Shown here: positions 1 through 64,000 of the stretch, one piece after another | Layout: the number at the start of each line of letters is the position of its first letter | Numbering within the stretch: position 1 is the stretch's first letter | Assembly (NCBI GenBank): GCA_016788785.1 | Contig: JAEUSM010000013.1 | Coordinates: forward strand, 56,771-120,770 | Source of the DNA: Candidatus Kapaibacterium sp. | GTDB taxonomy: Bacteria > Bacteroidota > Ignavibacteria > Kapaibacteriales > JAEUSM01 | Direction of reading: 5' to 3' | DNA length: 64,000 bases | The notes under the pieces: generated by a model | Databases searched by the model: none | Seen by the model: the letters and a program-made list of their open reading frames with translations, nothing else | Told to the model about the DNA's origin: nothing | Position numbers and translations under genes: made by a program

Positions 1-176
1 ATTGCAACTGATGCAATGAAAAAACAAAGGAGGAAGTAGCGATACATAGCTATTCTTTTTTGAATGATTTGTTGTTATAGTATTGACGTCTCTTTTTTCA
101 CTGTATTATTGATGATAAAACACTCATCAACTATAAAAGTTACAACTGAAACTATTACATCCATACTATACGTTTT

Positions 177-2531
177 TTAGTATAACGCTGATTTTACAAA
201 GAAGGTTTCCATTTCCCCTTTGCCTTTAATATAAATCATTCCTCGAGAAACAAATTCGAACTCTCCTTCATATTGTTCTAAAGCAGATTTCATTTCTTTA
301 GAAATATGAATTTTACCTGGTGAACCATGTGATTCCATTCTCGAAGCAGTATTAACGACATCTCCCCAAACATCATAGGCAATTTTCTTAGTTCCAATAA
401 CTCCGGCTACCGTTTCACCAGTATGAATGCCTATTCTCATTAAGAGATTAAGTCCCTCTTTTTCTATGAATTTTTTAATCCATTGTGAACAATCGATAGC
501 AAATTTTGTAATTAAATATGCATGATGTTCTTGATATTCTGGCACTCCTGATGCAACCATATAAGCATCACCAATGGTTTTGATTTTCTCTAAACCATAC
601 CGTTCTGCTATTGTATCAAATTCTGTAAAAATAGTAGAAAGTAGCTGCACAATTTTGACAGGATCAGAACTTTTTGCATATTCGGTAAAACCTGCTAAAT
701 CTGCAAAAAGGATGGTTGTATGAGGAAATTTTTCCGCAATGAGTTTTTCACCTTCTTTAAGCCGTTGAGAAATACTCTTTGGCAAAATGGTATCTAAAAG
801 TCGCTCTGTCTCACGATTTGCAAGTATCAACTCATCATTTTTTATAGCCAATTCTTGTGTTTGTTTTGCTACTTCATCTCGCAAGGATTGATTATAATTT
901 TTGAGTAACTCTTCTGCTTGTTTTTGTTCTGATATATCGCGAATGAATGCTGAAAAAGAATACGTATTTTCTGTTTTAATTGGCAAAATTGTTAACTCTA
1001 CTGGAATTATAACTCCATCTTTTCGAATTGCTGTTATTTCAATTCTAGAATGAAGCACCTTGTATTCTCCAGTAGTCATGAAACGTTGCAATCCTTTTTC
1101 ATGAGCTATTCGATATTCAGGTGGTATAATAAAATCAGAAAGCTTATTGCCAAGTACTTCTTCTGAAGTCCAACCAAATATTTTTTCTGCTTGTGGATTC
1201 CAAGTAGTAACATTACCATTTTGATCCATTGAAATAACTCCGTCAAGTGCAGAATCCAAAATTTGTTTCATACGTTCATTGGAAAGCTGTTGTTCAGACA
1301 TCTTCACATTTGCCAAATCCAATTGAATTACCATTGATTGTAACTTAGAATTTTTTTCTTTACTTTCAGATTCAATTTGAATTTCATCATACCGTTTGAA
1401 ATACACCAATGCATCTTTATAGTTACCTTGCAGTTCCAATAACTGAGAATGCATCTTATATGCTTGCAATCTCATTACAGGATTATCTTCAATATCTAAC
1501 AGTGAATAGGTTGCTTCTAATATTTCTTCTGTTTTTTCATAGTTTTTCAATTCAAAATACAAAAAACCAATGAGTAAATTGTTTGAGATTCTTTGACTAA
1601 ACAATGGCAGTTTGTCTAAATACAATTGTGTCTCTTGAGCAAATTTTAGAGCTTGTTCAAACTTTTTTTGTGAATAGAAAACAGTTGCTTTTGAATGCAA
1701 TACACTTGCCAAATACCGTTTTTCTTCAATATTTGATGTAAGACTTATTGCCTCATCAAGTAGTTCATCGATTTCTTGATAATATTCTAAATCCCTATAA
1801 ACTTCAACTAAATTTTTTATTCCATTACAATATCCATCAATGATAGATAGATGTTTACATATCTCTATAGACTCTTTGAAATACTCTATTGCACGCTTTA
1901 TATTATCAAATTTGTAGCTTAATGTTCCCAAGTTGTGAAGCAACTGTGCTTTTAAATGTGCGTCTTTCGATTTATGAGTATATTCTAAACTTTTGTGATA
2001 GTATTTGAATGATTCTTGATATTCCTTTTTCGTATCATGAATCATTCCTAATAACATAAATGAATATGCCAATCCTTTATCATCATTTCGATGATTTTTA
2101 ATTTGTATGCTTTTAAATGAAGTTTCAATTGCTTCATCAAATAGTTTTACTTGAAAATAAGCACGTGAAAGGTTACTATAGACTATTGCTAAATCTCGAG
2201 AGGAATCATTCACATCAAAAATCGAAATTGCTTTTTGAAAACAAGGAATTGCTTCTTGGAAGTATTCTAAATTTATTAGCAGTTTCCCAACTTGAATTGA
2301 ATATTCCTTGACTATTTCATGGTCGTTTTGAGCTTCAGCTAACGCAATTATTTCGTAATAACATGAAATAGCTTGTTCATAATCGTGAACTGCACTAAAC
2401 TCTTCAATAGTAGTTTGAAGTGTTTGTAATTGTTTTTGATAATTTTTCTGTTCCAATGTTTTTATTTCAATTATTGGGGTGTTTTTTAGGCGTTTGATTA
2501 CTAATTTACTACTATTTATTGCCGTGAACAA
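177..2531 (-). CDS. TPR-repeat / PAS-domain / class III adenylate (nucleotidyl) cyclase
   Basis: 784-aa ORF. The N-terminus has TPR-like repeats and a central PAS-like segment ('LDSALDGVISMDQNGNVTTWNPQAEKIFGW...'). The C-terminal class III cyclase catalytic domain carries the diagnostic motifs 'ILFADLAGFTEY', 'IKTIGDAYMVASG' and 'RIGIHTGETVAGVIG...YDVWGDVVNTASRMES'. Confidence 0.85.
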   Translation of the reverse strand: MFTAINSSKLVIKRLKNTPIIEIKTLEQKNYQKQLQTLQTTIEEFSAVHDYEQAISCYYEIIALAEAQNDHEIVKEYSIQVGKLLINLEYFQEAIPCFQKAISIFDVNDSSRDLAIVYSNLSRAYFQVKLFDEAIETSFKSIQIKNHRNDDKGLAYSFMLLGMIHDTKKEYQESFKYYHKSLEYTHKSKDAHLKAQLLHNLGTLSYKFDNIKRAIEYFKESIEICKHLSIIDGYCNGIKNLVEVYRDLEYYQEIDELLDEAISLTSNIEEKRYLASVLHSKATVFYSQKKFEQALKFAQETQLYLDKLPLFSQRISNNLLIGFLYFELKNYEKTEEILEATYSLLDIEDNPVMRLQAYKMHSQLLELQGNYKDALVYFKRYDEIQIESESKEKNSKLQSMVIQLDLANVKMSEQQLSNERMKQILDSALDGVISMDQNGNVTTWNPQAEKIFGWTSEEVLGNKLSDFIIPPEYRIAHEKGLQRFMTTGEYKVLHSRIEITAIRKDGVIIPVELTILPIKTENTYSFSAFIRDISEQKQAEELLKNYNQSLRDEVAKQTQELAIKNDELILANRETERLLDTILPKSISQRLKEGEKLIAEKFPHTTILFADLAGFTEYAKSSDPVKIVQLLSTIFTEFDTIAERYGLEKIKTIGDAYMVASGVPEYQEHHAYLITKFAIDCSQWIKKFIEKEGLNLLMRIGIHTGETVAGVIGTKKIAYDVWGDVVNTASRMESHGSPGKIHISKEMKSALEQYEGEFEFVSRGMIYIKGKGEMETFFVKSALY

Positions 2532-2643
2532 AATTTCTTAGCAATACTTTGTAGCCAATCTTGGCTATATGTGTTATAATAGTTGAAAATTGATTATTTT
2601 AAAAATTAAATTCAGTAATTCTACCACTAATTTCAACATTGTT

Positions 2644-4098
2644 ATGAGAACTATCTTTTCTACACTCGTTATTTTTTTAATTCTGCTTACAAATGCAATT
2701 TCTTCTAATTTGGAAGTTGGTGCAGGAAAACTATATACAACAATTCCTCAGGCATTAAATGTCGTTCAACCGGGTGATACCGTCGTTGTATATTCAGGAA
2801 CGTATAGTGGTGGTATTTTCAAAGAAAATTTGAAAGGAACTGCTGATAAATGGATTGTTCTTAAAACTGCTCCAGGAGAAGAAGTTATCATCAATGGTGG
2901 TTCGAATGCAATGCAGTTAAGTTCGTTTGCATATTTACTCATTGATGGTTTTACCATTCAAGGACAAACTGCTAATGGTCTTAATTTAGATGACGGAGGT
3001 ACTCTTGTTACTCCTTCTCATCATTTGATTCTGCAAAATTGTACGTTTTTGGGACTTAATGCTACTGGAAACAATGATCAGTTAAAAATGTCTGGCATTG
3101 ATACATTCACTGTTACAAAATGTAAATTCTTCAATGGCTCACCAGGTGGTTCGAGCATAGATATGGTGGGATGTCATGTTGGTAATTTTGTTGAAAATTA
3201 TTTTGAGAATGCAGGGTCAAATTGTATTCAAAATAAAGGTGGAACCAGCAATATTTTCATTCAACGAAATTATATGAATCGTGGTGGTGAACGAGCATTG
3301 AATATTGGAGGGTCAACTGGGCTTCAATTCTTTCGACCACCAGGAGCATTGTACGAAGCTAAACAAATTTATGTTCATTCAAATGTATTCGTTGGATCTA
3401 CAGGTCCCATTTCATTTGTTGGTGCCGTTGATTGTGAAGTCGTCAATAATACTATCATCAATCCAACACGATGGGCTATACGAATTTTACAGGAAAATAA
3501 CGAACCTGGGTTTGTGCAATGTAGCAACAATAAGTTCATCAATAATATAGTATATTTTACCCCAACTGGTCAACCAGTTATCAATATTGGCGGGAACACT
3601 TTACCTGAAACATTCCAGTTTTCCCACAATTTGTGGTATAATCCTGAAAATGCTCAATGGACACCAAATACTCCTGTGAATGAACCAGGTCGCATTATTG
3701 CAAATCCTCTTTTTTTAGATTCAATGGGGAGAATTGGTATGGAGTCTCCTGCCGCTTATGCTGGTTTTTTAGTGAATTTACCGAATATGGATTTTACTGG
3801 AAACACATTTTGGAAAATTGAACATCCAATTGGTGCATTTCAACCACCTCATCATTTGTCTGTAAAAGAAGAACGTGAATTGGGGCTATGCTATCCCAAC
3901 CCAACAAATGCAGCGCTTACAATAGAGTCTCTGCATTTACAAGATGAATATGTGGAAATAATCTCCATTACAGGTGAAAAAGTATACTCTGTAAACGTAA
4001 AAAGTGGCTCAACAATTTCTGTGAACCACCTTTCAAATGGAGTGTATACGATTAGAAATAAAGAAGGAAAACTTCTGAGTAGATTTGTTAAATACTAA
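2644..4098 (+). CDS. secreted right-handed beta-helix (pectate-lyase-like) protein with T9SS C-terminal sorting domain
   Basis: The ORF spans 2590..4098, and the start at 2644 ('MRTIFSTLVIFLILLTNAIS') gives a plausible signal peptide. The sequence has repetitive Asn/Gly-rich beta-helix-like segments ('NNTIINPTRWAIRILQENNEPGF...'). The C-terminal ~80 aa ('LCYPNPTNAALTIE...VYTIRNKEGKLLSRFVKY') resembles the Por/T9SS secretion tail. Confidence 0.65.
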   Translation: MRTIFSTLVIFLILLTNAISSNLEVGAGKLYTTIPQALNVVQPGDTVVVYSGTYSGGIFKENLKGTADKWIVLKTAPGEEVIINGGSNAMQLSSFAYLLIDGFTIQGQTANGLNLDDGGTLVTPSHHLILQNCTFLGLNATGNNDQLKMSGIDTFTVTKCKFFNGSPGGSSIDMVGCHVGNFVENYFENAGSNCIQNKGGTSNIFIQRNYMNRGGERALNIGGSTGLQFFRPPGALYEAKQIYVHSNVFVGSTGPISFVGAVDCEVVNNTIINPTRWAIRILQENNEPGFVQCSNNKFINNIVYFTPTGQPVINIGGNTLPETFQFSHNLWYNPENAQWTPNTPVNEPGRIIANPLFLDSMGRIGMESPAAYAGFLVNLPNMDFTGNTFWKIEHPIGAFQPPHHLSVKEERELGLCYPNPTNAALTIESLHLQDEYVEIISITGEKVYSVNVKSGSTISVNHLSNGVYTIRNKEGKLLSRFVKY

Positions 4099-4100
4099 TA

Positions 4101-5045
4101 TTAAACACCAAGTAATGTGTCTTTTCGAACATCAAATGGGGTTTTACCAAATTGGTTTTTGAACAACCTGCTCAATGAAGATTGATCTTCATATCCCACT
4201 GACATTGCCACATCAAAGATAGAAAGCGATGTAGTTTGTAATAACTGCAACGCTTTTTTCATTTTACGTTGCAACACATCTTGATATGGACTTCTACCGT
4301 ACATTTTTTTGTATAAACGAATAAAATGGAATTCGGAAAGTGACGATTTTTTTGCTAAATTACTGACTGTTAACTGTGATGGGTCAGAAAATTGAATGAG
4401 TTCATTTGCAATTTCCATTCTTCTGATTAATTCTTCTTTCGTTGATTTCTTTTTTACATCCGAAAGTGAGGCGAAATATCCACCATATCGTGCATTTTCT
4501 TGGAAATACCATTCAAAAATATCCGCTAAAAAGTCATCTTTTTCTTCAACTTTTGATGCATCATTTTTAGTCAACATTGTTTTTAATTTGTTACTAAATT
4601 CTGATGCTTTTTGGGTAAAATTCCAAATGTGAGAAATTGGTTTAAAATGTTCATTTATTAATTCAGGGTTGTCTAACAGTCTCTCATTCGTTTCTGTATA
4701 TGCAGCAGCTGCTGAACGTAATTGATGAGGATTAACAGCCACTCCCACTTGCAAAACATCATTAGATTGCAATGGCACTTTCAATGAATAATCTGAATAT
4801 TCATTAAACAATGCAACAGTTGGAGTATAAATTTGGTATTGATTTCGGTCAATGGTGTATGTCATAGAACCACCCAAAATAAACCGAACACCAAATCGCG
4901 AGACATGGGCTCCAGAATCAAAACCAGACCCACTAATAGGGAATATCCCAGTTTTCAGAGTATCAAAAGATGTCATATGTCGTGAGCAATATACCTCACC
5001 TTTGGTTACATCTAAACCATTACTGCAATAATGACAATGACTCAT
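4101..5045 (-). CDS. AraC-family transcriptional regulator
   Basis: The C-terminal 100 aa form an AraC-type helix-turn-helix (HTH) domain ('FHFIRLYKKMYGRSPYQDVLQRKMKKALQLLQTTSLSIFDVAMSVGYEDQSSLSRLFKNQFGKTPFDVRK'). The gene converges on the preceding beta-helix gene with a 2-nt gap. Confidence 0.8.
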   Translation of the reverse strand: MSHCHYCSNGLDVTKGEVYCSRHMTSFDTLKTGIFPISGSGFDSGAHVSRFGVRFILGGSMTYTIDRNQYQIYTPTVALFNEYSDYSLKVPLQSNDVLQVGVAVNPHQLRSAAAAYTETNERLLDNPELINEHFKPISHIWNFTQKASEFSNKLKTMLTKNDASKVEEKDDFLADIFEWYFQENARYGGYFASLSDVKKKSTKEELIRRMEIANELIQFSDPSQLTVSNLAKKSSLSEFHFIRLYKKMYGRSPYQDVLQRKMKKALQLLQTTSLSIFDVAMSVGYEDQSSLSRLFKNQFGKTPFDVRKDTLLGV

Positions 5046-5169
5046 AACAATTCCAAATTAAAATCACGTTGTTGAATTAGAACTAAAAACGAAGAACACC
5101 TAAATTCTAATAGAAAATAAACCTATTTTTTTTCAAAATTAGCAACAATTGTCAAAAAATGAAGAAATA

Positions 5170-5295
5170 CAATTTCCTCCAAAGGAGGGGAATTTGACCG
5201 ATAAACTGTAGAAACAAGGCATGCCCTGTCCCTACAAAAACACGATAACACCCTCGCCCCTATGGGGAGAGGGATGGGGAGAGGGGTCATTTACA
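5170..5295. repeat. GC-rich mosaic hairpin array 1, comprising a short CCTCC-AAA-GGAGG hairpin, a degenerate 30-bp palindrome and the 'CCCTCGCCCC-N-GGGGAGAGGG-TGGGGAGAGGGG' module
   Basis: The span 5251-5290 'ccctcgcccctatggggagagggatggggagaggggtcat' recurs at 13863, 16005 (reverse complement), 32938, 34806 and 53013 (reverse complement). The span 5206-5240 is a degenerate copy of the perfect palindrome at 34973. Local GC is far above the flanking AT-rich DNA. Confidence 0.8.
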
Positions 5296-5303
5296 ATGAT
5301 ACC

Positions 5304-5867
5304 TTACATCTTTATAATAGCTTGTTTGATTTTTTTGATTAGTCTGGTGTGTTGTTTGCGGACTGAGAGAATGTTCTTATTGAGAGAAACTGCTACTTCC
5401 TGAAGTCTCATTCCGTGATCATAATACAGCTGAATTAACTGTTGATCTTTGACTGTGAAGGTACGAACAATTTCGTTGATTTTTTCCTGTGTATCAGAAA
5501 TTTCTTTTGAATCTAACTGATCATCAGTATGTACAAATTCATCAAATTCTACAGAAGCAGATAGTGGATTTTTTACTGATTCTTTATATTTATTCTTACA
5601 CAGCTTTTGACAGATACCACAAAGAAAGGAATAGAAGTTATTCACTTCCATTCCTTTCTTTAGTTTCACAATCAACACAATAAGACCTTCTTGATAAATA
5701 TCCTGAATATCCTCACTACATTTCAACTTTGTTTTAAGAAAAGAATGTAAACGATGCTTGTATCTACGCTCTAATTCCTTTGTTGCATTTTCTCGTTCGT
5801 ACGTTGTATCGCTTTGTAAAAAGCGACACAACATCGAGTCAGGTAATTCAGAATATTCTTTGTTCAT
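5304..5867 (-). CDS. sigma-70 family RNA polymerase sigma factor (ECF-like)
   Basis: This 187-aa protein has a sigma region 2-like segment ('DIQDIYQEGLIVLIVKL') and a region 4 HTH ('LQEVAVSLNKNILSVRKQHTRLIKKI'). Its size is typical of ECF sigma factors. Confidence 0.7.
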   Translation of the reverse strand: MNKEYSELPDSMLCRFLQSDTTYERENATKELERRYKHRLHSFLKTKLKCSEDIQDIYQEGLIVLIVKLKKGMEVNNFYSFLCGICQKLCKNKYKESVKNPLSASVEFDEFVHTDDQLDSKEISDTQEKINEIVRTFTVKDQQLIQLYYDHGMRLQEVAVSLNKNILSVRKQHTRLIKKIKQAIIKM

Positions 5868-5908
5868 AAAATCTTGTGAAAAAAAAGAATCATCATCATT
5901 TCAAATTC

Positions 5909-6607
5909 CTAACAATCATCACCACATGGAACTAAATTACCTCTTCGCCAATCCCTAAATTGATTCTGTAAAGTACAAGAACCAATTCTTTTTCGATTTA
6001 TCTCTTTAATTTTAATATTTTTACCAAAGAAAGGACTTGAAGAACTAGATAAACATATTGTATAAGTTCTTTCACAACAAGTTCTTCCACATTCATGCCA
6101 TCTGTAATGATCTACCCACCAATCACCATCTTTAAAGTAATGTGGCATTGGAGGAGAAAAACCGGAATCGCAAATAACTGTTGTAGGATTTACTTTATAG
6201 CTACATTTTACCCATACTCCACACATCGCAGTATAAAATTGAACCGTTATTAATGAATCAACTGAACAATTAGGTATAGTTGAGCTATCTTTAGTAATCT
6301 TTCTCATTAAACCTAATTCTAATAAATTTCTAAATGTACTAAAGTCATAATGATAAATTCTAAAGGTATCTAAAAAATTTCCATTTTCTATTGCTATAGC
6401 AGAATCAATAATAAATCTAACTACTCCATTGCAATTTTGTACTCTGTAGAAAACTAAACCAGAAACATCACTAAAGTATGTAAGTTTAATGGTGTCTGCA
6501 TGTGAAGTCCATGTAGTACAAGAATCATCAGGTGGACATGTTTGAGATAATAAACTTAAATTACAAATCCCTGCTAAGCAGAATATAACAATTACTAAAT
6601 ATTTCAT
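5909..6607 (-). CDS. secreted cysteine-rich protein, paralogue B (unknown family)
   Basis: It has a signal peptide 'MKYLVIVIFCLAGICNLSLLSQ' and about 16 Cys residues. It is a clear paralogue of the 8705..9442 protein, sharing the motifs 'CNG..F..DSA', 'YH..FS.FR.L', 'NC..S..T......A.CGVWV.C.Y', 'CDSGF..P.P.Y', 'CG..CCE.TYT.C' and 'CTLQNQFRD.R......C.D.C'. Confidence 0.6.
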   Translation of the reverse strand: MKYLVIVIFCLAGICNLSLLSQTCPPDDSCTTWTSHADTIKLTYFSDVSGLVFYRVQNCNGVVRFIIDSAIAIENGNFLDTFRIYHYDFSTFRNLLELGLMRKITKDSSTIPNCSVDSLITVQFYTAMCGVWVKCSYKVNPTTVICDSGFSPPMPHYFKDGDWWVDHYRWHECGRTCCERTYTICLSSSSSPFFGKNIKIKEINRKRIGSCTLQNQFRDWRRGNLVPCGDDC

Positions 6608-6623
6608 ATTATTCTTCCTGATT

Positions 6624-7205
6624 TCAAAATGTTTGTATATTTCTTATAATTGTTTGATTATTTTTGGTCATAATCAAATAATAATTTCTATATTTAATGT
6701 TTTGGATATTAATGCTTAACTTATTTTCTCCTTGATGAATAAATGCATCACCAAGTTTAATACAATTTTTTTCTAACAAATGTAATAAATAAAAACTTGC
6801 GTTACTTTCAACTTTACTAGTACATTCAACTTCAAGTATATTAGTAATTTCATTGAAATTAACTGACAAAATTGTGTTCGAAGAATTATTTATGCTTTTT
6901 AGATGTAATGGTGATTTATTTGTCCAAGTATATTTATCTACCGAAAAAAGCGAACTTCCATCTAAAAACGAAGCATCAATTTGAATAGACTGTTCAATTG
7001 TACCATGTAAAGATAATTTTCCATCTTTTTTTGATAATTTCCATCTTTCAAAACCAAGTTTATTGTATTTTTCTCCATTTAATAATTCAAATTCAAACTG
7101 CTTAAAATTTTTAGTTAAAGAACTTTGAGATTGAATAGTATTTTGTGCCTGAACTATTAATGCAGAAAAAATACAGCAAAAAACAAATGTTAAAGTAGTT
7201 TTCAT
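6624..7205 (-). CDS. secreted hypothetical protein
   Basis: The 193-aa protein begins with an N-terminal signal peptide 'MKTTLTFVFCCIFSALIVQAQ'. It lies between the two Cys-rich paralogue genes in the same orientation with short gaps. Confidence 0.55.
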   Translation of the reverse strand: MKTTLTFVFCCIFSALIVQAQNTIQSQSSLTKNFKQFEFELLNGEKYNKLGFERWKLSKKDGKLSLHGTIEQSIQIDASFLDGSSLFSVDKYTWTNKSPLHLKSINNSSNTILSVNFNEITNILEVECTSKVESNASFYLLHLLEKNCIKLGDAFIHQGENKLSINIQNIKYRNYYLIMTKNNQTIIRNIQTF

Positions 7206-7230
7206 ATAAACCTTATATAAATCATGATTT

Positions 7231-8715
7231 TCAATTAAGAATTATAAATTGTTTTGTGTATTGCTCTTTTCCAATAGTAAGGACTGCTTGATATGTACCT
7301 GAAGGAAATTCGATAACATCAATTGGAATTACTATTTTGCCAGTTGCTTGTTCAATTCTCATTGTTTTATGTGTAACACCTGAAACATCGACTATTGAGA
7401 GTGATGCTCCATTCAGAAAACCATAGTAATGTATCGAAAGTGTTACATTCTCTTGAACGCTTGGAATAGGATATACTTCCATTTGAATTGGTTTTTCATT
7501 TGATTTTCTCGAATCAACTGAAGATACTATTTTTGGATTTGTATAAATCAATAAAGCAAGAGGGTTTGCAAAATAAATAGTATCACCAATGTAAGCAATA
7601 TCTGTAATTGTAAAAGGATGATCAAAAAAACCACCATACCTTAATAATTTGTATCTGCTATCAATACTATCACGGGTATAAAACGTTATTTGTTCTTTTT
7701 TTGGTTTATTTTCATCAATTGTAAAAAAACCAAAATCTGTTCCACACATTTTTAATCCATTTTCTCGATTTAGTAAAATGTTATGAACTCCTAACGTAGC
7801 AGGGTATCTGTTTTTCATAAATAAACGTCCTGCTATTCCATCTGCAGAATCCCATTTCGTAATTATTCCCTCTGGTGTTATTTTATAAACACCATTATAA
7901 ACTCCTCTTATAGAATAACTATCACCGCTATTAGAAGTAAACCACATATTATTATTACCATCAAATGCCATTGATGATATTCTTCTATAAATACCGTCTA
8001 AAGAAAAAGGAATATCTGTAAAGTCAATTTTTCCATTTGAAAATGTCATTAGATTATTTATACCAGAAGCAATAATACAGACTATTGAATTATCATCTCT
8101 CTTCGCCATTGCTTGAATAGCTCCATTATCAAACCGAGGATCATAAGCAAATTTATAAATTACTTCAAATGATACTTCTTGCTTACTTGTAAATAATTTT
8201 AATAATTCATTATTAGTACTATCGTAAACAACATACTCTGTACCATTGATTGTCTCACGAAATCGTTCAAATCCAATTAAAACACTAACAAACATGTCGT
8301 TATTATTGTCAAAGCAAAAATCTCGGAATTGTCTTGTTGGCAATAAATCTGCAGGTATAGGTACTGAGTCCCATTGACCTTGTTCATATTTCCAAAGATT
8401 ATTTCTTCCGAATGTCCATATGACACCATAGTTGTCAAAATGAACTTTTGAGTTGACATTTAAACCTAAATCAATACCTTCTGTTATATTTATAAAAACC
8501 GTGTCAGCATTGGTTTTTAAATAAACTGACAAAACTCCAGTTGTTTGAAGATCTTTACCCATAATTAATACCTTATCTTGAAATGTATCTATTACCTTAG
8601 GAGCTAAGCCATCTTTGAATAAATCATCTGTTTGAGAATAAATTAAAGTATTCAAAAGAAAAAAAATTGAAATTTTAAAAGAATAAGAGAATAAATGTTT
8701 CATATTAGCAACCAT
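7231..8715 (-). CDS. secreted protein with T9SS C-terminal sorting domain (possible beta-propeller-like body)
   Basis: The 494-aa protein has a hydrophobic N-terminal signal ('ISIFFLLNTLIYSQ'). Its C-terminal ~80 aa ('LSIVDVSGVTHKTMRIEQATGKIVIPIDVIEFPSGTYQAVLTIGKEQYTKQFIILN') resemble the Por secretion tail. The 3' end overlaps the next gene by 11 nt. Confidence 0.65.
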   Translation of the reverse strand: MVANMKHLFSYSFKISIFFLLNTLIYSQTDDLFKDGLAPKVIDTFQDKVLIMGKDLQTTGVLSVYLKTNADTVFINITEGIDLGLNVNSKVHFDNYGVIWTFGRNNLWKYEQGQWDSVPIPADLLPTRQFRDFCFDNNNDMFVSVLIGFERFRETINGTEYVVYDSTNNELLKLFTSKQEVSFEVIYKFAYDPRFDNGAIQAMAKRDDNSIVCIIASGINNLMTFSNGKIDFTDIPFSLDGIYRRISSMAFDGNNNMWFTSNSGDSYSIRGVYNGVYKITPEGIITKWDSADGIAGRLFMKNRYPATLGVHNILLNRENGLKMCGTDFGFFTIDENKPKKEQITFYTRDSIDSRYKLLRYGGFFDHPFTITDIAYIGDTIYFANPLALLIYTNPKIVSSVDSRKSNEKPIQMEVYPIPSVQENVTLSIHYYGFLNGASLSIVDVSGVTHKTMRIEQATGKIVIPIDVIEFPSGTYQAVLTIGKEQYTKQFIILN

Positions 8716-9442
8716 CCTGACATTGAATTAATTGATTAGTTCTACCGTCGCGAAACTGATTTTGTAACGTACAATTTGGAGTTTCTTGATGCCGTTGTTT
8801 TTGAATTTGTTTAACAAAAGTAATTGGTTCTAGACCTGTAAAATTGTTTTTTACACAAACAGTATAAGTTTTTTCACAACAAATCTCTCCACAAGATTCA
8901 TATTTCAATATATCTACATATTTAATTCCATTAAAAGTATAATCTGGAAATGGAGCAGCAAAACCACTATCACACATCCTACTATTTGTATCGATCTCGT
9001 ATCTACATCGTACCCATACGCCACATGCAGCTGAATATATTTTTGTAATTGTATTACTATCTGGACAATTTGGCATATTCATAATACCAATACTTTCTTC
9101 AACTATATATAAATCTATTAAGTCTCTAAAAGCTGAAAAATTATGATGGTAAATCATCAAAGAATCTAAGAATTTTGAATTATCAAACATTACCGCACTA
9201 TCTAACAAAAACTCCCATCGACCATTACATATCCTTGCTCTATAATATATAATACCATTAAGGCCAATGGTAGTATCTTGATCAAAATTATCTATTTGTA
9301 TGTTTTCTACTTGTTCCCACCATTGAGAAGTGTCACAAGGGAAATCACATCCTGTAGATTGTGCTTTTATAGATATAGTAGAAAGTACAAAGAGGCAAAT
9401 TATTACAATCCAAGGTACTTTCAAATAAAAACGTTTTTTCAT
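8705..9442 (-). CDS. secreted cysteine-rich protein, paralogue A (unknown family)
   Basis: The 245-aa protein has a signal peptide ('IVIICLFVLSTISIKAQS'). Its Cys framework is conserved with the 5909..6607 protein, and the two C-termini are nearly identical ('CTLQNQFRDGRTNQLIQCQDGC' versus 'CTLQNQFRDWRRGNLVPCGDDC'). Confidence 0.6.
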   Translation of the reverse strand: MKKRFYLKVPWIVIICLFVLSTISIKAQSTGCDFPCDTSQWWEQVENIQIDNFDQDTTIGLNGIIYYRARICNGRWEFLLDSAVMFDNSKFLDSLMIYHHNFSAFRDLIDLYIVEESIGIMNMPNCPDSNTITKIYSAACGVWVRCRYEIDTNSRMCDSGFAAPFPDYTFNGIKYVDILKYESCGEICCEKTYTVCVKNNFTGLEPITFVKQIQKQRHQETPNCTLQNQFRDGRTNQLIQCQDGC

Positions 9443-9465
9443 TTATACATCCTTTATAAAATAGA

Positions 9466-10149
9466 TTATTTGCTCATGATGGTTATTGGAATTAGAGACT
9501 TTTTGAGATAGGTTGAGCCAGAATACTGTAATTCAACAGTACCAATATAATTACCCTTAGATTTTGTTATTACTTCAATTTGCACTAAGGAAGTGTTATT
9601 TGCTTTGATGGTTTTTCCGCCAAAGAAATGAAGCTTTGCTTCACATCCATTGAGGGTAATAGATTCAGAGCTAATCGTAATGTCCTTGTTGCTTTCGTTC
9701 ACGAGCATTACCTCTGAAAATACCGTTGTACCACTATCAGCGATAATATACGGAAATTTTTCTGGTTCGACGATTATCTCCCGCATTACTATCCCTTGCA
9801 AATACATCGAGGCAGTAGATCGCATGGGATCATTGGAGACAAAATCCACCCTGCTTGCACGTTCACCAGTATATTTACTCACATCAAATTTCAATTCAAT
9901 TTGTACTGAATCTTGTGGTATAATGGTTTTATTCGTAAGAGGAACGAAGGTACATCCACACGATGCAGAAATATCCGATATCTCCAATTCTGCATTTCCA
10001 TTATTATAGACTGTAACTGGAACTATATGAACCGTCGGTGCAATTTTTCCCAAAAACAACACACTATCCACAGACAGATGTAATTTGGGTTGTGATACTA
10101 AACAACAGAATGTTGTGAGAAAAATTACTGTAAATATAACCGTTTTCAT
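9466..10149 (-). CDS. DUF1573-domain secreted protein
   Basis: It has a signal peptide ('MKTVIFTVIFLTTFCCLVSQ') and the hallmark DUF1573 motif 'ISASCGCT' that is common in Bacteroidota and Chlorobi. It is the first gene of the minus-strand secreted-protein operon. Confidence 0.7.
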   Translation of the reverse strand: MKTVIFTVIFLTTFCCLVSQPKLHLSVDSVLFLGKIAPTVHIVPVTVYNNGNAELEISDISASCGCTFVPLTNKTIIPQDSVQIELKFDVSKYTGERASRVDFVSNDPMRSTASMYLQGIVMREIIVEPEKFPYIIADSGTTVFSEVMLVNESNKDITISSESITLNGCEAKLHFFGGKTIKANNTSLVQIEVITKSKGNYIGTVELQYSGSTYLKKSLIPITIMSK

Positions 10150-10436
10150 TAGCGAAGCAAGAGTGTAAAAAGAATGATAAGTAGGTCTCTTTATTGGTAA
10201 GTGTCATTTTTTAGCAAAAAAGTGACATTTGAAGAAAAAATATTTCATTTTTCTGTATTTTGTTGAATATGTTGACCACACAAAACTATCAAAAATCAAT
10301 TCTATATCGTAATAACAATTGAAAAAAATAAAAATCCCAACTATTTTCAAATTTTGTTTGAAAGTGTGGGATTATGGGTTATGTTATTTTTGATATTTTT
10401 TCGATTTCGTGAAATTGGATTTTTTTTGATTCAGAA

Positions 10437-10610
10437 TGCCCCCTCACCCCAGCCCTCACCCTCGTAGGGGAGAGGGAGTTGATTTTTGGTGGAAAGTTGT
10501 TCTATAAATATGTGACCACTCCGTGTCAAGAGAAGCCACCCCGCCACACTTCGACTTCGCTCAGTGACCAGTGGCACCCCTCCTAATTTAGGAGGGGAGT
10601 TTGACCCCAC
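10437..10610. repeat. GC-rich mosaic hairpin array 2
   Basis: The span 10437-10488 'cccctcaccccagccctcaccctcgtaggggagagggag' matches module A-prime at 34726 and the reverse complement at 53146. The span 10535-10581 'gccaccccgccacacttcgacttcgctcagtgaccagtggcacccc' matches module D, with reverse-complement copies at 32882 and 34914 and a variant at 53246. The span 10575-10597 holds the perfect hairpin 'cccctcctaatttaggagggg'. Confidence 0.8.
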
Positions 10611-10627
10611 TAATTTGAATTTACTTC

Positions 10628-12994
10628 CTAAAACTCTACTCTTACTCCACCAATTGGGAATACGCCTAATTGGTATGCAGTAGAGACATTGTCGTTGCGA
10701 GGGCTATATAAACGGAATGATACATTTTGTGTGTTGAGCATATTTTCAACGGAAACAAAGCTGATGAGTGACCAACCGTTGAAATTTTGGCGGAAATCTA
10801 TTCGTCCGTCGAACCTTGAGAAATTTGGGTTGCGTTCGGTATTCACCAAATTGTTATTCAAACGTGTGGCATTGAAGGCACGAGATTGTTCCAAATCTAC
10901 TGGTGTATATGGTGCTCCACCAGCAACGGTGAATTTTCCGGAAAACTCGATAGAAAATGTTTCGTCAATTTTCCATTCATACCCTGCAAGTAAATTACCA
11001 ATAAATTGATTATCAAATGCTCCCCATCTCCAAACACCATCAGAGCCAGTAAATTCTTGGCGTACTATTGAACCAGTTGCAGTTATATAATACCCATCTG
11101 AGAAGTTTTTTTGGAATGTAAGTTCAGCACCATACGTACGACCTTTCCCACCATTGAAATAGGTGTCTTCTATTGCAATGGAACCGAATTGAGCACCTGC
11201 ATTTAAAAATGATACGCCATTAATTTGGTTTTTCATTACAGGAGCATTAGAATAGTCTTTATAATATCCTTCCACTTTAACAAGCATATCAGATGCTAAT
11301 TGAACAGAGTACCCAGTTACATAATGAATTGCTTGGGTAAAATCTAATTGAGCATTGTCTTGGGTGGCAAAATACATTTGCAACGATTGAGATTGACGAT
11401 ATATTCCCGTTCCAAAACTGAAGTTTTGTCCCTCAAATGGCGACCAATTAAGGGAAAAACGAGGTTCAACTGACCATTTTTTCGAAATATCCAGATACTG
11501 AGTATGAACACCTGTATTGATTCTCAAATTATCAGTGATTCGCCAATTCCAATTCACATAGTTCAGTGATTGAAAAGCGGTACCTTCATTGCCAATTTTC
11601 GAAATTGGTTGTGTCCCAATATAAAAGAATGGATAGGTAAAACGTTCAATCGCAATATCAAAATATCGGTAACGACCTTCGATTCCAGCTGAAAACACAT
11701 TCGAAGCGTCTGGTGCCCAAACGTATCGTAATTTTGCAGTATGGTATCCTTCAGTAGAGTTGTTTTTCAACCAAGGATCTATGGAAGTAACATTTTCTTT
11801 TGAAGTCGCGGTGATGGAATCCACTTGTACAAAATACTTGTTGTAAACCGTTCCAACAGTAAGAATAGCATACGAACGTTCTGTCAGAAGTCGTTGCCAA
11901 TTTACTGCAGTTACGAAAATATCTGTTCCATTGATGATATTTTGATCACCGGTGAAAACTGTGTCGACAGTTGTTTGATCGATATTGATATTACTTGTTC
12001 CATACAAAGTAGTAATGGAAATTTTATCGTCTTTTGAAGGAGCCAAATCAACCTTTGCAGAAAAATCTTGAAATTCTGGTACACCTGCCCAACCAAAATT
12101 AATGCCCATTGCTTTGAGTAATCCCAAATACGAGTATCGATAATTCGCCATAAACGAACCATTCAATGCTTTAAGAGGTCCTTCTATACCTAATTCAAGA
12201 CCATTAAAACCAAATTGACCAATGTATTCAAATTTTTCTTCGTTTCCTTTACGTGTTCTCAAATCGAACACACCAGAAAGTCTGTCTCCATATTCCGAAG
12301 GAAATGAGCCTGTTAAAAAGTCACTATTTGCTAACAAGTTAATGTTGATAGCAGAAATTGGTCCACCAGTTGCACCTTGTGTCGCAAAGTGATTTGGATT
12401 TGGAATATCCAAACCGTCTAATCTCCACAATAACTCCGTAGGTGAACCGCCACGAATGATGATATCATTACGCTGGTCAGAAGCACCCAAAACACCTGCA
12501 AAGTTTTGAGCCATACGAGCTGGATCTCCACGTGAACCTGCGAATCTATACGCATCATCAACCGTAAATACATTCGAACTAACTATAGCAGCTTCATTTA
12601 TTGCTTTGAATTGCGAACGAGCATCGTCTACGACAACTTCCTCAATTTTCACAATTTTTTCCAAAAGTTCTATACTGACGACCAATTCCTTGCCTGATGT
12701 TACAACAATTTGGGAAGAATATGGTTCAAACCCTACACCAGTCGCCATCAAAACATAGCGACCTGTAGGAACATTTTTGATGCGGAAATCACCATTGGCA
12801 GTACTAATAGCACCATTTTTTGTATCCACAATTCCGACACGAATACCTTTCAACGGTTGCTTAGTACTACTTGAAACCACAGTCCCTCGCACTATTTGTG
12901 TAGGAGTTTTTTCTTCTTGAGCAGAAGAAGTTTGGAAATCACAAAAAAAGAGCAATCCCAATAGAACAACAAGTAAAAAACGATACGTTTTCAT
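10628..12994 (-). CDS. TonB-dependent receptor with N-terminal carboxypeptidase-regulatory-like domain
   Basis: The 788-aa protein has a signal peptide followed by a CarbopepD_reg-like segment ('IVRGTVVSSSTKQPLKGIRVGIVDTKNGAISTANGDFRIKNVPTGRYVLMA'). A plug region and a long beta-barrel follow, ending in the aromatic C-terminus '...GGVRVEF'. Confidence 0.85.
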   Translation of the reverse strand: MKTYRFLLVVLLGLLFFCDFQTSSAQEEKTPTQIVRGTVVSSSTKQPLKGIRVGIVDTKNGAISTANGDFRIKNVPTGRYVLMATGVGFEPYSSQIVVTSGKELVVSIELLEKIVKIEEVVVDDARSQFKAINEAAIVSSNVFTVDDAYRFAGSRGDPARMAQNFAGVLGASDQRNDIIIRGGSPTELLWRLDGLDIPNPNHFATQGATGGPISAININLLANSDFLTGSFPSEYGDRLSGVFDLRTRKGNEEKFEYIGQFGFNGLELGIEGPLKALNGSFMANYRYSYLGLLKAMGINFGWAGVPEFQDFSAKVDLAPSKDDKISITTLYGTSNINIDQTTVDTVFTGDQNIINGTDIFVTAVNWQRLLTERSYAILTVGTVYNKYFVQVDSITATSKENVTSIDPWLKNNSTEGYHTAKLRYVWAPDASNVFSAGIEGRYRYFDIAIERFTYPFFYIGTQPISKIGNEGTAFQSLNYVNWNWRITDNLRINTGVHTQYLDISKKWSVEPRFSLNWSPFEGQNFSFGTGIYRQSQSLQMYFATQDNAQLDFTQAIHYVTGYSVQLASDMLVKVEGYYKDYSNAPVMKNQINGVSFLNAGAQFGSIAIEDTYFNGGKGRTYGAELTFQKNFSDGYYITATGSIVRQEFTGSDGVWRWGAFDNQFIGNLLAGYEWKIDETFSIEFSGKFTVAGGAPYTPVDLEQSRAFNATRLNNNLVNTERNPNFSRFDGRIDFRQNFNGWSLISFVSVENMLNTQNVSFRLYSPRNDNVSTAYQLGVFPIGGVRVEF

Positions 12995-13052
12995 AAAAAA
13001 TAAATGTTAATTAGAAATTGAACATTGTTCATTAATAAATCAAAAAAAACTG

Positions 13053-13655
13053 TTATTGCATTTGCAAAAACATTGCCTCCACTGCAGCAAGGCTATTGGA
13101 CACTTCAGCACCTTCATCACAAAACATTCGTTTCGATTGAATGAGTGTAACAATCCCATGGACAGTACCCCAGATATACAACGAAGCAGCATACACATCG
13201 GTTTTCGCCAAATATCCATCATCCATACATTGTTGCACACTGGATACCAAGGCTTGAAACGAAGCAGCACTCACAGGAATATCATTATCCTTTTCTACGT
13301 GCTTCATTGGAGATTTTAGTACAAACATAATCTCATACATTGCTGGATTTTCAAATGCAAATTCGATATATTCTCTGGCATGCTGTTTCATTCGTTCTAA
13401 CGAATCTTCAATGGTCGCAAGTTTTTGCTGACGATGATAAAACAATTCGAACCCTTGTTTGAACAGTGAGAAAAATATCTCGTCTTTATCTTTGAAATAA
13501 AGGTACAATGTACCAACACTGTATTCAATAGCATCTGCAATGGTACGCATCGACACGTTCTCGAAGCCTAATTGCACAAATAATTTGAGGGAAGTTTCCA
13601 AAATGAGTTTCCTCATTTCTTCCTTTTCACGCTCTCTTCTTTCTACGATACCCAT
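13053..13655 (-). CDS. TetR/AcrR-family transcriptional regulator
   Basis: The N-terminus carries a TetR HTH ('ETSLKLFVQLGFENVSMRTIADAIEYSVGTLYLYFKDKDEIF'), and the protein is 200 aa long. Confidence 0.85.
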   Translation of the reverse strand: MGIVERREREKEEMRKLILETSLKLFVQLGFENVSMRTIADAIEYSVGTLYLYFKDKDEIFFSLFKQGFELFYHRQQKLATIEDSLERMKQHAREYIEFAFENPAMYEIMFVLKSPMKHVEKDNDIPVSAASFQALVSSVQQCMDDGYLAKTDVYAASLYIWGTVHGIVTLIQSKRMFCDEGAEVSNSLAAVEAMFLQMQ

Positions 13656-13749
13656 TGAATACCACTCACTTACTAAACACTGTTTAGTGTATGAACGTAC
13701 ATTATTTTTGATTATTGTTGTAAGGTGAATTTTTTTTTAAAATTTAGAT

Positions 13750-13905
13750 TCCACCCTTGTGTAGCGGAGTCATCATCGCAAACCGTAGAGACGCAAAATT
13801 TTGCGTCTCTACAAAAAGTACATCCAATACTCTTCCAAAGGAGGAAATCAAAAAAAAACATCTCCCTCGCCCCTTTGGGGAGAGGGTCGGGGAGAGGGGT
13901 TTCTC
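13750..13905. repeat. GC-rich mosaic hairpin array 3
   Basis: The span 13785-13811 is the perfect palindrome 'tagagacgcaaaattttgcgtctcta' (module C). The span 13830-13850 reads 'ctcttccaaaggaggaaatc', and 13863-13900 is module A ('ccctcgcccctttggggagagggtcggggagaggggt'). The array lies between the TetR gene start and the 3' end of adenylate cyclase gene 2. Confidence 0.8.
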
Positions 13906-13924
13906 TGCATTAAAAGTATTTAAC

Positions 13925-15898
13925 TTACTTCCCTTTCTCCAACCAAAATGTGTTCATTGTTCCTTTTCCTTTAATGGAAATTTCTCCACGTGGAATGAGT
14001 GAAAATTCTTGGTGTGATTCGATGGATTTTGCGAATTGTTCACTGATGTGGATGCGACCGGCCTCTGAGTTTGATTCCATTCGTGAGGCTACATTTACTG
14101 CATCGCCCCATAGGTCATAGGTGTATTTGTTTTTGCCAATGATACCTGCAACGACTTCACCAGTGTGAATACCGATGCGAATTTCGATGTTGTTCATATT
14201 CTTTATCCATTCAGTAGCACCCAAATCTGATGGAATATTGACTACAAAATCTTTCATAGTTTCGAGAAGTTGCAGCGCAGCAAGTGCGGTTGCTTTTTGG
14301 TGTTCTTTGAGCGGAGTAGTCACATTCGCTACAGCCAAATACCCATCACCAATGGTTTTTATTTTTTCTAAACCAAAGGTTTCCACCACTTCATCTGCTT
14401 TTTGGAAAATTGCATCGAGTAAGAAGACAAGTTGTTTTGGTGGTGCAATGGATGCGAGTGTTGTAAACCCAACCAAATCCATAAAAAGTACAGAAGCAGT
14501 TTCAAAGTGGTCGGCAATAGGATTTTCACCCTTTACCAAACGATCTGTTACAGAATCAGGAAGTATATTTCGAAGGATACTTTCTCGCCCTAATAATTTT
14601 CCTCGTTCTTCAGCTATTTTAATTTCTTGTTCCGCTAATTTACGTTGGAGGTGAAAATTATCTGCTTGTTTTTTTGCTTCGATAGTTTGGATTTCTTTTT
14701 CTAAGGAAACGAATTTTTTGTGATATTCTAAAGATTCTTCAAATCTCATTTCATTTTGTCGTAACGTATGAATATGTTCATATGCATCTTTAATTATATC
14801 TTTTGCACCGATTTCTTCTGCAAGTAGTAGCGACTTTTGCAAATATTCTTCTGCTTTTTTTGTATCATAGTACGCTGATTCTTTTGTTGAGTATACACTT
14901 CCGATATTTCCGAGATTTTTTGCAATAGTATTTTTTCTCCCAATTACTTGGGAGATTTGTAAAGCTTTTGAGTAAAATTCCAAGGCTTGTGAGTCATCAG
15001 AAAGTTCCTTGTATACATTACCAATATTTCCAAGATTTGTAGCAATACCATCATTGTTTCTACTTTCTTCATTGATGTGTAAAGCTTTTGAATAATACTC
15101 TAACGCTTTGGGGTAGTCTGAAAGTTTTTTGTAAATAACTCCAATATTACCAAGGTTAGATGCAATACCATTTTTGTTTCCAATTTCTTTATTTATATGT
15201 AAAGTTTGATGAAAATACTCTAAGGCTTTTTGGTAATCAGAAAGATTTGCGTAAACAGTCCCAATATTACCAAGCGCATTTGCTTGAAATTGCTTATGTC
15301 CTATTTCTTCTGTGATTAATAATGCCTTTCCATAGAACTCTAATGCTTTCTGATAGTCAGAAAGTTCCTTGAAAACATTACCAATATTCACCAAATTTCC
15401 ACTAATTTCACCTTTATTTCCAATTTCTTCATTAATAAGTAGTGCTTTTGAATAAAACTCTAATGCATTTGGATATTCTGATAGATACCATTTAACACTC
15501 CCAATATTCCCAAAGTTTCTAGCAATTCCATTTTTGTTGCCAATTTCTTCAAAAATTTTTAACGCTTTTGAAAAATACTCTAAAGCTTTAGGGTAGTCTG
15601 AAAGAATCTGGTAAACTATACCAATATTCCCAAGATTATTTGCAATTTCACCTTTGTTTCCTCTTTTTTCATAGATGTGTAGTGATTTTTCATAATATTC
15701 TATTGCTTTGAAACAGTCTGAAAGATAACTGTATATAGCCCCAAGATAACTACAGACCTTTGCAAGTGAATTAGGGTCTTCTTGGATTGCTTTATTCTCT
15801 ATGAGTTCTTCAGCAAATGATTTTGCTTCTTGATTTTGTGATTTATTCACCAAATCTTTTAATTTTTCAATTGAGGCATTTATATCTTCGGGAGTCAT
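13925..15898 (-). CDS. TPR-repeat class III adenylate cyclase (paralogue 2)
   Basis: The 657-aa protein has about eight 40-aa TPR-like units ('NLGNIG.VY..LSDYPKALEYYSKAL.I.EEIGNK.GIA.'), then a coiled-coil and a cyclase catalytic domain ('VLFMDLVGFT', 'IKTIGDGYLAV', 'RIGIHTGEVVAGIIGKNKYTYDLWGDAVNVASRMES'). It is roughly 88% identical at the DNA level to 50935..52974 in the C-terminal half. Confidence 0.85.
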   Translation of the reverse strand: MTPEDINASIEKLKDLVNKSQNQEAKSFAEELIENKAIQEDPNSLAKVCSYLGAIYSYLSDCFKAIEYYEKSLHIYEKRGNKGEIANNLGNIGIVYQILSDYPKALEYFSKALKIFEEIGNKNGIARNFGNIGSVKWYLSEYPNALEFYSKALLINEEIGNKGEISGNLVNIGNVFKELSDYQKALEFYGKALLITEEIGHKQFQANALGNIGTVYANLSDYQKALEYFHQTLHINKEIGNKNGIASNLGNIGVIYKKLSDYPKALEYYSKALHINEESRNNDGIATNLGNIGNVYKELSDDSQALEFYSKALQISQVIGRKNTIAKNLGNIGSVYSTKESAYYDTKKAEEYLQKSLLLAEEIGAKDIIKDAYEHIHTLRQNEMRFEESLEYHKKFVSLEKEIQTIEAKKQADNFHLQRKLAEQEIKIAEERGKLLGRESILRNILPDSVTDRLVKGENPIADHFETASVLFMDLVGFTTLASIAPPKQLVFLLDAIFQKADEVVETFGLEKIKTIGDGYLAVANVTTPLKEHQKATALAALQLLETMKDFVVNIPSDLGATEWIKNMNNIEIRIGIHTGEVVAGIIGKNKYTYDLWGDAVNVASRMESNSEAGRIHISEQFAKSIESHQEFSLIPRGEISIKGKGTMNTFWLEKGK

Positions 15899-15929
15899 AG
15901 TTTTGTTGGAAGGTTGTATTGGTTTTTTG

Positions 15930-16245
15930 TCGTACGAATATACGAAAATAAGGGCATTCAGCCACTATCTAAAGATAGTGGAAATTCAAAACATTAGAAC
16001 ATGTACCCCCTCTCCCCGTACCCTCTCCCCAAAGGGGCGAGGGAGTTATCGTGTTTTTTGTAGTGACGCACAATTTGCATCTCTGAAGAAACCACCCCGA
16101 CCTTCGGTCACCCTTCCAAAGGAGGGGAATAGACCAACAACCCACAATTTCCAACATAGGGCTTACACTCTATGCAGTGATAGTACGCCCCTTCAGGGCT
16201 TGACCTCTCTGATTTTTGAGACGCCCATATAGGGCGTCTCTACGA
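15930..16245. repeat. GC-rich mosaic hairpin array 4, in the divergent intergenic region between adenylate cyclase 2 and nnr
   Basis: Module B 'gccactatctaaagatagtgg' is at 15961-15981 and module A (reverse complement) at 16005-16045. A degenerate module C is at 16058-16090, followed by 'ccttccaaaggaggggaa' and module G 'gccccttcagggcttgacc' at 16194-16214. The module C palindrome 'gagacgcccatatagggcgtctc' sits at 16217-16241. The first ~130 bp are collinear with array 7 (52950-53100). Confidence 0.8.
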
Positions 16246-16302
16246 TTGCATTGTTATGATTGAATATATGGAATAAATAATACCCATATTCTTTGTGCGT
16301 TT

Positions 16303-17841
16303 ATGAAGTTGAACCATTATGAGAATACTATGATACCAATTAGGTCAGTACAAGAATGCAAGGAATTTGAACAATTGATTATGGAGAAATACCATATTTC
16401 ATCGCTTATGTTGATGGAAATGGTAACAACAAATATAATCGATGAACATTTGCATTTTTTTGGGTGTACAACTATTTCAATTTTTTGTGGGACTGGGAAA
16501 AATGGTGGCGATGGGTTTTCTCTTGCTCGAAAACTCTCCAACAGATATACTGTAACAGTGTTTTGGTACGGTGACGAAAGCAAAATGACCCCAGAAACAG
16601 CCTATCAATATCAATGTACTTCTCAAATTGTAAAGGTGATTCACTTACAAACTCAAGAAGATTTGGAACGATATATTCACTCTGCTGATGTGGCAATAGA
16701 TTGTTTTATTGGGTTGCAATCGACGCACGAATTGCGAGGTTTTGTTGTGAATATTATACAGCATCTTCGTACCATTAATTTCCGATATCTCTTTGCTATT
16801 GATGTTCCAACTGGAGTGAATTCAACTACTGGAGATGCACACGAATTCGCCATTGAACCAACAGATGTATTAACTATAGGCAGTGTAAAACCGGGATTAG
16901 TTAGTGGAGAAGTTGGAAACACACTCCCATTTCCACAAGTTGTTACGCTAACTGATTTCAAAACATCTATCGAACAAAAAAGCAATAGATCAATGTTTGA
17001 ATTTGATGATGTACGCCAAATACTCCCGGATAGAAAATCGAATGTTTGGAAATTCGATATGGGTCATGCGGTTGTTGTTGCAGGTTCATCGTCGATGTTG
17101 GGTGCAGGTGTTTTTGTTGCGAATACCGCCATCAGCGTAGGTGCAGGACTCGTAACGTTGCTCACAACTTCACGACATCCAAGTATCAAACCGGAAGTTA
17201 TGGTGCATACTATAACTTCACAAGAGCATGGTAATATGACGATTCTGAGTTTTGACGAAATGAAGCCGTTTTTGGACAAAGCGACCGTCATTGCCATAGG
17301 ACCTGGTTTAGGCAATTCGTATGAATCTATCAAATTAACGGAACGTATTATCGAAGAATATCATACCAAAGTGCCAATTGTTGTTGATGCAGATGGCCTT
17401 TTGGCAATTGATACAGAGAAAGTATATAGTTCTAATGTTGTTTTGACGCCTCATTTAGGGGAATTCAAACGACTTGCTTCTATTGATTTTGATATTGCAA
17501 AAAAAGAATACATTGATAGAACTTCTTCTTTAGCGTCTACAATGAATTGTATCATTCATACCAAATCTGCTCCATCGATTACCAGCAATGGCATTGAAGA
17601 ATTTTGGTTACCGGCAGATGCACCGAGTTTGGCAACTGCAGGAAGTGGCGATGTATTAACAGGAATTATTACTGGGATGATAGCACAAGGAGTAGATACA
17701 TTTCGTGCTACAGGTTTGGGAGCATTTCTCCATCGAGAAGCTGCAAAACGATTTGAGAAATCAAATGCAGAAGAACTATTAACTGCGTCAAAACTGATTG
17801 ACTATATCGATTTTAAACCACACGATGATAACTGGCACTAA
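16303..17841 (+). CDS. nnr: bifunctional NAD(P)H-hydrate repair enzyme (epimerase + ADP-dependent dehydratase)
   Basis: The N-terminal YjeF-N epimerase domain and C-terminal carbohydrate-kinase-like dehydratase domain are both present. The motifs 'VVVAGSSSMLGAGVFVANTAISVGAGLVTLLT', 'TPHLGEFKRL' and 'AGSGDVLTGIITGM' support the call, as does the length of about 510 aa. Confidence 0.85.
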   Translation: MKLNHYENTMIPIRSVQECKEFEQLIMEKYHISSLMLMEMVTTNIIDEHLHFFGCTTISIFCGTGKNGGDGFSLARKLSNRYTVTVFWYGDESKMTPETAYQYQCTSQIVKVIHLQTQEDLERYIHSADVAIDCFIGLQSTHELRGFVVNIIQHLRTINFRYLFAIDVPTGVNSTTGDAHEFAIEPTDVLTIGSVKPGLVSGEVGNTLPFPQVVTLTDFKTSIEQKSNRSMFEFDDVRQILPDRKSNVWKFDMGHAVVVAGSSSMLGAGVFVANTAISVGAGLVTLLTTSRHPSIKPEVMVHTITSQEHGNMTILSFDEMKPFLDKATVIAIGPGLGNSYESIKLTERIIEEYHTKVPIVVDADGLLAIDTEKVYSSNVVLTPHLGEFKRLASIDFDIAKKEYIDRTSSLASTMNCIIHTKSAPSITSNGIEEFWLPADAPSLATAGSGDVLTGIITGMIAQGVDTFRATGLGAFLHREAAKRFEKSNAEELLTASKLIDYIDFKPHDDNWH

Positions 17842-18614
17842 TCATCTTCGAATGGGTCAGACTCTGAGGGTTGTTCAATAGCTTCATCGTCAATTTCTCT
17901 GCGAAATCGGGTATAGAATAATGCATAGACTTGTCTGATACCACTGAGAAAAATGTACAGCAATAGTACCGGAAATATGTATTCACCTTTACTGACGACA
18001 ATCACCACAAAGGAAAGAGTGAAAAAGAGAAAGAAAAATGGGCGTAATTTGAAATCTTTTCGTGTTGGTTTTGGTATATGATCAAAACGAATCGTTGAAA
18101 CCATTGCTAAAGAGGTGAGAATAGAAACTCCAATAGCAGTATGCAACCTAAATTCAGTTGGAATGATTGCATTATTTCCATAGAAAACGATATAGGAACA
18201 AATAGTCAATGCACCTGCAGGAATTGGCATACCACGAAAATACACCTTATCCTCAAATCCGGATACTTGTATGTTGAATCTTGCTAAACGATACACACCT
18301 GCCAAAGCAGGAAATGATGCTAATAACACTCCCCAATCTCCCATTTGGTGGAGAATAGACATATAGAGCATAAAAGATGGAGCAACTCCAAAGGACACTG
18401 CATCACACAACGAATCTAACTCAACTCCAAGTTCGGAAGTGGAATTTATCAACCGAGCAACCATTCCGTCAAGCATATCAAAAATAGCTGCAAGAACTAT
18501 GAAGAGACCTGCTTCGTAAAAATTGTGATGTGTTGACTGAATAAGTGAAGCAAATCCGCAAAAAAGATTTGCTAATGTCAACAAGTTTGGAATAATCGAG
18601 CGTGTTACTATCAT
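17838..18614 (-). CDS. pssA: CDP-diacylglycerol--serine O-phosphatidyltransferase (CDP-alcohol phosphatidyltransferase family)
   Basis: The N-terminus 'IIPNLLTLANLFCGFASLI' and the CDP-OH phosphatidyltransferase motif 'DMLDGMVARLINSTSELGVELDSLCDAVSFGVAP' closely parallel Bacillus-type PssA. Confidence 0.7.
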   Translation of the reverse strand: MIVTRSIIPNLLTLANLFCGFASLIQSTHHNFYEAGLFIVLAAIFDMLDGMVARLINSTSELGVELDSLCDAVSFGVAPSFMLYMSILHQMGDWGVLLASFPALAGVYRLARFNIQVSGFEDKVYFRGMPIPAGALTICSYIVFYGNNAIIPTEFRLHTAIGVSILTSLAMVSTIRFDHIPKPTRKDFKLRPFFFLFFTLSFVVIVVSKGEYIFPVLLLYIFLSGIRQVYALFYTRFRREIDDEAIEQPSESDPFEDD

Positions 18615-18620
18615 TCTATC

Positions 18621-20822
18621 TTATGCCACATCTATAAATGTATCCTTACCAAAACGGAGTTGAAGCTCCTTGCGAATAATTTCGTGTTCAGGTTTGCGAA
18701 GATGTGGGTCGTTTTCTAATAATGTAAATGCAAAGTTACGAACAGTTTCGATATATTGAACATCTTTTACCAAATCGGTAATACGAAAATGTGGCGAACC
18801 GGACTGTCGAGTTCCCAAAATATCGCCCGGACCACGAAGTTCCAAATCAATTTCCGAGATTTTAAAACCATCTGTTGTGTCAACCATTGCTTCAAGACGA
18901 ATTTCTAACGATTTCTTTGCTGAAAATTCCATTTCCGTCATATTTGTTGCATACGAAATGTCTTTTGTTGCCAGAAAACAGTATGATTGTTCGGAACCTC
19001 TTCCAACACGACCACGAAGCTGATGCAATTGCGATAATCCAAACCGTTCGGCATTGTTAATCAGCATCACAGACGCATTAGGTACATCGATTCCAACTTC
19101 AATGACGGTTGTACATACCAATATATCATATTCATTAGTTGCAAATGCCTTCATTGTTGCTTCTTTTTCATTCCATTTCATTTGTCCATGAAGCAATCCA
19201 CACCGCAAATCAGCAAATTCGGTTTCTTGTAACAATTCGAAGTACTCTTCTACCGATTTTGCTCTAATTTTTTCCGATTTTTCTACTAAGGGGAACACAA
19301 TGTATGCTTGTCGACCTTTAGCGATTTCAGCACGAATAAATTCATAACTAAATTGTAAATTGGATTCATACACAATTTTAGTTACGATAGGTTTTCGATT
19401 TCGAGGAGGATTTTGTAAAATGGAAACATCCAAATCTCCAAAAACTGTCAACGACAAGGTGCGTGGAATTGGCGTTGCAGACATCACCAACATGTGTGGT
19501 ACAATCTGTTTATTATTTTCCACTACTAAACATTTTTGACGTAAGGTAGCACGTTGTTCAACACCAAAACGATGTTGTTCATCGATGACAATCAATCCGA
19601 CATTTGGGAATGTATACTCAACCTCAAAGAGAGCGTGAGTACCAATGAGAATCGCAGGAGTACCAGATGAAAAAATATCTTGGATTTCTTTCCGTTTTTT
19701 GGTTTTTGACGACCCTGTCAAAAGAGCCAACGTAACACCAAATTGAGAACAATACTTTTCAAAATAATGATATTGCTGTTCAGCGAGTATTTCCGTTGGA
19801 GCCATAAAAATGGACTGACAACCATTATCAAGTACGCACAAAACGCACAATAACGCTACAATAGTTTTACCAGAACCAACATCGCCTTGCAACAAACGGT
19901 TCATTGGATGCCCAGTTCCCAAATCTGCAACTATTTCGTTGAGAACTTTCTTTTGAGAAGAAGTTAATTCAAAAGGAAGTGAATTGACAACTATTCTTGC
20001 CGTTGGACTTTTAGGATTCATTACACGTCCGAAAGACTGTTTGGTTATTAATCGTTTGCGAAGTGCAATCATCAACTCAAAATAGAAAATTTCTTCAAAT
20101 TTGATTGAGCGAAACCCAAGTTCAACATCCGCAAAAGAAGAGGGTGTATGGATTTTTTGCCAAACGTTTTTTTGTGGTAGTAGCTCCCAAAGTTCTTGTA
20201 TATACTCTGGTATCGTTTCTTTTTCTGCCTCAATGGAGTACGATACAGTTTCTTCAATAATTGCCCTTACTGTCCGCATTGTCATTCCTATTTGTCGCAT
20301 TACCATCGACAGAGAATAATTTGGCAACAAGGCATTTTTTGCATACAATTCTTGGTCTGAGTCTACTTTTTCAATTTCGGGATGGGTGAATTGAATTTGA
20401 TGGAAGCGTTTATCGAAAGTAGGTTTTCCGATGATTAGGATGGTTTGACCCTCGGAATAAACCTTTTTGTAGTATTCTAATCTATTCCAGAATATCAAAT
20501 CAACAGTGTATCCAGAACCATCAGCAATGGTAAACACCAACATTGATTTGTTTTTGCCAACAATTGTTTCTTTCTTTTTGGCTATTTTGCCTTGCAGTAC
20601 TGCTTGTGCTTGAAAAGATTGAGAAGCTGATTGAGAACTTTCGTAACTTTTAAACCGTTCTTTAGCATAAAAAGCCGCAATTGATTGAAGTGAATCTCTA
20701 CTTGAATACGAATGGGGAAGATAGTAGAGCAAATCCTCGATGGTTTTGACACCAACTGCGTCAAAAAGTTCGATTCGTTTTAGAAGTCGGTTTTTTTTTG
20801 AAGAACCGCTTTCGCTTTTCAT
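18621..20822 (-). CDS. recG: ATP-dependent DNA helicase RecG
   Basis: The 733-aa protein has the Walker A motif 'LQGDVGSGKTIVAL', the DEQH box 'VIDEQHRFGVEQR' and helicase motifs 'MSATPIPRTL' and 'QLRGRVGRG', preceded by an N-terminal wedge-like region. Confidence 0.9.
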   Translation of the reverse strand: MKSESGSSKKNRLLKRIELFDAVGVKTIEDLLYYLPHSYSSRDSLQSIAAFYAKERFKSYESSQSASQSFQAQAVLQGKIAKKKETIVGKNKSMLVFTIADGSGYTVDLIFWNRLEYYKKVYSEGQTILIIGKPTFDKRFHQIQFTHPEIEKVDSDQELYAKNALLPNYSLSMVMRQIGMTMRTVRAIIEETVSYSIEAEKETIPEYIQELWELLPQKNVWQKIHTPSSFADVELGFRSIKFEEIFYFELMIALRKRLITKQSFGRVMNPKSPTARIVVNSLPFELTSSQKKVLNEIVADLGTGHPMNRLLQGDVGSGKTIVALLCVLCVLDNGCQSIFMAPTEILAEQQYHYFEKYCSQFGVTLALLTGSSKTKKRKEIQDIFSSGTPAILIGTHALFEVEYTFPNVGLIVIDEQHRFGVEQRATLRQKCLVVENNKQIVPHMLVMSATPIPRTLSLTVFGDLDVSILQNPPRNRKPIVTKIVYESNLQFSYEFIRAEIAKGRQAYIVFPLVEKSEKIRAKSVEEYFELLQETEFADLRCGLLHGQMKWNEKEATMKAFATNEYDILVCTTVIEVGIDVPNASVMLINNAERFGLSQLHQLRGRVGRGSEQSYCFLATKDISYATNMTEMEFSAKKSLEIRLEAMVDTTDGFKISEIDLELRGPGDILGTRQSGSPHFRITDLVKDVQYIETVRNFAFTLLENDPHLRKPEHEIIRKELQLRFGKDTFIDVA

Positions 20823-21952
20823 TTACTCGAATTGATGGGAACGGTAAAGAAAAATGATGTTCCTTGACCTAATGAACTTTTCACCCAAAATGTTCCACCA
20901 TTTCTCTGAATGAGATCTTTGCATAGCAACAAACCAAGACCCGTACCTAATTCACCAGATGTTCCAGCTGTTGTTTCAGTAGAATCTGTGAAAAATAGTT
21001 TCTTGATTTGATCTTCGGCAATACCAATCCCTGTATCAGAAATTGAAATCGTAACACTATTTTCCGACGGTTTATTTTCTGCCGTTATCGTAATTTTCCC
21101 ATATTCTGGAGTAAATTTCATTGCATTATTCATTATATTTCGAATAACAGAACTTACCATATTGGTATCACAAAATACCTGAATACTATCATCAATTTCG
21201 CTAATTACATCTTGAGATTTTTTAAAACTCATTGGATACAACAGTGAAACATTTTGGTCAATTATTTCTTTCAATGATGACTGTTTGAATTTAAGAACAC
21301 TTTGACCAGATTGAAGTTTTGACCACTCTAATAGGTTTATCAAGAGTAAATATCCTTGATCAATGCCTGACTCTAACAACGAAAAATATTCGATAGTATC
21401 CTCGTCCAATCCTTCAGTCATTAATGTGAGATTTTTCGACAGTCCTTGCAGACCAACAAACACATTTTTCAAATCATGGGCAATGATAGCCAGTACTTGG
21501 TCTTTTAATATGATTACTTCATTTCTGAATTGAAGTGATTTATATTCTCTTATTGATTTTGCAATTCTGAATTGAATTTCTGTTATAGAATCTGTTGCAA
21601 AAACAATTTCCACATTTCGAATGGAAGTATTCGTACTAATCGCCTCATAATCTGAAATTTGAATATCCTTTGGATTGGAGATGACAGCAACAAAAGGATA
21701 AGGCAAAGGATTGGTAAGTGGAGTAGATAGGAAATGTTGTATAAACGTTACTTCACCTTCTAAGAGCAAAACAGAAGCATGACGAAAATCTTGCTGGTTT
21801 TCCCTAAAATTTTCTACAGAAGTTTGTAGTATTTCCCCAATTCCCGATTTTGATAATATATCAAAAAAACTGGAATTTGATGTTGAATTTGTAAGAAAAA
21901 CTATTTTCAACGTATATTCTTTGCTATGACTGATTTTGCACCAATGATACAA
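20819..21952 (-). CDS. sensor histidine kinase (cytoplasmic; HisKA + HATPase_c)
   Basis: The H-box is 'IAHDLKNVFVGLQG' and the ATPase G-boxes are 'ISDTGIGIAEDQIKKLF' and 'GTGLGLLLCKDLIQRNGGTFWVKSSLGQGTSFFFTVP'. No transmembrane segment is present, and the gene overlaps the recG start by 4 nt. Confidence 0.8.
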   Translation of the reverse strand: MYHWCKISHSKEYTLKIVFLTNSTSNSSFFDILSKSGIGEILQTSVENFRENQQDFRHASVLLLEGEVTFIQHFLSTPLTNPLPYPFVAVISNPKDIQISDYEAISTNTSIRNVEIVFATDSITEIQFRIAKSIREYKSLQFRNEVIILKDQVLAIIAHDLKNVFVGLQGLSKNLTLMTEGLDEDTIEYFSLLESGIDQGYLLLINLLEWSKLQSGQSVLKFKQSSLKEIIDQNVSLLYPMSFKKSQDVISEIDDSIQVFCDTNMVSSVIRNIMNNAMKFTPEYGKITITAENKPSENSVTISISDTGIGIAEDQIKKLFFTDSTETTAGTSGELGTGLGLLLCKDLIQRNGGTFWVKSSLGQGTSFFFTVPINSSK

Positions 21953-22022
21953 ATATACAATAAATATTAAACCTACAAAGAAAATAGTGTGAATTTTCTG
22001 TTCTTGTAGGTACTATGGTGAA

Positions 22023-23192
22023 TTAATTTTGCTTTGTCTTCTCAATTGCTAAAAAATATGCTTCAACATCATCATAGGCACCAATCTGCTTAGCAATTGA
22101 TAATGCAATTCCCCTGTATTGTGCAACTGAATGCAAGTCTTCTTTTTCTTTACTGTTATTATAGAGAATTGTTGCACAGGAAATATAGATTGGAAATGTT
22201 TCTTTTTTGATTGATTCAGAATCATCGAATTGTTCACCATACAAATCCATTCGAAGATAATCTAAACGGAATTTGCTCCAATTATTGCGTATAATTTTTG
22301 CATTATCAATTACTTGCGTTGAATATTGATAGACTGTACCGATAACGTACAAAGAGTCTTTTACCATTGCCAATAACTTGCCGCTAAAATTCCCCGCAAA
22401 ACAAATTGGTTTTTGGGAATATTTTACTAAAACTGCTAATGTGTTAAAGAAAGGTTCTGATAAATTTTTTGCAGAATTGATATTGTTATAAAAAACGGAA
22501 AAATTCTGAAAGGAATTTTTGCCAAATACCGTTGTTCGACAATTGTTTTCGGCTAATGTTTTTTGGTTGAGAATTTGAACTTCTTTGCGAATATTTTTAG
22601 TGTATTGGAGTACAACCAATGCTTCAAATAACAAATCTGAATCTACGACAACAATACCGTTTGCTGGAGTTGAAATAAGAGTATTATAAGCAAAATTCAT
22701 CATTTGTGATGGTATAACTGCCGTAGCATAAATTCTTTTTGCAGCATTCGTGATTGCAGAATCGTTGTTTGTCATCAATGCAACATACAAACCTCCAATA
22801 ACAATAGCAGGGTCATTGGGTTGTAATTTTTGAGCTTGCAAAAAGAATGGAACCTTTTCAGTAGAAAGTAGTACAGAATTCCATTGACAAAGGTTATAGA
22901 CAAAGGAATTTGGAATGGCACTGTTCATTTCAGTTAAAATGCTATCTAAAGACCGTTGTTGGTTTTGTAAACTTCTATCTGAAGCACTACCGAACAACTG
23001 TTTTGAAACTTCATAATACTTTCTCCAAAGTTGCTCCGACTTCTTATTTTTCTTTAATTCACTTTTTACTGTAGAGATTTGAGCCCGTAGCGAATCCAAG
23101 GAAGTTTTAGACTGAATACCTTGTGAGTAGAGAGAAGAAGTTGTTACTAAAGCAAGAACGACAAACAAGTATAAACTGAGTTTTTTCATCAT
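22023..23192 (-). CDS. secreted hypothetical protein
   Basis: The six-frame ORF runs 22023..23249, but the likely start is 'MMKKLSLYLFVVLALVTTSSLYSQG' (a signal peptide), which abuts the upstream gene's stop at 23189. There are no recognisable catalytic motifs. Confidence 0.5.
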   Translation of the reverse strand: MMKKLSLYLFVVLALVTTSSLYSQGIQSKTSLDSLRAQISTVKSELKKNKKSEQLWRKYYEVSKQLFGSASDRSLQNQQRSLDSILTEMNSAIPNSFVYNLCQWNSVLLSTEKVPFFLQAQKLQPNDPAIVIGGLYVALMTNNDSAITNAAKRIYATAVIPSQMMNFAYNTLISTPANGIVVVDSDLLFEALVVLQYTKNIRKEVQILNQKTLAENNCRTTVFGKNSFQNFSVFYNNINSAKNLSEPFFNTLAVLVKYSQKPICFAGNFSGKLLAMVKDSLYVIGTVYQYSTQVIDNAKIIRNNWSKFRLDYLRMDLYGEQFDDSESIKKETFPIYISCATILYNNSKEKEDLHSVAQYRGIALSIAKQIGAYDDVEAYFLAIEKTKQN

Positions 23193-24241
23193 AGTGTTTT
23201 CGTAGAATTTACTTGTAATAAAGGTACTTTTAAAAAAGGAAGAATCCATTTCTGTTGTAATGTTTGTGCATCCATATATTCTGCAATCCCAACAAAATCA
23301 TTGTAAATTTCGGACTCAAAATGTACTTCTGCAGTAATTGCAAACCGTAAATAAAACGGACCTTGTTCTTTTATTCTTTTTGTTGAAATGAGAATCTTAA
23401 CATTTTTACCACTTTTTGTTGTACACAAAAACAAGTATTTGGTAGCATATCGAATTCCCATGAATGAAATTTTATAGCAAGAATATTTTACATCAACAAC
23501 GGTTAATTCCTCAAAAGAATCATCGGTGGACAAGGTAACGGTTGCTTCACAATTTCTATTTTGAAATGCTAAGACATCGTAAAAAACCAAAGAATATTTT
23601 TCTGACTGTAAATTCCCCCAATACCATTGAGAAAAGTGAAGATGCAAAGGTTCAACACCACAATTATGGTCATGATAAGCATAACCGTTGATTGATTCAT
23701 TCAATACGATTTGGTCATATTCAAATAGACTAAACGTAGCATTAAATCTTGCTCTTGGAGCAACTAAAGTCCATAGATGATCAATTAATTCACAACGAGT
23801 ATTATCTATTGGTGCGGTAATAGAAAGTTTGAAACTTCCCTTTAGTGTTGTTGGTATATTTTGGTTTGATGTATCAATAGTTACAGAATATGAATTAGAT
23901 TCTTCATCGAATGCGAAGCTATTAGCACCAAAAACTCCTTGACAATTAGAAATTGAAAAATCACTTTCATTACCCATTCCTTCTTGAAGAGTCGTAAAAA
24001 TGCGTTTATTTTTATGGTACACATTTACTGAAATCCCACAATTTTCGATAGGGTCTAAATGTTTTTCAGGATTTGTATACGATGAAATGTAGGTCGCCGA
24101 CATTGGAATGCCGACAAAAAAAATAATGACAAAGGAATAGTCCGAATCTGTGCTTATTCCATCAAAATACCACCACTCATAGGAACCATTCGTTCGAAGA
24201 TTGTGAAAAACATCATCAATATGACCAAAAGATACCTGCAT
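23189..24241 (-). CDS. CrtC/AttH-like lipocalin-fold protein (possible carotenoid 1,2-hydratase or secreted-hydrolase family)
   Basis: The N-terminal 'YEWWYFDGIS' matches the EWWY(F) signature that I recall for the hydroxyneurosporene synthase/AttH superfamily. The length of 350 aa fits. The assignment rests on motif recollection only. Confidence 0.4.
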   Translation of the reverse strand: MQVSFGHIDDVFHNLRTNGSYEWWYFDGISTDSDYSFVIIFFVGIPMSATYISSYTNPEKHLDPIENCGISVNVYHKNKRIFTTLQEGMGNESDFSISNCQGVFGANSFAFDEESNSYSVTIDTSNQNIPTTLKGSFKLSITAPIDNTRCELIDHLWTLVAPRARFNATFSLFEYDQIVLNESINGYAYHDHNCGVEPLHLHFSQWYWGNLQSEKYSLVFYDVLAFQNRNCEATVTLSTDDSFEELTVVDVKYSCYKISFMGIRYATKYLFLCTTKSGKNVKILISTKRIKEQGPFYLRFAITAEVHFESEIYNDFVGIAEYMDAQTLQQKWILPFLKVPLLQVNSTKTL

Positions 24242-24247
24242 TTGAAC

Positions 24248-25216
24248 CTATCGAATGAAGAAAAACCAAAGTAATATTGCAACAATAGTCGCTGCTGTTG
24301 TTCTGATTGCGACATCTTTTCCTAATGCTCGAAACGAAACTGCTGTTTCTAATTTTGCATCAAAGGAAAGAACAGTTGCATTTAATAAGACTGGATAAAA
24401 CAGCAATAACGTGTACCACATTCTATCAATTATTGAATGAGAATTATAGGATAATAATTGAGGAATAAGAGTGCTAATAGCAAGAATTACTATGAAACTT
24501 AGGATGTAGAGTGCTGTTTTTATCGTTGGTTTGGTTGTAATGTACAAAAAGTAATTGCATAACAAAAATATCATCAGCAATTTTGTTGAAGAACTAACAG
24601 AAAACGGAAATTGTACTTCGAAAGATGATATTAAGGGTATATTTTGAAATACCAAGACAGCAATAATAACCGAAATTGCAACAGGAACAATCGCTTGGAG
24701 TCGATATTTCCACGGATTTTGTTTATAGATTGTCAGTGATGATAGAACCAACAATACCAAAAGAATATGTGCTTGAGGCACTACTACTGATAATAATGAG
24801 ATAAGTACGCCAAGAAAAACTCCTTTTGTTGTAGTAGGAACTAACATATAATTGAACAAAAGGTGCAAATAGACTATTAAAGCAGCATACCAAGCAACCA
24901 AATGCCCACACTCTTGTAAAGAACGAATCAACGTAACGTTCGTGGAAAATCCAAGCGTTGTAAGTCCCAGAACAGAAAAGTATTTATATCGTAAACCTTT
25001 ACTAAAAGTCGCACTATAAAAAAACTTTGACGTCAATAACACTGTTATGATGAAAAGCCCTACATTTCCGGCAACCATCATCACCGAATAATCTTGCGAT
25101 GGCATTGTAGCAAAAGTAATGATACTTACTACAAGAAGAACTAATACAGAAAGTAGATAAAAACCTTTGACTAAAAGTTTTTTGGTTTTTTGACTTGCTG
25201 AACCTTTTATTGACAT
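24248..25216 (-). CDS. polytopic integral membrane protein (8-10 predicted TM helices), unknown function
   Basis: The 322-aa protein is hydrophobic throughout and lies immediately downstream of the CrtC-like gene and divergent from the GT2 gene. A CruF-like role is speculative. Confidence 0.55.
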   Translation of the reverse strand: MSIKGSASQKTKKLLVKGFYLLSVLVLLVVSIITFATMPSQDYSVMMVAGNVGLFIITVLLTSKFFYSATFSKGLRYKYFSVLGLTTLGFSTNVTLIRSLQECGHLVAWYAALIVYLHLLFNYMLVPTTTKGVFLGVLISLLSVVVPQAHILLVLLVLSSLTIYKQNPWKYRLQAIVPVAISVIIAVLVFQNIPLISSFEVQFPFSVSSSTKLLMIFLLCNYFLYITTKPTIKTALYILSFIVILAISTLIPQLLSYNSHSIIDRMWYTLLLFYPVLLNATVLSFDAKLETAVSFRALGKDVAIRTTAATIVAILLWFFFIR

Positions 25217-25287
25217 TTACTATATCCTTTTGAACACACACGAAAAAGAATGTGTTCGTCATTGGGTAAAATTTAATCTACGAAACT

Positions 25288-26442
25288 ATGATATTATACT
25301 ATCAATTAGCAATCACAGCCGCATTATTGATCTTTTTTGGAATTGCAATTCGGAATCTATTCTTATTCCCAAAAATAAAGAAATCCAATACGAATACAAA
25401 TATACGGACTTTCCCAAAGGTTTCCATCATGGTACCTGCCAGAAATGAGGAAAAATCAATTCAAGCATGTGTCGAATCATTACTTTCGATGGATTATCCA
25501 GATTTTGAAGTTATTGTCTTAAATGACAATTCTACTGATGCTACTGGGTCAATTTTAGAATCTATTGTAGAACGATATCCTGAAAAACTAACTGTCATCA
25601 ACGGAACTCCACTTCCACAAGGATGGGTAGGGAAACCATGGGCTTGCCATCAATTGTCGCAACATGCTAAAGGAGAATTATTGCTATTCACAGATGCAGA
25701 TACAGTCCATTCATCAGAATCTTTACGTGCCGTTGTAGAATACTTTCTGACAGAAAAAGTAGATTTTGTATCAATGATTCCATACGAAAAGATGGACACT
25801 TGGGGTGAGGCAACCATTATTCCTATGATACATTATTTATATTTTGCATATTTGCCGAATGATTGGATAGCAAAAAAACCGTCAGTGTCGGTTTCAGCGG
25901 CAAATGGGCAATATATGTTTTTCAAATCTGAGGTTTATCGAGCTATCGGTGGGCATACTGCCGTCAAAAACAATGTTGTTGAAGATGTTTTTTTAGCTCG
26001 AACAGTGAAAAAAGAAGGATACATAACAGGATTGATAAATGGATCGGAAATAGTTACATGCAAAATGTATTGGAATTTCAAAGAAACGTTTGAAGGATTT
26101 TCGAAAAACTTTTACCCTGGAATGTCCTACAGACCATTTGCAATGTTTACTTCTATTACACATTTTTTTCTGCTTTATATTGCTCCCGTAATTTTTCTAA
26201 TATTTGCTTTAGTAACTCAAAACTTCTCATTTGAACTATTTTGGTTGCCCTTACTACATTACACAATCTTTACAACTATTCGGGGGATAATAACCTATTC
26301 TTTTTCTATGCCAATCTATCAAATGTTTCTTCATCCATTATGTGCGGCTTTAGCCATTGGAATTGGCATCAATTCGGTTCGATGGTCTCGCTCCAAAATT
26401 CAATGGAAGGGAAGAAGTTATTCCAAAGAAGAAACGATTTAG
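25288..26442 (+). CDS. family 2 glycosyltransferase with C-terminal transmembrane extension (CrtQ/CruC-like architecture)
   Basis: The GT2 core is 'VSIMVPARNEEKSIQACVESLLSMDYPDFEVIVLNDNSTDATGSIL', with a 'DAD' motif in 'LLFTDADTVHSS'. The last ~100 aa form several TM helices, an architecture typical of carotenoid/diaponeurosporenoate glycosyltransferases. Confidence 0.75.
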   Translation: MILYYQLAITAALLIFFGIAIRNLFLFPKIKKSNTNTNIRTFPKVSIMVPARNEEKSIQACVESLLSMDYPDFEVIVLNDNSTDATGSILESIVERYPEKLTVINGTPLPQGWVGKPWACHQLSQHAKGELLLFTDADTVHSSESLRAVVEYFLTEKVDFVSMIPYEKMDTWGEATIIPMIHYLYFAYLPNDWIAKKPSVSVSAANGQYMFFKSEVYRAIGGHTAVKNNVVEDVFLARTVKKEGYITGLINGSEIVTCKMYWNFKETFEGFSKNFYPGMSYRPFAMFTSITHFFLLYIAPVIFLIFALVTQNFSFELFWLPLLHYTIFTTIRGIITYSFSMPIYQMFLHPLCAALAIGIGINSVRWSRSKIQWKGRSYSKEETI

Positions 26443-27671
26443 TGCAAAAATGATCGAATAATTTCGCCAATACGTTGCGATTCGCCAATGGATGGTTGAA
26501 AAATTTCTTCAATTCGATTTCTATTTAATTCTATCCATTCCTTTTCTGTCAAAACTTTTAGCAACATTGTTTCAACTTCTACTTTATTACGAACGATGCA
26601 AAGAACACCTGCTCTTTGAAACGTGGTAGCATCAGGAGAAGAGCTGACATTTGGTCCACAAAACGTTGGTATGCCATACGCAATTGCCTCAGCTGTTGAA
26701 TGCACGCATCTTCCAAATCCTCCCCCCACAAAAGCAACACTTGCAATGCTATATAACGAAAGCAATTTTCCTACAGTATCGACAATTACTATTTGATTAT
26801 CAACTATTTCCTCTTGCCGAAGTTGAGAAAGGAGTACTGAGTTAGGAAATACTCCTTGTAAACGCTCAATTGTTGCATTGTCTGGTTTATGGGGTACAAT
26901 GATACAATGAAATTTATCTAACAAATCAGAAGAAATTGAATGAAGGAGCATCTCTTCATCTTTCCACGAACTTCCCAATACTAACGTTGGTTTTTGTGGT
27001 AAAGTGTACCAACGTTCTACCTCATATGTTCGAACTTTTTCAATAATTCTATCAATGCGTGTGTCAGCAGATCGATGTACATTGGAACTTTCAATCAATT
27101 GAGTGAATTTATCGAAGTTTTGCTCATTGACAGCATAAATTCCTTCAGCATTTGACAGTAGTTTTTTCAAAAATGAACGTCCGATTGACTCCCAAAACCA
27201 ACTATTGGGAAATGTTGCATTCACATAAAAGTATGGAATTGATTTTGCAGAGAGTAGTTGTAGTAGATTAGGCCATATTTCATAGCGAATAAATACAACG
27301 ACGTCAGGATGAACCTTTAAAATAAATTGTTCCATTCCACAGATAGTATCTATAGGAATATAGGTGATAACATCCGCAAATGGATAGTTTTTTTGGTTAT
27401 CGTACCCAGAAGGTGAAAAAAACGTTACGAGAATGGAAAGTTGCTTCTCTTTTGAACGAATGTATTCTATAATAGGTTTAGCTTGTTCAAATTCCCCCAT
27501 TGAAGCAGCATGAACCCATAGAACTTTTTGATTGGCTGGAATTATAGATTTTTTTTTCGCAAATTCAAAGATTACTTTTTCACGAGATTTGAATTCTGCA
27601 AAAAACAAAGCCCCAATTTTGAACAAAAGCCAAAGTATTGGAGCAATGAAATATGTATAGAAAAAACCCAT
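26439..27671 (-). CDS. waaA: 3-deoxy-D-manno-octulosonic acid (Kdo) transferase
   Basis: The N-terminal membrane anchor is followed by the KdtA signature 'LWVHAASMGEFEQAKPIIEYIR' (compare E. coli 'IWLHAVSVGE'). The length of 410 aa fits, as does the GT-B C-terminal half ('VDTVGKLLSLYSIASVAFVGGGF'). Confidence 0.8.
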   Translation of the reverse strand: MGFFYTYFIAPILWLLFKIGALFFAEFKSREKVIFEFAKKKSIIPANQKVLWVHAASMGEFEQAKPIIEYIRSKEKQLSILVTFFSPSGYDNQKNYPFADVITYIPIDTICGMEQFILKVHPDVVVFIRYEIWPNLLQLLSAKSIPYFYVNATFPNSWFWESIGRSFLKKLLSNAEGIYAVNEQNFDKFTQLIESSNVHRSADTRIDRIIEKVRTYEVERWYTLPQKPTLVLGSSWKDEEMLLHSISSDLLDKFHCIIVPHKPDNATIERLQGVFPNSVLLSQLRQEEIVDNQIVIVDTVGKLLSLYSIASVAFVGGGFGRCVHSTAEAIAYGIPTFCGPNVSSSPDATTFQRAGVLCIVRNKVEVETMLLKVLTEKEWIELNRNRIEEIFQPSIGESQRIGEIIRSFLH

Positions 27672-27672
27672 T

Positions 27673-28455
27673 TTATCGAGAAGTGAATTCTGGGCTACGT
27701 TTTTCTAAAAACGCTTTTGTACCTTCTTTGAAATCTTCGGTAGCACATAACGAACCAAAAATTGTCGCCTCTACATCCATTCCATCAGTACTTGGATTTG
27801 TGGAGGCTCTAATCGCATCCAAAGAAGCTCGAACTGCTAATTGTCCTTTTGAAGAAACAATATCTATGAAAGATTCAACCTTCATCATCAATTCTTCCAT
27901 TGGACAAACGGCATTTACCAAACCAAGTGACAGTGCCTCATTTGCTGAGATCATCACACCAGAAATAGTAAGTTCTATTGCTTTTGCAACTCCTACTAAT
28001 TTCGGTAAACGTTGAGTACCACCGTATCCCGGTATAATGCCTAAGGAAACTTCCGGCTGTGCGAACTTTGCATTTTCCGAAGCATATCGAATGTGTGCCG
28101 ACATTGCAAGTTCACATCCACCACCAAGTGCAAAGCCATTGACTGCCGCTATAACAGGAATCGAAAAGTTTTCAATACGTGAAAATACTTTCTGACCAAA
28201 TTCAGCAAATGATTTTCCCGTTGAACCGTTTTGTTCATGGAGTTGTGCAATGTCAGCTCCTGCTGCAAATGATTTTGGACCACTACCTGTTAGAACCAAA
28301 CAACAAGTATTGGCACTATCTTGTTCAACAATTGTTAATGCAGCATCAAGTTCTTGCAAGACTGTGGCATTCAATGCATTGAGTTTATCAGGTCGGTTCA
28401 ATGTCAGTAGATAATGTGTCGCTTTCTTTTCTAATAGTATTGTCGTAAATTCCAT
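27673..28455 (-). CDS. enoyl-CoA hydratase/isomerase (crotonase family)
   Basis: Crotonase-fold motifs include 'CLVLTGSGPKSFAAGADIAQL', 'PVIAAVNGFALGGGCELAMSAHIRYASENAKFAQPEVSLGIIPGYGGTQRL'. The start is placed at 'MEFTTILLEK' (28455) rather than the ORF maximum at 28575. Confidence 0.8.
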   Translation of the reverse strand: MEFTTILLEKKATHYLLTLNRPDKLNALNATVLQELDAALTIVEQDSANTCCLVLTGSGPKSFAAGADIAQLHEQNGSTGKSFAEFGQKVFSRIENFSIPVIAAVNGFALGGGCELAMSAHIRYASENAKFAQPEVSLGIIPGYGGTQRLPKLVGVAKAIELTISGVMISANEALSLGLVNAVCPMEELMMKVESFIDIVSSKGQLAVRASLDAIRASTNPSTDGMDVEATIFGSLCATEDFKEGTKAFLEKRSPEFTSR

Positions 28456-28507
28456 TATTAATTTCCTAAATGGTAACAAAATCAATTCTTGAGACAAATG
28501 TACCACT

Positions 28508-29026
28508 TTGTTCGGTATTTTCATAATGGAACAAGATTTTTTCTTCGTAAAAAAACTGCTGTACCGTAAAGCCAAACGACGAAATTTGGAGTATTTGTTT
28601 ATTCTTTTGGCTATGGGTACGTCAACATTTTTGTTTAGTTCCTATTTGGAATTAATCCCCATTTTATTGATATCTGCAGGAGTTTCGGGCGTTGGGTATG
28701 GCATAACAATACTTCGAGAATTTCGTCGGTTTTTACCCATTGATGATAAAAAACGAATTCTTCACTCAATGATAGAATCCATTGTTTTAACAAGTATCGT
28801 CCTCATAATTGGTCTCATTTCCTTCTTGGAAGTTTTTGATTCATTGCTCTTTCATGGTTATACTTCCTTGGGAATGTTTATATTTGTATTTTCGAATGTG
28901 TGGGGAGAAAATAGTTTTCGAAAAAAATATCTGACGTCAATTTCGTTTGAACAATTACAGACATTTTTTGAAAATACGCCTTCTTCGCTATTTCAACAAT
29001 TTTCTATAAAAAAAACAAACCGATAA
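28508..29026 (+). CDS. small membrane protein, hypothetical
   Basis: The 172-aa ORF has 3-4 hydrophobic helices and no recognisable motifs. The start is uncertain. Confidence 0.35.
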   Translation: MFGIFIMEQDFFFVKKLLYRKAKRRNLEYLFILLAMGTSTFLFSSYLELIPILLISAGVSGVGYGITILREFRRFLPIDDKKRILHSMIESIVLTSIVLIIGLISFLEVFDSLLFHGYTSLGMFIFVFSNVWGENSFRKKYLTSISFEQLQTFFENTPSSLFQQFSIKKTNR

Positions 29027-29028
29027 CG

Positions 29029-30648
29029 ATGATGAATCAACATACATTTCTTTTTAGACCATTCAAAATTGTCTTGCTAATGATTTTATCATTAGCTATG
29101 ATGATACCGATACATATTGAACTTTCAGCATCATCTGTCAAAACATTCTTACTGAAAAAAAAGCCCAAAAAAGGGAAAAGTAAGGGAAAAGCCACTTCAA
29201 AAAAAAGTAAATCCTCAAAAAAATCCCGTTCTTCAAAAAAAGGGAAAAAAGGACGTAGAAGTAGTTCTAGATCCTCAAGAACAGCTCCAGCACCTCAAAA
29301 ACCCACAATTCAAACGACATCTGGTTTGGAGGATATTCGTTCAACTCCTCAAAGTTCATCCTTGACTTCGTTTGAATTAGTAACGGAAGAACGAATCACT
29401 TCTGGATTATCCTATAAAGTCTATCAGGCTACCGTAGGAACCAATGTTCACATTGCTCACGTTTTAGCAATGGACTGTGCAAACAAAGCAAATGACATAA
29501 AAATTGTCAAAGGGAAAGATCTTGTCGACGGATTAGAAAAACTTTCGACAATGGTTTCAAGAGTTAATTCAACCAGTAAAATCGATAAACTAATTGGTGC
29601 TGTCAATGCTAATTTTTGGCGAGCTGAAGACGATACTCCCATTGGTCCCACTGTTATCAACGGTGAAATTGTTGAAATGAATTCCTATAAAAAATGGACG
29701 AGTGGTTTTTTTGACAAGGACAATCGACTCTACATTGGTAATTTCGATATGACTGGTAAATTGGACTGTTCTAATGGAAACAAATATCAAATAAGTGATG
29801 TGAATTTCCGAAAAGATTCCATCGGAATCGTTTTATACAATGAATATGCTGGGAAAGAAATACCTTTTGTCAAAGAAACGGATGTCACAAAAGAATTAGA
29901 ACAACGACTCAAAAGTGATTCAATACTTCGATTAGTTGGTGATGATACTGAAGACGTTCGATCTATTGAAGAACTCAAACGCGATATTTTGCTCTCTCGT
30001 CAAGCTCGAAAAATAGATATTTCTACTCCAAAAATATTACTTCGATACTTGAAATCACCTGCAGTCAATCAAGAAACGAAATGTTTAGTGATAGATGCAG
30101 TATCCGAAGGTTCCGTTCCAATGCCAATTCATGGATGTGTTGTAACATTTGGAAAACAATATGATATCTCAGAATTACCAAAGGTAGGAGATACCGTTGT
30201 AGTGAAATTCTCCACTTCCGCAACTGCAAAAGTTCCCTTTTATAACGCAGTATGCGGAACTCCTCGTTTGGTTCGCAATGGTATACCAAAACATGAAGCT
30301 CGCGAGGAAGGTTCTCGTTCTACACGGTTTATCGATCACCAGCTTCCAAGAACAGCAATTGGAACGGATAAAAAACAAACCGTTGTTTACATTGCAGCGA
30401 TTGAACCCACAAAAACTACCACTGGTACAAAAGGGGTATCATTATCGACACTATCCTCAATAATGTCAGAGATTGGTTGTTATAATGCGATGAATTTGGA
30501 TGGTGGTGGTTCAACTGGAATGATTGTACAAAATAAAAACGTTCTTTTTCCTAACGCAGCGTCTACTGGCAGAAGTATTTCCGTTGGGTTAGGAATATCT
30601 ATAAAAAACAGAGTCTATTCTCCGAAAAAAACAGCCTCAAACAAATAA
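29029..30648 (+). CDS. secreted phosphodiester glycosidase (NAGPA/DUF2233) domain protein with polybasic Lys/Ser-rich linker
   Basis: A signal peptide is followed by the low-complexity segment 'KKKPKKGKSKGKATSKKSKSSKKSRSSKKGKKGRRSSSRSSR'. The C-terminal domain has the 'AMNLDGGGSTGM' signature of the phosphodiester glycosidase family. Confidence 0.7.
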   Translation: MMNQHTFLFRPFKIVLLMILSLAMMIPIHIELSASSVKTFLLKKKPKKGKSKGKATSKKSKSSKKSRSSKKGKKGRRSSSRSSRTAPAPQKPTIQTTSGLEDIRSTPQSSSLTSFELVTEERITSGLSYKVYQATVGTNVHIAHVLAMDCANKANDIKIVKGKDLVDGLEKLSTMVSRVNSTSKIDKLIGAVNANFWRAEDDTPIGPTVINGEIVEMNSYKKWTSGFFDKDNRLYIGNFDMTGKLDCSNGNKYQISDVNFRKDSIGIVLYNEYAGKEIPFVKETDVTKELEQRLKSDSILRLVGDDTEDVRSIEELKRDILLSRQARKIDISTPKILLRYLKSPAVNQETKCLVIDAVSEGSVPMPIHGCVVTFGKQYDISELPKVGDTVVVKFSTSATAKVPFYNAVCGTPRLVRNGIPKHEAREEGSRSTRFIDHQLPRTAIGTDKKQTVVYIAAIEPTKTTTGTKGVSLSTLSSIMSEIGCYNAMNLDGGGSTGMIVQNKNVLFPNAASTGRSISVGLGISIKNRVYSPKKTASNK

Positions 30649-30662
30649 TTTGAAAAAAAGTT

Positions 30663-31301
30663 ATGCTATACATTTATGGTTTCTTCTTTGCAGTTGGTGC
30701 TGTACTGTTAGCATTCTCATTATTTACTGGGAAAGATGCTGATGCTGATACCGATGTCCACGTTGGTGGAGACGCTGACATTAATGGAATTGGTAAATTA
30801 GATGCTGGAGCATTAGCAAAAGCGGATATTTCGCTACATGCTGATTCATCTATTACAACTACAGATGCAAGTGTCAGCGAGTCCATTCTCAGTTTCCTTT
30901 CCATTAGAAATTTGATGTTCTTTGGAACATTTTTTGGTGCAACTGGAATTACACTTACCTTTCTAAGCTATCCTTCCTTTCTTACCTTTCTTTCCTCTAT
31001 CGGTGTTGGTTCTATCTTAGGACTAAGTTCACATTATATATTTAAATTTCTCAAAACAAATGAAATCTTAGAAGAAACTACGTTTTCTGATTTTATTGGA
31101 ATGACCGCCAAAGTTAAAGTACCTGTTGCAAAAGGTCGTTCTGGTAAAATTATCGTAACACAAAAAGGAAGAACCGTAGAAATTTTGGCAAAATTAGATG
31201 AAGATGCTGAAGAAGAAATAGCAAATGTTGGAGAAATGGTGTATATTGTATCAATGAATTCTAATATAGCAACAATTATTGTCAATAGTGATATTTCCTA
31301 A
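30663..31301 (+). CDS. NfeD-like membrane protein (short form, OB-fold C-terminus)
   Basis: The N-terminal TM helices and C-terminal beta-rich segment 'MTAKVKVPVAKGRSGKIIVTQKGRTVEILAKLDEDAEEEIANVGEMVYIVSMN' are typical of YuaF/NfeD. The gene lies immediately upstream of the flotillin gene. Confidence 0.6.
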   Translation: MLYIYGFFFAVGAVLLAFSLFTGKDADADTDVHVGGDADINGIGKLDAGALAKADISLHADSSITTTDASVSESILSFLSIRNLMFFGTFFGATGITLTFLSYPSFLTFLSSIGVGSILGLSSHYIFKFLKTNEILEETTFSDFIGMTAKVKVPVAKGRSGKIIVTQKGRTVEILAKLDEDAEEEIANVGEMVYIVSMNSNIATIIVNSDIS

Positions 31302-31322
31302 ACCCCATAAAGTGAGTATTGT

Positions 31323-32678
31323 ATGGAAGAATTTGTAAGTTTTTTGTTTTCCGTAGGTGGAATTACCTTTGTTGGATTTTTTTTCTTACTTATTTTCATT
31401 AAAAAGTTATTGATTATTTGCCATCCAAATGAAATTGTCATTTTATCTGGAAGGAAAAGATCTTTACCTGATGGTAGTATAGTTGGGTACCGTATCATTC
31501 GTGGTGGCAGAGCATTGCGTATCCCTATCATAGAAAAAGCTGCTCGAATGTCGTTGGAAGTGATTCCAATCGAATTGCACGTTTCGAATTGTTATTCAAA
31601 GGGTGGTATTCCTTTGACTGTCAACGCTATTGCAAACATTAAAATTGACTCCAAAGAGCCGACCTTAGGTAATTCCGTTGAACGATTTTTGGGTATGAAA
31701 CGTGAAGAAATCTTACAAATTGCCAAAGATACTTTAGAAGGAAATTTACGTGGTGTTTTAGCTTCTCTTACTCCCGAAGAGGTGAATGAGGATCGACTCA
31801 AATTTGCTCATACCCTTATTGATGAGGCAGAAGACGATTTGAAACAATTGGGTCTACAACTTGATACGTTAAAAATCCAAAATGTTGTTGATGAAGCAGG
31901 ATATTTGGACTCTATCGGTCGGAGAAAAACTGCTGAAGTATTAGCTCAAGCTCGTACAGCTGAGGCGGAACGTCAGTCTGAAGCAGAACGTGCTGAGGCA
32001 GTTTCTCGTCAAGAGGCAGAAGTTGCAAAAGCAAAATCTGAACTTGCTATCAAAAACGCACAAATTGATAAAGATCGTGAAATACGTGTCAATCAAACCC
32101 TTGCTCAACAACAAATTGAGATAGAAAACAACAATCTTCGTGTGAAAAAAGCGGAATTAGAGAAAATTTCCATCATCAAAGAAAATGAAGCTCAAATTGC
32201 CGGTGAAATTACGAAAGTAAAATACGAACAAGAAATGGAACAAGAACGTATTGCACTTCAACAACGTCGATTGATGGCTGATGTTATCGAACCTGCTCGT
32301 GCGAAAAAAGAGGCAACAGAATTAGAAGCAAAAGCTCAAGCAGCATTGATTTTGGAAAGTGGAAATGCGAATTTGGAAATCTTTAAACGAACTACTGAGT
32401 TATTCCAAAAAGCTGGATCCGATGCAGAACGCATTATGATTTTGAATATGTTTCCGAAAATTTTGGAACAATTAACTTCAGTTGTGCAAGATGTGAATAT
32501 AGATAGAATTTCTGTGATAGATAATGGCGGTCAAGGAAGTGATGGAAGTGGACTTTCAAAAGTCATTAACCAATTGCCATCTGCTGTTGTGAATTTCGGT
32601 GAAGTTGTCAAAAACGCCACTGGAATTGACATTTTTAAACAACTTCAGGATTCAAAGACTCCTGATACTAAGGAATAA
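31323..32678 (+). CDS. flotillin-like SPFH/band-7 protein (FloT/YqiK-type)
   Basis: An N-terminal TM segment is followed by the SPFH domain ('PNEIVILSGRK...RIIRGGRALRIPIIEKAARMSLEVIPIELHV') and a long Ala/Glu-rich coiled coil ('AEAERQSEAERAEAVSRQEAEVAKAKSELAIKNAQID'). Confidence 0.85.
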   Translation: MEEFVSFLFSVGGITFVGFFFLLIFIKKLLIICHPNEIVILSGRKRSLPDGSIVGYRIIRGGRALRIPIIEKAARMSLEVIPIELHVSNCYSKGGIPLTVNAIANIKIDSKEPTLGNSVERFLGMKREEILQIAKDTLEGNLRGVLASLTPEEVNEDRLKFAHTLIDEAEDDLKQLGLQLDTLKIQNVVDEAGYLDSIGRRKTAEVLAQARTAEAERQSEAERAEAVSRQEAEVAKAKSELAIKNAQIDKDREIRVNQTLAQQQIEIENNNLRVKKAELEKISIIKENEAQIAGEITKVKYEQEMEQERIALQQRRLMADVIEPARAKKEATELEAKAQAALILESGNANLEIFKRTTELFQKAGSDAERIMILNMFPKILEQLTSVVQDVNIDRISVIDNGGQGSDGSGLSKVINQLPSAVVNFGEVVKNATGIDIFKQLQDSKTPDTKE

Positions 32679-32737
32679 TATTGCTTAATTAACACTGTTA
32701 CTTTTCCAAATTTTTATCATTTTCAAGCAATTTTTAT

Positions 32738-32768
32738 GGGGCGAAAGAAATTTCGCCCCTTTTTTTTG
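32738..32768 (+). terminator. intrinsic terminator (module F hairpin GGGGCGAAA-GAAA-TTTCGCCCC followed by a T8 run)
   Basis: The sequence 'ggggcgaaagaaatttcgcccctttttttt' lies 60 nt after the flotillin stop. The identical element recurs at 34690. Confidence 0.8.
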
Positions 32769-33024
32769 TGTTCGGTCTTTCACGATGGGTTAAAACCCAT
32801 CGCTACAAAAGGAAGCCCCTTCAGGGCTTGACCGGAAAACAGTAAAGACAGTGTCAGAAGATAAGTTCCCCGCTTGAGGGGTGCCACCGGTCACTGAGCG
32901 TAGTCGAAGTGTGGCGGGGTGGAATCTGAAGAAAATCTTCCTCTCCCCTTTGAGGGAGAGGGATGGGGTTAGGGGGTATTCGGAATAAAACGGGCAACCG
33001 TAAATGTTGCCCGTACTTTTTTTG
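32738..33024. repeat. GC-rich mosaic hairpin array 5
   Basis: Terminator module F is followed by the hairpin 'gatgggttaaaacccatc' (32783-32800) and module G 'gccccttcagggcttgacc' (32813-32834). Module E 'ccccgcttgagggg' is at 32869-32882 and module D (reverse complement) at 32882-32925. Module A 'cctctcccctttgagggagagggatggggttaggggg' is at 32938-32975, and the terminator-like 'acgggcaaccgtaaatgttgcccgt' plus a T7 run is at 32990-33024. Confidence 0.8.
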
Positions 33025-33116
33025 TTAAAAAGATTCCAACACATCGTAAAAGTCACCTATTTCATTTGATATTTTTGAATTTTAATTTTTTTTTCCTATA
33101 TTAGAAGTTATTAATT

Positions 33117-34661
33117 GTGGTCCATCAAAATAAGGAGAAAATCATGAAATACTTCTTTCTTTTATTATGTGCAACATCGTTATCCATTGCACAAGGAATA
33201 AATCAAAAACCTCCGTTTCTATGGGAAAACATATACACCGAAGGAATAATGAGAAGAGGAACTTTTAGGTTCTTTCATCCATTTGACCAACAATCTGTTT
33301 TAGTTATTAGTGAGCAATTAACTGATACTTCTTTTTCGCTTAGATTTTTTCAAAAGTATAATATACTTTCTGGCGAAATTGAGTGGACAAAACCCGGAGA
33401 AGTTGAAGGAAAGCCATTAGACATTCCAATCGCCCCAACTTTTTATTATCAACCGACAAAAGTTGACAATAAAATTTTGATTTCCTCATTAGCTAAACCT
33501 GCAGGTGATCTTGGCTCTACTTTTAGCTTTAGAAGGCAATTTTCTATTGATTCCGATGGAAACACTAAGTTTGAGAGGCTTTATGAAAACAACAGAGAGA
33601 TATTTAAGTCAAAACATCTTAAAGTTGTTGACCAGAATGAGTATATTTATCTTTCGGAGCTTATAAGTTCTGAACAAAATTTTTCAGATAGTACTCTTTT
33701 TAATTACGAGAAAGATGGTATAATTTCTTCTTACCCATTGAAACGCTTTTCTATGATGCATAGTTCACAATGGAATTTGTCAAATGCATGGAAAAGAGCT
33801 GATGGAAAAATTGATTTTATATTAGCGTCTTACAATGAAGATACTAATTGTATTTCATTTAGAACTCTTGATGTAGAAAAGGAAACAATATCAGATGTTA
33901 GTATTATGGGAGAAGAACTTGGTTTAACACCTGATGCATTTCTGACAGTGAGAGATTCTAAGAAAATTGACCACTATTATTATGTTGTTGTTGATGTAGG
34001 TTACTATTACGCTCCTGATAATATACTTTTAAAATTAGACCAAAATGGTAATGTGCTCAAACAAACTGGTTTTAGTGGTTACTCATCTACATGGGGTATG
34101 GAAAAAGGTCCAAATAACTCTATCATCTTGTATGGAGGTACATTTATACCAAATGAAAATCCTAACACCAAAACTAACCAATGGATTGCTCAATTTGATA
34201 CCGAATTGAATAAAATGAATGAGTTTATTTGGGGTACAAACGAAGTTGACATTACAACAGTTGCTACTTATTTTGACGGTGTAGGGTTACTTACCGGTGG
34301 TTTTTATAATAAAAACGATAAAAATTATACATGTACACCTCAAATTGGTCTCATCCCTGAATCTGTGTTTTTGGATGTGTCTTCTGTTGCTGAAAAAAAA
34401 TCAGAAACACTTACAATGCAAATTGTAGAAGATGCTTCTGCAAATTCCTCTTTAGTAGTGAATTCTAAACATCAGCAAACAGTTACTATTAATTTACTTG
34501 ATGCTAATGGAAGATTGGTATCTGTTGTTTCAACAGGAATTCTTTCAGAAGGTGAAAACCGATTTACCTTACCAACATCACTCTCGAATGGAATGTATCT
34601 GGTGAGTTGTGAGCAAAATGGTACTATACTTAGCTCTGAAAAATTCATTATCAAAAAATAG
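33117..34661 (+). CDS. secreted protein with T9SS C-terminal sorting domain, unknown function
   Basis: It has a signal peptide ('MKYFFLLLCATSLSIAQG'). The C-terminal ~90 aa ('...VVNSKHQQTVTINLLDANGRLVSVVSTGILSEGENRFTLPTSLSNGMYLVSCEQNGTILSSEKFIIKK') resemble the Por secretion tail. An ATG at 33144 is an alternative start. Confidence 0.6.
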   Translation: MVHQNKEKIMKYFFLLLCATSLSIAQGINQKPPFLWENIYTEGIMRRGTFRFFHPFDQQSVLVISEQLTDTSFSLRFFQKYNILSGEIEWTKPGEVEGKPLDIPIAPTFYYQPTKVDNKILISSLAKPAGDLGSTFSFRRQFSIDSDGNTKFERLYENNREIFKSKHLKVVDQNEYIYLSELISSEQNFSDSTLFNYEKDGIISSYPLKRFSMMHSSQWNLSNAWKRADGKIDFILASYNEDTNCISFRTLDVEKETISDVSIMGEELGLTPDAFLTVRDSKKIDHYYYVVVDVGYYYAPDNILLKLDQNGNVLKQTGFSGYSSTWGMEKGPNNSIILYGGTFIPNENPNTKTNQWIAQFDTELNKMNEFIWGTNEVDITTVATYFDGVGLLTGGFYNKNDKNYTCTPQIGLIPESVFLDVSSVAEKKSETLTMQIVEDASANSSLVVNSKHQQTVTINLLDANGRLVSVVSTGILSEGENRFTLPTSLSNGMYLVSCEQNGTILSSEKFIIKK

Positions 34662-34689
34662 TTTTTTTTCTAATCAGTGTCATATCTTA

Positions 34690-34720
34690 GGGGCGAAAGA
34701 AATTTCGCCCCTTTTTTTTA
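34690..34720 (+). terminator. intrinsic terminator (second copy of module F)
   Basis: The sequence 'ggggcgaaagaaatttcgcccctttttttt' begins 29 nt after the stop of 33117..34661. Confidence 0.8.
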
Positions 34721-35005
34721 TATTACCCCTCACCCCAGCCCTCTCCCTCAAAGGGAGAGGGAGTTTACTAATAACATTCTCTAATATTTCAAAATATAGG
34801 TTGTTCCCTCGCCCCATTGGGGAGAGGGTTAGGGAGAGGGGGTTTTTCTTCATAAATGGGCGTAAGCAATACGCCCCTACAATACCAATAAACGATAAGT
34901 TCCCCTCTTGAGGGGTGTCACCGGTCACTGATCGTAGTCGAAGTGTGGCGGGGTGGAATCGTCATCGAAACGTGTAGAGACAGGGCATGCCCTGTCTCTA
35001 CAAAA
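34690..35005. repeat. GC-rich mosaic hairpin array 6
   Basis: Module F is followed by module A-prime (34726-34765) and module A (34806-34845). The hairpin 'gggcgtaagcaatacgccc' is at 34858-34877, module E 'cccctcttgagggg' at 34902-34915 and module D (reverse complement) at 34914-34958. A perfect 30-bp palindrome 'tgtagagacagggcatgccctgtctctaca' occupies 34973-35002. Confidence 0.8.
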
Positions 35006-35030
35006 CCAAACGAAAGTTAGTAGGCTTTTT

Positions 35031-35393
35031 TTATGATTTGGAAAGCATTTGTAATTCAATTTGTTGTGCTTTTTTCAATTTAGAAATGACTAAATTGTAC
35101 GAGTTATCAATAATTTCTCGTAAGAATGCATCAGAAAGACATTCCTCCAATGGTATAGTAGCCCAATGTTGTTTATTCATATGATAACCCGGTTTTACGC
35201 ATGGAAATTCACTTTGTAATTCGGCATTACGTTCTGGTTCTATTTTCACATTCATCGAAACGGCATCCGGAACATCAACAAGTAAAAACATTTTTCCCAT
35301 TACTTTGAAAACGAGTGTATCCTCTCCAAAAGGGAATTCTGCTACAACCCCATTTTTTTGACTGCAGATTGCCTCAAGTTCTTGAAACGTCAT
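35031..35393 (-). CDS. MmcQ/YjbR-family DNA-binding protein
   Basis: The 120-aa N-terminus 'MTFQELEAICSQKNGVVAEFPFGEDTLVFKVMGKMFLLV' matches the YjbR/MmcQ family pattern. Confidence 0.7.
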   Translation of the reverse strand: MTFQELEAICSQKNGVVAEFPFGEDTLVFKVMGKMFLLVDVPDAVSMNVKIEPERNAELQSEFPCVKPGYHMNKQHWATIPLEECLSDAFLREIIDNSYNLVISKLKKAQQIELQMLSKS

Positions 35394-35629
35394 TTATTAC
35401 TCCTACATTAAATATGTCTATGAATCGTTTACAATGGTATGCGTACTAAAACAATCACAGCGACATCTTCGTTAGTCAAAGGCACCATCAAAGGCGGTTC
35501 GTTTTTGAGTGTTGCTTTAGTTCGTTTTGCCAATCTTCACCCTCTTACAAACACCATTCCCGAATCCTACTGATTCAAATTTCCATTCATTGGTGTTTTT
35601 TCTATACTAATTTACTAAAATTTTAATTA

Positions 35630-36979
35630 TTGGAGCAATATACTATGTATACCCCTACATATTCTATACAATCAAAAGATGTACATTCAACGCTGTCGAA
35701 CTATATGTTAGCCGATGGATTTGACTATGTACTTGACGATAAAAACAGCAAAGACGGTTATTTTGTTGATGCACGTTCAGGGAAAAAATATCTCGATTTC
35801 TTTTCTTGTTTTGCATCAGTTCCTATTGCACTTAATCACCCAAAATTACTTCAAAATGATTTTGCTACATATTTGGGTTCAATTGCCTTACACAAACCCT
35901 CGAATTCTGATGTATATTCAGAAGTAATGGCAACATTTGTCAAAACTCTTTTTGAACTTTGTTTGCCATCAGATTTTAAATACAGTTTTTTCATCGAAGG
36001 GGGAGCATTGGCAAATGAAAACGCACTAAAAACCGCTTTCGATTGGAAAATTCGTCAAAATTTCCGCAAAGGGTACACCTACGAAAAAGGTACAAAAGTA
36101 CTTCATTTTCAACAAGCCTTTCACGGTCGTTCAGGATACACAATGTCATTGACCAATACTGACCCAACCAAAGTGAAATATTTTCCTAAATTCGACTGGC
36201 CTCGTGTAGAAAATCCGTTTATTCATTTTCCTCTTACTGAAGAAAGTTTGCAAAATGTAATTGAGGCTGAAAAGCGCTCTCTTGCACAAATTAAAATGGC
36301 TTTCCGTGAACATACCGATGAGATTGCTGCGATTATCATTGAACCAATTCAAGGCGAAGGTGGAGATAACCACTTTAGACCAGAATTTTTACAGCAACTT
36401 CGCACTATTGCTGATGAAGAACAAGCATTATTGATATTCGATGAAGTGCAAACTGGAGTAGGAATTACTGGTACAATGTGGGCATTTCAACAATTAGGTG
36501 TAGTTCCTGATATCGTTACATTTGGTAAAAAGATGCAAGTGTGTGGTATGGCTGTAACTAATCGCGTTGATTCAGAGCCTGAAAATGTTTTCAAAGTTTC
36601 TTCTCGAATTAATTCAACTTGGGGTGGGAACTTAGTAGATATGGCTCGTGTAACACGCTATTTGGAAATTATTGATGAGGATAATCTCGTTAATAATGCA
36701 AAAGTACAAGGCGAAGAATTGTTAAAACAGTTAAATTCTTTACAACAGGAATTTCCAGAGGTTGTTTCTTCTCCACGTGGGCGTGGTCTTTATTGTGCAT
36801 TTACACTTTCAACGCCTGAATTACGCTCCAAATTGGTGAATAAAACATTTGACAACGGATTGTTTGTTATCGGTTCTGGAACACGCTCAATGCGTTTTAG
36901 ACCAACCTTGGATATCACCACTGAACATATCACAAAAGGTATTGATATCATTAGAACTTCTTTGAAAGAAATTCTCTAA
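35630..36979 (+). CDS. lat: L-lysine 6-transaminase (class III PLP aminotransferase)
   Basis: The segment 'KPSNSDVYSEVMATFVKTLFELCLPSDFKYSFFIEGGALANENALKTAFDWKIRQN' closely parallels lysine epsilon-aminotransferases such as M. tuberculosis Rv3290c. Further matches are 'FDEVQTGVGITGTMWAFQQLGVVPDIVTFGKK' and 'SRINSTWGGNL'. Confidence 0.8.
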   Translation: MEQYTMYTPTYSIQSKDVHSTLSNYMLADGFDYVLDDKNSKDGYFVDARSGKKYLDFFSCFASVPIALNHPKLLQNDFATYLGSIALHKPSNSDVYSEVMATFVKTLFELCLPSDFKYSFFIEGGALANENALKTAFDWKIRQNFRKGYTYEKGTKVLHFQQAFHGRSGYTMSLTNTDPTKVKYFPKFDWPRVENPFIHFPLTEESLQNVIEAEKRSLAQIKMAFREHTDEIAAIIIEPIQGEGGDNHFRPEFLQQLRTIADEEQALLIFDEVQTGVGITGTMWAFQQLGVVPDIVTFGKKMQVCGMAVTNRVDSEPENVFKVSSRINSTWGGNLVDMARVTRYLEIIDEDNLVNNAKVQGEELLKQLNSLQQEFPEVVSSPRGRGLYCAFTLSTPELRSKLVNKTFDNGLFVIGSGTRSMRFRPTLDITTEHITKGIDIIRTSLKEIL

Positions 36980-37003
36980 TATCATTTCAATTTGATACAA
37001 AAA

Positions 37004-37042
37004 GAAACCCTCGTTTACTGACGTGAACGAGGGTTTATTTTT
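37004..37042. terminator. bidirectional intrinsic terminator between the convergent lat and desaturase genes
   Basis: The sequence 'aaaccctcgtt-tactgacgtg-aacgagggttt' is flanked by an A-run upstream and 'atttttat' downstream. Confidence 0.7.
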
Positions 37043-37064
37043 ATATAAATATGTTAACAATTCT

Positions 37065-37973
37065 TTAAGAAAGTACTGTTTCTGGTTGTTTTTCTGAAAT
37101 TACTTTTGGAACTTCTTCAACAGGTACCTGATTTTTTATCCATGTTTTGTTGTTTGGATCCATTAAATCTTTCGGTACCGGACGAAGTTTCCAAATCAAA
37201 CCTAACCAAGATAACACCTTCAGACCATAATAGGTGATGTCAATTTCATACCAAAAGAATCCATTTCGAGCGGAAGCTTGAAAACGGTGGTGATTGTTGT
37301 GCCATCCTTCACCTAATGTAACCAATGATAGAATGAAGTTGTTTCGGCTTGTATCAGTGGTTGAATAACGACGTTTACCCCATGTATGTGATAACGAGTT
37401 AATAGTAAAAGTCCCATGCCACAAAAACGTAGTAGCAATAGCAAAACCCCAAAGTAATCCTGGCCATCCGAAAATGAGCGTAATTGCAATCGCATAGGTG
37501 ACAGGTGCAATTTGCCAGTATTTATTCAAAAATACTAACTCTGGAAACTTCATAAAATCACGAATCAACGCTTCATTATGTTGTTTGTAATCTGGAGATA
37601 GAACCCAACCTGCATGAGAATGCCAAAAACCACCATATTTAGGAGAATGGATATCACCTTCTAAATCAGAATGAGCATGATGATGACGATGATGTGATGC
37701 CCACCATAACACTCCTTTTTGGGAAGATGTCATCGCCATAAACGCCAAGAAAAACTGAAACCAACGTGAGGTTTCATAGGTTTTATGGGAAAAATAACGG
37801 TGATAAGCACCAGTAATAAAAAACATACGTAAATAATACGAACCAACTGCCAAACCAACATACCACCAGTGAAAGTCGATAAAAAAGGCTATAAAACATG
37901 ATAAATGAATTCCCCAAAATAACAAGGTGCTATTTTGAGTTAGTTGGTACGGAATGTACTTTTTGAGTGACAT
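37065..37973 (-). CDS. acyl-CoA (stearoyl-CoA-type) delta-9 fatty acid desaturase
   Basis: The three His boxes are present: 'HRYFSH', 'HHRHHHAHSD' and 'HNNHHRF'. The protein has four TM helices and is 302 aa long. Confidence 0.85.
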   Translation of the reverse strand: MSLKKYIPYQLTQNSTLLFWGIHLSCFIAFFIDFHWWYVGLAVGSYYLRMFFITGAYHRYFSHKTYETSRWFQFFLAFMAMTSSQKGVLWWASHHRHHHAHSDLEGDIHSPKYGGFWHSHAGWVLSPDYKQHNEALIRDFMKFPELVFLNKYWQIAPVTYAIAITLIFGWPGLLWGFAIATTFLWHGTFTINSLSHTWGKRRYSTTDTSRNNFILSLVTLGEGWHNNHHRFQASARNGFFWYEIDITYYGLKVLSWLGLIWKLRPVPKDLMDPNNKTWIKNQVPVEEVPKVISEKQPETVLS

Positions 37974-38180
37974 AATTTTTTTTACAGAAAAATGTAAAAG
38001 TAAGTAGCTTGTGTTTTACAAATATACAATCTTCATTTGAATTTTAGTAATAATTTCATGAATTTATTGCGTTGTATTTTGATAAATAGTAGACGTTTCA
38101 ACTGTGAGATAATTATCCCTTAAAACACTAAAGACCAATATATTCGTTATATTTTGTTGTTTCAAATCAAGAACCGTTGA

Positions 38181-39659
38181 ATGAATTCAAATACAGAACA
38201 ACCGAAACTAATTACCAAACTTCAATTTGTTGATCTTGATGGCACTTTGATCACTTCAGACTGCCTTTGGGAAACCTTTTTACTATTTCTTAAAAAGAAC
38301 CCTTTTAATGGTCTAATTGCTATTTGGTGGTTAATTTCTGGTGGAAAAGCTCATTTGAAACATTCAATTGCAAAAAATGTCACTTTACAACCTTCACTTC
38401 TTCCATACAATCAAGATGTAATAGAATTTATAAAGGTTCAAAAAAGTTTGGGAGCTACCATTGTTTTGGCTACTGCAACGAATAAAAGCATTGCTAATCA
38501 AATTGCTGAGCATATTGGCTTATTTGACGATGTGATTGCTTCAGATGAAACAACGAATGTTCGTGGTTCAACCAAGAAGGAACTCCTTACAACCTACGCA
38601 AATGGTCAAGAGTATGTCTATTATGGAAATAGTACGGTAGATCTTCCAGTTTGGTCAGGATGTAACCATGCTATAGTTGTTTCTTCATCACAAAATTTGG
38701 TTCAGAAAGCATCTTTAGATGGAAAAGAAATATATCATATCCCAATCAACTCTTCATTTTTTCCAGCATTAGTAAAACAAATGCGAATATATCAATGGGT
38801 GAAAAACAGCTTAATTTTTATTCCGTTGTTTTTAGCACATAAGGTTAGTATTGATTTGTGGATTGATGGTTTGTTAGCGTTTTTTGCTTTCGGTTTTGCT
38901 GCATCAAGTGTTTATGTTGTCAATGATTTATTGGATTTAGAATCTGACCGACAACATCACCGCAAAAAAAATCGTCCATTTGCTTCTGGTGTGTTATCTA
39001 TTCCATTCGGAATTGCATTATTTCCTTTACTATTGGTGATTGCATTTTCAATTTCTGCAGTGTTGTTGCCACCATTATTTACGTTATTCTTGGGTATTTA
39101 TCTTGTCATTACAACCCTGTATTCCTTTGTGTTAAAAAAGATTGTAATGATAGATGTGCTGACTCTTTCATGGCTCTATACCCATAGAGTATTTGCAGGA
39201 GCAGTTGCAACAGATACTCCTATTTCTCCATGGTTACTACTTTTTGCTATCTTTCTATTTCTTTCTTTAGCATTTGTAAAACGTTACTCTGAACTTTTAG
39301 TCGCAGTTGAACAAAATAAAACGAAAGCATCAGGCAGAGGGTATTTCACGTCCGACTCACCGTTGATTGCAAGTGTTGGACCGGTGAGTGGATATTTGGG
39401 AGTTTTTGTCTTCTTTTTGTATATTAACTCCCCAGAAGTAGTTGCTCTGTATTCTTTTCCAATGCTCTTGTGGCTGGTAGGACCATTGTTACTGTATTGG
39501 ATTTCGCGAATTTGGGTAATAACCATTCGTGGCAATATGCACGATGACCCAATTGTTTTTACTATGAAAGATCCTGTGAGCTATTTCATTGGTTTTTGTA
39601 CATTTCTCATAGTTACTTTAGCAAGCATTCTTCCTAAACTTACTTTTTTTACACGATGA
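38181..39659 (+). CDS. fusion protein: N-terminal HAD-superfamily phosphatase + C-terminal UbiA-family polyprenyl-phosphate phosphoribosyltransferase (Rv3806c-like)
   Basis: The N-terminus carries HAD motif I 'LQFVDLDGTLITSD'. The C-terminal ~300 aa are polytopic and carry the UbiA motif 'VVNDLLDLESDRQHHRKKNRPFASG' after 'QWVKNSLIFIPLFLA'. The gene is operonic with a DprE1 orthologue. Confidence 0.7.
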   Translation: MNSNTEQPKLITKLQFVDLDGTLITSDCLWETFLLFLKKNPFNGLIAIWWLISGGKAHLKHSIAKNVTLQPSLLPYNQDVIEFIKVQKSLGATIVLATATNKSIANQIAEHIGLFDDVIASDETTNVRGSTKKELLTTYANGQEYVYYGNSTVDLPVWSGCNHAIVVSSSQNLVQKASLDGKEIYHIPINSSFFPALVKQMRIYQWVKNSLIFIPLFLAHKVSIDLWIDGLLAFFAFGFAASSVYVVNDLLDLESDRQHHRKKNRPFASGVLSIPFGIALFPLLLVIAFSISAVLLPPLFTLFLGIYLVITTLYSFVLKKIVMIDVLTLSWLYTHRVFAGAVATDTPISPWLLLFAIFLFLSLAFVKRYSELLVAVEQNKTKASGRGYFTSDSPLIASVGPVSGYLGVFVFFLYINSPEVVALYSFPMLLWLVGPLLLYWISRIWVITIRGNMHDDPIVFTMKDPVSYFIGFCTFLIVTLASILPKLTFFTR

Positions 39660-40216
39660 ACCAAGTATATTCATCCATTGAAGCAGGATTGGAACAACCA
39701 CAATTGGTTTCTTCCTTGCAGTTGTCAAAACAACGATTAGAAATTTTGCCTACTTCCATTGGTGCATTTACAAATCTGACACTGCTCAATCTTTGGCTTA
39801 ATAATCTAACAACATTACCCGAGGAGATAGCTCAGCTGCACTATCTTATAACCATTGATATAAGTAATAATAATTTTTTGACATTTCCAGAAGTATTATT
39901 TTCTGAAGGTCTTCAAAATCTAAAAAACATCAATGCCCGATTTTTACAATTAGAATCACTTCCGTTAGATATACAAAAGATTACAAAATTGGAAAGTTTA
40001 GACCTTACGGGAAATAAATTAACATCTTTACCTGAGGAAATTGGGAATCTGGAACATCTTTCGATGCTTCGATTAAATCAAAACCAAATACAAACACTTC
40101 CAAAGTCATTACAACATTGTAAGAAGTTGAAAGTTTTACATATTCAGAATAATCCCATTGTAAGTAAAGAAGAAATTCAGTCATGTGTTCCTGAAACGTG
40201 CGTAATCGTATTTTAA
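39656..40216 (+). CDS. small leucine-rich-repeat (LRR) protein
   Basis: The 186-aa protein has about six LRRs ('LTLLNLWLNNLTTLPEEI', 'LESLDLTGNKLTSLPEEIGNLEHLSMLRLNQNQIQTLPKSL'). Its start overlaps the upstream stop (ATGA at 39656) and its 3' end overlaps the DprE1 gene start by 19 nt. Confidence 0.6.
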   Translation: MNQVYSSIEAGLEQPQLVSSLQLSKQRLEILPTSIGAFTNLTLLNLWLNNLTTLPEEIAQLHYLITIDISNNNFLTFPEVLFSEGLQNLKNINARFLQLESLPLDIQKITKLESLDLTGNKLTSLPEEIGNLEHLSMLRLNQNQIQTLPKSLQHCKKLKVLHIQNNPIVSKEEIQSCVPETCVIVF

Positions 40217-41523
40217 CAATGTCGCATCAATCGTGGGGAAGAATTCCCAAAGTTCAACAAGAAGTCGAAACAATTCTTTGGAAAGAAGAGATAGCACATG
40301 TTATCGTTTCTCATTCCAATATCTTGCCGTATGGTAAGGGAAGAAGTTACGGAGATTCCTGTCTCAATGACGGCAATACTATTGCAGATTTGTCAAATCT
40401 TAATCGGTTTATCGCTTTTGATGCAGAACAAGGAATTTTGCAGTGTGAAGCCGGAGTAACCTTTGCTGAAATAATTGACACATTTCTTCCTAAGGGTTGG
40501 TTTTTACCTGTTACGCCGGGAACAAAATATGTTACCGTTGGAGGAGCAATCGCCAATGATGTTCATGGGAAAAATCATCATGTGGAAGGCACAATTGGAC
40601 ATCATATTCAATCGTTGTCCTTGCTTCGATCTGATGGTCAAATAAAAACCTGTTCAAAAACAGAAAATGAAGAATTGTTTCGAGCAACTATTGGTGGGTT
40701 GGGTCTCACAGGATTTATACTCACTGCTACTATCAAGCTCAAAAAAGTAACCAACGAATATTTTGCATTCGAAAGTATCAAATTCAAAGGAATAGACGAC
40801 TTTTTTACCATCAATGAAGAGTCAGAAAAAAACTTCGACTATACTGTTTCTTGGATAGATTGTAGTTCCACCGGAAAAAAACTAGGTCGTGGGATTTATA
40901 TGCGTGGAAATCACTCGACTACCCAACATCCTCCACTACCATTCAAAAAACCATCGCTCAAATTTCCCATAGAAGCTCCAACATGGCTTTTGAATGAAAC
41001 GGCTATAAAAGCATTTAACTTCCTCTATTATCACAAACAACTTTCAACATTTGTCAAAAAAGAAGTGCCGTATAATCCATTTTTCTACCCTTTGGATTTT
41101 ATTTTAGAATGGAATAAAATGTATGGTAGCGTTGGGTTTTATCAGTTCCAATGCGTCATTCCATTCGGTGACGAACGCAGTGGAATTAAAAAACTTCTCT
41201 CCACAATAGCCGAATCGGGAAAAGCTTCGTTTTTAGCAGTACTAAAAACCTTTGGCACTAAACCGTCAGTGGGTATGATGTCCTTCCCATCACCAGGGGT
41301 TACCTTAGCTCTTGACTTCCGCAATGATGGCGAATCTACTGTTCAATTACTGCACCAATTAGAGGAGATAGTTGCCTCATACAATGGCAAAATGTATCCT
41401 GCGAAAGATGCAACCATGAGACCAAAATTTTTCCAACAATTTTACCCACAATGGGAAGAATTTTCACGATTCAAAGACCCAAAAATTAGCTCTTCATTTT
41501 GGCGTAGAGTAACAAACCAATAA
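40198..41523 (+). CDS. dprE1: decaprenylphosphoryl-beta-D-ribose 2'-oxidase-like FAD-dependent oxidoreductase (DprE1 orthologue)
   Basis: Strong collinear motif matches to M. tuberculosis DprE1 run along the whole protein. They include 'SWGRIP', 'YGKGRSYGD', 'LPVTPGTKYVTVGGAIANDVHGKNHH', 'ATIGGLGLTGFILTATIKL', 'FYPLDFILEWNKMYGSVGFYQFQCVIP', 'GKASFLAVLKTFG' and 'NGKMYPAKD'. Confidence 0.85.
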   Translation: MRNRILTMSHQSWGRIPKVQQEVETILWKEEIAHVIVSHSNILPYGKGRSYGDSCLNDGNTIADLSNLNRFIAFDAEQGILQCEAGVTFAEIIDTFLPKGWFLPVTPGTKYVTVGGAIANDVHGKNHHVEGTIGHHIQSLSLLRSDGQIKTCSKTENEELFRATIGGLGLTGFILTATIKLKKVTNEYFAFESIKFKGIDDFFTINEESEKNFDYTVSWIDCSSTGKKLGRGIYMRGNHSTTQHPPLPFKKPSLKFPIEAPTWLLNETAIKAFNFLYYHKQLSTFVKKEVPYNPFFYPLDFILEWNKMYGSVGFYQFQCVIPFGDERSGIKKLLSTIAESGKASFLAVLKTFGTKPSVGMMSFPSPGVTLALDFRNDGESTVQLLHQLEEIVASYNGKMYPAKDATMRPKFFQQFYPQWEEFSRFKDPKISSSFWRRVTNQ

Positions 41524-41546
41524 TATCTTATACTTTTTGTAGTATT

Positions 41547-42395
41547 TTGAAAATTATTTCGTATATTTGTAAAACATTTATTACGAAAGATGGAAATATG
41601 GGAAACAATTTTAATCCTGATGCGTTCAAACGACTCAATGATTTGGCAGTGATGCTCTATGGTGGTTTACCGGAAATAGCTCGTCATATGGGTAAAGCAC
41701 ATACGTATTTCTATACGTATAAGAACAAAAATGCAAGTTTTGGAAGTAAATTCTATGCTGAATTGGAAAACAAGGCTGGGATTAGTGCAAAATATATTCA
41801 ATATGGAATAGGAACTCCATTTGCCGAAACGGAAATGGGCTCAATGTTGCGTGCAAAATACGAAGAAGAAATTAAAAATATGATTGACCTTGACGAAGAA
41901 GCTTCATATTCTGTTCGTAAAGACAATTCCTCTCAAAATAATTTTTCTGCTGCATCACTGAAAGAACTCTTTGAAGCAACTCCACCGCCATTTTATGTTC
42001 CTGAAATGTTATTTAGTTTGCGAGCAGGATCGCCTACTATAAATCTTTCTACGGAAGTATCTGGTTATAGAAATATGTCTGGTACCTTCATTGCTACAAT
42101 TTCTGGTGACAGTATGGCAGATTATGGAATGTCTGATGGTGACCAAATTTTGCTAAAACGTACCTCTCAGTTTCGTAATGGTGATGTGATTGCTGCTCGC
42201 ATCAATGACTCATTGACATTAAAACGTGCAAAACAAAACAACTCTGAGCTAATTCTTGTACCGGGAAATAAAAATTACGAACCTATTCCTGTTTTACCGA
42301 CTGATGACTTTGAATGCTTAGGAATTTGGGAAGGTGGAATATTTCCTTATGAAGTGGTAAAAAAACTACGTCGTTGGGAAGAAAATCCTTCTTAA
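41547..42395 (+). CDS. S24-peptidase (LexA/CI-like) repressor with non-LexA N-terminal domain
   Basis: The C-terminal catalytic domain 'ISGDSMADYGMSDGDQILLKRTSQFRNGDVIAARINDSLTLKRAKQ' has the Ser-Lys dyad spacing of LexA ('VSGDSM...VKRLKK'). The N-terminal ~180 aa are unrelated to the LexA winged helix. An alternative start is 'MGNNFNPD' at 41598. Confidence 0.7.
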   Translation: MKIISYICKTFITKDGNMGNNFNPDAFKRLNDLAVMLYGGLPEIARHMGKAHTYFYTYKNKNASFGSKFYAELENKAGISAKYIQYGIGTPFAETEMGSMLRAKYEEEIKNMIDLDEEASYSVRKDNSSQNNFSAASLKELFEATPPPFYVPEMLFSLRAGSPTINLSTEVSGYRNMSGTFIATISGDSMADYGMSDGDQILLKRTSQFRNGDVIAARINDSLTLKRAKQNNSELILVPGNKNYEPIPVLPTDDFECLGIWEGGIFPYEVVKKLRRWEENPS

Positions 42396-42455
42396 GACAC
42401 GTTTCTTTTTTCTAAACCGTTCTTATAACATACTATATACGACACACCATCAAAA

Positions 42456-43772
42456 GTGTGTCGTAATTTTTTCTATTCTTTTTTTCATTTTCGAATGGGC
42501 GATACTTTTTCACAGTTTGTTAAGACATTTTCCTCAAAAGTTGATGAACAAGAAAAAATATCCTACATTGTTTCTATAACAAATAATCAAGATGATTTTT
42601 CACCATCCGGTGAATTGGAAATGTCTATTTGTAAATTTTATCTCAATAACACAAAACAGTTTTCACCTTCACTCGAACATCTCAAATTTTTACTTCGAAT
42701 TGCTAACATTTATTATCATTACAAACAGTTTAATGATAGTTTCACATTGTTGAAGAAAATTGAAAATCTTGCTAAAAAAAATTCTTTGCAAGAGATTGTA
42801 AATCTATCGTATTCTCTTCATGCCTTGCTTGCAATTGAACGAGGAGATTATCCTTTTGCTTTGCAATCTATGTTACAGTCAAAACCGATAATTGAAGCGA
42901 GTAATAATCCTTTGCGAATTTCTACTCTTAATAACAGTTTGGGAGTTATCTACTATCATTTGGGTGATCTCAATCAAGCGTTAGAGTATTATAAGCAATC
43001 TCTTTACAATAAGGAGGAACAAAACTATTCCTCTCAAGATTGCATCACCTTGATGAATATTGCTACAATATATATTCAACAATCTGATTTAAACTGTGCA
43101 AAAGATTATGCACTAAAATCACTTTCTGTTGCAGAAAAATTAGATATTGGCAATCTAATAGCGTTGACAAAGAACAAACTTTCTACTATTGTATCGCTTC
43201 AAAAAGACTTTCAATTAGGTCTTCAATTAGCCAATGATACGATAACATATTACGAAAAAAATGGACCACTGTTAGATTTATCTTTTTCATATATTCTTCG
43301 TGCAGACATTACTCGTGAATTGAAGGCACCATTAGAGGCACTTTCTGATTTGAATAAAGCTTTGGATATTGCATTACAATTGAACAATCTTAATTTAGAA
43401 GGTTCCATTATGCGATCTATGGCAATGGTGTTTTTAAATGATTTACAAAAATTTGAATCCGCTTTACGATACATTCAACGGTATTACGAGATTTACAAAG
43501 ATTCTGAGTTCAAAGAACATTGGTTGCAATCTCATTTTTTGTATGCGTTGTATTATTCAAAATCTCAACAACCAAAAAAAGCACTTCAATTTATTTCCAT
43601 TGCATTAGAAGATAAAGATATCGATCAATGGATTTCTTGTAAAATTGATTTTTTAGAGTTAAAATTGCAACTGAATCATTTTTTGTCTTTAAGTGAACGC
43701 AAAAAAACTGAAGAAGTTTTGACGCAAAGTAAAGAAATCTACAAAAATTCGTATAAACCACAAACAATCTAA
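42456..43772 (+). CDS. TPR-repeat protein
   Basis: There are multiple TPR-like units ('LNNSLGVIYYHLGDLNQALEYYKQSL', 'LMNIATIYIQQSDLNCAKDYALKSL'). The start is uncertain because several in-frame ATGs occur. Confidence 0.5.
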   Translation: MCRNFFYSFFHFRMGDTFSQFVKTFSSKVDEQEKISYIVSITNNQDDFSPSGELEMSICKFYLNNTKQFSPSLEHLKFLLRIANIYYHYKQFNDSFTLLKKIENLAKKNSLQEIVNLSYSLHALLAIERGDYPFALQSMLQSKPIIEASNNPLRISTLNNSLGVIYYHLGDLNQALEYYKQSLYNKEEQNYSSQDCITLMNIATIYIQQSDLNCAKDYALKSLSVAEKLDIGNLIALTKNKLSTIVSLQKDFQLGLQLANDTITYYEKNGPLLDLSFSYILRADITRELKAPLEALSDLNKALDIALQLNNLNLEGSIMRSMAMVFLNDLQKFESALRYIQRYYEIYKDSEFKEHWLQSHFLYALYYSKSQQPKKALQFISIALEDKDIDQWISCKIDFLELKLQLNHFLSLSERKKTEEVLTQSKEIYKNSYKPQTI

Positions 43773-43778
43773 CCAATA

Positions 43779-46700
43779 ATGAATCAGAAAACATATTCCC
43801 ATCGTTCTATGAAATCCTTTTTATTTCTTTTTGTTGCACTTAGCCTGTTGCTTTTTGTTGATACCCAAGCACTTACTCCCAAATGGGTTCGCAGTCCTGC
43901 CATTTCGCATGATGGTTCAACAATAGCATTTTGTTATAAAGGTGATATTTTTGTTGCGAAAACTTCCAATACTATTTCTACAACAAAACAGTTAACCACT
44001 CATTCTGCTGATGATATAGCACCTATTTTCTCTCGAGATGGAAAAACTCTTGTTTTTGCTTCAAATCGATACGGAAATTTTGACATATATTCTGTTTCTA
44101 TTGATGGTGGCACTCCTCAAAGGTTGACCTTTCACTCTGCAAATGAAATTCCAACAGATGTAACTTACGATGGTCAATTAGTTCTTTTCTCTTCTTCTCA
44201 ACTTGATTCGAAAGAAAATATTCTGTTTCCAACTCCTGCACTTTCAGAGTTATATTCAGTCCCATTAAAAGGAGGAAGAACGTCCTTAGTTTTGACAACT
44301 CCTGCAGAAGCATGCAAAGTAAATACAAATGGAAGTCTTTGGCTCTATCAAAATCGTAAGGGATATGAAAATGAATGGAGAAAACATCAAACATCCTCCA
44401 TTGCAAGAGATATTTATTCCTATAACTCTCAAACAAAGAAACATACAAAATTATTGGCAGGTAGATTCGAACAGCGAGATCCAAACTTTTATTCTTCCAA
44501 TGGTACTTCGTTTGTCGCTTTCCTTTCTGAATCTGATGGAGTTTTCAATATTTGGTCAGGACAATTGAATGCTCAAGGTGCAATCCAAGGTGATGTAAAG
44601 CAAAGAACTATATTCAAACAACATCCTACAAGAAATTTATCAGTTTCTGACAATGGATTAGCAATTTTCTCATGGGATGGAGAATTGTATACTCTCGACC
44701 TATCAAAAGAAAACACTTCTCCTACAAAGGTCGCCTTAGATATCAAGGTTGATGCGAAAGTAAACGAGCAATCGTACAAAGTATATACAAGCGATGCAAC
44801 TGAATTTGAAATTTCTCCAACGGAAAAAGAAGCAGCCTTTATTGTTAGAGGAGATGTGTTTGTCGTATCATTAGAGTTCAAAACAACAAAACGCATCACA
44901 AATACTCCTGAACAAGAACGCAATATTTCGTTTTCTCCTGATGGTAGAAGTTTGCTTTATTCTTCTGAGCGAAATGGGTCTTGGGATGTCTATACTTCCT
45001 CATTACCCGATACTTCAGATAAGTTTTTCTATGCAGCTGCAGCAATAGAAGAAAAAGCTGTGATATCAACTCCTGTGGAAGAATTTCAACCACTTTTTTC
45101 TCCAGATGGGAAATACATTGCCTATTTAGAAGAACGAGTGAAATTACGTTTATATAATCTCGAGACCAAAACTTCATCATTATTAGTCGATAGTACACAT
45201 AATTATTCCTACTCCGATGGTGATCAGTATTTTTCTTGGTCACCCGATAGTAAATGGATTGCTTTAGAGTTTATTGACAAAAAACGTTGGGTCGGTGAAG
45301 TAGGAATTGTCAATATTGAATCGAAAAAACTCCATAATCTTTCTCAAAGTGGCTACAATGATTTTGCACCACGATTTATGGGTAATGGTACTATTTTTGT
45401 TTGGTTTTCAGACCGAAATGGAATGCGTTCGCATGGTTCTTGGGGATCTCAATCCGATGCGTATGCACTGTTTTTAACCAATAAATCTTGGGAACAATTC
45501 AAACTTTCTGATGTTGATTATGAACTTCGAAAAGATGAATTTAATGACAAAGATGATGACGATGACGATGATTGGAAAAGCAAACGCAAAAAGAAATCGG
45601 AACTTATCAAAAAGAAAAAAGTTGTCAAATTAGTTCCTGAATTTGAAAATTTAGACCGTCGATATGCACGATTAACGAAATTCTCTTCAGCATTAGGTGA
45701 TGCTATACTCACTGATGATGGCGAGAAGATGTATTATCTTACTCGTTTTGAAGAAGGGTATGATTTGTGGGTAACTAATTTCAAAAAAAATGAAAACAAA
45801 CTTCTCGCTAAACTCAAAACATCGTCTGGTTCATTAAAGCTATCCTCTGACAACAAAACAATTTTTGTTTTAGCTAATGGACAATTGCAATCGGTGAATG
45901 CCGAAAGTGGGACAGTAAAACCAATTCCATTTCGTGCTGAAGTCGTTTTACAACCAGCCAAAGAACGTGAATTTTTGTTTGAACATGTGTGGCGTCAAAC
46001 ATTGAAAAAGTTCTATCTTTCTTCAATGCATGGCGTTGATTGGAATTTTTACAAAAATGAGTACAAAAAGTTTCTTCCGGAAATTGCAACAACCTTCGAT
46101 TTTTCGATATTGCTTTCAGAATTACTTGGTGAATTGAATGCCTCTCACACTGGATGTAACTTCCGTCCTCAATTTGACGCAGAAATTAATGATGTAACTG
46201 CATCGTTGGGTTGTATCTTTGACAGAAACTATCAAGGTGAAGGGTATAAAATTGACGAAATTGTCACTGGTTCTCCAATTGATATTACAGCAAAAGAAAT
46301 TCGTTCTGGTGATATTATCACCCATATAGACGGTGTTTCTTTGACTGCTTCGACTGATATTGCTTCTTTGCTCAACAAAAAGGCAGGAATCAGAACGACA
46401 ATAACTGTTGTTACCAAAGGAACAAAGAAAAATTACATTGTTAGCCCTATTTCCCTTGGTGAGTTTTCGCAATTACTGTATCAACGTTGGATAGACAATT
46501 GTGAAAAAACTGTTTTGCAAGTATCAAACAATACTATCGGTTATGTTCATGTTCGTGGTATGAACGACGCATCATTTCGTGAGACCTTTGACCGTGCATT
46601 GGGTCGACATGCAGATAAAAAAGCACTTATCGTCGATACGAGGTTCAATGGCGGTGGATGGTTACACGATGATTTGGCAACCTTTCTTTCTGGCAAACAA

Positions 46701-47075
46701 TATGTTTCTTTAGTTCCAAGAGGTCAACAGATAGGTTCTGAACCTCAAAATAAATGGCAACGAAAATCAATTGTGTTAATGTCAGAAGGCAATTATTCGG
46801 ACGCACATTTTTTCCCATATACCTACAAAGCATTAGGTTTGGGTACACTCATTGGTATGCCAGTACCAGGTACAGCAACGGCAGTGTGGTGGGAAACACT
46901 TCAAGACCCAAGTTTGGTCTTTGGTATTCCGCAAATTGGCGTTGTAGGAACTGACGGCAAATACCTTGAAAATCAAGAATTATTTCCAGATATTGAAGTT
47001 CCTATTACTCCTGAAGATGCCTCGAACGGTAAAGACACACAATTGCTCCGAGCAATTGAAGAAGCGATTAAATAA
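43779..47075 (+). CDS. tricorn-protease-like protein (TolB-like beta-propellers + PDZ + S41 peptidase)
   Basis: The 1098-aa protein has a signal peptide and TolB-type repeats ('FSRDGKTLVFASNRYGNFDIYSVSIDGG', 'FSPDGRSLLYSSERNGSWDVYT'). An acidic/basic linker 'DDDDDDDWKSKRKKK' is followed by a C-terminal S41-like region ('LIVDTRFNGGGW'). Confidence 0.65.
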   Translation: MNQKTYSHRSMKSFLFLFVALSLLLFVDTQALTPKWVRSPAISHDGSTIAFCYKGDIFVAKTSNTISTTKQLTTHSADDIAPIFSRDGKTLVFASNRYGNFDIYSVSIDGGTPQRLTFHSANEIPTDVTYDGQLVLFSSSQLDSKENILFPTPALSELYSVPLKGGRTSLVLTTPAEACKVNTNGSLWLYQNRKGYENEWRKHQTSSIARDIYSYNSQTKKHTKLLAGRFEQRDPNFYSSNGTSFVAFLSESDGVFNIWSGQLNAQGAIQGDVKQRTIFKQHPTRNLSVSDNGLAIFSWDGELYTLDLSKENTSPTKVALDIKVDAKVNEQSYKVYTSDATEFEISPTEKEAAFIVRGDVFVVSLEFKTTKRITNTPEQERNISFSPDGRSLLYSSERNGSWDVYTSSLPDTSDKFFYAAAAIEEKAVISTPVEEFQPLFSPDGKYIAYLEERVKLRLYNLETKTSSLLVDSTHNYSYSDGDQYFSWSPDSKWIALEFIDKKRWVGEVGIVNIESKKLHNLSQSGYNDFAPRFMGNGTIFVWFSDRNGMRSHGSWGSQSDAYALFLTNKSWEQFKLSDVDYELRKDEFNDKDDDDDDDWKSKRKKKSELIKKKKVVKLVPEFENLDRRYARLTKFSSALGDAILTDDGEKMYYLTRFEEGYDLWVTNFKKNENKLLAKLKTSSGSLKLSSDNKTIFVLANGQLQSVNAESGTVKPIPFRAEVVLQPAKEREFLFEHVWRQTLKKFYLSSMHGVDWNFYKNEYKKFLPEIATTFDFSILLSELLGELNASHTGCNFRPQFDAEINDVTASLGCIFDRNYQGEGYKIDEIVTGSPIDITAKEIRSGDIITHIDGVSLTASTDIASLLNKKAGIRTTITVVTKGTKKNYIVSPISLGEFSQLLYQRWIDNCEKTVLQVSNNTIGYVHVRGMNDASFRETFDRALGRHADKKALIVDTRFNGGGWLHDDLATFLSGKQYVSLVPRGQQIGSEPQNKWQRKSIVLMSEGNYSDAHFFPYTYKALGLGTLIGMPVPGTATAVWWETLQDPSLVFGIPQIGVVGTDGKYLENQELFPDIEVPITPEDASNGKDTQLLRAIEEAIK

Positions 47076-47082
47076 ATAGATT

Positions 47083-47646
47083 TTATTTATTTGGATTTAC
47101 CCACTGAACATCTTGAACATTATTTTTGAAATTGACATATCGGGCTGCTGTAAATAAGTAGTCCGAAAGTCTATTCAAAAATGGAATGATTGACTCTCCA
47201 ATATCTTCTTGCTCGGACAAATATACCGCCAAACGTTCTGCTCTTCGGCAAACCGTTCGTGCCAAATGAAGATAAGCAGCGGCTTTAGTTCCACCGGGAA
47301 GAATGAAATTTTTGAGAGGTTCTAACTCTTCATCATATTGGTCGATGAATTGCTCCAACCAAATGCTATGTGATTGGTCAATTCGTGGTATTGGGTATTT
47401 TGGCTCAGGATCAAGTGGCGTTGCTAGGTCTGCACCAACAGAAAATAACAATGAAGAGAGTTGCAATAACGTCGTTTGTACAGCCGGTGGTACATTTTCT
47501 TCTGTTAATGCAAGACCAATTGTAGCGTTCAATTCGTCTACTGTACCGTAGGTTTCGATGCGAATGGAATGTTTTGATACACGCGTTCCGCCAAAAAGTG
47601 CAGTCGTACCCTTATCCCCAGTTTTCGTATATATTTTAAATGACAT
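47083..47646 (-). CDS. PduO-type ATP:cob(I)alamin adenosyltransferase
   Basis: The N-terminus 'MSFKIYTKTGDKGTTALFGGTRVSKHSIRIETYGTVDELNATIG' is the canonical PduO/MMAB signature, and the protein is 187 aa long. Confidence 0.8.
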   Translation of the reverse strand: MSFKIYTKTGDKGTTALFGGTRVSKHSIRIETYGTVDELNATIGLALTEENVPPAVQTTLLQLSSLLFSVGADLATPLDPEPKYPIPRIDQSHSIWLEQFIDQYDEELEPLKNFILPGGTKAAAYLHLARTVCRRAERLAVYLSEQEDIGESIIPFLNRLSDYLFTAARYVNFKNNVQDVQWVNPNK

Positions 47647-47769
47647 ATTGATTGGTTTTCTGAAAAAAACTATAGACGTTTATGTATACAAGAAAATATA
47701 CAACTAATTTTTTGTATATTTGTACATTGGAAATTAAATTTATTAATATCTATCACTATTTTAAGGGCA

Positions 47770-48771
47770 TTGCTCATGAAATTTCAAAAACGAATTCTTG
47801 CTTCCTTAGTATTAGCAAGTACAGTATTCTTCGTATCGTGCGAAGAAAATTCTCTTATCGATCCGCCATCTGGAACCCCAATGGCACCAACAAATGTATT
47901 GGTTTCTACTAGATCAGAAACATCAATTGCTGTTCGTTGGTCACGTCCCTCTGCTGACACAGTTACTGCAACTGGTTATGATGTTATTGCAACTCCAGCA
48001 TCTGGATCTCCAATTACTGTTTCTGCATCTGGAACAGACTCAATTGCTACTGTAACCGGTCTAACGGAAGGAACTATATACACATTTACTGTCCGTGCAA
48101 AAGCTGGTAGCAATATGTCTGCTGCCTCATCTGGTGTAATGTGGGCTCCTGCTAAACGTACAACTGTTGCAGGAAGAATGTATGTATCAGCATCTTCTCA
48201 AGGAAGTGGTTTAAATCTTGCAACTGGTGCAAATCTTACAATTGCAAATGGTGGTCAATGGGATTTATGTTTAGATGACAAAGATGGAAATATTCTTGTT
48301 GGTTCTCCAGGGGTTTCTGGATATGTAACTGAAGCTCCTAATGGTGATTATGTTTTTTCAAATGGTCAATTAGCTAAAATCGTTCGTTTAAGAGGTGCTA
48401 CTTATAGAGCAACTTCTTTAAATGATATTTGGGAATCTTCTAGTTTAGGTGACGGTAATATTTCTGGTGATGGAGCAAATCAATTCAAAGAGCGTCTATT
48501 TGACTTAGGAACAATTAATGCTGCTCAGGGTGGCTTAGGATTTGTTGCTGCAGTTTTCTCTGGGGCAAACACTACTACTCCAATAAATTATGCTAAAGTC
48601 TTAGTTAAATCTGTTGGAGGTTCTTTTGTTCAAGGCACTGGTAGTGGTCGTTATGTCGAGGTTGAAGTTTCTTACCAAACTGCTCAAAACACTCCATACG
48701 CAATTTCTAAAATTGTTGATTTTGGTGGTGCTAGATCTACTTCTAATATGATTCTTAAAGCAAGCAACTAA
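47770..48771 (+). CDS. lipoprotein with fibronectin type III domain
   Basis: The lipobox reads 'LVLASTVFFVSCEEN'. An FN3-like segment follows ('PTNVLVSTRSETSIAVRWSRP...GTIYTFTVRAKAG'). Confidence 0.6.
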   Translation: MLMKFQKRILASLVLASTVFFVSCEENSLIDPPSGTPMAPTNVLVSTRSETSIAVRWSRPSADTVTATGYDVIATPASGSPITVSASGTDSIATVTGLTEGTIYTFTVRAKAGSNMSAASSGVMWAPAKRTTVAGRMYVSASSQGSGLNLATGANLTIANGGQWDLCLDDKDGNILVGSPGVSGYVTEAPNGDYVFSNGQLAKIVRLRGATYRATSLNDIWESSSLGDGNISGDGANQFKERLFDLGTINAAQGGLGFVAAVFSGANTTTPINYAKVLVKSVGGSFVQGTGSGRYVEVEVSYQTAQNTPYAISKIVDFGGARSTSNMILKASN

Positions 48772-48795
48772 TTTGTTTTCTTAAAAGAACAATAA

Positions 48796-48823
48796 AAGGC
48801 GACCTTTGGTCGCCTTTTTTATT
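48796..48823. terminator. intrinsic terminator between convergent lipoprotein genes
   Basis: The sequence 'aggcgacctttggtcgcctttttta' is a GC stem with a T6 run. Confidence 0.7.
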
Positions 48824-48842
48824 TAAAATTATAGCAAAGGAA

Positions 48843-49235
48843 TTATCTGCCTTGTCTTTTTTGTACAGATGCTGGTTCTGATGGAGTAGCAGGTGCAGGA
48901 GTTTCTCCGCGACCTTCACGTTTTTGAACTGATGCTGGATTTGTACCATCACCACCTGTTGATTTTGGCTTTTCAGTAGCTTTAGCTTTTGTTGCTGGAG
49001 CTTTTTTCGCTGCAGCTTCTGCTTTTGCGATTGAATCAGCTACTGCTGCTGCTTTTGCAATTGAGTCTTTGATTGCAGCCGAATCAACAACTGGCGTCGG
49101 TGCTGGTTGTTCTACAGGTGCAGGAGTTGGAGGTGGCATTGGAACTGGCTCTTCTGCCTTTTTTTGGCAAGAAACGCTAAGTACTGCAACACCGATTCCT
49201 AAAAGGAATGTTTTTGTAAGAAATGAGAATTTCAT
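48843..49235 (-). CDS. Pro/Ala-rich lipoprotein
   Basis: It has a signal plus lipobox 'LLGIGVAVLSVSCQKK', a 'PVPMPPPTPAPVEQPAPTPVV' tract and a repeated 'DSIAKAAA' unit. Confidence 0.5.
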   Translation of the reverse strand: MKFSFLTKTFLLGIGVAVLSVSCQKKAEEPVPMPPPTPAPVEQPAPTPVVDSAAIKDSIAKAAAVADSIAKAEAAAKKAPATKAKATEKPKSTGGDGTNPASVQKREGRGETPAPATPSEPASVQKRQGR

Positions 49236-49279
49236 GGAAAGTAACCTTGAAATTAATGATAAAATAGAATAGAAAAAAT

Positions 49280-49825
49280 TTATTTAACTAATTGCGAAAT
49301 TGCCTTAAATTGTTCTGTTCCTGCTATTCGAAGCAATTCGAACAGAATCGATTCTTTTGTTGTTATGATTGCACCTTCAGCTCGTAAACGCTCTACTGCA
49401 ACGTTATGGTCATTTTCGGAACGTGAACCCACACAATCGATCGGTACAACCGGTGTATATCCACGCTCTACCAAATCTAAAGCTGTTTGTAAAACACATA
49501 CATGCGTTTCAATTCCACACAGAATTACACGTTTTTTGTTCGTATCGCGAAGCAATTTCACATTTGCGTCATCGCCCAATACGGAAAAGCATATTTTCTC
49601 TGTTGGTTGATACGCCTCACCAAGTGTTTGTTTAATGGAAGGGATTGTCGTTCCCAAACCTTTTGTGTATTGCTCAAATACAAATGTTTGAACTTCTAAT
49701 GCTTTCAATCCCAATAACAACGTATTAATGGAAGTTTCTAATGGAGAGTGATTGTTAATATGTGGAAACAAACGTTCTTGGACATCAACAACGAAAGCTA
49801 TGGTATTCGAACAAGTTATTAGCAT
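49280..49825 (-). CDS. isochorismatase-family hydrolase
   Basis: Matching segments are 'IAFVVDVQERLF' and 'VILCGIETHVCVLQTALDLVERGYTPVVPIDCVGSRSENDHNVAVERLRAEGAIITT'. The start is taken at 'MLITCSN', while the ORF maximum is 49882. Confidence 0.75.
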   Translation of the reverse strand: MLITCSNTIAFVVDVQERLFPHINNHSPLETSINTLLLGLKALEVQTFVFEQYTKGLGTTIPSIKQTLGEAYQPTEKICFSVLGDDANVKLLRDTNKKRVILCGIETHVCVLQTALDLVERGYTPVVPIDCVGSRSENDHNVAVERLRAEGAIITTKESILFELLRIAGTEQFKAISQLVK

Positions 49826-49961
49826 GCAACAGGTAGATTTTAGATTATTATTTAGAAACCATTTCTCTAAATTTGGTACCAAAATACAACGTTTCTTTAT
49901 AATTTCAAAATTTAAACTATATTTGAAAATATTTCCTACTTTTTAGCTTCTACCTATATCC

Positions 49962-50855
49962 ATGAATTCTTTTTTAACTTCTCTTTTCTTGTTCGTAACT
50001 ATTTGTTCATTGACATTAAGCAATTTATACGCTCAAGATAGTTTGTATACTATCAAAGCCTATGAATATTCGTTACTTTCTAATCCTATAACGAAGCTTA
50101 AAGTACAATGGAATATACCTCAATTGTTTCCAACGAACAACTCAAAACTTCCGAAAGACTCTCCCATCTTAAGGAATTTTTTATCAATAAACAGACAGAT
50201 TCTCCAACAAACAATTCTCTTGGTAACTGATTATAAAGAACAGGCAAAGGTTCAAAAAAACATCAAAAACTATCCGTTTGAGGAATTGGATACTACCTTA
50301 CAAGTATTAGCAACCATCATAAGTCAATCTCAAGCGAATATTACCGAAGACTCCCTTATCAAAAAAGGTGGCTCAGTGATGGAATATGAAGTTTTGCATA
50401 AAGACAGCAAATTAGTATCAATTAATCAATTCTATTCACCTACTTCGGAGGACTTGGCAACGTTTTTTGTATCCTTTGCAAGTTATTATCTTCCAACTGG
50501 CGAGAAATTGGATATCAGCACTATGCTCGATGAGAAAAAAACATACTTCCTTGTTGAGGCAATTTCCTCACGCGTGAGTGACATTTCTAACAATGAAACT
50601 ACATGGCAACAATATGCAGAAGCTGTTCGAGATATTTATACCTACTGTAAATCAAAAACGAAAAATCAACAACAACTGTCATCTATGTTTTGGAAAGAAT
50701 TACAACTGGATCATTACTTCACCCCAACCCATTTAGTTTTGTGGACACCATTAGAAAACTCAACATCTATCCTCGAATCTGATGTATTGGAAGTCCCATT
50801 GTCATTATTTTCAAAAGCCATGAAGCCAAAGTATCAGAAGATGTTTGTGAAATAA
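49962..50855 (+). CDS. secreted hypothetical protein
   Basis: The 297-aa protein has a signal peptide ('MNSFLTSLFLFVTICSLTLSNLYAQ') and no recognisable motifs. Confidence 0.5.
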   Translation: MNSFLTSLFLFVTICSLTLSNLYAQDSLYTIKAYEYSLLSNPITKLKVQWNIPQLFPTNNSKLPKDSPILRNFLSINRQILQQTILLVTDYKEQAKVQKNIKNYPFEELDTTLQVLATIISQSQANITEDSLIKKGGSVMEYEVLHKDSKLVSINQFYSPTSEDLATFFVSFASYYLPTGEKLDISTMLDEKKTYFLVEAISSRVSDISNNETTWQQYAEAVRDIYTYCKSKTKNQQQLSSMFWKELQLDHYFTPTHLVLWTPLENSTSILESDVLEVPLSLFSKAMKPKYQKMFVK

Positions 50856-50934
50856 ACATAACATTTCTATAAACGGCTGAGGTTCTCGAAGCCATTGTAA
50901 TTATAACGGTGGTTTCGAGTGCCTCAACCACCCT

Positions 50935-52974
50935 TTACTTCCCCTTTTCCAACCAAAAGGTATTCATTGTTCCTTTGCCTTTTATGGAAATTTCTCCTCT
51001 GGGTATGAGTGAGAATTCTGGGTATGATTCGATTGATTTTGCAAATTGTTCGCTGATGTGGATACGACCAGCTTCTGAGTTAGATTCCATACGTGAGGCT
51101 ACGTTTACTGCATCTCCCCAGAGGTCATAGGTGTATTTGTTTTTGCCGATGATACCTGCAACGACTTCACCTGTGTGGATTCCAATGCGAATTTCGATAT
51201 CGTTCATATCCTTTATCCAATTGGTATCACCCAAATCTGATGGAATATTGACGACAAAGTCTCGCATTGTTATGAGAAGTTGGAGTGCAGCTTGGGCAGT
51301 TGCTTTTTGGTGATTTTCGAGGGGAGTTGTTACATTGCCTACTGCCAAATACCCATCACCAATGGTTTTGATTTTTTCTAAACCGAATGTTTCAACCACT
51401 TCATCCGCTTTTTGGAAGATAGCGTCAAGAAGATAAACAATTTGCTTTGGTGGTGCAATCGAGGCAAGTGACGTAAACCCAACCAAATCCATAAAAAGAA
51501 CAGAAGCAGTTTCAAAGTGGTCGGCAATAGGATTTTCGCCCTTTACTAAGCGATCAGTTACAGAATCAGGAAGTATATTTCGAAGAATACTTTCACGTTC
51601 TTCGTATCTTGCTCTTTCAACAGCTATTTGTTTTTCACGTTCAGCTGTTTTACGTTCATTGTCAAATCGATCTGCTTGTTTTTTTGCTTCGATGGATTGA
51701 ATTTCTTTTTCGAGTGCTATAGATTTAGTTTGAAATTCTAAAGCTTCTTTATAATGTTCTTCGTTTAGTCTAAGCTTATGTAATTGTTCATAAGCTTCTT
51801 TTCTTACAACTTTTGCACCTATTTCCTCAGCTAAAACTAACGATTTTTGAAGATACACTTCTGCTTTTTTTACATCATAGTATGTTGATTCTTTGGTTGC
51901 ATAAACAGACCCAATATTCCCAAGGTTACTTGCAATACCGACTTTATTCCCAATTTCTTCATTGATGTGAAATGCTTTTGAGTAATACTCTATAGCTTTG
52001 GGGTAGTCCGAAAGACTCTTGTAAACAATCCCAATATTCCCAAGGTTTATTGCAATCCCAACTTTGTTTCCAATTTCTTCATTGATATGTAATGCTTTTG
52101 TATAATACTCTAATGCTTTGGGGTAGTCTGAAAGATTCCAGTAAACAATCCCAATATTCATAAGGTTAGTTGCAATTCCAACTTTATTCCCAATTTCTTC
52201 AAAAATAGGTAATGCTTTTGAGTAATACTCTAATGCTTTTGGGTAGTCCGATAGATTAGAATAAACATTCCCAATACTCACAAGGTTACTTACAATTCCT
52301 AATTTGTTTCCAATTTCTTCAAAAATAAGTAATGCTTTTGAATAATACTCTAATGCTTTGGGGTAGTCCGAAAGATCTGAGTAAACAAGCCCAATATTCC
52401 CAAGGTTAGCTGCATTACCATATTTACTTCCAATTTCTTCACCGATGTGTAATGCTTTTGAGTAATACTCTAATGCTTTGGGGTAGTCCGAAAGATAATT
52501 ATAAACATTCCCAATATTCCCAAGGTTACTTGCAATACCAACCTTGTTTCCAATTTCTTCTAATATGAGTAATGCTTTTGAATAATACTCTAATGCTTTG
52601 GGGTAGTCCGAAAGATCTGAGTAAACAAGCCCAATATTCCCAAGGACACTAGCAATACCTCTTTTGTTTTCAATTTCTTCAGAGATAAGCAATGACTTTG
52701 AAAGATACTCTAATGCTTTGGGGTAGTCCGAAAGATTCCAGTAAACAATCCCAAGTGAATTATAGACCTCTGCAAGAGATTTGGCATCGTCTTGGATTGC
52801 TTGTTGTTCCAAGAGTTCGTAAGCAAATACCTTTGCTTCTTGATTTTGAGAAGTTCTCCAAAGATTATCTAATTTTTCTTTTGCTTGTTGTATTTCTTCG
52901 GGTGTCATTACGGTTTTGGAAGGTTGCATTGGATTTTGTCGTACGAATATACAAAAATAACGACATTCAGCCAC
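50935..52974 (-). CDS. TPR-repeat class III adenylate cyclase (paralogue 3)
   Basis: The 679-aa protein has a catalytic domain almost identical to that of 13925..15898 ('ILPDSVTDRLVKGENPIADHFETASVLFMDLVGFT...IKTIGDGYLAV...RIGIHTGEVVAGIIGKNKYTYDLWGDAVNVASRMES'). It contains about seven near-identical 40-aa TPR units. Confidence 0.85.
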   Translation of the reverse strand: MAECRYFCIFVRQNPMQPSKTVMTPEEIQQAKEKLDNLWRTSQNQEAKVFAYELLEQQAIQDDAKSLAEVYNSLGIVYWNLSDYPKALEYLSKSLLISEEIENKRGIASVLGNIGLVYSDLSDYPKALEYYSKALLILEEIGNKVGIASNLGNIGNVYNYLSDYPKALEYYSKALHIGEEIGSKYGNAANLGNIGLVYSDLSDYPKALEYYSKALLIFEEIGNKLGIVSNLVSIGNVYSNLSDYPKALEYYSKALPIFEEIGNKVGIATNLMNIGIVYWNLSDYPKALEYYTKALHINEEIGNKVGIAINLGNIGIVYKSLSDYPKAIEYYSKAFHINEEIGNKVGIASNLGNIGSVYATKESTYYDVKKAEVYLQKSLVLAEEIGAKVVRKEAYEQLHKLRLNEEHYKEALEFQTKSIALEKEIQSIEAKKQADRFDNERKTAEREKQIAVERARYEERESILRNILPDSVTDRLVKGENPIADHFETASVLFMDLVGFTSLASIAPPKQIVYLLDAIFQKADEVVETFGLEKIKTIGDGYLAVGNVTTPLENHQKATAQAALQLLITMRDFVVNIPSDLGDTNWIKDMNDIEIRIGIHTGEVVAGIIGKNKYTYDLWGDAVNVASRMESNSEAGRIHISEQFAKSIESYPEFSLIPRGEISIKGKGTMNTFWLEKGK
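51895..52765 (-). repeat. about seven tandem copies of a 120-bp (40-codon) repeat inside the adenylate cyclase 3 coding sequence
   Basis: The 120-bp unit 'caatttcttc...aatgcttttgagtaatactctaatgctttggggtagtccgaaagat...gtaaacaa.cccaatattcccaaggtta.ttgcaat.cc.a.tttgtttc' recurs with roughly 85-95% identity. Each copy encodes one 'NLGNIG.VY.(N/D)LSDYPKALEYYSKAL' unit. Confidence 0.85.
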
Positions 52975-53300
52975 TATCTAAAGATAGTGGCACTTCGTAT
53001 ATGGAAATTTGTCCCCCCTCTCCCCGTACCCTCTCCCCAAAGGGGCGAGGGAGTTGTTTTGTTCTTGTAGAGACGCACGGACGTGCGTCTCTGAAGATTC
53101 CACCCCGCCATTTAATGGCACCCCTCAAGAGGGGAACCCAAAGATATCTCCCTCTCCCCTTGAGGGAGAGGGTTGGGGTGAGGGGTCATTCTGAATCAAT
53201 GGGCAGACTCGTAGGTCTGCCCCTATAAAATTTCAAAAAAGTTCGACCTCGCCACATTACGACTACGCTCAGTGACCATGGCAGTCCTTAAGAGGGGAAC
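52950..53300. repeat. GC-rich mosaic hairpin array 7
   Basis: Module B 'gccactatctaaagatagtggc' is at 52970-52991 and module A (reverse complement) at 53013-53053. Module C 'gagacgcacggacgtgcgtctc' is at 53070-53091 and the hairpin 'gccatttaatggc' at 53107-53119. Module E 'cccctcaagagggg' is at 53122-53135 and module A-prime (reverse complement) at 53146-53190. The hairpin 'gggcagactcgtaggtctgccc' is at 53200-53222, module D at 53246-53283 and module E 'ccttaagagggg' at 53286-53297. Confidence 0.8.
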
Positions 53301-53345
53301 CAACATTTTTACAATCATTTGATGACTTATGTTGTCGAAATTGAC

Positions 53346-53380
53346 CAAAAAAAAACCTACTGTTTTCAGTAGGTTTTTTC
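53346..53380. terminator. bidirectional intrinsic terminator downstream of the SDR gene
   Basis: The sequence 'aaaaaaaaacctactgttttcagtaggttttttc' is a stem flanked by an A9 run and a T6 run. Confidence 0.7.
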
Positions 53381-53404
53381 ATTTTGAAGCCATGATAAAA
53401 CAAC

Positions 53405-54217
53405 TTATTGTTGTTCCCACCATGTAAGGTCGATAGAATCTTCACCTCCGTCAACACCAAGTACTGTTCCATTGATCCAGGCAGCTTCTTTTTGAGAAAG
53501 AAGTACTAACACATTGGCAACATCTTCTGGAGTTGTCAATTTGTGGAAAGGATTGCGGTTGTATGCATTAGCTATCAATTTGTCATTTCCTGGAATTTTG
53601 CGAAGTGCCGGTGTGTCAGTTACTCCTGCTCGAATAGTATTGCAGGTTACATTGTATGGAGCTAATTCTAACGCCAATTGTCGTGTGTACGACTCCAAAG
53701 CCGCTTTTGCTGCAGAAACCGCACCATAGGTAGGTATTGCACGATTAGAGCCAGAACTTGTAAGAGATGCTACACGCCCACCTTGAGAGAACAGACCTGC
53801 AGAAATGAGATCTTGTGTCCAATAGATAAGCGAATTAGCCATCACATCCATTGTCATTTCAATACTTTTTTGGGTAATAGAATCAGTTGGTTTTTCAGCA
53901 ATGAATGGTTTCAATGTTCCAAACGCTAATGAATGTAACATAAACCAAACTGCTCCACCAGTTTGATTGCAACGATTTTTGATTGCTTCCACAACGGTTG
54001 CACGGTTAGTAGCATCAGCAGCATTCACATTGAAAAATTCAGCTGTAACACCTTTTGCAGTTATTTCTGTTTTTAATTCTTCGACCGCTGCCAAACCTGC
54101 CGCTCTATCTAAATGAACACCAATGATGTGATATCCTTTTTCCGCCAATGCCAAACAAGCCGCTTTACCAAAACCGCTTGAGGCTCCTAAAATGACCGCA
54201 TATAATGGTGTACTCAT
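53405..54217 (-). CDS. short-chain dehydrogenase/reductase (SDR) family oxidoreductase, enoyl-ACP-reductase-like
   Basis: The dinucleotide-binding motif is 'AVILGASSGFGKAACLALAEKGYHIIGV', and the catalytic region contains '...YGAVSAAKAALES'. The start is taken at 'MSTPLY', while the ORF maximum is 54265. Confidence 0.7.
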   Translation of the reverse strand: MSTPLYAVILGASSGFGKAACLALAEKGYHIIGVHLDRAAGLAAVEELKTEITAKGVTAEFFNVNAADATNRATVVEAIKNRCNQTGGAVWFMLHSLAFGTLKPFIAEKPTDSITQKSIEMTMDVMANSLIYWTQDLISAGLFSQGGRVASLTSSGSNRAIPTYGAVSAAKAALESYTRQLALELAPYNVTCNTIRAGVTDTPALRKIPGNDKLIANAYNRNPFHKLTTPEDVANVLVLLSQKEAAWINGTVLGVDGGEDSIDLTWWEQQ

Positions 54218-54305
54218 TCTCAATCTTTCTATGTCTAAAGGTATAATTTTGAAATATATATACAAAAATACAAAGATTCTATCAAAATAGAAAGTTTATA
54301 GAAAT

Positions 54306-56048
54306 TCACGCCCCAAACCACACATATTTGTATTTAAGTAAGTTCATTGCGTTCATAGGGTTGTCCTTTACGTATGGTTGCAATAAACGGTAGTGCATTT
54401 CATAGAACAGGATTATCGAAGGGACATCATTGGTGGCAAGTTGTTCTGCTTCTCGGTACAAAGCGTATTGTTTGGTAGGGTCAGTTGTTTGCACTGCTTG
54501 TTGCAACAAGTTATTGACAGTTGGGTTGTTGTAGCGAGTATTGTTTGGATACGATGGTAAGGTCGTGTCCGACGGAACAGTTGTACCATCCCAAAGCATA
54601 ATATAATTTTCTGGGTCTGGGTAATCTCCATACCAACGAGAACCCCAAAAAGGAAGTTTCCCCAAATCTGTGAATTGCAAAAATTCTGAAAACTGAATGA
54701 TTTGCAATCGAACTTTTATATTGAGTGTTTCTGTGAGCATTTGCTGAATGGCTTCTGCAACCTGCACTAATTTCGGTTCTTGGTAAATAAAGAGTGTAAT
54801 TTCTGGGAAATTACTTCCATTGGGATATCCAGCTTTTGCCATATTTTCTAAGGCTAAAGTAGGATTATAATTCATTCCCTTGATAGAATCAATTGGATAG
54901 GCAGGTATAACTGGTGGGGTGATACCATGGTTTCCGGGTTTATAAGGAGAATTTCGCAATACATACCGAACTATTTTTTCTTTATCAATTGCATAGGCAA
55001 AAGCTCGACGTACATACACATTATTGTAAGGATATTTTTGGGTGTTAAAATGAAACATCCACGTTAAAAGTGCTGGTTCTGCTTGTAAGGTAACAGAACG
55101 ATAGGCTTTTGTTGTTTTAGTTTTTGATGGGTCAACAACATTGTCGAAAAATTCCGTTGGAATAGTATATGACTCCTCAAAAGAGCCTTTCATAAATTCA
55201 GAAAATTGAATTTTATCATCTTTGATAAAGGAAAATTCTATTTCATTAAGAAAAGGTAATCGATTATTGTGGTTGTCATATTCCCAGTAATTTGGATTGC
55301 GTTTGAGAAGAATATGCATATCGTCTTTCCATTCTGAAAACACGAATGGACCTGAACCAACGGGATTACGAAAATACATATCTTTGTAATACTCAACTGC
55401 TTCTTTCGGCAACACCATTGCAAACGAATTACCGAGTAACATCAACAATGGTGAATACGGCTGAATAAGTGTGATAGTGAACGTAGAGTCGTTCAGAGCC
55501 TTCAGTCCAGTTAATTCCTTAATAGGTGTTCCACCATTTGTTCGAGAAGTATAATATTCTGTGGCACCGACAACCTTATCTTTGAATGCCCAAAAATGAG
55601 CTGTTTTCGTCGTTGGGTCACACGAACGAGATAAAGAATAGACAACATCAGAGGCGATTACTTTTCGACCTTTACCATTTGGAAAGCATTTGTTGTCGTG
55701 AAAAAATGCGTCCGTACGAAGATGAAAGGTATACAGTAAGCCATCAGGACTTATTTCCCAAGATTTGGCAAGTTCTGGTTTGACAACCATATTCGAGTCA
55801 AAGGTCAAAAGATGGTCATAAATCTGCGAAGAGATATCGGATGCTAATTTGCTGGTTATCAAAACAGGATCTAAAGCATTGGGATTACCTCGCACCATAT
55901 TAACCCTATAAATTCCACCGAAATTTTTTCCACCATTCGCTGGTTTTAGATTCGCAACAATTTGCTCCTCAGAACTTCCATTGTTACAAGAACTTATAGT
56001 GGAAATTAGACAAATAATTGCAAATAAATATGTATATTTGGGAAACAT
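54306..56048 (-). CDS. ABC transporter substrate-binding lipoprotein, family 5 (oligopeptide/dipeptide-type)
   Basis: The 580-aa protein has a lipobox 'LISTISSCNNG'. Its overall SBP_bac_5-like organisation rests on the length and conserved Trp/Tyr-rich segments ('NPNYWEYD', 'WGSRWYGDYPDPENY'). Confidence 0.7.
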   Translation of the reverse strand: MFPKYTYLFAIICLISTISSCNNGSSEEQIVANLKPANGGKNFGGIYRVNMVRGNPNALDPVLITSKLASDISSQIYDHLLTFDSNMVVKPELAKSWEISPDGLLYTFHLRTDAFFHDNKCFPNGKGRKVIASDVVYSLSRSCDPTTKTAHFWAFKDKVVGATEYYTSRTNGGTPIKELTGLKALNDSTFTITLIQPYSPLLMLLGNSFAMVLPKEAVEYYKDMYFRNPVGSGPFVFSEWKDDMHILLKRNPNYWEYDNHNNRLPFLNEIEFSFIKDDKIQFSEFMKGSFEESYTIPTEFFDNVVDPSKTKTTKAYRSVTLQAEPALLTWMFHFNTQKYPYNNVYVRRAFAYAIDKEKIVRYVLRNSPYKPGNHGITPPVIPAYPIDSIKGMNYNPTLALENMAKAGYPNGSNFPEITLFIYQEPKLVQVAEAIQQMLTETLNIKVRLQIIQFSEFLQFTDLGKLPFWGSRWYGDYPDPENYIMLWDGTTVPSDTTLPSYPNNTRYNNPTVNNLLQQAVQTTDPTKQYALYREAEQLATNDVPSIILFYEMHYRLLQPYVKDNPMNAMNLLKYKYVWFGA

Positions 56049-56136
56049 TGTAAATTCTTTTTGTAATTGTAAAAAGCAATTTTTCGTAAGAAACGAACAA
56101 AAAATACGAATTTTTCTTCAGTAAGCACTAAAAAAT

Positions 56137-58722
56137 ATGATACCATTCAAAACATTTGTCGTAACACCAGTACTACCACAGCGTATTGCAAGTTTGAAAG
56201 AATTGGCATTTAACTATTGGTGGACATGGCAATCCGATGCAAAAGACCTCTTTAAACAAATAGATAAAAAAATATGGGAAGAAGTCAATCACAACCCAGT
56301 TGCATTGATTAATCGTTTATCACAACAACAACTCATTGAACTATCAGAACGCGAAGCATTTGTGAGCTATTTGGATTACGTATATCAACGTTTTTCAACC
56401 TATATGAATGATACAACTTGGCACAAAACTGAACATAGTGAACAATCTGATACGATTGCCTATTTTTCCTTAGAATTTGGTATCAACGAAAGTTTCCCAA
56501 TTTATTCTGGTGGTTTGGGAATTTTGGCTGGTGATCATATGAAAAGTGCAAGTGATCTAGGGTTGCCATTAGTAGGAGTTGGTTTACTGTATCAACAAGG
56601 GTATTTCCATCAGTATCTTTCACAAAGCGGGTACCAAAAAGAGCGTTATTCATTTAATGACTTCAATTCAATGCCTTTGGTACTTATGAGAAACGAGCAA
56701 GGAACACCAATCACCATTTCCGTACAATTACCAACCGGGGATGCGTATGCACAAATATGGCGAGCTCAAATTGGACGAGTTCCATTGTACTTATTGGATA
56801 CCAATATTGAACAAAATTTGCACAACACTGATTTACGCGATATCACAGACCAACTGTACGGTGGTGATCGTGATAGAAGAATTCAACAAGAGATTGTCTT
56901 GGGAATTGGTGGTATTCGTGCATTACAAGCAATTGGCGTAACACCATCTGTTGTGCATATCAATGAAGGACACGCAGGATTTGCATTAATGGAACGCACT
57001 CGAAATATAATGGTCGAAAAAGGAATTACCTTTCAAGAAGCGAAAGAACTTTCTCGTTCTGGTTCTATTTTTACGACCCACACACCTGTTCCGGCAGGGA
57101 ATGAAGTTTTTACCTTAGACATTATTCAACGATATATGACTTCCTATGCTCAACAATTAGGAATTTCCATGTATGAATTTTTGGAAATGGGAAGAATTTA
57201 TTCAAATGATGAGCAAGAAAAATTCTCCATGACTGTTTTGGGATTAAAACTATCAACTTACCATAATGGTGTTAGTAAATTACACGGTGCTGTTGCAAGA
57301 AATATGTGGAAAGAAATATGGACTGATTTTCCCGAAAAAGAAGTTCCAATTGACCATATTACAAATGGTATTCACACAAAAACGTGGATTTCTAAAGACT
57401 TTGCAGAATTATACGATCGTTATCTTGGAACTAAATGGCGATATGAAGCTGACAATCAACAATTTTGGGATTTGGTCGATTCTATTCCGGATGAAGACCT
57501 TTGGCGAACAAAACAAAAGGTTCGTGCAGATTTGGTGTTGTATGCACGAGATCATTTATTAAAAAAACGTGGACTGTATTTAGAACCAGAAGAATTAAAT
57601 CGCACAGGAGAATATTTAGATTCTAATACTCTAACCATTGGTTTCGCACGACGTTTTGCCACCTACAAACGAGCAATGTTACTTTTTTCTGATATTGAAC
57701 GTTTAACTAAATTGCTGACGAACAAAACTCATCCAGTTCAAATCGTTATTGCAGGAAAGGCTCATCCTCGTGATACTCAAGGGAAAGAAGTATTACAAGA
57801 AATTATCCATAAAGTGAAAACGCATAAATTACAACGCTATGTTGTGTTTTTGGAAGATTATGATATGGAAGTTTCGTCTGTTATGTTGGCAGGGTCTGAT
57901 ATTTGGCTCAATACTCCTATTCGTCCTTTGGAAGCAAGTGCTACATCAGGTATGAAAGCAGTATTGAATGGAACTGTCCATATGTCCATTTTAGATGGTT
58001 GGTGGGACGAAGCTTATAATGGAAACAATGGTTTTGCTATCGGAAAAGGTGAGGAGTATCCTACCGAACAAGAATCGTATGAAGCAGAAGCTGAAACGCT
58101 GTATTCGCTCTTAGAAGATTTTGTTGTTCCATTATTCTACAGAAAGGATGACTCATTTTATTCCAAAAAATGGGTTCAATATATGAAAAACTCCATTCGG
58201 ACAAATAGTGGCGTTTATTCAACTCAACGAATGGTTCGAGAGTATGCGACTAAATACTATTATCCTGCAATGAAAACATATAACGCTATCAATACCTCTT
58301 CCGAGGATATTGTTGCTTTTAGAAGATGGAAAGAAAAAATCTGGTCTAATTGGCATAATGTAGAGGTGAAAGATTTGTATTTAGAAGGCACCAAAGATGC
58401 GTATGTTGGAAAAGAATTTGAGGCAACAGCTGTAATTTATTTGAATGGATTAGCTCCAACAGACATAAAAGCAGAATTGCTTTATGGCTCAGTCAATGCT
58501 ATGGGTAAATTCCAAAACGCAACGTACACATCCTTGCAATTAGTAGAATCTAACGATGAAACGAAAACACATAAATACAAAGGTACAGCTATTTGCGTGG
58601 ACTCAGGAATGCAAGGATGTACTGTTCGTGTTGTACCAAAACATCAATTTCTTTCCAACCCAGCTGAGATGTATGTATGCTCTTGGTCAAATGATATTAA
58701 GGGCGAAAACGAGCTTTCCTAA
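56137..58722 (+). CDS. glgP: alpha-glucan (glycogen/maltodextrin) phosphorylase, GT35
   Basis: The 861-aa protein matches GT35 in 'GGLGILAGDHMKSASDLGLPLVGVGLLYQQGYF' and 'GTKWRYEADNQQFWDLVDSIPDEDLWRTKQKVRADLV'. A pyridoxal-phosphate region reads 'EASATSGMKAVLNG' (compare the GT35 consensus 'EASGTSNMK'). Confidence 0.9.
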   Translation: MIPFKTFVVTPVLPQRIASLKELAFNYWWTWQSDAKDLFKQIDKKIWEEVNHNPVALINRLSQQQLIELSEREAFVSYLDYVYQRFSTYMNDTTWHKTEHSEQSDTIAYFSLEFGINESFPIYSGGLGILAGDHMKSASDLGLPLVGVGLLYQQGYFHQYLSQSGYQKERYSFNDFNSMPLVLMRNEQGTPITISVQLPTGDAYAQIWRAQIGRVPLYLLDTNIEQNLHNTDLRDITDQLYGGDRDRRIQQEIVLGIGGIRALQAIGVTPSVVHINEGHAGFALMERTRNIMVEKGITFQEAKELSRSGSIFTTHTPVPAGNEVFTLDIIQRYMTSYAQQLGISMYEFLEMGRIYSNDEQEKFSMTVLGLKLSTYHNGVSKLHGAVARNMWKEIWTDFPEKEVPIDHITNGIHTKTWISKDFAELYDRYLGTKWRYEADNQQFWDLVDSIPDEDLWRTKQKVRADLVLYARDHLLKKRGLYLEPEELNRTGEYLDSNTLTIGFARRFATYKRAMLLFSDIERLTKLLTNKTHPVQIVIAGKAHPRDTQGKEVLQEIIHKVKTHKLQRYVVFLEDYDMEVSSVMLAGSDIWLNTPIRPLEASATSGMKAVLNGTVHMSILDGWWDEAYNGNNGFAIGKGEEYPTEQESYEAEAETLYSLLEDFVVPLFYRKDDSFYSKKWVQYMKNSIRTNSGVYSTQRMVREYATKYYYPAMKTYNAINTSSEDIVAFRRWKEKIWSNWHNVEVKDLYLEGTKDAYVGKEFEATAVIYLNGLAPTDIKAELLYGSVNAMGKFQNATYTSLQLVESNDETKTHKYKGTAICVDSGMQGCTVRVVPKHQFLSNPAEMYVCSWSNDIKGENELS

Positions 58723-58744
58723 AAATTCGCTTTTTCTATTTAAC

Positions 58745-58782
58745 AAAAAAGCTCTTCGAACCAAGTTCAAAGAGCTTTTTTT
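58745..58782. terminator. bidirectional intrinsic terminator between glgP and the heme-oxygenase-like gene
   Basis: The sequence 'aaaaaagctcttcgaaccaagttcaaagagcttttttt' is present. Confidence 0.7.
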
Positions 58783-58798
58783 ATGAAAGATATTATGT

Positions 58799-59413
58799 CT
58801 ACAGGCTGTGGAATTTGGTCATCCAATCATCTAAGCTTTGGAAGGTTTGCTTAGCTGATTCTACAATTTCATCATGTTCATCTGGTGTGCAAGAACGTTC
58901 TACCAGCATTGCAAAGTTCTTCCAATTAGGACCGGTCATTTCTCCATAAGGAAAATAAAATTGTGTACAATTTGCCACTGCATCACCGAGTTTAGATTTC
59001 AAATGTCGCGTTATAACAGAACCACCCAATGTTGAGCCTTCTAAAACGTACAAGATTCCTAATTTTTTCGCAGAACTGTTTGTTTCTGGTAAATTAGAAC
59101 AAACTGGAATTGATGCAATCGACTCTTCAGTATGTTTACCCATTGCAAGAAGGTCAGCTTTCAACAATGATAATTTTTCCCGTTGAGGAACATTAAATTC
59201 ACCTAACCATTGCTCTGTAGCATTTTCGAATAACTTCGGTTCTAGAGCTGCATAATACCCCCAAAATGCTTCTATTATTTTGTGATATTCTTCCATCGAT
59301 ATTGAATCAGATGTAACTTGTTCTAAATAAGGATTTTTTTCTATAGCGTCGTGCATTGGTCTGGTTTCTTCTTTTAGACGCTTCATTACTGATATTTGTT
59401 CTTGGATTTCCAT
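58799..59413 (-). CDS. heme-oxygenase-family protein (biliverdin-producing HO/BphO-like)
   Basis: The 204-aa protein has an N-terminal 'LKEETRPMHDAIEKNPYL' consistent with the HO family 'L+..T...H...E...F' pattern. The size fits, but there is no neighbouring phytochrome. Confidence 0.5.
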   Translation of the reverse strand: MEIQEQISVMKRLKEETRPMHDAIEKNPYLEQVTSDSISMEEYHKIIEAFWGYYAALEPKLFENATEQWLGEFNVPQREKLSLLKADLLAMGKHTEESIASIPVCSNLPETNSSAKKLGILYVLEGSTLGGSVITRHLKSKLGDAVANCTQFYFPYGEMTGPNWKNFAMLVERSCTPDEHDEIVESAKQTFQSLDDWMTKFHSL

Positions 59414-59434
59414 GTTGTTTTAATGATTTTAATG

Positions 59435-60952
59435 TTAAAATTTAGGGAAGATACTGATAGTAAATCTTGGAATTGCCAATATAGTGTTTACATCTAATAT
59501 TGCACGTTGTTCTGGTTCATTGCGGTAACATTCATAAATACTACTTTCACGTCCAATAGGATTTGACGTAAATCTTCTTGCACCAGTTGGAAAATTTACT
59601 CGAAATTCTGCGGAAGGAACAATAACACCCCACGAAAAATCAATATTACCCATTAGTCCAACATTCAATATTGGTCCAATGCGAGTTACAGTTTCGTTAT
59701 TAGCACCATAGGTAGCACTGGAAAAAGATACACCAGAACCTGCAAAAAAATTGATTCGTCCATATTGATTAGGAATTAATTTGAAAGCAAAATCAATGTT
59801 TCTATATGAATCAATTATAGGAGGCTCACCAGCATTTGTAAACAAACTAGATTGGTGCGATGACGTATTAAATCCAGCTTCCAATTGAATCCATTCGACG
59901 GGATAGTACATTATTTGTGCTCCGAACGCTGCTATTGCTGCCAAAGACACCCATTGATCTCTATCTTTTCGACAACCATTCAAGAACGTTAGATTATCTA
60001 CGATAGTATTGGAACCAATTAAAGCACCTATTCCGATTAATTTTGGATAAGGATGTTCTAAAATTTCAATATCCGTTTCTTTTTCATCTTCAAAATCAAT
60101 TCTTCCTCGTTGAGAAAAACTATCTGTTGCTATAAAAAATAGTACTAAAGAGAAAATTGCAAATAATGATGCCGCATTTTTTGTGGTTTGTTGAATCATG
60201 GTTTCTACAGTTGTTGAACGAATTTCTGCTATTTTATGTGCTATATATTGGACGTATGATGGTTCGTTTCGTTTTCCACGATAAGGAACTGGTGCCATAT
60301 AAGGGGAATCTGTTTCTATCATAATCCTCTCTTCTGGAATAAATTGAATACATTCTGCTAATGTGGATTTTTTATAGGTTACATTTCCTGTAAAGGAAAT
60401 ATGAAATCCTGCATCAAGTACTTTTTCTGCATATTCTGGAGATGACGAAAAGCAATGGAATACTCCACGGAGTTTTTCATCTTGATGTTCCTTCACGATG
60501 GATAAAACATCTTCATCAGAATCTCTATTGTGGATTATAACAGGCAAATTAAGCTCTTTTGCTAATTCTAATTGACGATGAAATACTGCTTGTTGTTGTG
60601 ATTTTGGAGCAAAATCATAGTAATAATCCAATCCAATTTCACCCAACGCTTTTACCGTTGAAGTATTTTCACCATACAATAGTTTTATCATATCTGCTGT
60701 ATCGCTTTCAAATTCACTCGCATTATGGGGGTGAACACCCAAACCACAAGAAAGATAAGGAGATTTGTTTGCAACGGAAAGTAAATGCTGAAAATCACTC
60801 GGACGTATTGCAGGAATGATAATGTGCTCAACGCCAGAGGATATTGCTCGAGCTAAGACCTCATCTCTGTCTTCATTGAATTGCTCTACATCTAAATGGC
60901 AATGAGTATCTATCATTAAGGGTGATTTGTCGGATAAATTAGAAATTTTCAA
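59435..60952 (-). CDS. TatD/YcfH-family metal-dependent hydrolase fused in-frame to a hydrophobic segment and a ~230-aa C-terminal putative beta-barrel domain
   Basis: The N-terminal ~270 aa are collinear with E. coli YcfH ('MIDTHCHLDV', 'IGLDYYYDFAPKSQQQAVFHRQLELAKELNLPVIIHNRDS', 'ETDSPYMAPVPYRGKRNEPSYV', and the canonical C-terminal end 'TTKNAASLF'). No stop codon follows. Instead the ORF continues through 'AIFSLVLFFIATDSFSQ' into a Gly/Ser/aromatic-rich domain ending in '...RFTISIFPKF'. Confidence 0.65.
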   Translation of the reverse strand: MKISNLSDKSPLMIDTHCHLDVEQFNEDRDEVLARAISSGVEHIIIPAIRPSDFQHLLSVANKSPYLSCGLGVHPHNASEFESDTADMIKLLYGENTSTVKALGEIGLDYYYDFAPKSQQQAVFHRQLELAKELNLPVIIHNRDSDEDVLSIVKEHQDEKLRGVFHCFSSSPEYAEKVLDAGFHISFTGNVTYKKSTLAECIQFIPEERIMIETDSPYMAPVPYRGKRNEPSYVQYIAHKIAEIRSTTVETMIQQTTKNAASLFAIFSLVLFFIATDSFSQRGRIDFEDEKETDIEILEHPYPKLIGIGALIGSNTIVDNLTFLNGCRKDRDQWVSLAAIAAFGAQIMYYPVEWIQLEAGFNTSSHQSSLFTNAGEPPIIDSYRNIDFAFKLIPNQYGRINFFAGSGVSFSSATYGANNETVTRIGPILNVGLMGNIDFSWGVIVPSAEFRVNFPTGARRFTSNPIGRESSIYECYRNEPEQRAILDVNTILAIPRFTISIFPKF

Positions 60953-60996
60953 TTGTTGCTATATACCGAACAACATCCTATTCTATTGTTTTTCTT

Positions 60997-62973
60997 TTAT
61001 TCAACTATTTCTTCGTGATTTTTGGGTAATGAACATAAAATTCTCCAACCCTCACGTATTAGTTTCATAGTCTTTTCAATTTCATTTTCTTCCAAAGGAT
61101 TATCTACCAAATCAATGGTTATATCTTTGTTCGTTCGTTGTTGTGCAAATTTTGGAAGTTTTCGAAGTTCATTTTTTGAAATATACACAAATTCCAATTT
61201 GGGAAAATTTTGTATTTCAATTAAACTAATCTGATTATTTGAGCAAATCAATCGTTGAAGCCGTGAAAATTTCTTTCCTTTGAGTTGCACCTCCTGAATT
61301 GAATTGGAGCTAATGTCTATGACTTCAAGAAGTTTACATTCTAAAAGTTCATTCGGAAAAAATTCTAAAGAACATGAACGCAATGAAATGGAATGCAACT
61401 GTTTACAATGGAGTAATGGTGCAACATTCGTAAGAACTTCATCAGTGATTTGTAATGATTTGAGAGATGGTAGTTTTTCAATACCATCAAGTAATTGAAT
61501 TCCTGTTGACCGCAACGCAAGTGAATGTAATTTTTTTGAGACCACTCCAATTTCTGTAATATTTGATAGTGCAAACCCTGCAATAGTTACTTCTTCTAAT
61601 GAGGTATTCGAAGAGAATTGAATGGAATGCAAAGACGAATTCAAATTGAAATTTTCCAAAGAAAGTTTTTTGAGAGAACGAATTTTCGTGATTTTTTTAT
61701 ACAAATCATTAGAAAATTCGTATTCTAATTGAGAAATCGAAATCGAACAACATTGAGGAAATTTCATTCGATACATTGGTGAGTTTTTCGAAGGAACGAT
61801 TTTTACATCTGAAATAAGAAGGAATTGCAATTTCGGCAGCGATTCTATCAAGGTACAAAAATCTTGTTCTGATATTTCGCAATGAAGTAAGGACAAATAT
61901 CTAACCGAAAGGAGTGTTGAAGCAGTAAACGAGAAAATTTCACAATGTTGTACGGACAGGTATTGCAATTCATTCAATGATTTCAAATTCTCAAGTTTCA
62001 GAGTCAATGCATCAATATTTTTCATCACAATTCCGGAAATTGTTTCGAAAAATTCTGGTCGAAATTGCTCCTCCACTAACGAAGCAACCACCATCGATGC
62101 TTGTTTGGAAGCTAATAATTCTTGTGTTGTTGGTATGGTTGTAAGCTGGTATGCAGTCTCTTGAAACAATTGACCATTCATAGACACTGTTTCTAAAAAA
62201 GCAGAAACATCGTGAAAAAACTTTGGATTGTAGCTGTATTTCGTGGGTTGTTTGAACCAATGCAATCGCAAAGCATCTTTTTGTTCATCATTGAGATATT
62301 CTTTCAAATATTCTCGAGCTTGTAATCGAATTGCTTTCGAGCTTCCGAAAAGTTCTAATGCAAAGAGTGATGTCGTGATTTCATCTATTGACAAATTGTT
62401 TTGTTGGTTGGATTGCTGAAGAACTGAATTGACAAATTCTTTGACAACCAGTACATTTGTTTGAATTTGTTGAATTGAATACCGTTCAAAATATCGTTTT
62501 AGATGATATTCAACCGTCATCGGGAGTCCAAGATGTGTACACAATGACAACTCTTTTTCATTTGGTCGAACACCTAAAAGAATATGAGAATAGCGTTCTT
62601 CATTCTTTTTGGAGAAATGCTCAATGTTCCAACCAAGAGATTGTACCATTTGTTGTATAGATGGTAAGGAAAAACACAAAAGATTCCCGCAGATACCAAT
62701 GAAAACAGTATCGTTGTTAGACAGATTTTTGAAAGGATTTTCTAAAAGAAAACTCAATGAATTGAGAGCATGTGTTGCATTTTGAGCATTCCCAATTGAT
62801 AAGATTTCCAATTGTTGTTCAACGGAGGTTACTGATTCGGTGTAAACTGGATTGTAAAATTCGTCGGAATTGAAAAACGGTTGGAACGATGAATGTTTGG
62901 AAACACCCCTTCTGTTTTTTTCTTTGTATTTTGAGCGATAATCGTTGACAAATGGGTCAGGAAACTTCGACAT
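60997..62973 (-). CDS. large cytoplasmic leucine-rich-repeat protein
   Basis: The C-terminal ~300 aa contain more than ten LRRs ('LKSLQITDEVLTNVAPLLHCKQLHSISLRSCSLEFFPNELLECKLLEVIDISSNSIQEV', 'LQRLICSNNQISLIEIQNFPKLEFVYISKNELRKLP'). The N-terminal ~350 aa have no recognised domain. Confidence 0.6.
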   Translation of the reverse strand: MSKFPDPFVNDYRSKYKEKNRRGVSKHSSFQPFFNSDEFYNPVYTESVTSVEQQLEILSIGNAQNATHALNSLSFLLENPFKNLSNNDTVFIGICGNLLCFSLPSIQQMVQSLGWNIEHFSKKNEERYSHILLGVRPNEKELSLCTHLGLPMTVEYHLKRYFERYSIQQIQTNVLVVKEFVNSVLQQSNQQNNLSIDEITTSLFALELFGSSKAIRLQAREYLKEYLNDEQKDALRLHWFKQPTKYSYNPKFFHDVSAFLETVSMNGQLFQETAYQLTTIPTTQELLASKQASMVVASLVEEQFRPEFFETISGIVMKNIDALTLKLENLKSLNELQYLSVQHCEIFSFTASTLLSVRYLSLLHCEISEQDFCTLIESLPKLQFLLISDVKIVPSKNSPMYRMKFPQCCSISISQLEYEFSNDLYKKITKIRSLKKLSLENFNLNSSLHSIQFSSNTSLEEVTIAGFALSNITEIGVVSKKLHSLALRSTGIQLLDGIEKLPSLKSLQITDEVLTNVAPLLHCKQLHSISLRSCSLEFFPNELLECKLLEVIDISSNSIQEVQLKGKKFSRLQRLICSNNQISLIEIQNFPKLEFVYISKNELRKLPKFAQQRTNKDITIDLVDNPLEENEIEKTMKLIREGWRILCSLPKNHEEIVE

Positions 62974-63112
62974 AATGTACGGTAATGTTGACTAATGTTC
63001 TACGATATTACCATCGTAGAACATTTATCGTACAGACACCTTTGGTGAAAGGTGAGAATAAATTGGGGTTCCTACATGGTATACTGTTTTTAGCAGAAAA
63101 AAGTTCCCATTT

Positions 63113-63151
63113 TCAAAAAAAAACCTTGAAATTTTTCAAGGTTTTTTTTCA
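63113..63151. terminator. bidirectional intrinsic terminator downstream of the acyl-CoA dehydrogenase gene
   Basis: The sequence 'aaaaaaaaaccttgaaatttttcaaggttttttttc' is present. Confidence 0.7.
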
Positions 63152-63170
63152 ATTTATCGATTTATGGGAG

Positions 63171-64000
63171 CTATTGAGCAATAATATTTCTTGCAATTAC
63201 TATTCGTTGTACTTCAGAAGTACCTTCGCCAATGGTCAGTAGCTTCGAATCTCTCCAAAGTTTTTCAACTGGGTAATCTTTGATATATCCATAACCACCA
63301 TGAATTTGAATTGCTTCTTCGGATACTTGTACTGCCACTTCTGAGGCAAATAGTTTCGCATGAGATGCAGCCAAAGAATAATCTTCACCATTGTCTCTTA
63401 ACATAGCTGCTTTGTAGGTCAAAAGTCGAGCCGCATCAATATTCATAGACATTTGTGCCAATTTGAATTGAATCGCTTGGAAACTTGCCAATGATTTATT
63501 GAATTGGTGACGCTCATTTGCATACTTCAATGCTGCTTCAAATGCACCTTGTGCTAAACCAACAGATAACGCAGCAATAGAAATTCTTCCACCATCAAGA
63601 ATTTGTAAGGCTTGAATAAATCCTTCGTTCTCATTTCCAATGAGATTTTCAGCTGGTACTCGAACATTTTCTAACGTTAAAGACGCTGTATCACTACAAC
63701 GCATTCCGACTTTATTTTCTTTTTTCGAACCATAAAATCCTGGCATAGATTTATCAACAACGAATGCTGAGATACCGCGGTTTTTCTTTTCTCTATCAGT
63801 AACCGCCATAATCACAGCAGTGTTACCGACATTTCCATGCGTAATGAAGTTTTTGGAACCATTGATTATCCAGCCATCACCATCACGAACAGCAACAGTT
63901 TGCATACCACCAGCATCAGAACCAGAATTTGGTTCAGTTAGTCCCCAAGCACCTAAAGCCCTTCCGGATGCAAGGTCAGCTACATATTTTTTTCTCAATG
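63171..64000 (-). CDS. acyl-CoA dehydrogenase (C-terminal ~275 aa; N-terminus lies beyond the window edge)
   Basis: Acyl-CoA dehydrogenase (ACAD) middle and C-terminal domain motifs are present: 'LGAWGLTEPNSGSDAGGMQTVA', 'GSKNFITHG', 'IHGGYGYIKDYPVEKLWRDSKLLTIGEGTSEVQRIVIARNIIAQ'. Confidence 0.8.
   Translation of the reverse strand, partial: LRKKYVADLASGRALGAWGLTEPNSGSDAGGMQTVAVRDGDGWIINGSKNFITHGNVGNTAVIMAVTDREKKNRGISAFVVDKSMPGFYGSKKENKVGMRCSDTASLTLENVRVPAENLIGNENEGFIQALQILDGGRISIAALSVGLAQGAFEAALKYANERHQFNKSLASFQAIQFKLAQMSMNIDAARLLTYKAAMLRDNGEDYSLAASHAKLFASEVAVQVSEEAIQIHGGYGYIKDYPVEKLWRDSKLLTIGEGTSEVQRIVIARNIIAQ

Follow-up and report, generated by a model that had tools for sequence, protein, structure and literature searches.

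The described pathways for lipid-linked pentofuranose donors that come closest to the locus analysed here are those of Mycobacterium tuberculosis (Rv3806c/Rv3790/Rv3791) and of the pilin D-Araf genes of Pseudomonas aeruginosa PA7. The HAD-UbiA/DprE1/DprE2 module is very widespread and supplies envelope glycans with lipid-linked arabinofuranose; mycobacterial DprE1 and DprE2 are drug targets. In the three-component system of Citrobacter youngae, the polyprenyl-phosphoribose synthase ORF15 has been characterised biochemically (Kelly et al. 2024, PMC11127046). Three-component periplasmic pentofuranosylation combines such a synthase (PPPRS) with a flippase and a GT-C transferase (Kelly et al. 2024, PMC11127046), and the ORF15-type synthase family has been reported to have nine transmembrane (TM) helices (PMC11127046).

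In genomes from other phyla the module has a regular layout. The synthase gene preceded the oxidase gene in about 50 loci, normally with a gap of 0-156 nt in the comparison loci. The junction between the two genes was empty, or held a GtrA-like flippase (at least 13 loci, with a Pfam check on three) or a large polytopic membrane protein. The large polytopic membrane proteins in the modules of loci L052 and L198 gave no significant Pfam match, and are possibly GT-C transferases. DprE2-like proteins were recognised by an SDR Rossmann fold, an invariant S-V-A-G-D-R-G-R-x-S-N-Y-x-Y-G block and a match to a profile HMM that we built from 45 oxidase-adjacent SDRs, on which true members scored 340-408 bits; these members also match the NCBIfam models PRK07102 (276 bits) and DprE2 (162 bits). 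Such an SDR was encoded immediately 3' of the oxidase in 70 of the 75 genome loci, and four of the 75 (L048, L056, L063 and L067) were without an adjacent DprE2. Long ORFs in high-GC loci that resembled DprE1-DprE2 (Rosetta-stone) fusions were ORF-calling artefacts, as no single frame carried both domains.

The window, i.e. the whole 64-kb stretch of Candidatus Kapaibacterium DNA that was analysed, contains a synthase gene and an oxidase gene of this kind. The synthase gene (38181-39659, plus strand) encodes a fusion of a HAD (phosphoribose phosphatase) domain and a UbiA domain, both recognised by Pfam, and its product scored 595 bits (cutoff 351) on PRK08238 (NCBIfam) over residues 16-482. 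Its translation contains the HAD motif DLDGT and the UbiA motif NDLLDLESD; the roles of the DxDGT nucleophile and the NDxxDxxxD motif were assigned after PMC11127046. With both domains and both motifs, the protein belongs to the PRK08238 or ORF15-type family, and it is predicted to make a polyprenyl-P-ribofuranose donor from PRPP. Beyond residue 220 it has about eight hydrophobic segments. It retains each of the 91 alignment columns with a family conservation of 90% or more, and it ends in a lineage-specific tail of 10 amino acids (ILPKLTFFTR).

The oxidase gene (40219-41523, plus strand; 434 aa from its ATG) encodes a DprE1-like, FAD-dependent polyprenyl-P-ribose 2'-oxidase. The protein matched the M. 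tuberculosis DprE1 structures in the PDB with E = 1e-75 and Pfam FAD_binding_4 with 75.9 bits, and it keeps the FAD-contacting HGKNHH and the catalytic Lys (YxAKD; equivalent to K418 of M. tuberculosis), with Ala at the position of M. tuberculosis C387. By these sequence features it is a DprE1 homologue, yet the NCBI rule would withhold the DprE1 name, because its score on the NCBIfam model (NF053785; 372.9 bits) is below the equivalog cutoff of 500. At least 8000 homologues, 50-57% identical to the window enzyme, were found across many phyla. Lineage-specific substitutions indicative of a new interface were sought in the family-conserved columns, of which one is altered in the oxidase and none in the synthase. 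Because both enzymes keep nearly all family-conserved residues, the pathway is expected to be functional. The place that DprE2 takes in other phyla is held here by a co-directional gene, 75 nt past the oxidase, for an S24 (LexA-like) peptidase-domain protein (41598-42395, plus strand; Pfam Peptidase_S24). This gene was found in the same place in all relatives, 89-95% identical, and its product is the counterpart of MBL8005069.1, from a Candidatus Kapabacteria MAG.

Between synthase and oxidase, at 39656-40216 on the plus strand, lies a gene for a single-domain leucine-rich-repeat (LRR) protein of 186 aa, identified by Pfam, an AF2 model and synteny. The sequence-only reading had described this ORF and its repeats correctly. 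The protein scored 57.1 bits on LRR_8 (cutoff 27), 59 bits on LRR_14 (cutoff 40) and 55.5 bits on LRR_4, with E-values near 1e-15. Its tandem LxxLxLxxN(x)L repeats thus exceed the gathering thresholds; seven repeats stand in register at residues 18, 41, 64, 89, 112, 135 and 158, between an N-terminal and a C-terminal cap. The AF2 model (pLDDT 97, pTM 0.92) is an all-LRR solenoid in which each repeat forms a short strand and a helix, and both the model and Foldseek show a curved solenoid with a parallel, concave beta-sheet. Pfam gave no match to a catalytic family, Pfam and NCBIfam gave none to an SDR family, and no signal peptide, TM segment, lipobox or T9SS C-terminal domain was found. Judged from the translation, the protein is small, cytoplasmic and non-catalytic. 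In some gene calls the gene carries no precomputed Pfam annotation.

The same reading had proposed that the LRR protein stands in place of DprE2. Since the usual place of DprE2 is directly after the oxidase gene, outside the synthase-oxidase junction, the LRR gene is an insertion rather than a replacement in its slot. The idea that the insertion might be strain-specific did not survive a gene-neighbourhood check either. Orthologues with equally tight junctions fill the synthase-oxidase slot in three or more diverged relatives (L004-L014; 59-89% amino acid identity), which stand for at least three lineages at the level of species or genus. Its dN/dS of 0.17, calculated against L006, indicates purifying selection, and every lineage encodes a protein of 185-186 aa. 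Its small size and the annotation missing from some gene calls might suggest a chance ORF, or a gene in decay that lies between two real ones. This explanation is refuted by the Pfam E-values, the pLDDT of 97, the constant length, the dN/dS and the invariant concave face described below, and its probability is negligible. Hence, 39656-40216 is a genuine, lineage-specific accessory gene.

The junctions are similarly constrained. The ATG of the LRR gene shares nucleotides with the TGA that ends the HAD-UbiA gene before it (ATGA, 39656-39659), and the ATG of the oxidase at 40219 follows 2 nt after the LRR stop codon (TAAcaATG). The corresponding junctions are TAATG upstream and TAAaatATG downstream in L012, and ATGA upstream and TAGaATG downstream in L008. 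Accordingly, the spacer between LRR and oxidase measures 1-3 nt in all three diverged lineages, despite saturated synonymous sites; an overlap or a gap of a few nucleotides on both sides, kept in relatives, is what translational coupling predicts. It had been claimed that both the start and the stop of the LRR gene overlap its neighbours. The overlap at the start was confirmed, but an overlap at the stop needs an oxidase start at GTG 40198, which is unsupported. The family alignment and the gene calls in relatives make ATG 40219 the most likely start of the oxidase; the oxidase of L012 has no upstream extension beyond this position. The earlier description of a gene free of catalytic motifs, inside an operon and tightly coupled agrees with both Pfam and the junctions.

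A consensus scan found no intrinsic-terminator-like site on the plus strand between 38181 and 42395. The sole terminator-like hairpin with a T-run on this strand between 37900 and 42600 lies at 42438-42475, and its position alone is suggestive because the regional count of such sites is not above chance. A sigma-70 promoter scan gave fewer matches than shuffled sequence, and the sigma-70 consensus is not meaningful for a Bacteroidota-type host. We infer that the LRR gene is co-transcribed with synthase and oxidase; the S24 gene is possibly the last gene of this transcription unit. In GC and GC3 the LRR gene matches its neighbours, which rules out a recent foreign insertion.

The oxidase had been noted as unusual for lacking an accompanying DprE2-type reductase, and this held, as only the four comparison loci named above share the condition. 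No DprE2-like gene was found in the 64-kb window, in a 3.6-kb extension to its right (which contains no SDR) or in the 21-kb loci of the relatives. With the DprE2-like HMM, six-frame translations of the window and of L001-L014 yielded nothing above 36 bits. The sole SDR in the window (53405-54265, minus strand) had been called FabI/FabL-like; it is FabL-like and scored 35.9 bits on this HMM. At about 25% identity to DprE2-like proteins it was rejected as the missing reductase, and it is 93-95% identical between relatives, as expected of a housekeeping gene. A metagenome scan with the back-translated VAGDRGRxSNYxYG block (AT-biased) returned no loci of the clade among the at least 120 matches listed, in which the best identities were 47% for HAD-UbiA and 54% for DprE1. 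The DprE2-like SDR beside P0106, which was among the oxidase homologues nearest to the clade from outside it, also served as a query against a protein database, and its best 120 matches were all Ktedonobacteria-like. In a scan of genome contigs, the best 80 loci were 47-55% identical, and the clade's own genomes were not among them. We nevertheless infer that a distant reductase exists elsewhere in the genome.

One might suppose that the clade has lost its DprE2-type reductase and that the LRR protein compensates, by stabilising or localising DprE1 in the non-catalytic role of DprE2 or by recruiting a non-homologous reductase, or else that the 2'-keto lipid is the end product. The absence of DprE2 from all regions searched, its otherwise regular adjacency (70/75) and the confinement of the LRR gene, in the examined set, to a lineage without adjacent DprE2 speak for this explanation. 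However, the four comparison loci without adjacent DprE2 have neither an LRR gene nor any other substitute, so that the reductase becomes unlinked even where no LRR protein is present, and the oxidase has not diverged from its DprE2-partnered homologues. We therefore consider compensation for a lost DprE2 unlikely. We regard as quite improbable the more specific proposal that in this clade an epimerase system for lipid-linked pentoses includes the LRR protein as a new subunit without catalytic function, in place of DprE2 as the structural partner of DprE1; such a subunit could anchor the oxidase, which is soluble, at the membrane-bound synthase or recruit a non-homologous reductase.

Other pathway components were also sought. 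A GtrA-like HMM, made from the genes that fill the slot elsewhere, detected nothing in the window, L008 or L012; hence, of the small flippases (MATE, SMR or GtrA type) expected beside the synthase in the system of Kelly et al. (2024), the GtrA type was sought and not found. A crude hydropathy scan of the window found no unannotated protein of more than 400 aa with at least 10 TM segments. The sole unassigned polytopic protein (24248-25216; 322 aa, about 8 TM segments) is encoded 13 kb away.

The pattern of conservation within the LRR protein differs between its two faces. Among exposed positions, the share of invariant ones was 23/35 for the concave and 8/45 for the convex face (Fisher p = 2e-5); W47, D68, N71, R95, F96, D116, K121, R139 and H162 are invariant residues of the concave face. 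A near-invariant concave face beside a drifting convex face implies a conserved binding partner. Overall, the LRR gene is the fastest-evolving gene of the operon, with 59-66% amino acid identity versus 75-84% for the enzymes. It was absent from all 200 other synthase/oxidase loci, including that of another Kapaibacterium (L048), which implies that the pathway does not need it, and no LRR gene at a synthase-oxidase junction was found in the literature searched. The best explanation is that the gene was gained by the ancestor of a narrow group within Candidatus Kapabacteria (Bacteroidota/FCB group). The LRR gene in the operon is thus a real lineage-specific add-on, for which a tie to the pathway is plausible.

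Our preferred reading, held tentatively and at somewhat less than even chances, is that the LRR protein is an accessory adaptor or regulator for a lipid-linked arabinofuranose-type pathway. An ancestor of the clade would have gained a small cytoplasmic LRR gene exactly at the junction of the HAD-UbiA and DprE1-like genes. Synthase and oxidase would start the making of a lipid-linked arabinofuranose-type donor, and the LRR gene would be transcribed together with both and translationally coupled to both; because it is coupled on both sides, its product would be made in step with both enzymes. The LRR protein would perform no catalysis and would act by binding a protein partner through its near-invariant concave beta-sheet face. 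The most likely partner would be a pathway component, namely the soluble oxidase, the cytoplasmic HAD domain of the synthase (residues 1-190) or the unlinked reductase, such that the LRR protein, as an adaptor or regulator, may hold the soluble steps at the membrane-bound synthase. It would not replace the chemistry of DprE2, and a reductase encoded elsewhere in the genome is most likely still required for the keto intermediate. Binding to the lineage-specific C-terminal tail of the synthase is disfavoured, because this tail should be periplasmic if the enzyme has nine TM helices and its HAD domain is cytoplasmic.

A role as scaffold or adaptor is consistent with the conserved concave face, with an enzyme of the operon as candidate partner. 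Genes found inside the module elsewhere are often plausible parts of the pathway, and this guilt by association may lend some weight to a pathway role of the LRR protein. The only physical or genetic tie between the LRR gene and the enzymes is gene position. Rapid evolution, absence from the 200 other loci and the lack of surface changes in the enzymes that would indicate a new interface count against the adaptor, as does the predicted periplasmic location of the synthase tail, the one lineage-specific feature of the enzymes.

Almost as likely is that the partner and function of the LRR protein are unrelated to the pentofuranose lipid, for instance as an adaptor in signalling or protein turnover. 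The gene would then have landed in a permissive junction of a constitutively expressed operon, and it would be kept there because it borrows the operon's expression. Its restriction to one narrow clade and its faster evolution than its neighbours fit such an origin, as do the surroundings of the operon, which are mixed housekeeping genes (lysine aminotransferase, desaturase, the S24/LexA-like gene and a Tricorn protease). The S24 gene after the oxidase likewise has no obvious pathway role, and the region is rich in genes for repeat proteins (TPR as well as LRR). This reading is less easily reconciled with the exact, overlapping or nearly overlapping junctions kept on both sides despite saturated synonymous sites, and with the plausible pathway components that often occupy the module elsewhere. 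A second LRR protein had been reported at 60997-62973, together with an unusual frequency of LRR proteins in this region. Its repeats are real (49 bits on LRR_4), and the reported frequency amounts to two LRR genes among about 55, in a window that is also rich in TPR proteins. The small LRR protein is not a recent paralogue of this protein, to which it is unrelated (25% identity, E = 0.003).

We know of essentially no bacterial cytoplasmic LRR adaptor with a defined metabolic partner. If the LRR protein were indeed a subunit of the epimerase system, it would be without precedent in bacteria as a cytoplasmic LRR adaptor with a dedicated role in the biosynthesis of envelope glycolipids. A clade with an unlinked reductase and an LRR module in the operon would provide a natural experiment on the organisation of oxidase and reductase. 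It would also bear on where these two steps take place, which for mycobacteria is still debated (PMC11127046). If the LRR gene is only a hitch-hiker, its insertion would be an ordinary event confined to one lineage and would have no wider consequence.

Among known LRR proteins, LIC12234 of Leptospira interrogans (4TZH) was the best Foldseek match (TM 0.89). This typical small bacterial protein with 23-residue repeats shares the fold and size of the window protein (35% identity; 186 versus 186-190 residues). The LRR proteins of Leptospira are mostly secreted or exposed at the surface and implicated in host binding, whereas the window protein has no export signals and is encoded inside a biosynthetic operon. 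The closest structural relatives also include the dedicated eukaryotic scaffolds SHOC2 and Rsu1 (Foldseek, TM ~0.8), and LRRC57-like proteins were among the best matches in a sequence search. Identity falls from 59% within the clade to 37% or less outside it, and small LRR proteins outside the clade show no orthology beyond the generic LRR family. With the GtrA-like genes found in the slot elsewhere, the LRR gene has in common its genomic position, its small size and its tight junctions. However, GtrA-like proteins are membrane proteins with four TM segments (Pfam PF04138), whereas the LRR protein is soluble and non-homologous and therefore cannot be a flippase. From the known pentofuranose donor pathways the window differs in having no DprE2-like SDR after the oxidase, no nearby GtrA-like gene and, by the crude hydropathy scan, no obvious GT-C transferase, and an LRR gene at the synthase-oxidase junction (0/200 comparison loci). 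It shares with them the order of synthase followed by oxidase and a clear DprE1 homologue that keeps the catalytic Lys, and with ORF15 of C. youngae the HAD(PRP)-UbiA fusion architecture of the synthase.

The gene at 39656-40216 (+), encoding a leucine-rich-repeat (LRR) protein of 186 aa, is a real and constrained gene, co-directional with both of its neighbours and tightly coupled to each. Upstream lies the gene of a HAD-UbiA fusion (38181-39659, +), a polyprenyl-phosphoribose synthase that scored 595 bits against NCBIfam PRK08238 (cutoff 351) and whose translation shows the HAD motif DLDGT and the UbiA motif NDLLDLESD. Its domain architecture is the same as that of ORF15 of Citrobacter youngae, which was shown biochemically to form polyprenyl-P-ribofuranose from PRPP, and whose HAD domain takes off the 5'-phosphate (PMC11127046). 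Downstream, a DprE1-like FAD oxidase (40219-41523, +) matched the M. tuberculosis DprE1 structures with E = 1e-75; HGKNHH and the Lys equivalent to catalytic K418 of M. tuberculosis are conserved in it. Against the NCBIfam DprE1 equivalog it scored 372.9 bits, under the cutoff of 500. Benzothiazinones covalently modify C387 of M. tuberculosis DprE1; the aligned residue of the oxidase is Ala. The synthase retains all family columns conserved at 90% or more, and the oxidase all except one. Both enzymes are also under strong purifying selection, so the pathway is active and unmodified.

The LRR start codon overlaps the synthase stop codon in a shared ATGA, as the sequence-only reading had described. 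That reading also let the LRR stop overlap the oxidase gene, which needs a GTG start at 40198; this codon is only the start nearest to the preceding in-frame stop, and the evidence favours ATG 40219, 2 nt past the LRR stop (TAAcaATG). We placed the oxidase start at this ATG because the family N-terminus (17-sequence alignment; consensus YQSWGRYP) and independent gene calls on related contigs agree with it, and because the oxidase of relative L012 has no upstream extension. Tight junctions on both sides of the LRR gene are kept in the window, in L012 (TAATG and TAAaatATG) and in relative L008 (ATGA and TAGaATG), and the LRR gene would be co-transcribed with the synthase and oxidase genes. A terminator scan, which is weak evidence, gave one terminator-like hairpin on the + strand between 37900 and 42600 (42438-42475), just 3' of the gene for an S24 (LexA-like) peptidase-domain protein (41598-42395, +). 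Since this sole hairpin comes after the S24 gene, which starts 75 nt after the oxidase gene, the S24 gene may share a transcript with the sugar-lipid genes. No gene of the neighbourhood is better conserved than that of the S24 protein (89-95% aa), whose first 150 residues matched no HTH family. The TPR gene that follows is intact in other relatives (415-425 aa) and split into ORFs of 263 and 140 aa in two NCBI MAGs (L010, 5503-6750; L011, 12300-13547), which is a frameshift or assembly error.

The LRR protein matched LRR_8 (57 bits, cutoff 27), LRR_14 (59 bits, cutoff 40) and LRR_4 in Pfam, and no catalytic family in Pfam and NCBIfam, in line with the earlier statement that it lacks catalytic motifs. 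From an alignment of 25 sequences, AlphaFold2 modelled a one-domain solenoid with N- and C-terminal caps and seven strand/helix repeats (mean pLDDT 97, pTM 0.92). The closest structure is the equally small LRR protein LIC12234 of Leptospira (4TZH; TM 0.89, 35% identity), followed by further Leptospira LRR proteins and the eukaryotic scaffolds SHOC2 and Rsu1. The protein is predicted to be cytoplasmic, because its N-terminus is not hydrophobic and it shows neither a lipobox nor a TM segment nor a T9SS C-terminal domain. A second, larger protein of 658 aa (60997-62973, -) does contain LRRs, as had been noted, confined to its C-terminal third; its N-terminal 420 or so residues matched no family. 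The two LRR proteins, with 25% identity, are not related.

Database searches returned a handful of LRR orthologues, with identities of 89%, about 66% and 59%; beyond the clade, identity falls to 37% or less (generic LRR proteins). Gene-neighbourhood analysis, as proposed earlier, found every orthologue in the same slot with full synteny (L004-L014; metagenome and MAG contigs, including GCA_041688645.1 and GCA_041689575.1). The proteins encoded nearby are 57-95% identical between LRR-bearing lineages and synonymous sites are saturated, and these lineages are therefore related at the species to genus level; the concern that the LRR gene is a strain-specific insertion thus falls away. Compared with the closest relative, the LRR gene has a dN/dS of 0.17 and the oxidase one of 0.10. 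Few genes of the neighbourhood evolve as quickly as the LRR gene, yet its length is constant at 185-186 aa. Its GC and GC3 equal those of its neighbours. When conservation across four lineages was mapped onto the repeat register, 23 of the 35 exposed concave-face positions were invariant, against 8 of the 45 on the convex face (Fisher p = 2e-5), and the concave side of repeats 2-5 was nearly wholly fixed. Such a pattern is typical of a surface with a conserved macromolecular ligand. What is encoded between the two intact enzymes is a pure protein-binding fold whose concave surface is fixed. The ligand may be a pathway component, and we tentatively favour the LRR protein as a pathway adaptor.

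In the LRR-bearing clade the synthase ends in a conserved tail of 10 aa, ILPKLTFFTR (about 39627-39656); 41 of the 45 synthase homologues have six or fewer residues after the last TM helix. Nine TM helices are reported for the family (PMC11127046), which together with a cytoplasmic HAD domain should place the tail in the periplasm. The tail is therefore disfavoured as a docking site for the LRR protein; the likelier view is that the LRR insertion produced it incidentally.

Comparison loci were taken from a profile scan of GTDB representative genomes, with the best 80 oxidase loci listed (many phyla, 47-55% identical); ORFs were called and clustered, HMMs were built for the module proteins and domains were located. 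A 245-aa SDR lies directly 3' of the oxidase in 70 of the 75 loci with enough downstream sequence, and elsewhere in the locus in one. It scored 276 bits against NCBIfam PRK07102 and 162 bits against DprE2, and JGI names it decaprenylphospho-erythro-pentofuranosid-2-ulose 2-reductase. At least 120 low-GC metagenome loci, chosen via a DprE2 motif, showed the same oxidase-reductase adjacency. The synthase-oxidase gap was 0-156 nt in 37 of the 40 loci having both genes. In at least 13 low-GC metagenome loci this gap holds the gene of a GtrA-like protein with 4 TM segments and about 130 aa (e.g. L109, L120, L146, L153, L155, L157, L162, L164, L197 and L204; Pfam GtrA_DPMS_TM checked on three), which makes a synthase-flippase-oxidase-reductase operon in many low-GC organisms. 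Their synthase is a short UbiA-type protein that matched the HAD-UbiA profile weakly over about 300 residues. Polytopic membrane proteins, possibly GT-C and without significant Pfam match, lie between synthase and oxidase in L052 (8218-9978, 587 aa) and between oxidase and reductase in L198 (3133-4815, 560 aa); the latter interval holds a GMC oxidoreductase and a small protein whose N-terminus is twin-arginine-like in L099 (1225-3041).

Because the SDR elsewhere follows the oxidase and the synthase-oxidase junction holds other genes, the LRR gene is an insertion at a junction tolerant of accessory genes; it does not stand in place of DprE2, as had been supposed. The DprE2 position in the LRR clade is occupied by the highly conserved S24 gene. 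That the LRR gene is a hitch-hiker unrelated to the pathway is only slightly less likely than the adaptor reading.

All frames of the window (64 kb), of a 3.6-kb extension and of the 21-kb loci of the relatives lack a DprE2-like sequence. The only SDR in the window (53405-54265), rightly described before as FabI/FabL-like, is FabL-like and was rejected as the missing reductase; its identity is 93-95% between relatives and about 25% with DprE2-like proteins. With DprE2 absent from these loci, the LRR protein might compensate for its true loss. This is unlikely: four of the 75 loci lack the SDR (L056, L063, L067 and L048, which is another Kapaibacterium), and at its position they carry ordinary housekeeping genes, with no LRR gene, so that unlinking the reductase needs no LRR. 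Given an active, unmodified pathway, the simplest expectation is a reductase encoded elsewhere in the genome.

Several other features of the window were recorded. Three paralogous genes combine TPRs with a class III adenylate/guanylate cyclase (177-2531, 13925-15898 and 50935-52974, all -), one also with a PAS domain. The third is a lineage-specific insertion, since it is missing at the syntenic place in relatives L007 and L012, where nothing separates the 297-aa gene from the FabL-like SDR after it. The gene at 24248-25216 (-) adjoins those of a GT2 glycosyltransferase (25288-26442) and a Kdo transferase (26439-27671); its product, of 322 aa with about 8 TM segments, matched nothing in Pfam and could be an envelope-glycan membrane component. 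T9SS C-terminal sorting-domain proteins and a SusC-like TonB-dependent receptor (2590-4098, 33117-34661, 7231-8715, 10628-12994) indicate the Bacteroidota/FCB group. This agrees with the Kapabacteria label, since proteins of the window are identical in sequence to MBL8005050 to MBL8005069 from a Candidatus Kapabacteria MAG.

An HMM of the Kapabacteria LRR protein matched none of the 200 other loci, and neither these loci nor full-text literature searches yielded an LRR gene wired into the module. A second case of a module-associated repeat protein comes from Bdellovibrionota/Oligoflexia (L016, L037, L053, L057), in which the gene of a TPR protein (about 340 aa) consistently adjoins the synthase-oxidase-reductase module. 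The module itself is already known from the mycobacterial DPA pathway, pilin arabinosylation in P. aeruginosa and three-component pentofuranosylation systems (PMC11127046).

What the first reader, a model, noticed from the sequence alone, without database searches (positions are those of the whole stretch)
51895..52765. About seven near-identical 120-bp tandem repeats inside an adenylate cyclase gene (contingency-locus-like)
The TPR region of adenylate cyclase 3 consists of head-to-tail 120-bp units with roughly 85-95% identity, each encoding NLGNIG.VY..LSDYPKALEYYSKAL.I.EEIGNK.GIA. Adenylate cyclase 2 (13925-15898) has the same unit but with more divergence. Such in-frame, recently homogenised repeats are prone to copy-number change by slipped-strand or recombination events. 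That would alter the length of the sensory or scaffolding arm of a cAMP-producing enzyme, giving a possible phase- or strain-variable signalling input. With a third TPR-PAS cyclase at 177-2531, the window carries three TPR-cyclases, which points to a heavily expanded family.
Basis: seen in the sequence. Interest (0 to 1): 0.5.

Follow-up and report, generated by a model that had tools for sequence, protein, structure and literature searches.

The report
Repeated TPR units in a bacterial cyclase
The seven 120-bp repeats are real and encode the stacked helical (TPR) arm of a cytoplasmic cAMP-making enzyme from a heavily expanded gene family, but the copies are only about 80-90% alike and change in number over species-level time, so nothing here shows a fast genetic switch.

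Summary
Tandem Repeats Finder reports 7.1 head-to-tail copies of a 120-bp unit at 51902-52754 (83% matches). They lie in frame in a minus-strand gene (50935-52908, 657 aa) that encodes an N-terminal cap, seven 40-residue TPR units, a degenerate eighth unit, a 60-residue helix and a class III adenylate cyclase domain with all six catalytic residues.

The stated identity is too high. The six internal units are 80-90% identical and the first is 69-77%.

Codon bias does not explain the similarity. Codon identity at same-residue sites is 0.81, against 0.48 expected and 0.58 in the sister gene.

The homogenisation is not recent either. Units are as similar to units of the syntenic ortholog in a relative with ~85% flank identity (0.82) as to each other. 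That matches the divergence of the one flanking gene compared (0.83).

The ortholog has one unit fewer, and homologs carry 5-10 units. A comparable 7.1-copy array in a relative is unchanged between two contigs that are 99.84% identical.

Variable unit positions include 2, 9, 12 and 13, the canonical ligand-binding face.

Verdict: an ordinary but well-structured repeat sensor arm in an expanding, recombining paralog family. It is not a demonstrated contingency locus.

The parts
50935..52908 (-). TPR-adenylate cyclase gene ('cyclase 3'), 657 aa, identical to database protein P0001 (Candidatus Kapabacteria MAG). The mechanical ORF extends upstream to a GTG at 52974.
52774..52908 (-). N-terminal 45 residues, predicted capping helices. 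95% DNA identity to the syntenic ortholog in L071.
51934..52773 (-). Seven regular 120-bp (40-aa) TPR units. On the minus strand they run 52773-52654, 52653-52534, 52533-52414, 52413-52294, 52293-52174, 52173-52054 and 52053-51934. Consensus A-x-N-L-G-N-I-G-x-V-Y-x-x-L-S-D-Y-P-K-A-L-E-Y-Y-S-K-A-L-x-I-x-E-E-I-G-N-K-x-G-I.
51814..51933 (-). Eighth, degenerate unit (ASNLGNIGSVYATKESTYYD...). About 43% DNA identity to the regular units but positionally conserved in the relatives compared (86% to L071, 75% to cyclase 2). Probably a C-terminal cap of the array.
51574..51753 (-). Single predicted helix of 60 residues (386-445) linking the TPR array to the cyclase domain. Confidence is low in the monomer model, and I infer a dimeric coiled coil or signalling helix.
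50947..51522 (-). Class III (IIIa-like) nucleotide cyclase catalytic domain. D474, K514, D518, D595, N602 and R606 are all present and invariant in 45 homologs.
51439..51708 (-). Mosaic segment (ORF residues 423-512). It is 71-94% identical in DNA to cyclase 2 but only 53-77% (under 60% in its core) to the syntenic ortholog in L071. This indicates exchange between paralogs in one of the lineages.
52909..53200 (-). Upstream leader shared with cyclase 2 (15899-16100) and with L071. It holds G+C-rich hairpins (for example an exact 42-mer at 53014-53055 that also occurs at 16006-16047) and the palindrome CCACTATCT-TT-AGATAGTGG at 52971-52990. No Rfam family matches.
13925..15898 (-). Paralog 'cyclase 2', 657 aa, same architecture. 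Its 120-bp array at 14954-15709 has 6.3 copies at 69% matches.
177..2531 (-). Third cyclase, TPR-PAS-cyclase, 784 aa. Its catalytic domain is 44% identical to that of cyclase 3, so it belongs to a different subfamily.

Best explanation
The 120-bp array is the coding sequence of a TPR superhelix of the LGN/Pins type: seven regular 40-residue helix-turn-helix units plus a degenerate capping unit. This superhelix forms the N-terminal sensor or scaffold arm of a soluble, probably homodimeric, class III adenylate cyclase.

Shown:
- The domain order and the intact catalytic residues.
- A confident TPR model whose nearest solved folds are the peptide-binding TPR domains of LGN/Pins.
- Unit-to-unit similarity that exceeds codon-bias expectation.
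- Unit number that differs between orthologs and across homologs in exact 40-aa steps.
- Loss of one-to-one unit orthology.
- Variation concentrated at unit positions 2, 9, 12, 13, 29, 31 and 38.

Inferred:
- The units were amplified or homogenised from a consensus-like unit at about the time this lineage split from the L071 lineage. Since then they have diverged independently, apart from one gain or loss of a unit and one younger exchange between units 2 and 4.
- Unit number changes by rare unequal recombination between units.
- The concave groove binds a peptide or protein ligand. Occupancy would be passed through the long helix to the cyclase dimer to set cAMP output.
- Paralogs that differ in groove residues and unit number read different inputs.

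The process is gene-family diversification over evolutionary time, not high-frequency phase variation.
For: Architecture:
- Pfam gives TPR_12 (8.6e-74, six stretches) and Guanylate_cyc (8.9e-51).
- The AlphaFold model has mean pLDDT 87, and above 90 across the TPR region. It shows about ten helix hairpins in all, with a regular 40-residue period through the repeat units, then a 60-residue helix and the cyclase fold.
- The best Foldseek matches in the PDB are LGN/GPSM2/Pins TPR domains (E about 1e-16) and cyclase domains such as Rv1625c and the cyclase domain of rhodopsin-guanylyl cyclases.
- The sequence search of the PDB gives mycobacterial adenylate cyclases (4p2f, 3e-47), engineered consensus TPR proteins and LGN.
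- D474, K514, D518, D595, N602 and R606 are present and invariant in 45 homologs.
- There is no hydrophobic segment.

Origin of the similarity:
- Codon identity at same-residue sites is 0.81 within the array, against 0.48 expected from the window's codon usage and 0.58 for the units of cyclase 2.

Timing:
- Codon identity is 0.81 within this array, 0.85 within the L071 ortholog's array, 0.82 between the two, and 0.83 for the flanking SDR gene between the two genomes.
- The flanks are 85% identical over 10.7 kb.
- Placing the one-unit gap anywhere in the array gives 81-83% identity, so its position cannot be determined.

Unit gain and loss:
- The L071 ortholog has 6.1 copies and 617 aa.
- The 120 homologs have 5-10 units, with lengths clustering at 537, 577, 617, 657 and 698 aa.

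A younger event:
- Units 2 and 4 are 90% identical and share a 78-bp exact run.

Binding face:
- The most variable unit positions in 300 units from 60 homologs are 12, 38, 2, 29, 13, 31 and 9.
- Positions 2, 5, 9, 12 and 13 are the concave, ligand-contacting positions of TPRs (PMC1261162).
- dN/dS is 1.2-1.6 at the variable positions and 0.16-0.2 at the other positions in cyclase 3, cyclase 2 and the pooled set. In L071 the value at the other positions is 0.48.

Stability:
- A homologous 7.1-copy array at 80% matches has the same copy number in two contigs that differ by 13 SNPs in 7970 bp.
Against: - No same-species genome or read data were available for this gene, so population-level copy-number variation is untested.
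- The 78-bp exact run at a lag of two units is long enough to support homologous recombination, so occasional in-frame two-unit changes cannot be excluded.
- The dN/dS contrast is biased, because the positions were chosen for being variable.
- The timing argument rests on a single calibrating flanking gene (the SDR). That gene is unusually conserved at the protein level, and the argument assumes equal synonymous rates.
- Ligand binding, dimerisation and cAMP synthesis are inferred from homology and a model, not measured.
- All the sequences are metagenome assemblies. Short-read assemblies can mis-build internally repetitive genes, as reported for fungal repeat genes in PMC11761791.
Confidence: 0.72

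Rival explanations
1. Contingency locus. The array changes copy number at high frequency by slippage or recombination, which would give phase-variable or strain-variable cAMP signalling within populations.
For: - The array is in frame and tandem, and its synonymous similarity exceeds codon-bias expectation.
- It contains a 78-bp exact run at a lag of 240 bp and a 34-bp run at a lag of 120 bp.
- Unit number differs between orthologs and across the family.
Against: - Units are 80-90% identical rather than near-identical.
- Divergence between units equals the divergence between genomes at about 85% DNA identity, so homogenisation is old.
- A sister array of equal similarity is unchanged between two 99.84%-identical contigs.
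- The protein is cytoplasmic.
- Described contingency loci depend on hypermutable simple sequence repeats (PMC5084427 and PMC6321876, listed).
- From general knowledge, not tested here: recombination between sequences that are 10-20% diverged is strongly suppressed.
Confidence: 0.07
2. A diversifying receptor repertoire, analogous to fungal NLR genes whose repeats have high internal conservation. Ongoing unit shuffling and exchange between paralogs, with diversifying selection on groove residues, would generate new recognition specificities. cAMP would be the output.
For: - Units are 80-90% identical and variability is confined to a few positions that include the canonical binding face.
- dN/dS is at or above 1 at those positions.
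- Array length differs between orthologs.
- One-to-one unit orthology is lost.
- There is a mosaic segment shared with a paralog.
- The family is large and includes five genes in tandem.
- The gene is present or absent at a syntenic site.
- The fungal precedent is described in PMC11761791.
Against: - Similarity within the gene is not higher than similarity between orthologs (0.81 against 0.82), so concerted evolution since the split is not detectable.
- The dN/dS test is biased by the way the sites were chosen.
- There is no NACHT or NB-ARC NTPase domain.
- Neighbouring genes are housekeeping genes, and there is no defence context.
- No population data exist.
Confidence: 0.15
3. Constraint only. 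The units look alike because a consensus TPR is strongly selected and codon usage is biased, with no shared recent ancestry or exchange.
For: - Scaffold positions are nearly invariant across 300 units.
- dN/dS at scaffold positions is 0.16-0.2 in cyclase 3, cyclase 2 and the pooled set.
- The DNA consensus units are very similar in several genomes.
Against: - Codon identity at same-residue sites is 0.81, against 0.48 expected.
- The units of cyclase 2 encode the same consensus yet reach only 0.58, and synonymous differences between them are about twice as frequent.
Confidence: 0.04
4. Assembly artefact. The number or order of units was mis-built in a short-read metagenome assembly.
For: - All the sequences are metagenome-assembled.
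- Repeat genes are known to be mis-assembled from short reads (PMC11761791).
- The related contig L069 ends inside repeat-rich intergenic DNA.
Against: - Every unit here is distinct, with 10-31% pairwise differences, and exact in-register runs are no longer than 78 bp.
- The reading frame is intact.
- Independent assemblies give the same architecture in steps of whole units.
- Two independent assemblies of a sister array agree.
Confidence: 0.02

Closest known systems
TPR domains of LGN/GPSM2 and Pins (PDB 3sf4, 6hc2, 4wnd, 4a1s)
   Same: These are the best structural matches to the repeat region (Foldseek E about 1e-16, TM-score normalised to the target 0.5-0.6) and strong sequence matches (about 4e-39). 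From the entry titles, the solved structures are complexes with partner proteins or peptides (Inscuteable, NuMA, Frmpd4, Frmpd1). From my own knowledge, not tested here: they have eight TPR units of about 40 residues with an LGN-type helix A motif, and the partner peptide lies in the inner groove.
   Different: They are eukaryotic polarity proteins with only 22-27% identity and no cyclase domain. Their units are much less alike internally. No ligand is known for the bacterial protein.
Class IIIa adenylate cyclases such as Mycobacterium tuberculosis Rv1625c/Cya (PDB 4p2f, 7yz9, 7yzk)
   Same: The catalytic domain is 37-40% identical (3e-47 by sequence; TM-score normalised to the target about 0.8). 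The two metal-binding Asp, the Lys and Asp that specify substrate, and the Asn and Arg that stabilise the transition state are all present. A helical segment precedes the catalytic domain.
   Different: Rv1625c is a membrane protein with six transmembrane helices. This protein is soluble and has a TPR array as its N-terminal module.
Fungal NLR/HNWD genes whose repeats have high internal conservation (het-d and het-e of Podospora anserina; PMC11761791)
   Same: - Repeats are more than 80% identical within a gene.
- A few positions on the binding surface are hypervariable.
- Repeat number is polymorphic.
- Paralogs recombine with each other.
- The paralog family is large.
   Different: - In the fungal genes the repeats are WD40 (or ANK/TPR) units attached to a NACHT/NB-ARC NTPase, and concerted evolution and polymorphism within the species are demonstrated.
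- Here there is no NTPase.
- Within-gene similarity does not exceed between-ortholog similarity.
- No within-species polymorphism was seen.
Simple-sequence-repeat contingency loci (Neisseria, Haemophilus, Campylobacter; PMC5084427, PMC6321876)
   Same: Both are tandem DNA repeats inside a gene whose copy number could change.
   Different: Contingency loci use perfect repeats of 1-8 bp that slip at high frequency. They usually shift the reading frame of surface or restriction-modification genes. Here the units are 120 bp and 80-90% identical, changes stay in frame, and the product is a cytoplasmic enzyme.
Designed consensus TPR proteins (CTPR; PDB 9qhb, 8bu0, 2fo7, 1na0)
   Same: An engineered TPR protein is the best sequence match in the PDB (4.8e-62). 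This reflects how close the natural units are to a TPR consensus.
   Different: The designed proteins use identical 34-residue units. Here the units are 40 residues with variable groove positions, and they are fused to an enzyme.
Pycsar cyclases (PycC) of anti-phage defence
   Same: The cyclase fold is homologous, with weak PADLOC matches (best 53 bits, 5.6e-15).
   Different: The score is far below the Pfam adenylate/guanylate cyclase match (172 bits). No effector gene lies next to the cyclase, and the neighbours are housekeeping genes. The Lys/Asp substrate pair points to ATP.

Membership tests
Class III adenylate/guanylate cyclase (Pfam PF00211) | Catalytic domain matches the family model above its curated threshold | tested here: met
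   172.5 bits against a cut-off of 21.9, covering profile positions 4-182 of 183. Solved cyclases match at about 1e-47 and with a TM-score normalised to the target of 0.8-0.9.
Class III adenylate/guanylate cyclase (Pfam PF00211) | Six canonical catalytic residues: two metal-binding Asp, substrate-specifying Lys and Asp (the adenine-specific pair), and transition-state Asn and Arg | tested here: met
   D474, D518, K514, D595, N602 and R606 were located by motif and by the alignment to 4p2f. All six are invariant in 45 homologs. The assignment of roles follows my own knowledge of Rv1625c.
Class III adenylate/guanylate cyclase (Pfam PF00211) | Dimerisation and measurable cAMP synthesis | not testable with these tools
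   This needs purified protein. The long helix before the domain is only suggestive.
TPR repeat proteins, 40-residue LGN/TPR_12 type | Repeated helix-turn-helix units that match TPR profiles and form a continuous solenoid | tested here: met
   TPR_12 at 8.6e-74 with six stretches. The model has pLDDT above 90 and paired helices with a regular 40-residue period. The best folds are the TPR domains of LGN/Pins.
Contingency (phase-variable) locus | A hypermutable tract: a perfect simple sequence repeat or near-identical longer units | tested here: not met
   83% matches overall and 80-90% between internal units. The longest in-register exact run is 34 bp at a lag of 120 bp and 78 bp at a lag of 240 bp.
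Contingency (phase-variable) locus | Copy number varies among closely related strains or within a population | tested here: inconclusive
   No sequence closer than about 81% to this gene was found. The ortholog at about 85% flank identity has one unit fewer. A homologous 7.1-copy array is unchanged between two contigs that are 99.84% identical. Read-level data are not available.
Contingency (phase-variable) locus | The change switches or alters a surface-exposed or otherwise selected variable product | tested here: not met
   There is no hydrophobic segment (maximum Kyte-Doolittle value 1.55 over 19 residues), so the protein is a soluble cytoplasmic enzyme. Changes in unit number would stay in frame.
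Repeats with high internal conservation under concerted evolution (fungal NLR type) | Repeats more than about 80% identical within a gene | tested here: met
   The internal units are 80-90% identical in DNA and 72-90% in protein. The gene ranks 5th of 119 homologs for inner-unit identity.
Repeats with high internal conservation under concerted evolution (fungal NLR type) | Units within a gene are more alike than units of orthologous genes, which is the signature of ongoing homogenisation | tested here: not met
   Codon identity is 0.81 within the gene and 0.82 against the ortholog's units. DNA identity is 0.84 and 0.81.
Repeats with high internal conservation under concerted evolution (fungal NLR type) | Hypervariable positions on the binding surface under diversifying selection | tested here: inconclusive
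   Variable positions 2, 9, 12 and 13 coincide with the canonical concave-face positions. dN/dS there is 1.2-1.6, but the sites were chosen for being variable and no phylogenetic site model was run.
Repeats with high internal conservation under concerted evolution (fungal NLR type) | A STAND NTPase (NACHT or NB-ARC) between the effector and the repeats | tested here: not met
   Pfam finds only TPR families and Guanylate_cyc.
Pycsar anti-phage system | A cyclase paired with an adjacent effector gene that senses a cyclic nucleotide | tested here: not met
   PycC matches are weak, at most 53 bits. The neighbours are an SDR reductase, a solute-binding protein, an isochorismatase and a hypothetical protein.

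The most novel reading that the evidence does not exclude
The TPR-cyclases of Kapabacteria may form a diversifying intracellular receptor repertoire, a bacterial counterpart of fungal NLR genes whose repeats have high internal conservation. Gain, loss and shuffling of units, exchange between paralogs, and gain or loss of whole genes would keep producing new groove specificities. These would be read out as cAMP, so different strains would sense different peptide or protein cues.
Probability: 0.15. Interest if true: 0.6.

Novelty: new member of a known kind. Interest (0 to 1): 0.3.

Why it matters
The finding corrects an appealing but unsupported idea, that this is a phase-variable cAMP switch. 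What remains is a clear case of how a repeat sensor arm evolves. The scaffold stays close to a consensus, a handful of groove positions vary, whole units are added or removed in 40-residue steps, and the gene family grows by duplication, insertion and exchange between paralogs. If the groove does bind ligands, the dozens of paralogs would be natural variants of one scaffold joined to an output (cAMP) that is easy to measure. That could help in studying how TPR length and groove residues set signalling specificity. The practical importance is modest, because the architecture and the evolutionary processes are already known in other systems.

Tried and rejected
- Search for the same species, to test copy-number variation directly. 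The protein's 90% cluster has one member and the next best hit is about 81% identical. The species-representative genome collection held nothing closer than 56%. The one metagenome scan, run with the neighbouring SDR gene, gave relatives at about 85% and about 73% DNA identity only.\n- Placing the one-unit indel relative to L071. Identity is 81-83% wherever the gap is put, so its position cannot be determined.\n- A second ortholog pair, L068 and L069 (665 and 582 aa). Their downstream flanks are 98.4% identical but the genes only about 82%. I do not rely on this. L069 starts inside repeat-rich intergenic DNA, the same G+C-rich element lies on both sides of its gene, and the gene is 96% identical to one in a different context in L070. 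A chimeric assembly therefore cannot be excluded.\n- Upstream leader as a known RNA element. No Rfam match reached a gathering score. The weak hits lie at the terminator of the upstream gene.\n- Defence-system reading. There are only weak PycC matches and no effector neighbour.\n- Look-ups of P0045 and P0008 for synteny. Neither is on record.\n- Literature search for Kapabacteria together with adenylate cyclase. No papers were found.
Full report
**Observation**

Tandem Repeats Finder reports a 120-bp period at 51902-52754 with 7.1 copies, 83% matches and score 1093. The repeat finder places seven copies in exact 120-bp register. The array lies in frame on the minus strand in the ORF 50935..52974. 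The database protein P0001 is annotated as a tetratricopeptide repeat protein from a Candidatus Kapabacteria metagenome-assembled genome, on a contig of 134,729 bp. It equals this ORF from Met23, so the gene is 50935-52908 and encodes 657 aa.

Pfam finds TPR_12 (8.6e-74) followed by Guanylate_cyc (8.9e-51).
- The gene at 13925-15898 has the same unit at 69% matches.
- The gene at 177-2531 is a TPR-PAS-cyclase.
- tblastn finds exactly three cyclase domains in the window.

The one inaccuracy is the stated identity. The six internal units are 80-90% identical in DNA, the first is 69-77% identical to the others, and a degenerate eighth unit follows at about 43%.

**Anatomy**

The AlphaFold model was built with 45 homologs and has mean pLDDT 87, with values above 90 through the TPR region. 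It shows:
- an N-terminal cap;
- paired helices with a regular 40-residue period through the repeat units, about ten hairpins in all;
- a single 60-residue helix (386-445) that is poorly defined in the monomer model;
- a cyclase fold.

Foldseek against the PDB ranks the TPR domains of LGN/GPSM2/Pins first (E about 1e-16). Bacterial and eukaryotic class III cyclase domains, including Rv1625c, follow. The sequence search of the PDB agrees, and its best TPR match is an engineered consensus TPR protein.

The residues I take to be the two metal-binding Asp, the adenine-specifying Lys and Asp, and the transition-state Asn and Arg are D474, D518, K514, D595, N602 and R606. I assigned their roles from knowledge of Rv1625c. 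All six are invariant in the 45-sequence alignment. There is no hydrophobic segment. The product is therefore most likely a soluble, active adenylate cyclase with a TPR arm.

**Is the DNA similarity only constraint plus codon bias?**

No. At positions where two units encode the same residue, the codon is identical in 0.81 of cases. The window's codon usage predicts 0.48. The units of cyclase 2 encode the same consensus and reach only 0.58. Synonymous differences between units are about half as frequent in cyclase 3 (0.18-0.47) as in cyclase 2 (0.32-0.79).

**Is the homogenisation recent?**

Only in a relative sense. A metagenome scan with the adjacent SDR gene recovered a syntenic locus, L071. 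Its upstream flank is 85% identical over 10.7 kb. It carries the orthologous cyclase, with the same leader and an N-terminus that is 95% identical.

The codon identities compare as follows:

| Comparison | Codon identity at same-residue sites |
|---|---|
| Units within the window gene | 0.81 |
| Units within the L071 gene | 0.85 |
| Window units against L071 units | 0.82 |
| Flanking SDR gene between the two genomes | 0.83 |

These values fit a burst of amplification or homogenisation at about the time the two lineages split, followed by independent decay. They give no sign of continued concerted evolution. The calibration rests on this single flanking gene.

One-to-one orthology of internal units is lost. 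Only the first and last units pair up (83% and 86%), and the one-unit gap can be placed anywhere at 81-83% identity.

One younger event is visible. Units 2 and 4 are 90% identical and share a 78-bp exact run.

**Copy-number change**

The L071 ortholog has 6.1 copies and 617 aa, one unit fewer. Among 120 homologs, a unit profile finds 5-10 units per protein. Lengths cluster at 537, 577, 617, 657 and 698 aa, which is exact 40-residue steps. So whole units are gained and lost and the products stay intact.

On a short time scale the only available test points to stability. A homologous 7.1-copy array (80% matches) in P0010 was assembled independently from two samples. The two contigs differ by 13 substitutions in 7970 bp and by no indel. 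No closer relative of cyclase 3 itself exists in the collections searched, so its own population variation remains untested.

**Where the units vary**

In 300 internal units from the 60 best homologs the scaffold is nearly invariant. Positions 12, 38, 2, 29, 13, 31 and 9 are highly variable. The unit's numbering coincides with canonical TPR numbering (L4, I7, G8, Y11, A20, Y24, A27). Positions 2, 5, 9, 12 and 13 are the concave, ligand-contacting positions of TPRs (PMC1261162).

dN/dS is 1.2-1.6 at the seven variable positions. At the other positions it is 0.16-0.2 in cyclase 3, cyclase 2 and the pooled set, and 0.48 in L071. This contrast is inflated because the sites were chosen for being variable. 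I read it as compatible with a ligand-binding groove that differs between units and paralogs, not as proof of positive selection.

**Family dynamics**

The gene is missing from the syntenic site in more distant relatives. In L072 and L073 the SDR gene and the 297-aa gene are 71 bp apart. The cyclase is therefore a gene-level insertion or loss.

Residues 423-512 of the ORF are 71-94% identical in DNA to cyclase 2 but only 53-77% (under 60% in the core) to the syntenic ortholog. This indicates exchange between paralogs in one of the lineages.

The catalytic domains of all six compared genes show a star-like pattern, with 83-90% DNA identity (83-87% for all pairs but one) and codon identity of 0.59-0.78.

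Related contigs carry several members each. One, L151, has five TPR-cyclase genes in tandem.

The neighbours of cyclase 3 are housekeeping genes and the defence-system models match only weakly.

**Mechanism proposed**

Shown: the architecture, the intact active site, the TPR solenoid, the step-wise variation in unit number and the variable groove positions.

Inferred:
- The groove binds a peptide or protein.
- The long helix forms a dimeric coiled coil that couples occupancy of the TPR arm to the geometry of the cyclase dimer, and so to cAMP output.
- Paralogs with different groove residues and unit numbers read different inputs.
- Unit number changes by rare unequal recombination between units. 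From general knowledge, not tested here, 10-20% divergence should make such events far rarer than at simple-sequence contingency loci.

**Comparison with known systems**

This is a member of two known kinds: class III adenylate cyclases and TPR proteins of the 40-residue LGN/TPR_12 type.

It resembles fungal NLR genes whose repeats have high internal conservation (PMC11761791). The shared features are internal identity above 80%, a few variable surface positions, length differences and exchange between paralogs. It fails two of their defining features: there is no excess of within-gene over between-ortholog similarity, and there is no NTPase domain.

It does not meet the features of a contingency locus.

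I found no paper on adenylate cyclases of Kapabacteria. Large cyclase families are known elsewhere, for example 22 in Arthrospira platensis (PMC2853384).

**Verdict**

The feature is real and the description is essentially correct apart from the identity figure. The functional interpretation as a contingency-like locus is not supported. It is a new member of a known kind, of modest interest. The remaining possibility worth testing is that the family works as a diversifying receptor repertoire.

Noticed in passing
window 50855-53406; L072 1029-1101; L073 10820-10892: The whole cyclase 3 gene is missing from the syntenic site in two more distant relatives (about 72-75% DNA identity). There the SDR gene and the 297-aa gene are 71 bp apart. 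In L071 the gene is present but synteny breaks downstream of it. This is a gene-level insertion or loss.
   Followed up: partly
window 51439-51708 (ORF residues 423-512): This segment is 71-94% identical in DNA to cyclase 2 but only 53-77% (under 60% in its core) to the syntenic ortholog in L071. The mosaic suggests gene conversion between paralogs in one of the lineages.
   Followed up: partly
window 52909-53200 and 15899-16100; also 5262-5285, 10459-10596, 34745-34914; L069 88-130 and 2274-2512: G+C-rich palindromic elements (CCCTC...GAGGG hairpins) occur in several intergenic regions of this 35% G+C genome: 6 matches against 0.1 expected. They sit upstream of cyclases 2 and 3, with an exact shared 42-mer. 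In L069 they lie on both sides of the cyclase gene, together with a 49-bp tandem repeat. They look like REP- or MITE-like repeats and could be recombination substrates or the cause of assembly breaks.
   Followed up: partly
window 52971-52990 and 15962-15981; L071 11118-11137: A perfect palindrome, CCACTATCT-TT-AGATAGTGG, lies about 60 bp upstream of the start codon of cyclase 3, cyclase 2 and the L071 ortholog. It is absent from the other 149 loci fetched at that point. It may be an operator or a leader hairpin. No Rfam family matches.
   Followed up: partly
L151 2082-9974 (ENA ERZ27292800 k141_401662): Five TPR-cyclase genes (573, 657, 611, 613 and 612 aa) lie head to tail on one strand in a related genome. 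The family also expands by tandem gene duplication.
   Followed up: no
L151 compared with L152, positions 6846-7739: Twelve of the 13 substitutions between two otherwise identical contigs from two samples fall within about 900 bp of the third cyclase paralog. This could be a local conversion tract or a mixture of strains in the assembly.
   Followed up: no
L068 2865-4862 compared with L069 528-2276; L070 6001-7746: The downstream flanks are 98.4% identical over 5.8 kb, but the cyclase genes are only about 82% identical and differ by 83 aa. The L069 gene is 96% identical to a gene in a different genomic context in L070. This is either replacement of a whole gene by a paralog or a chimeric assembly at the flanking repeats.
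   Followed up: partly
window 53405-54265: The SDR/enoyl-reductase-like protein is 99% identical at the protein level to its L071 ortholog, although the surrounding DNA is about 85% identical. This gene is under unusually strong purifying selection.
   Followed up: no
window 60997-62973: A 658-aa protein with leucine-rich repeats (LRR_4, 4.5e-13) lies near the end of the window and is conserved in L071. It is another repeat protein in the neighbourhood.
   Followed up: no
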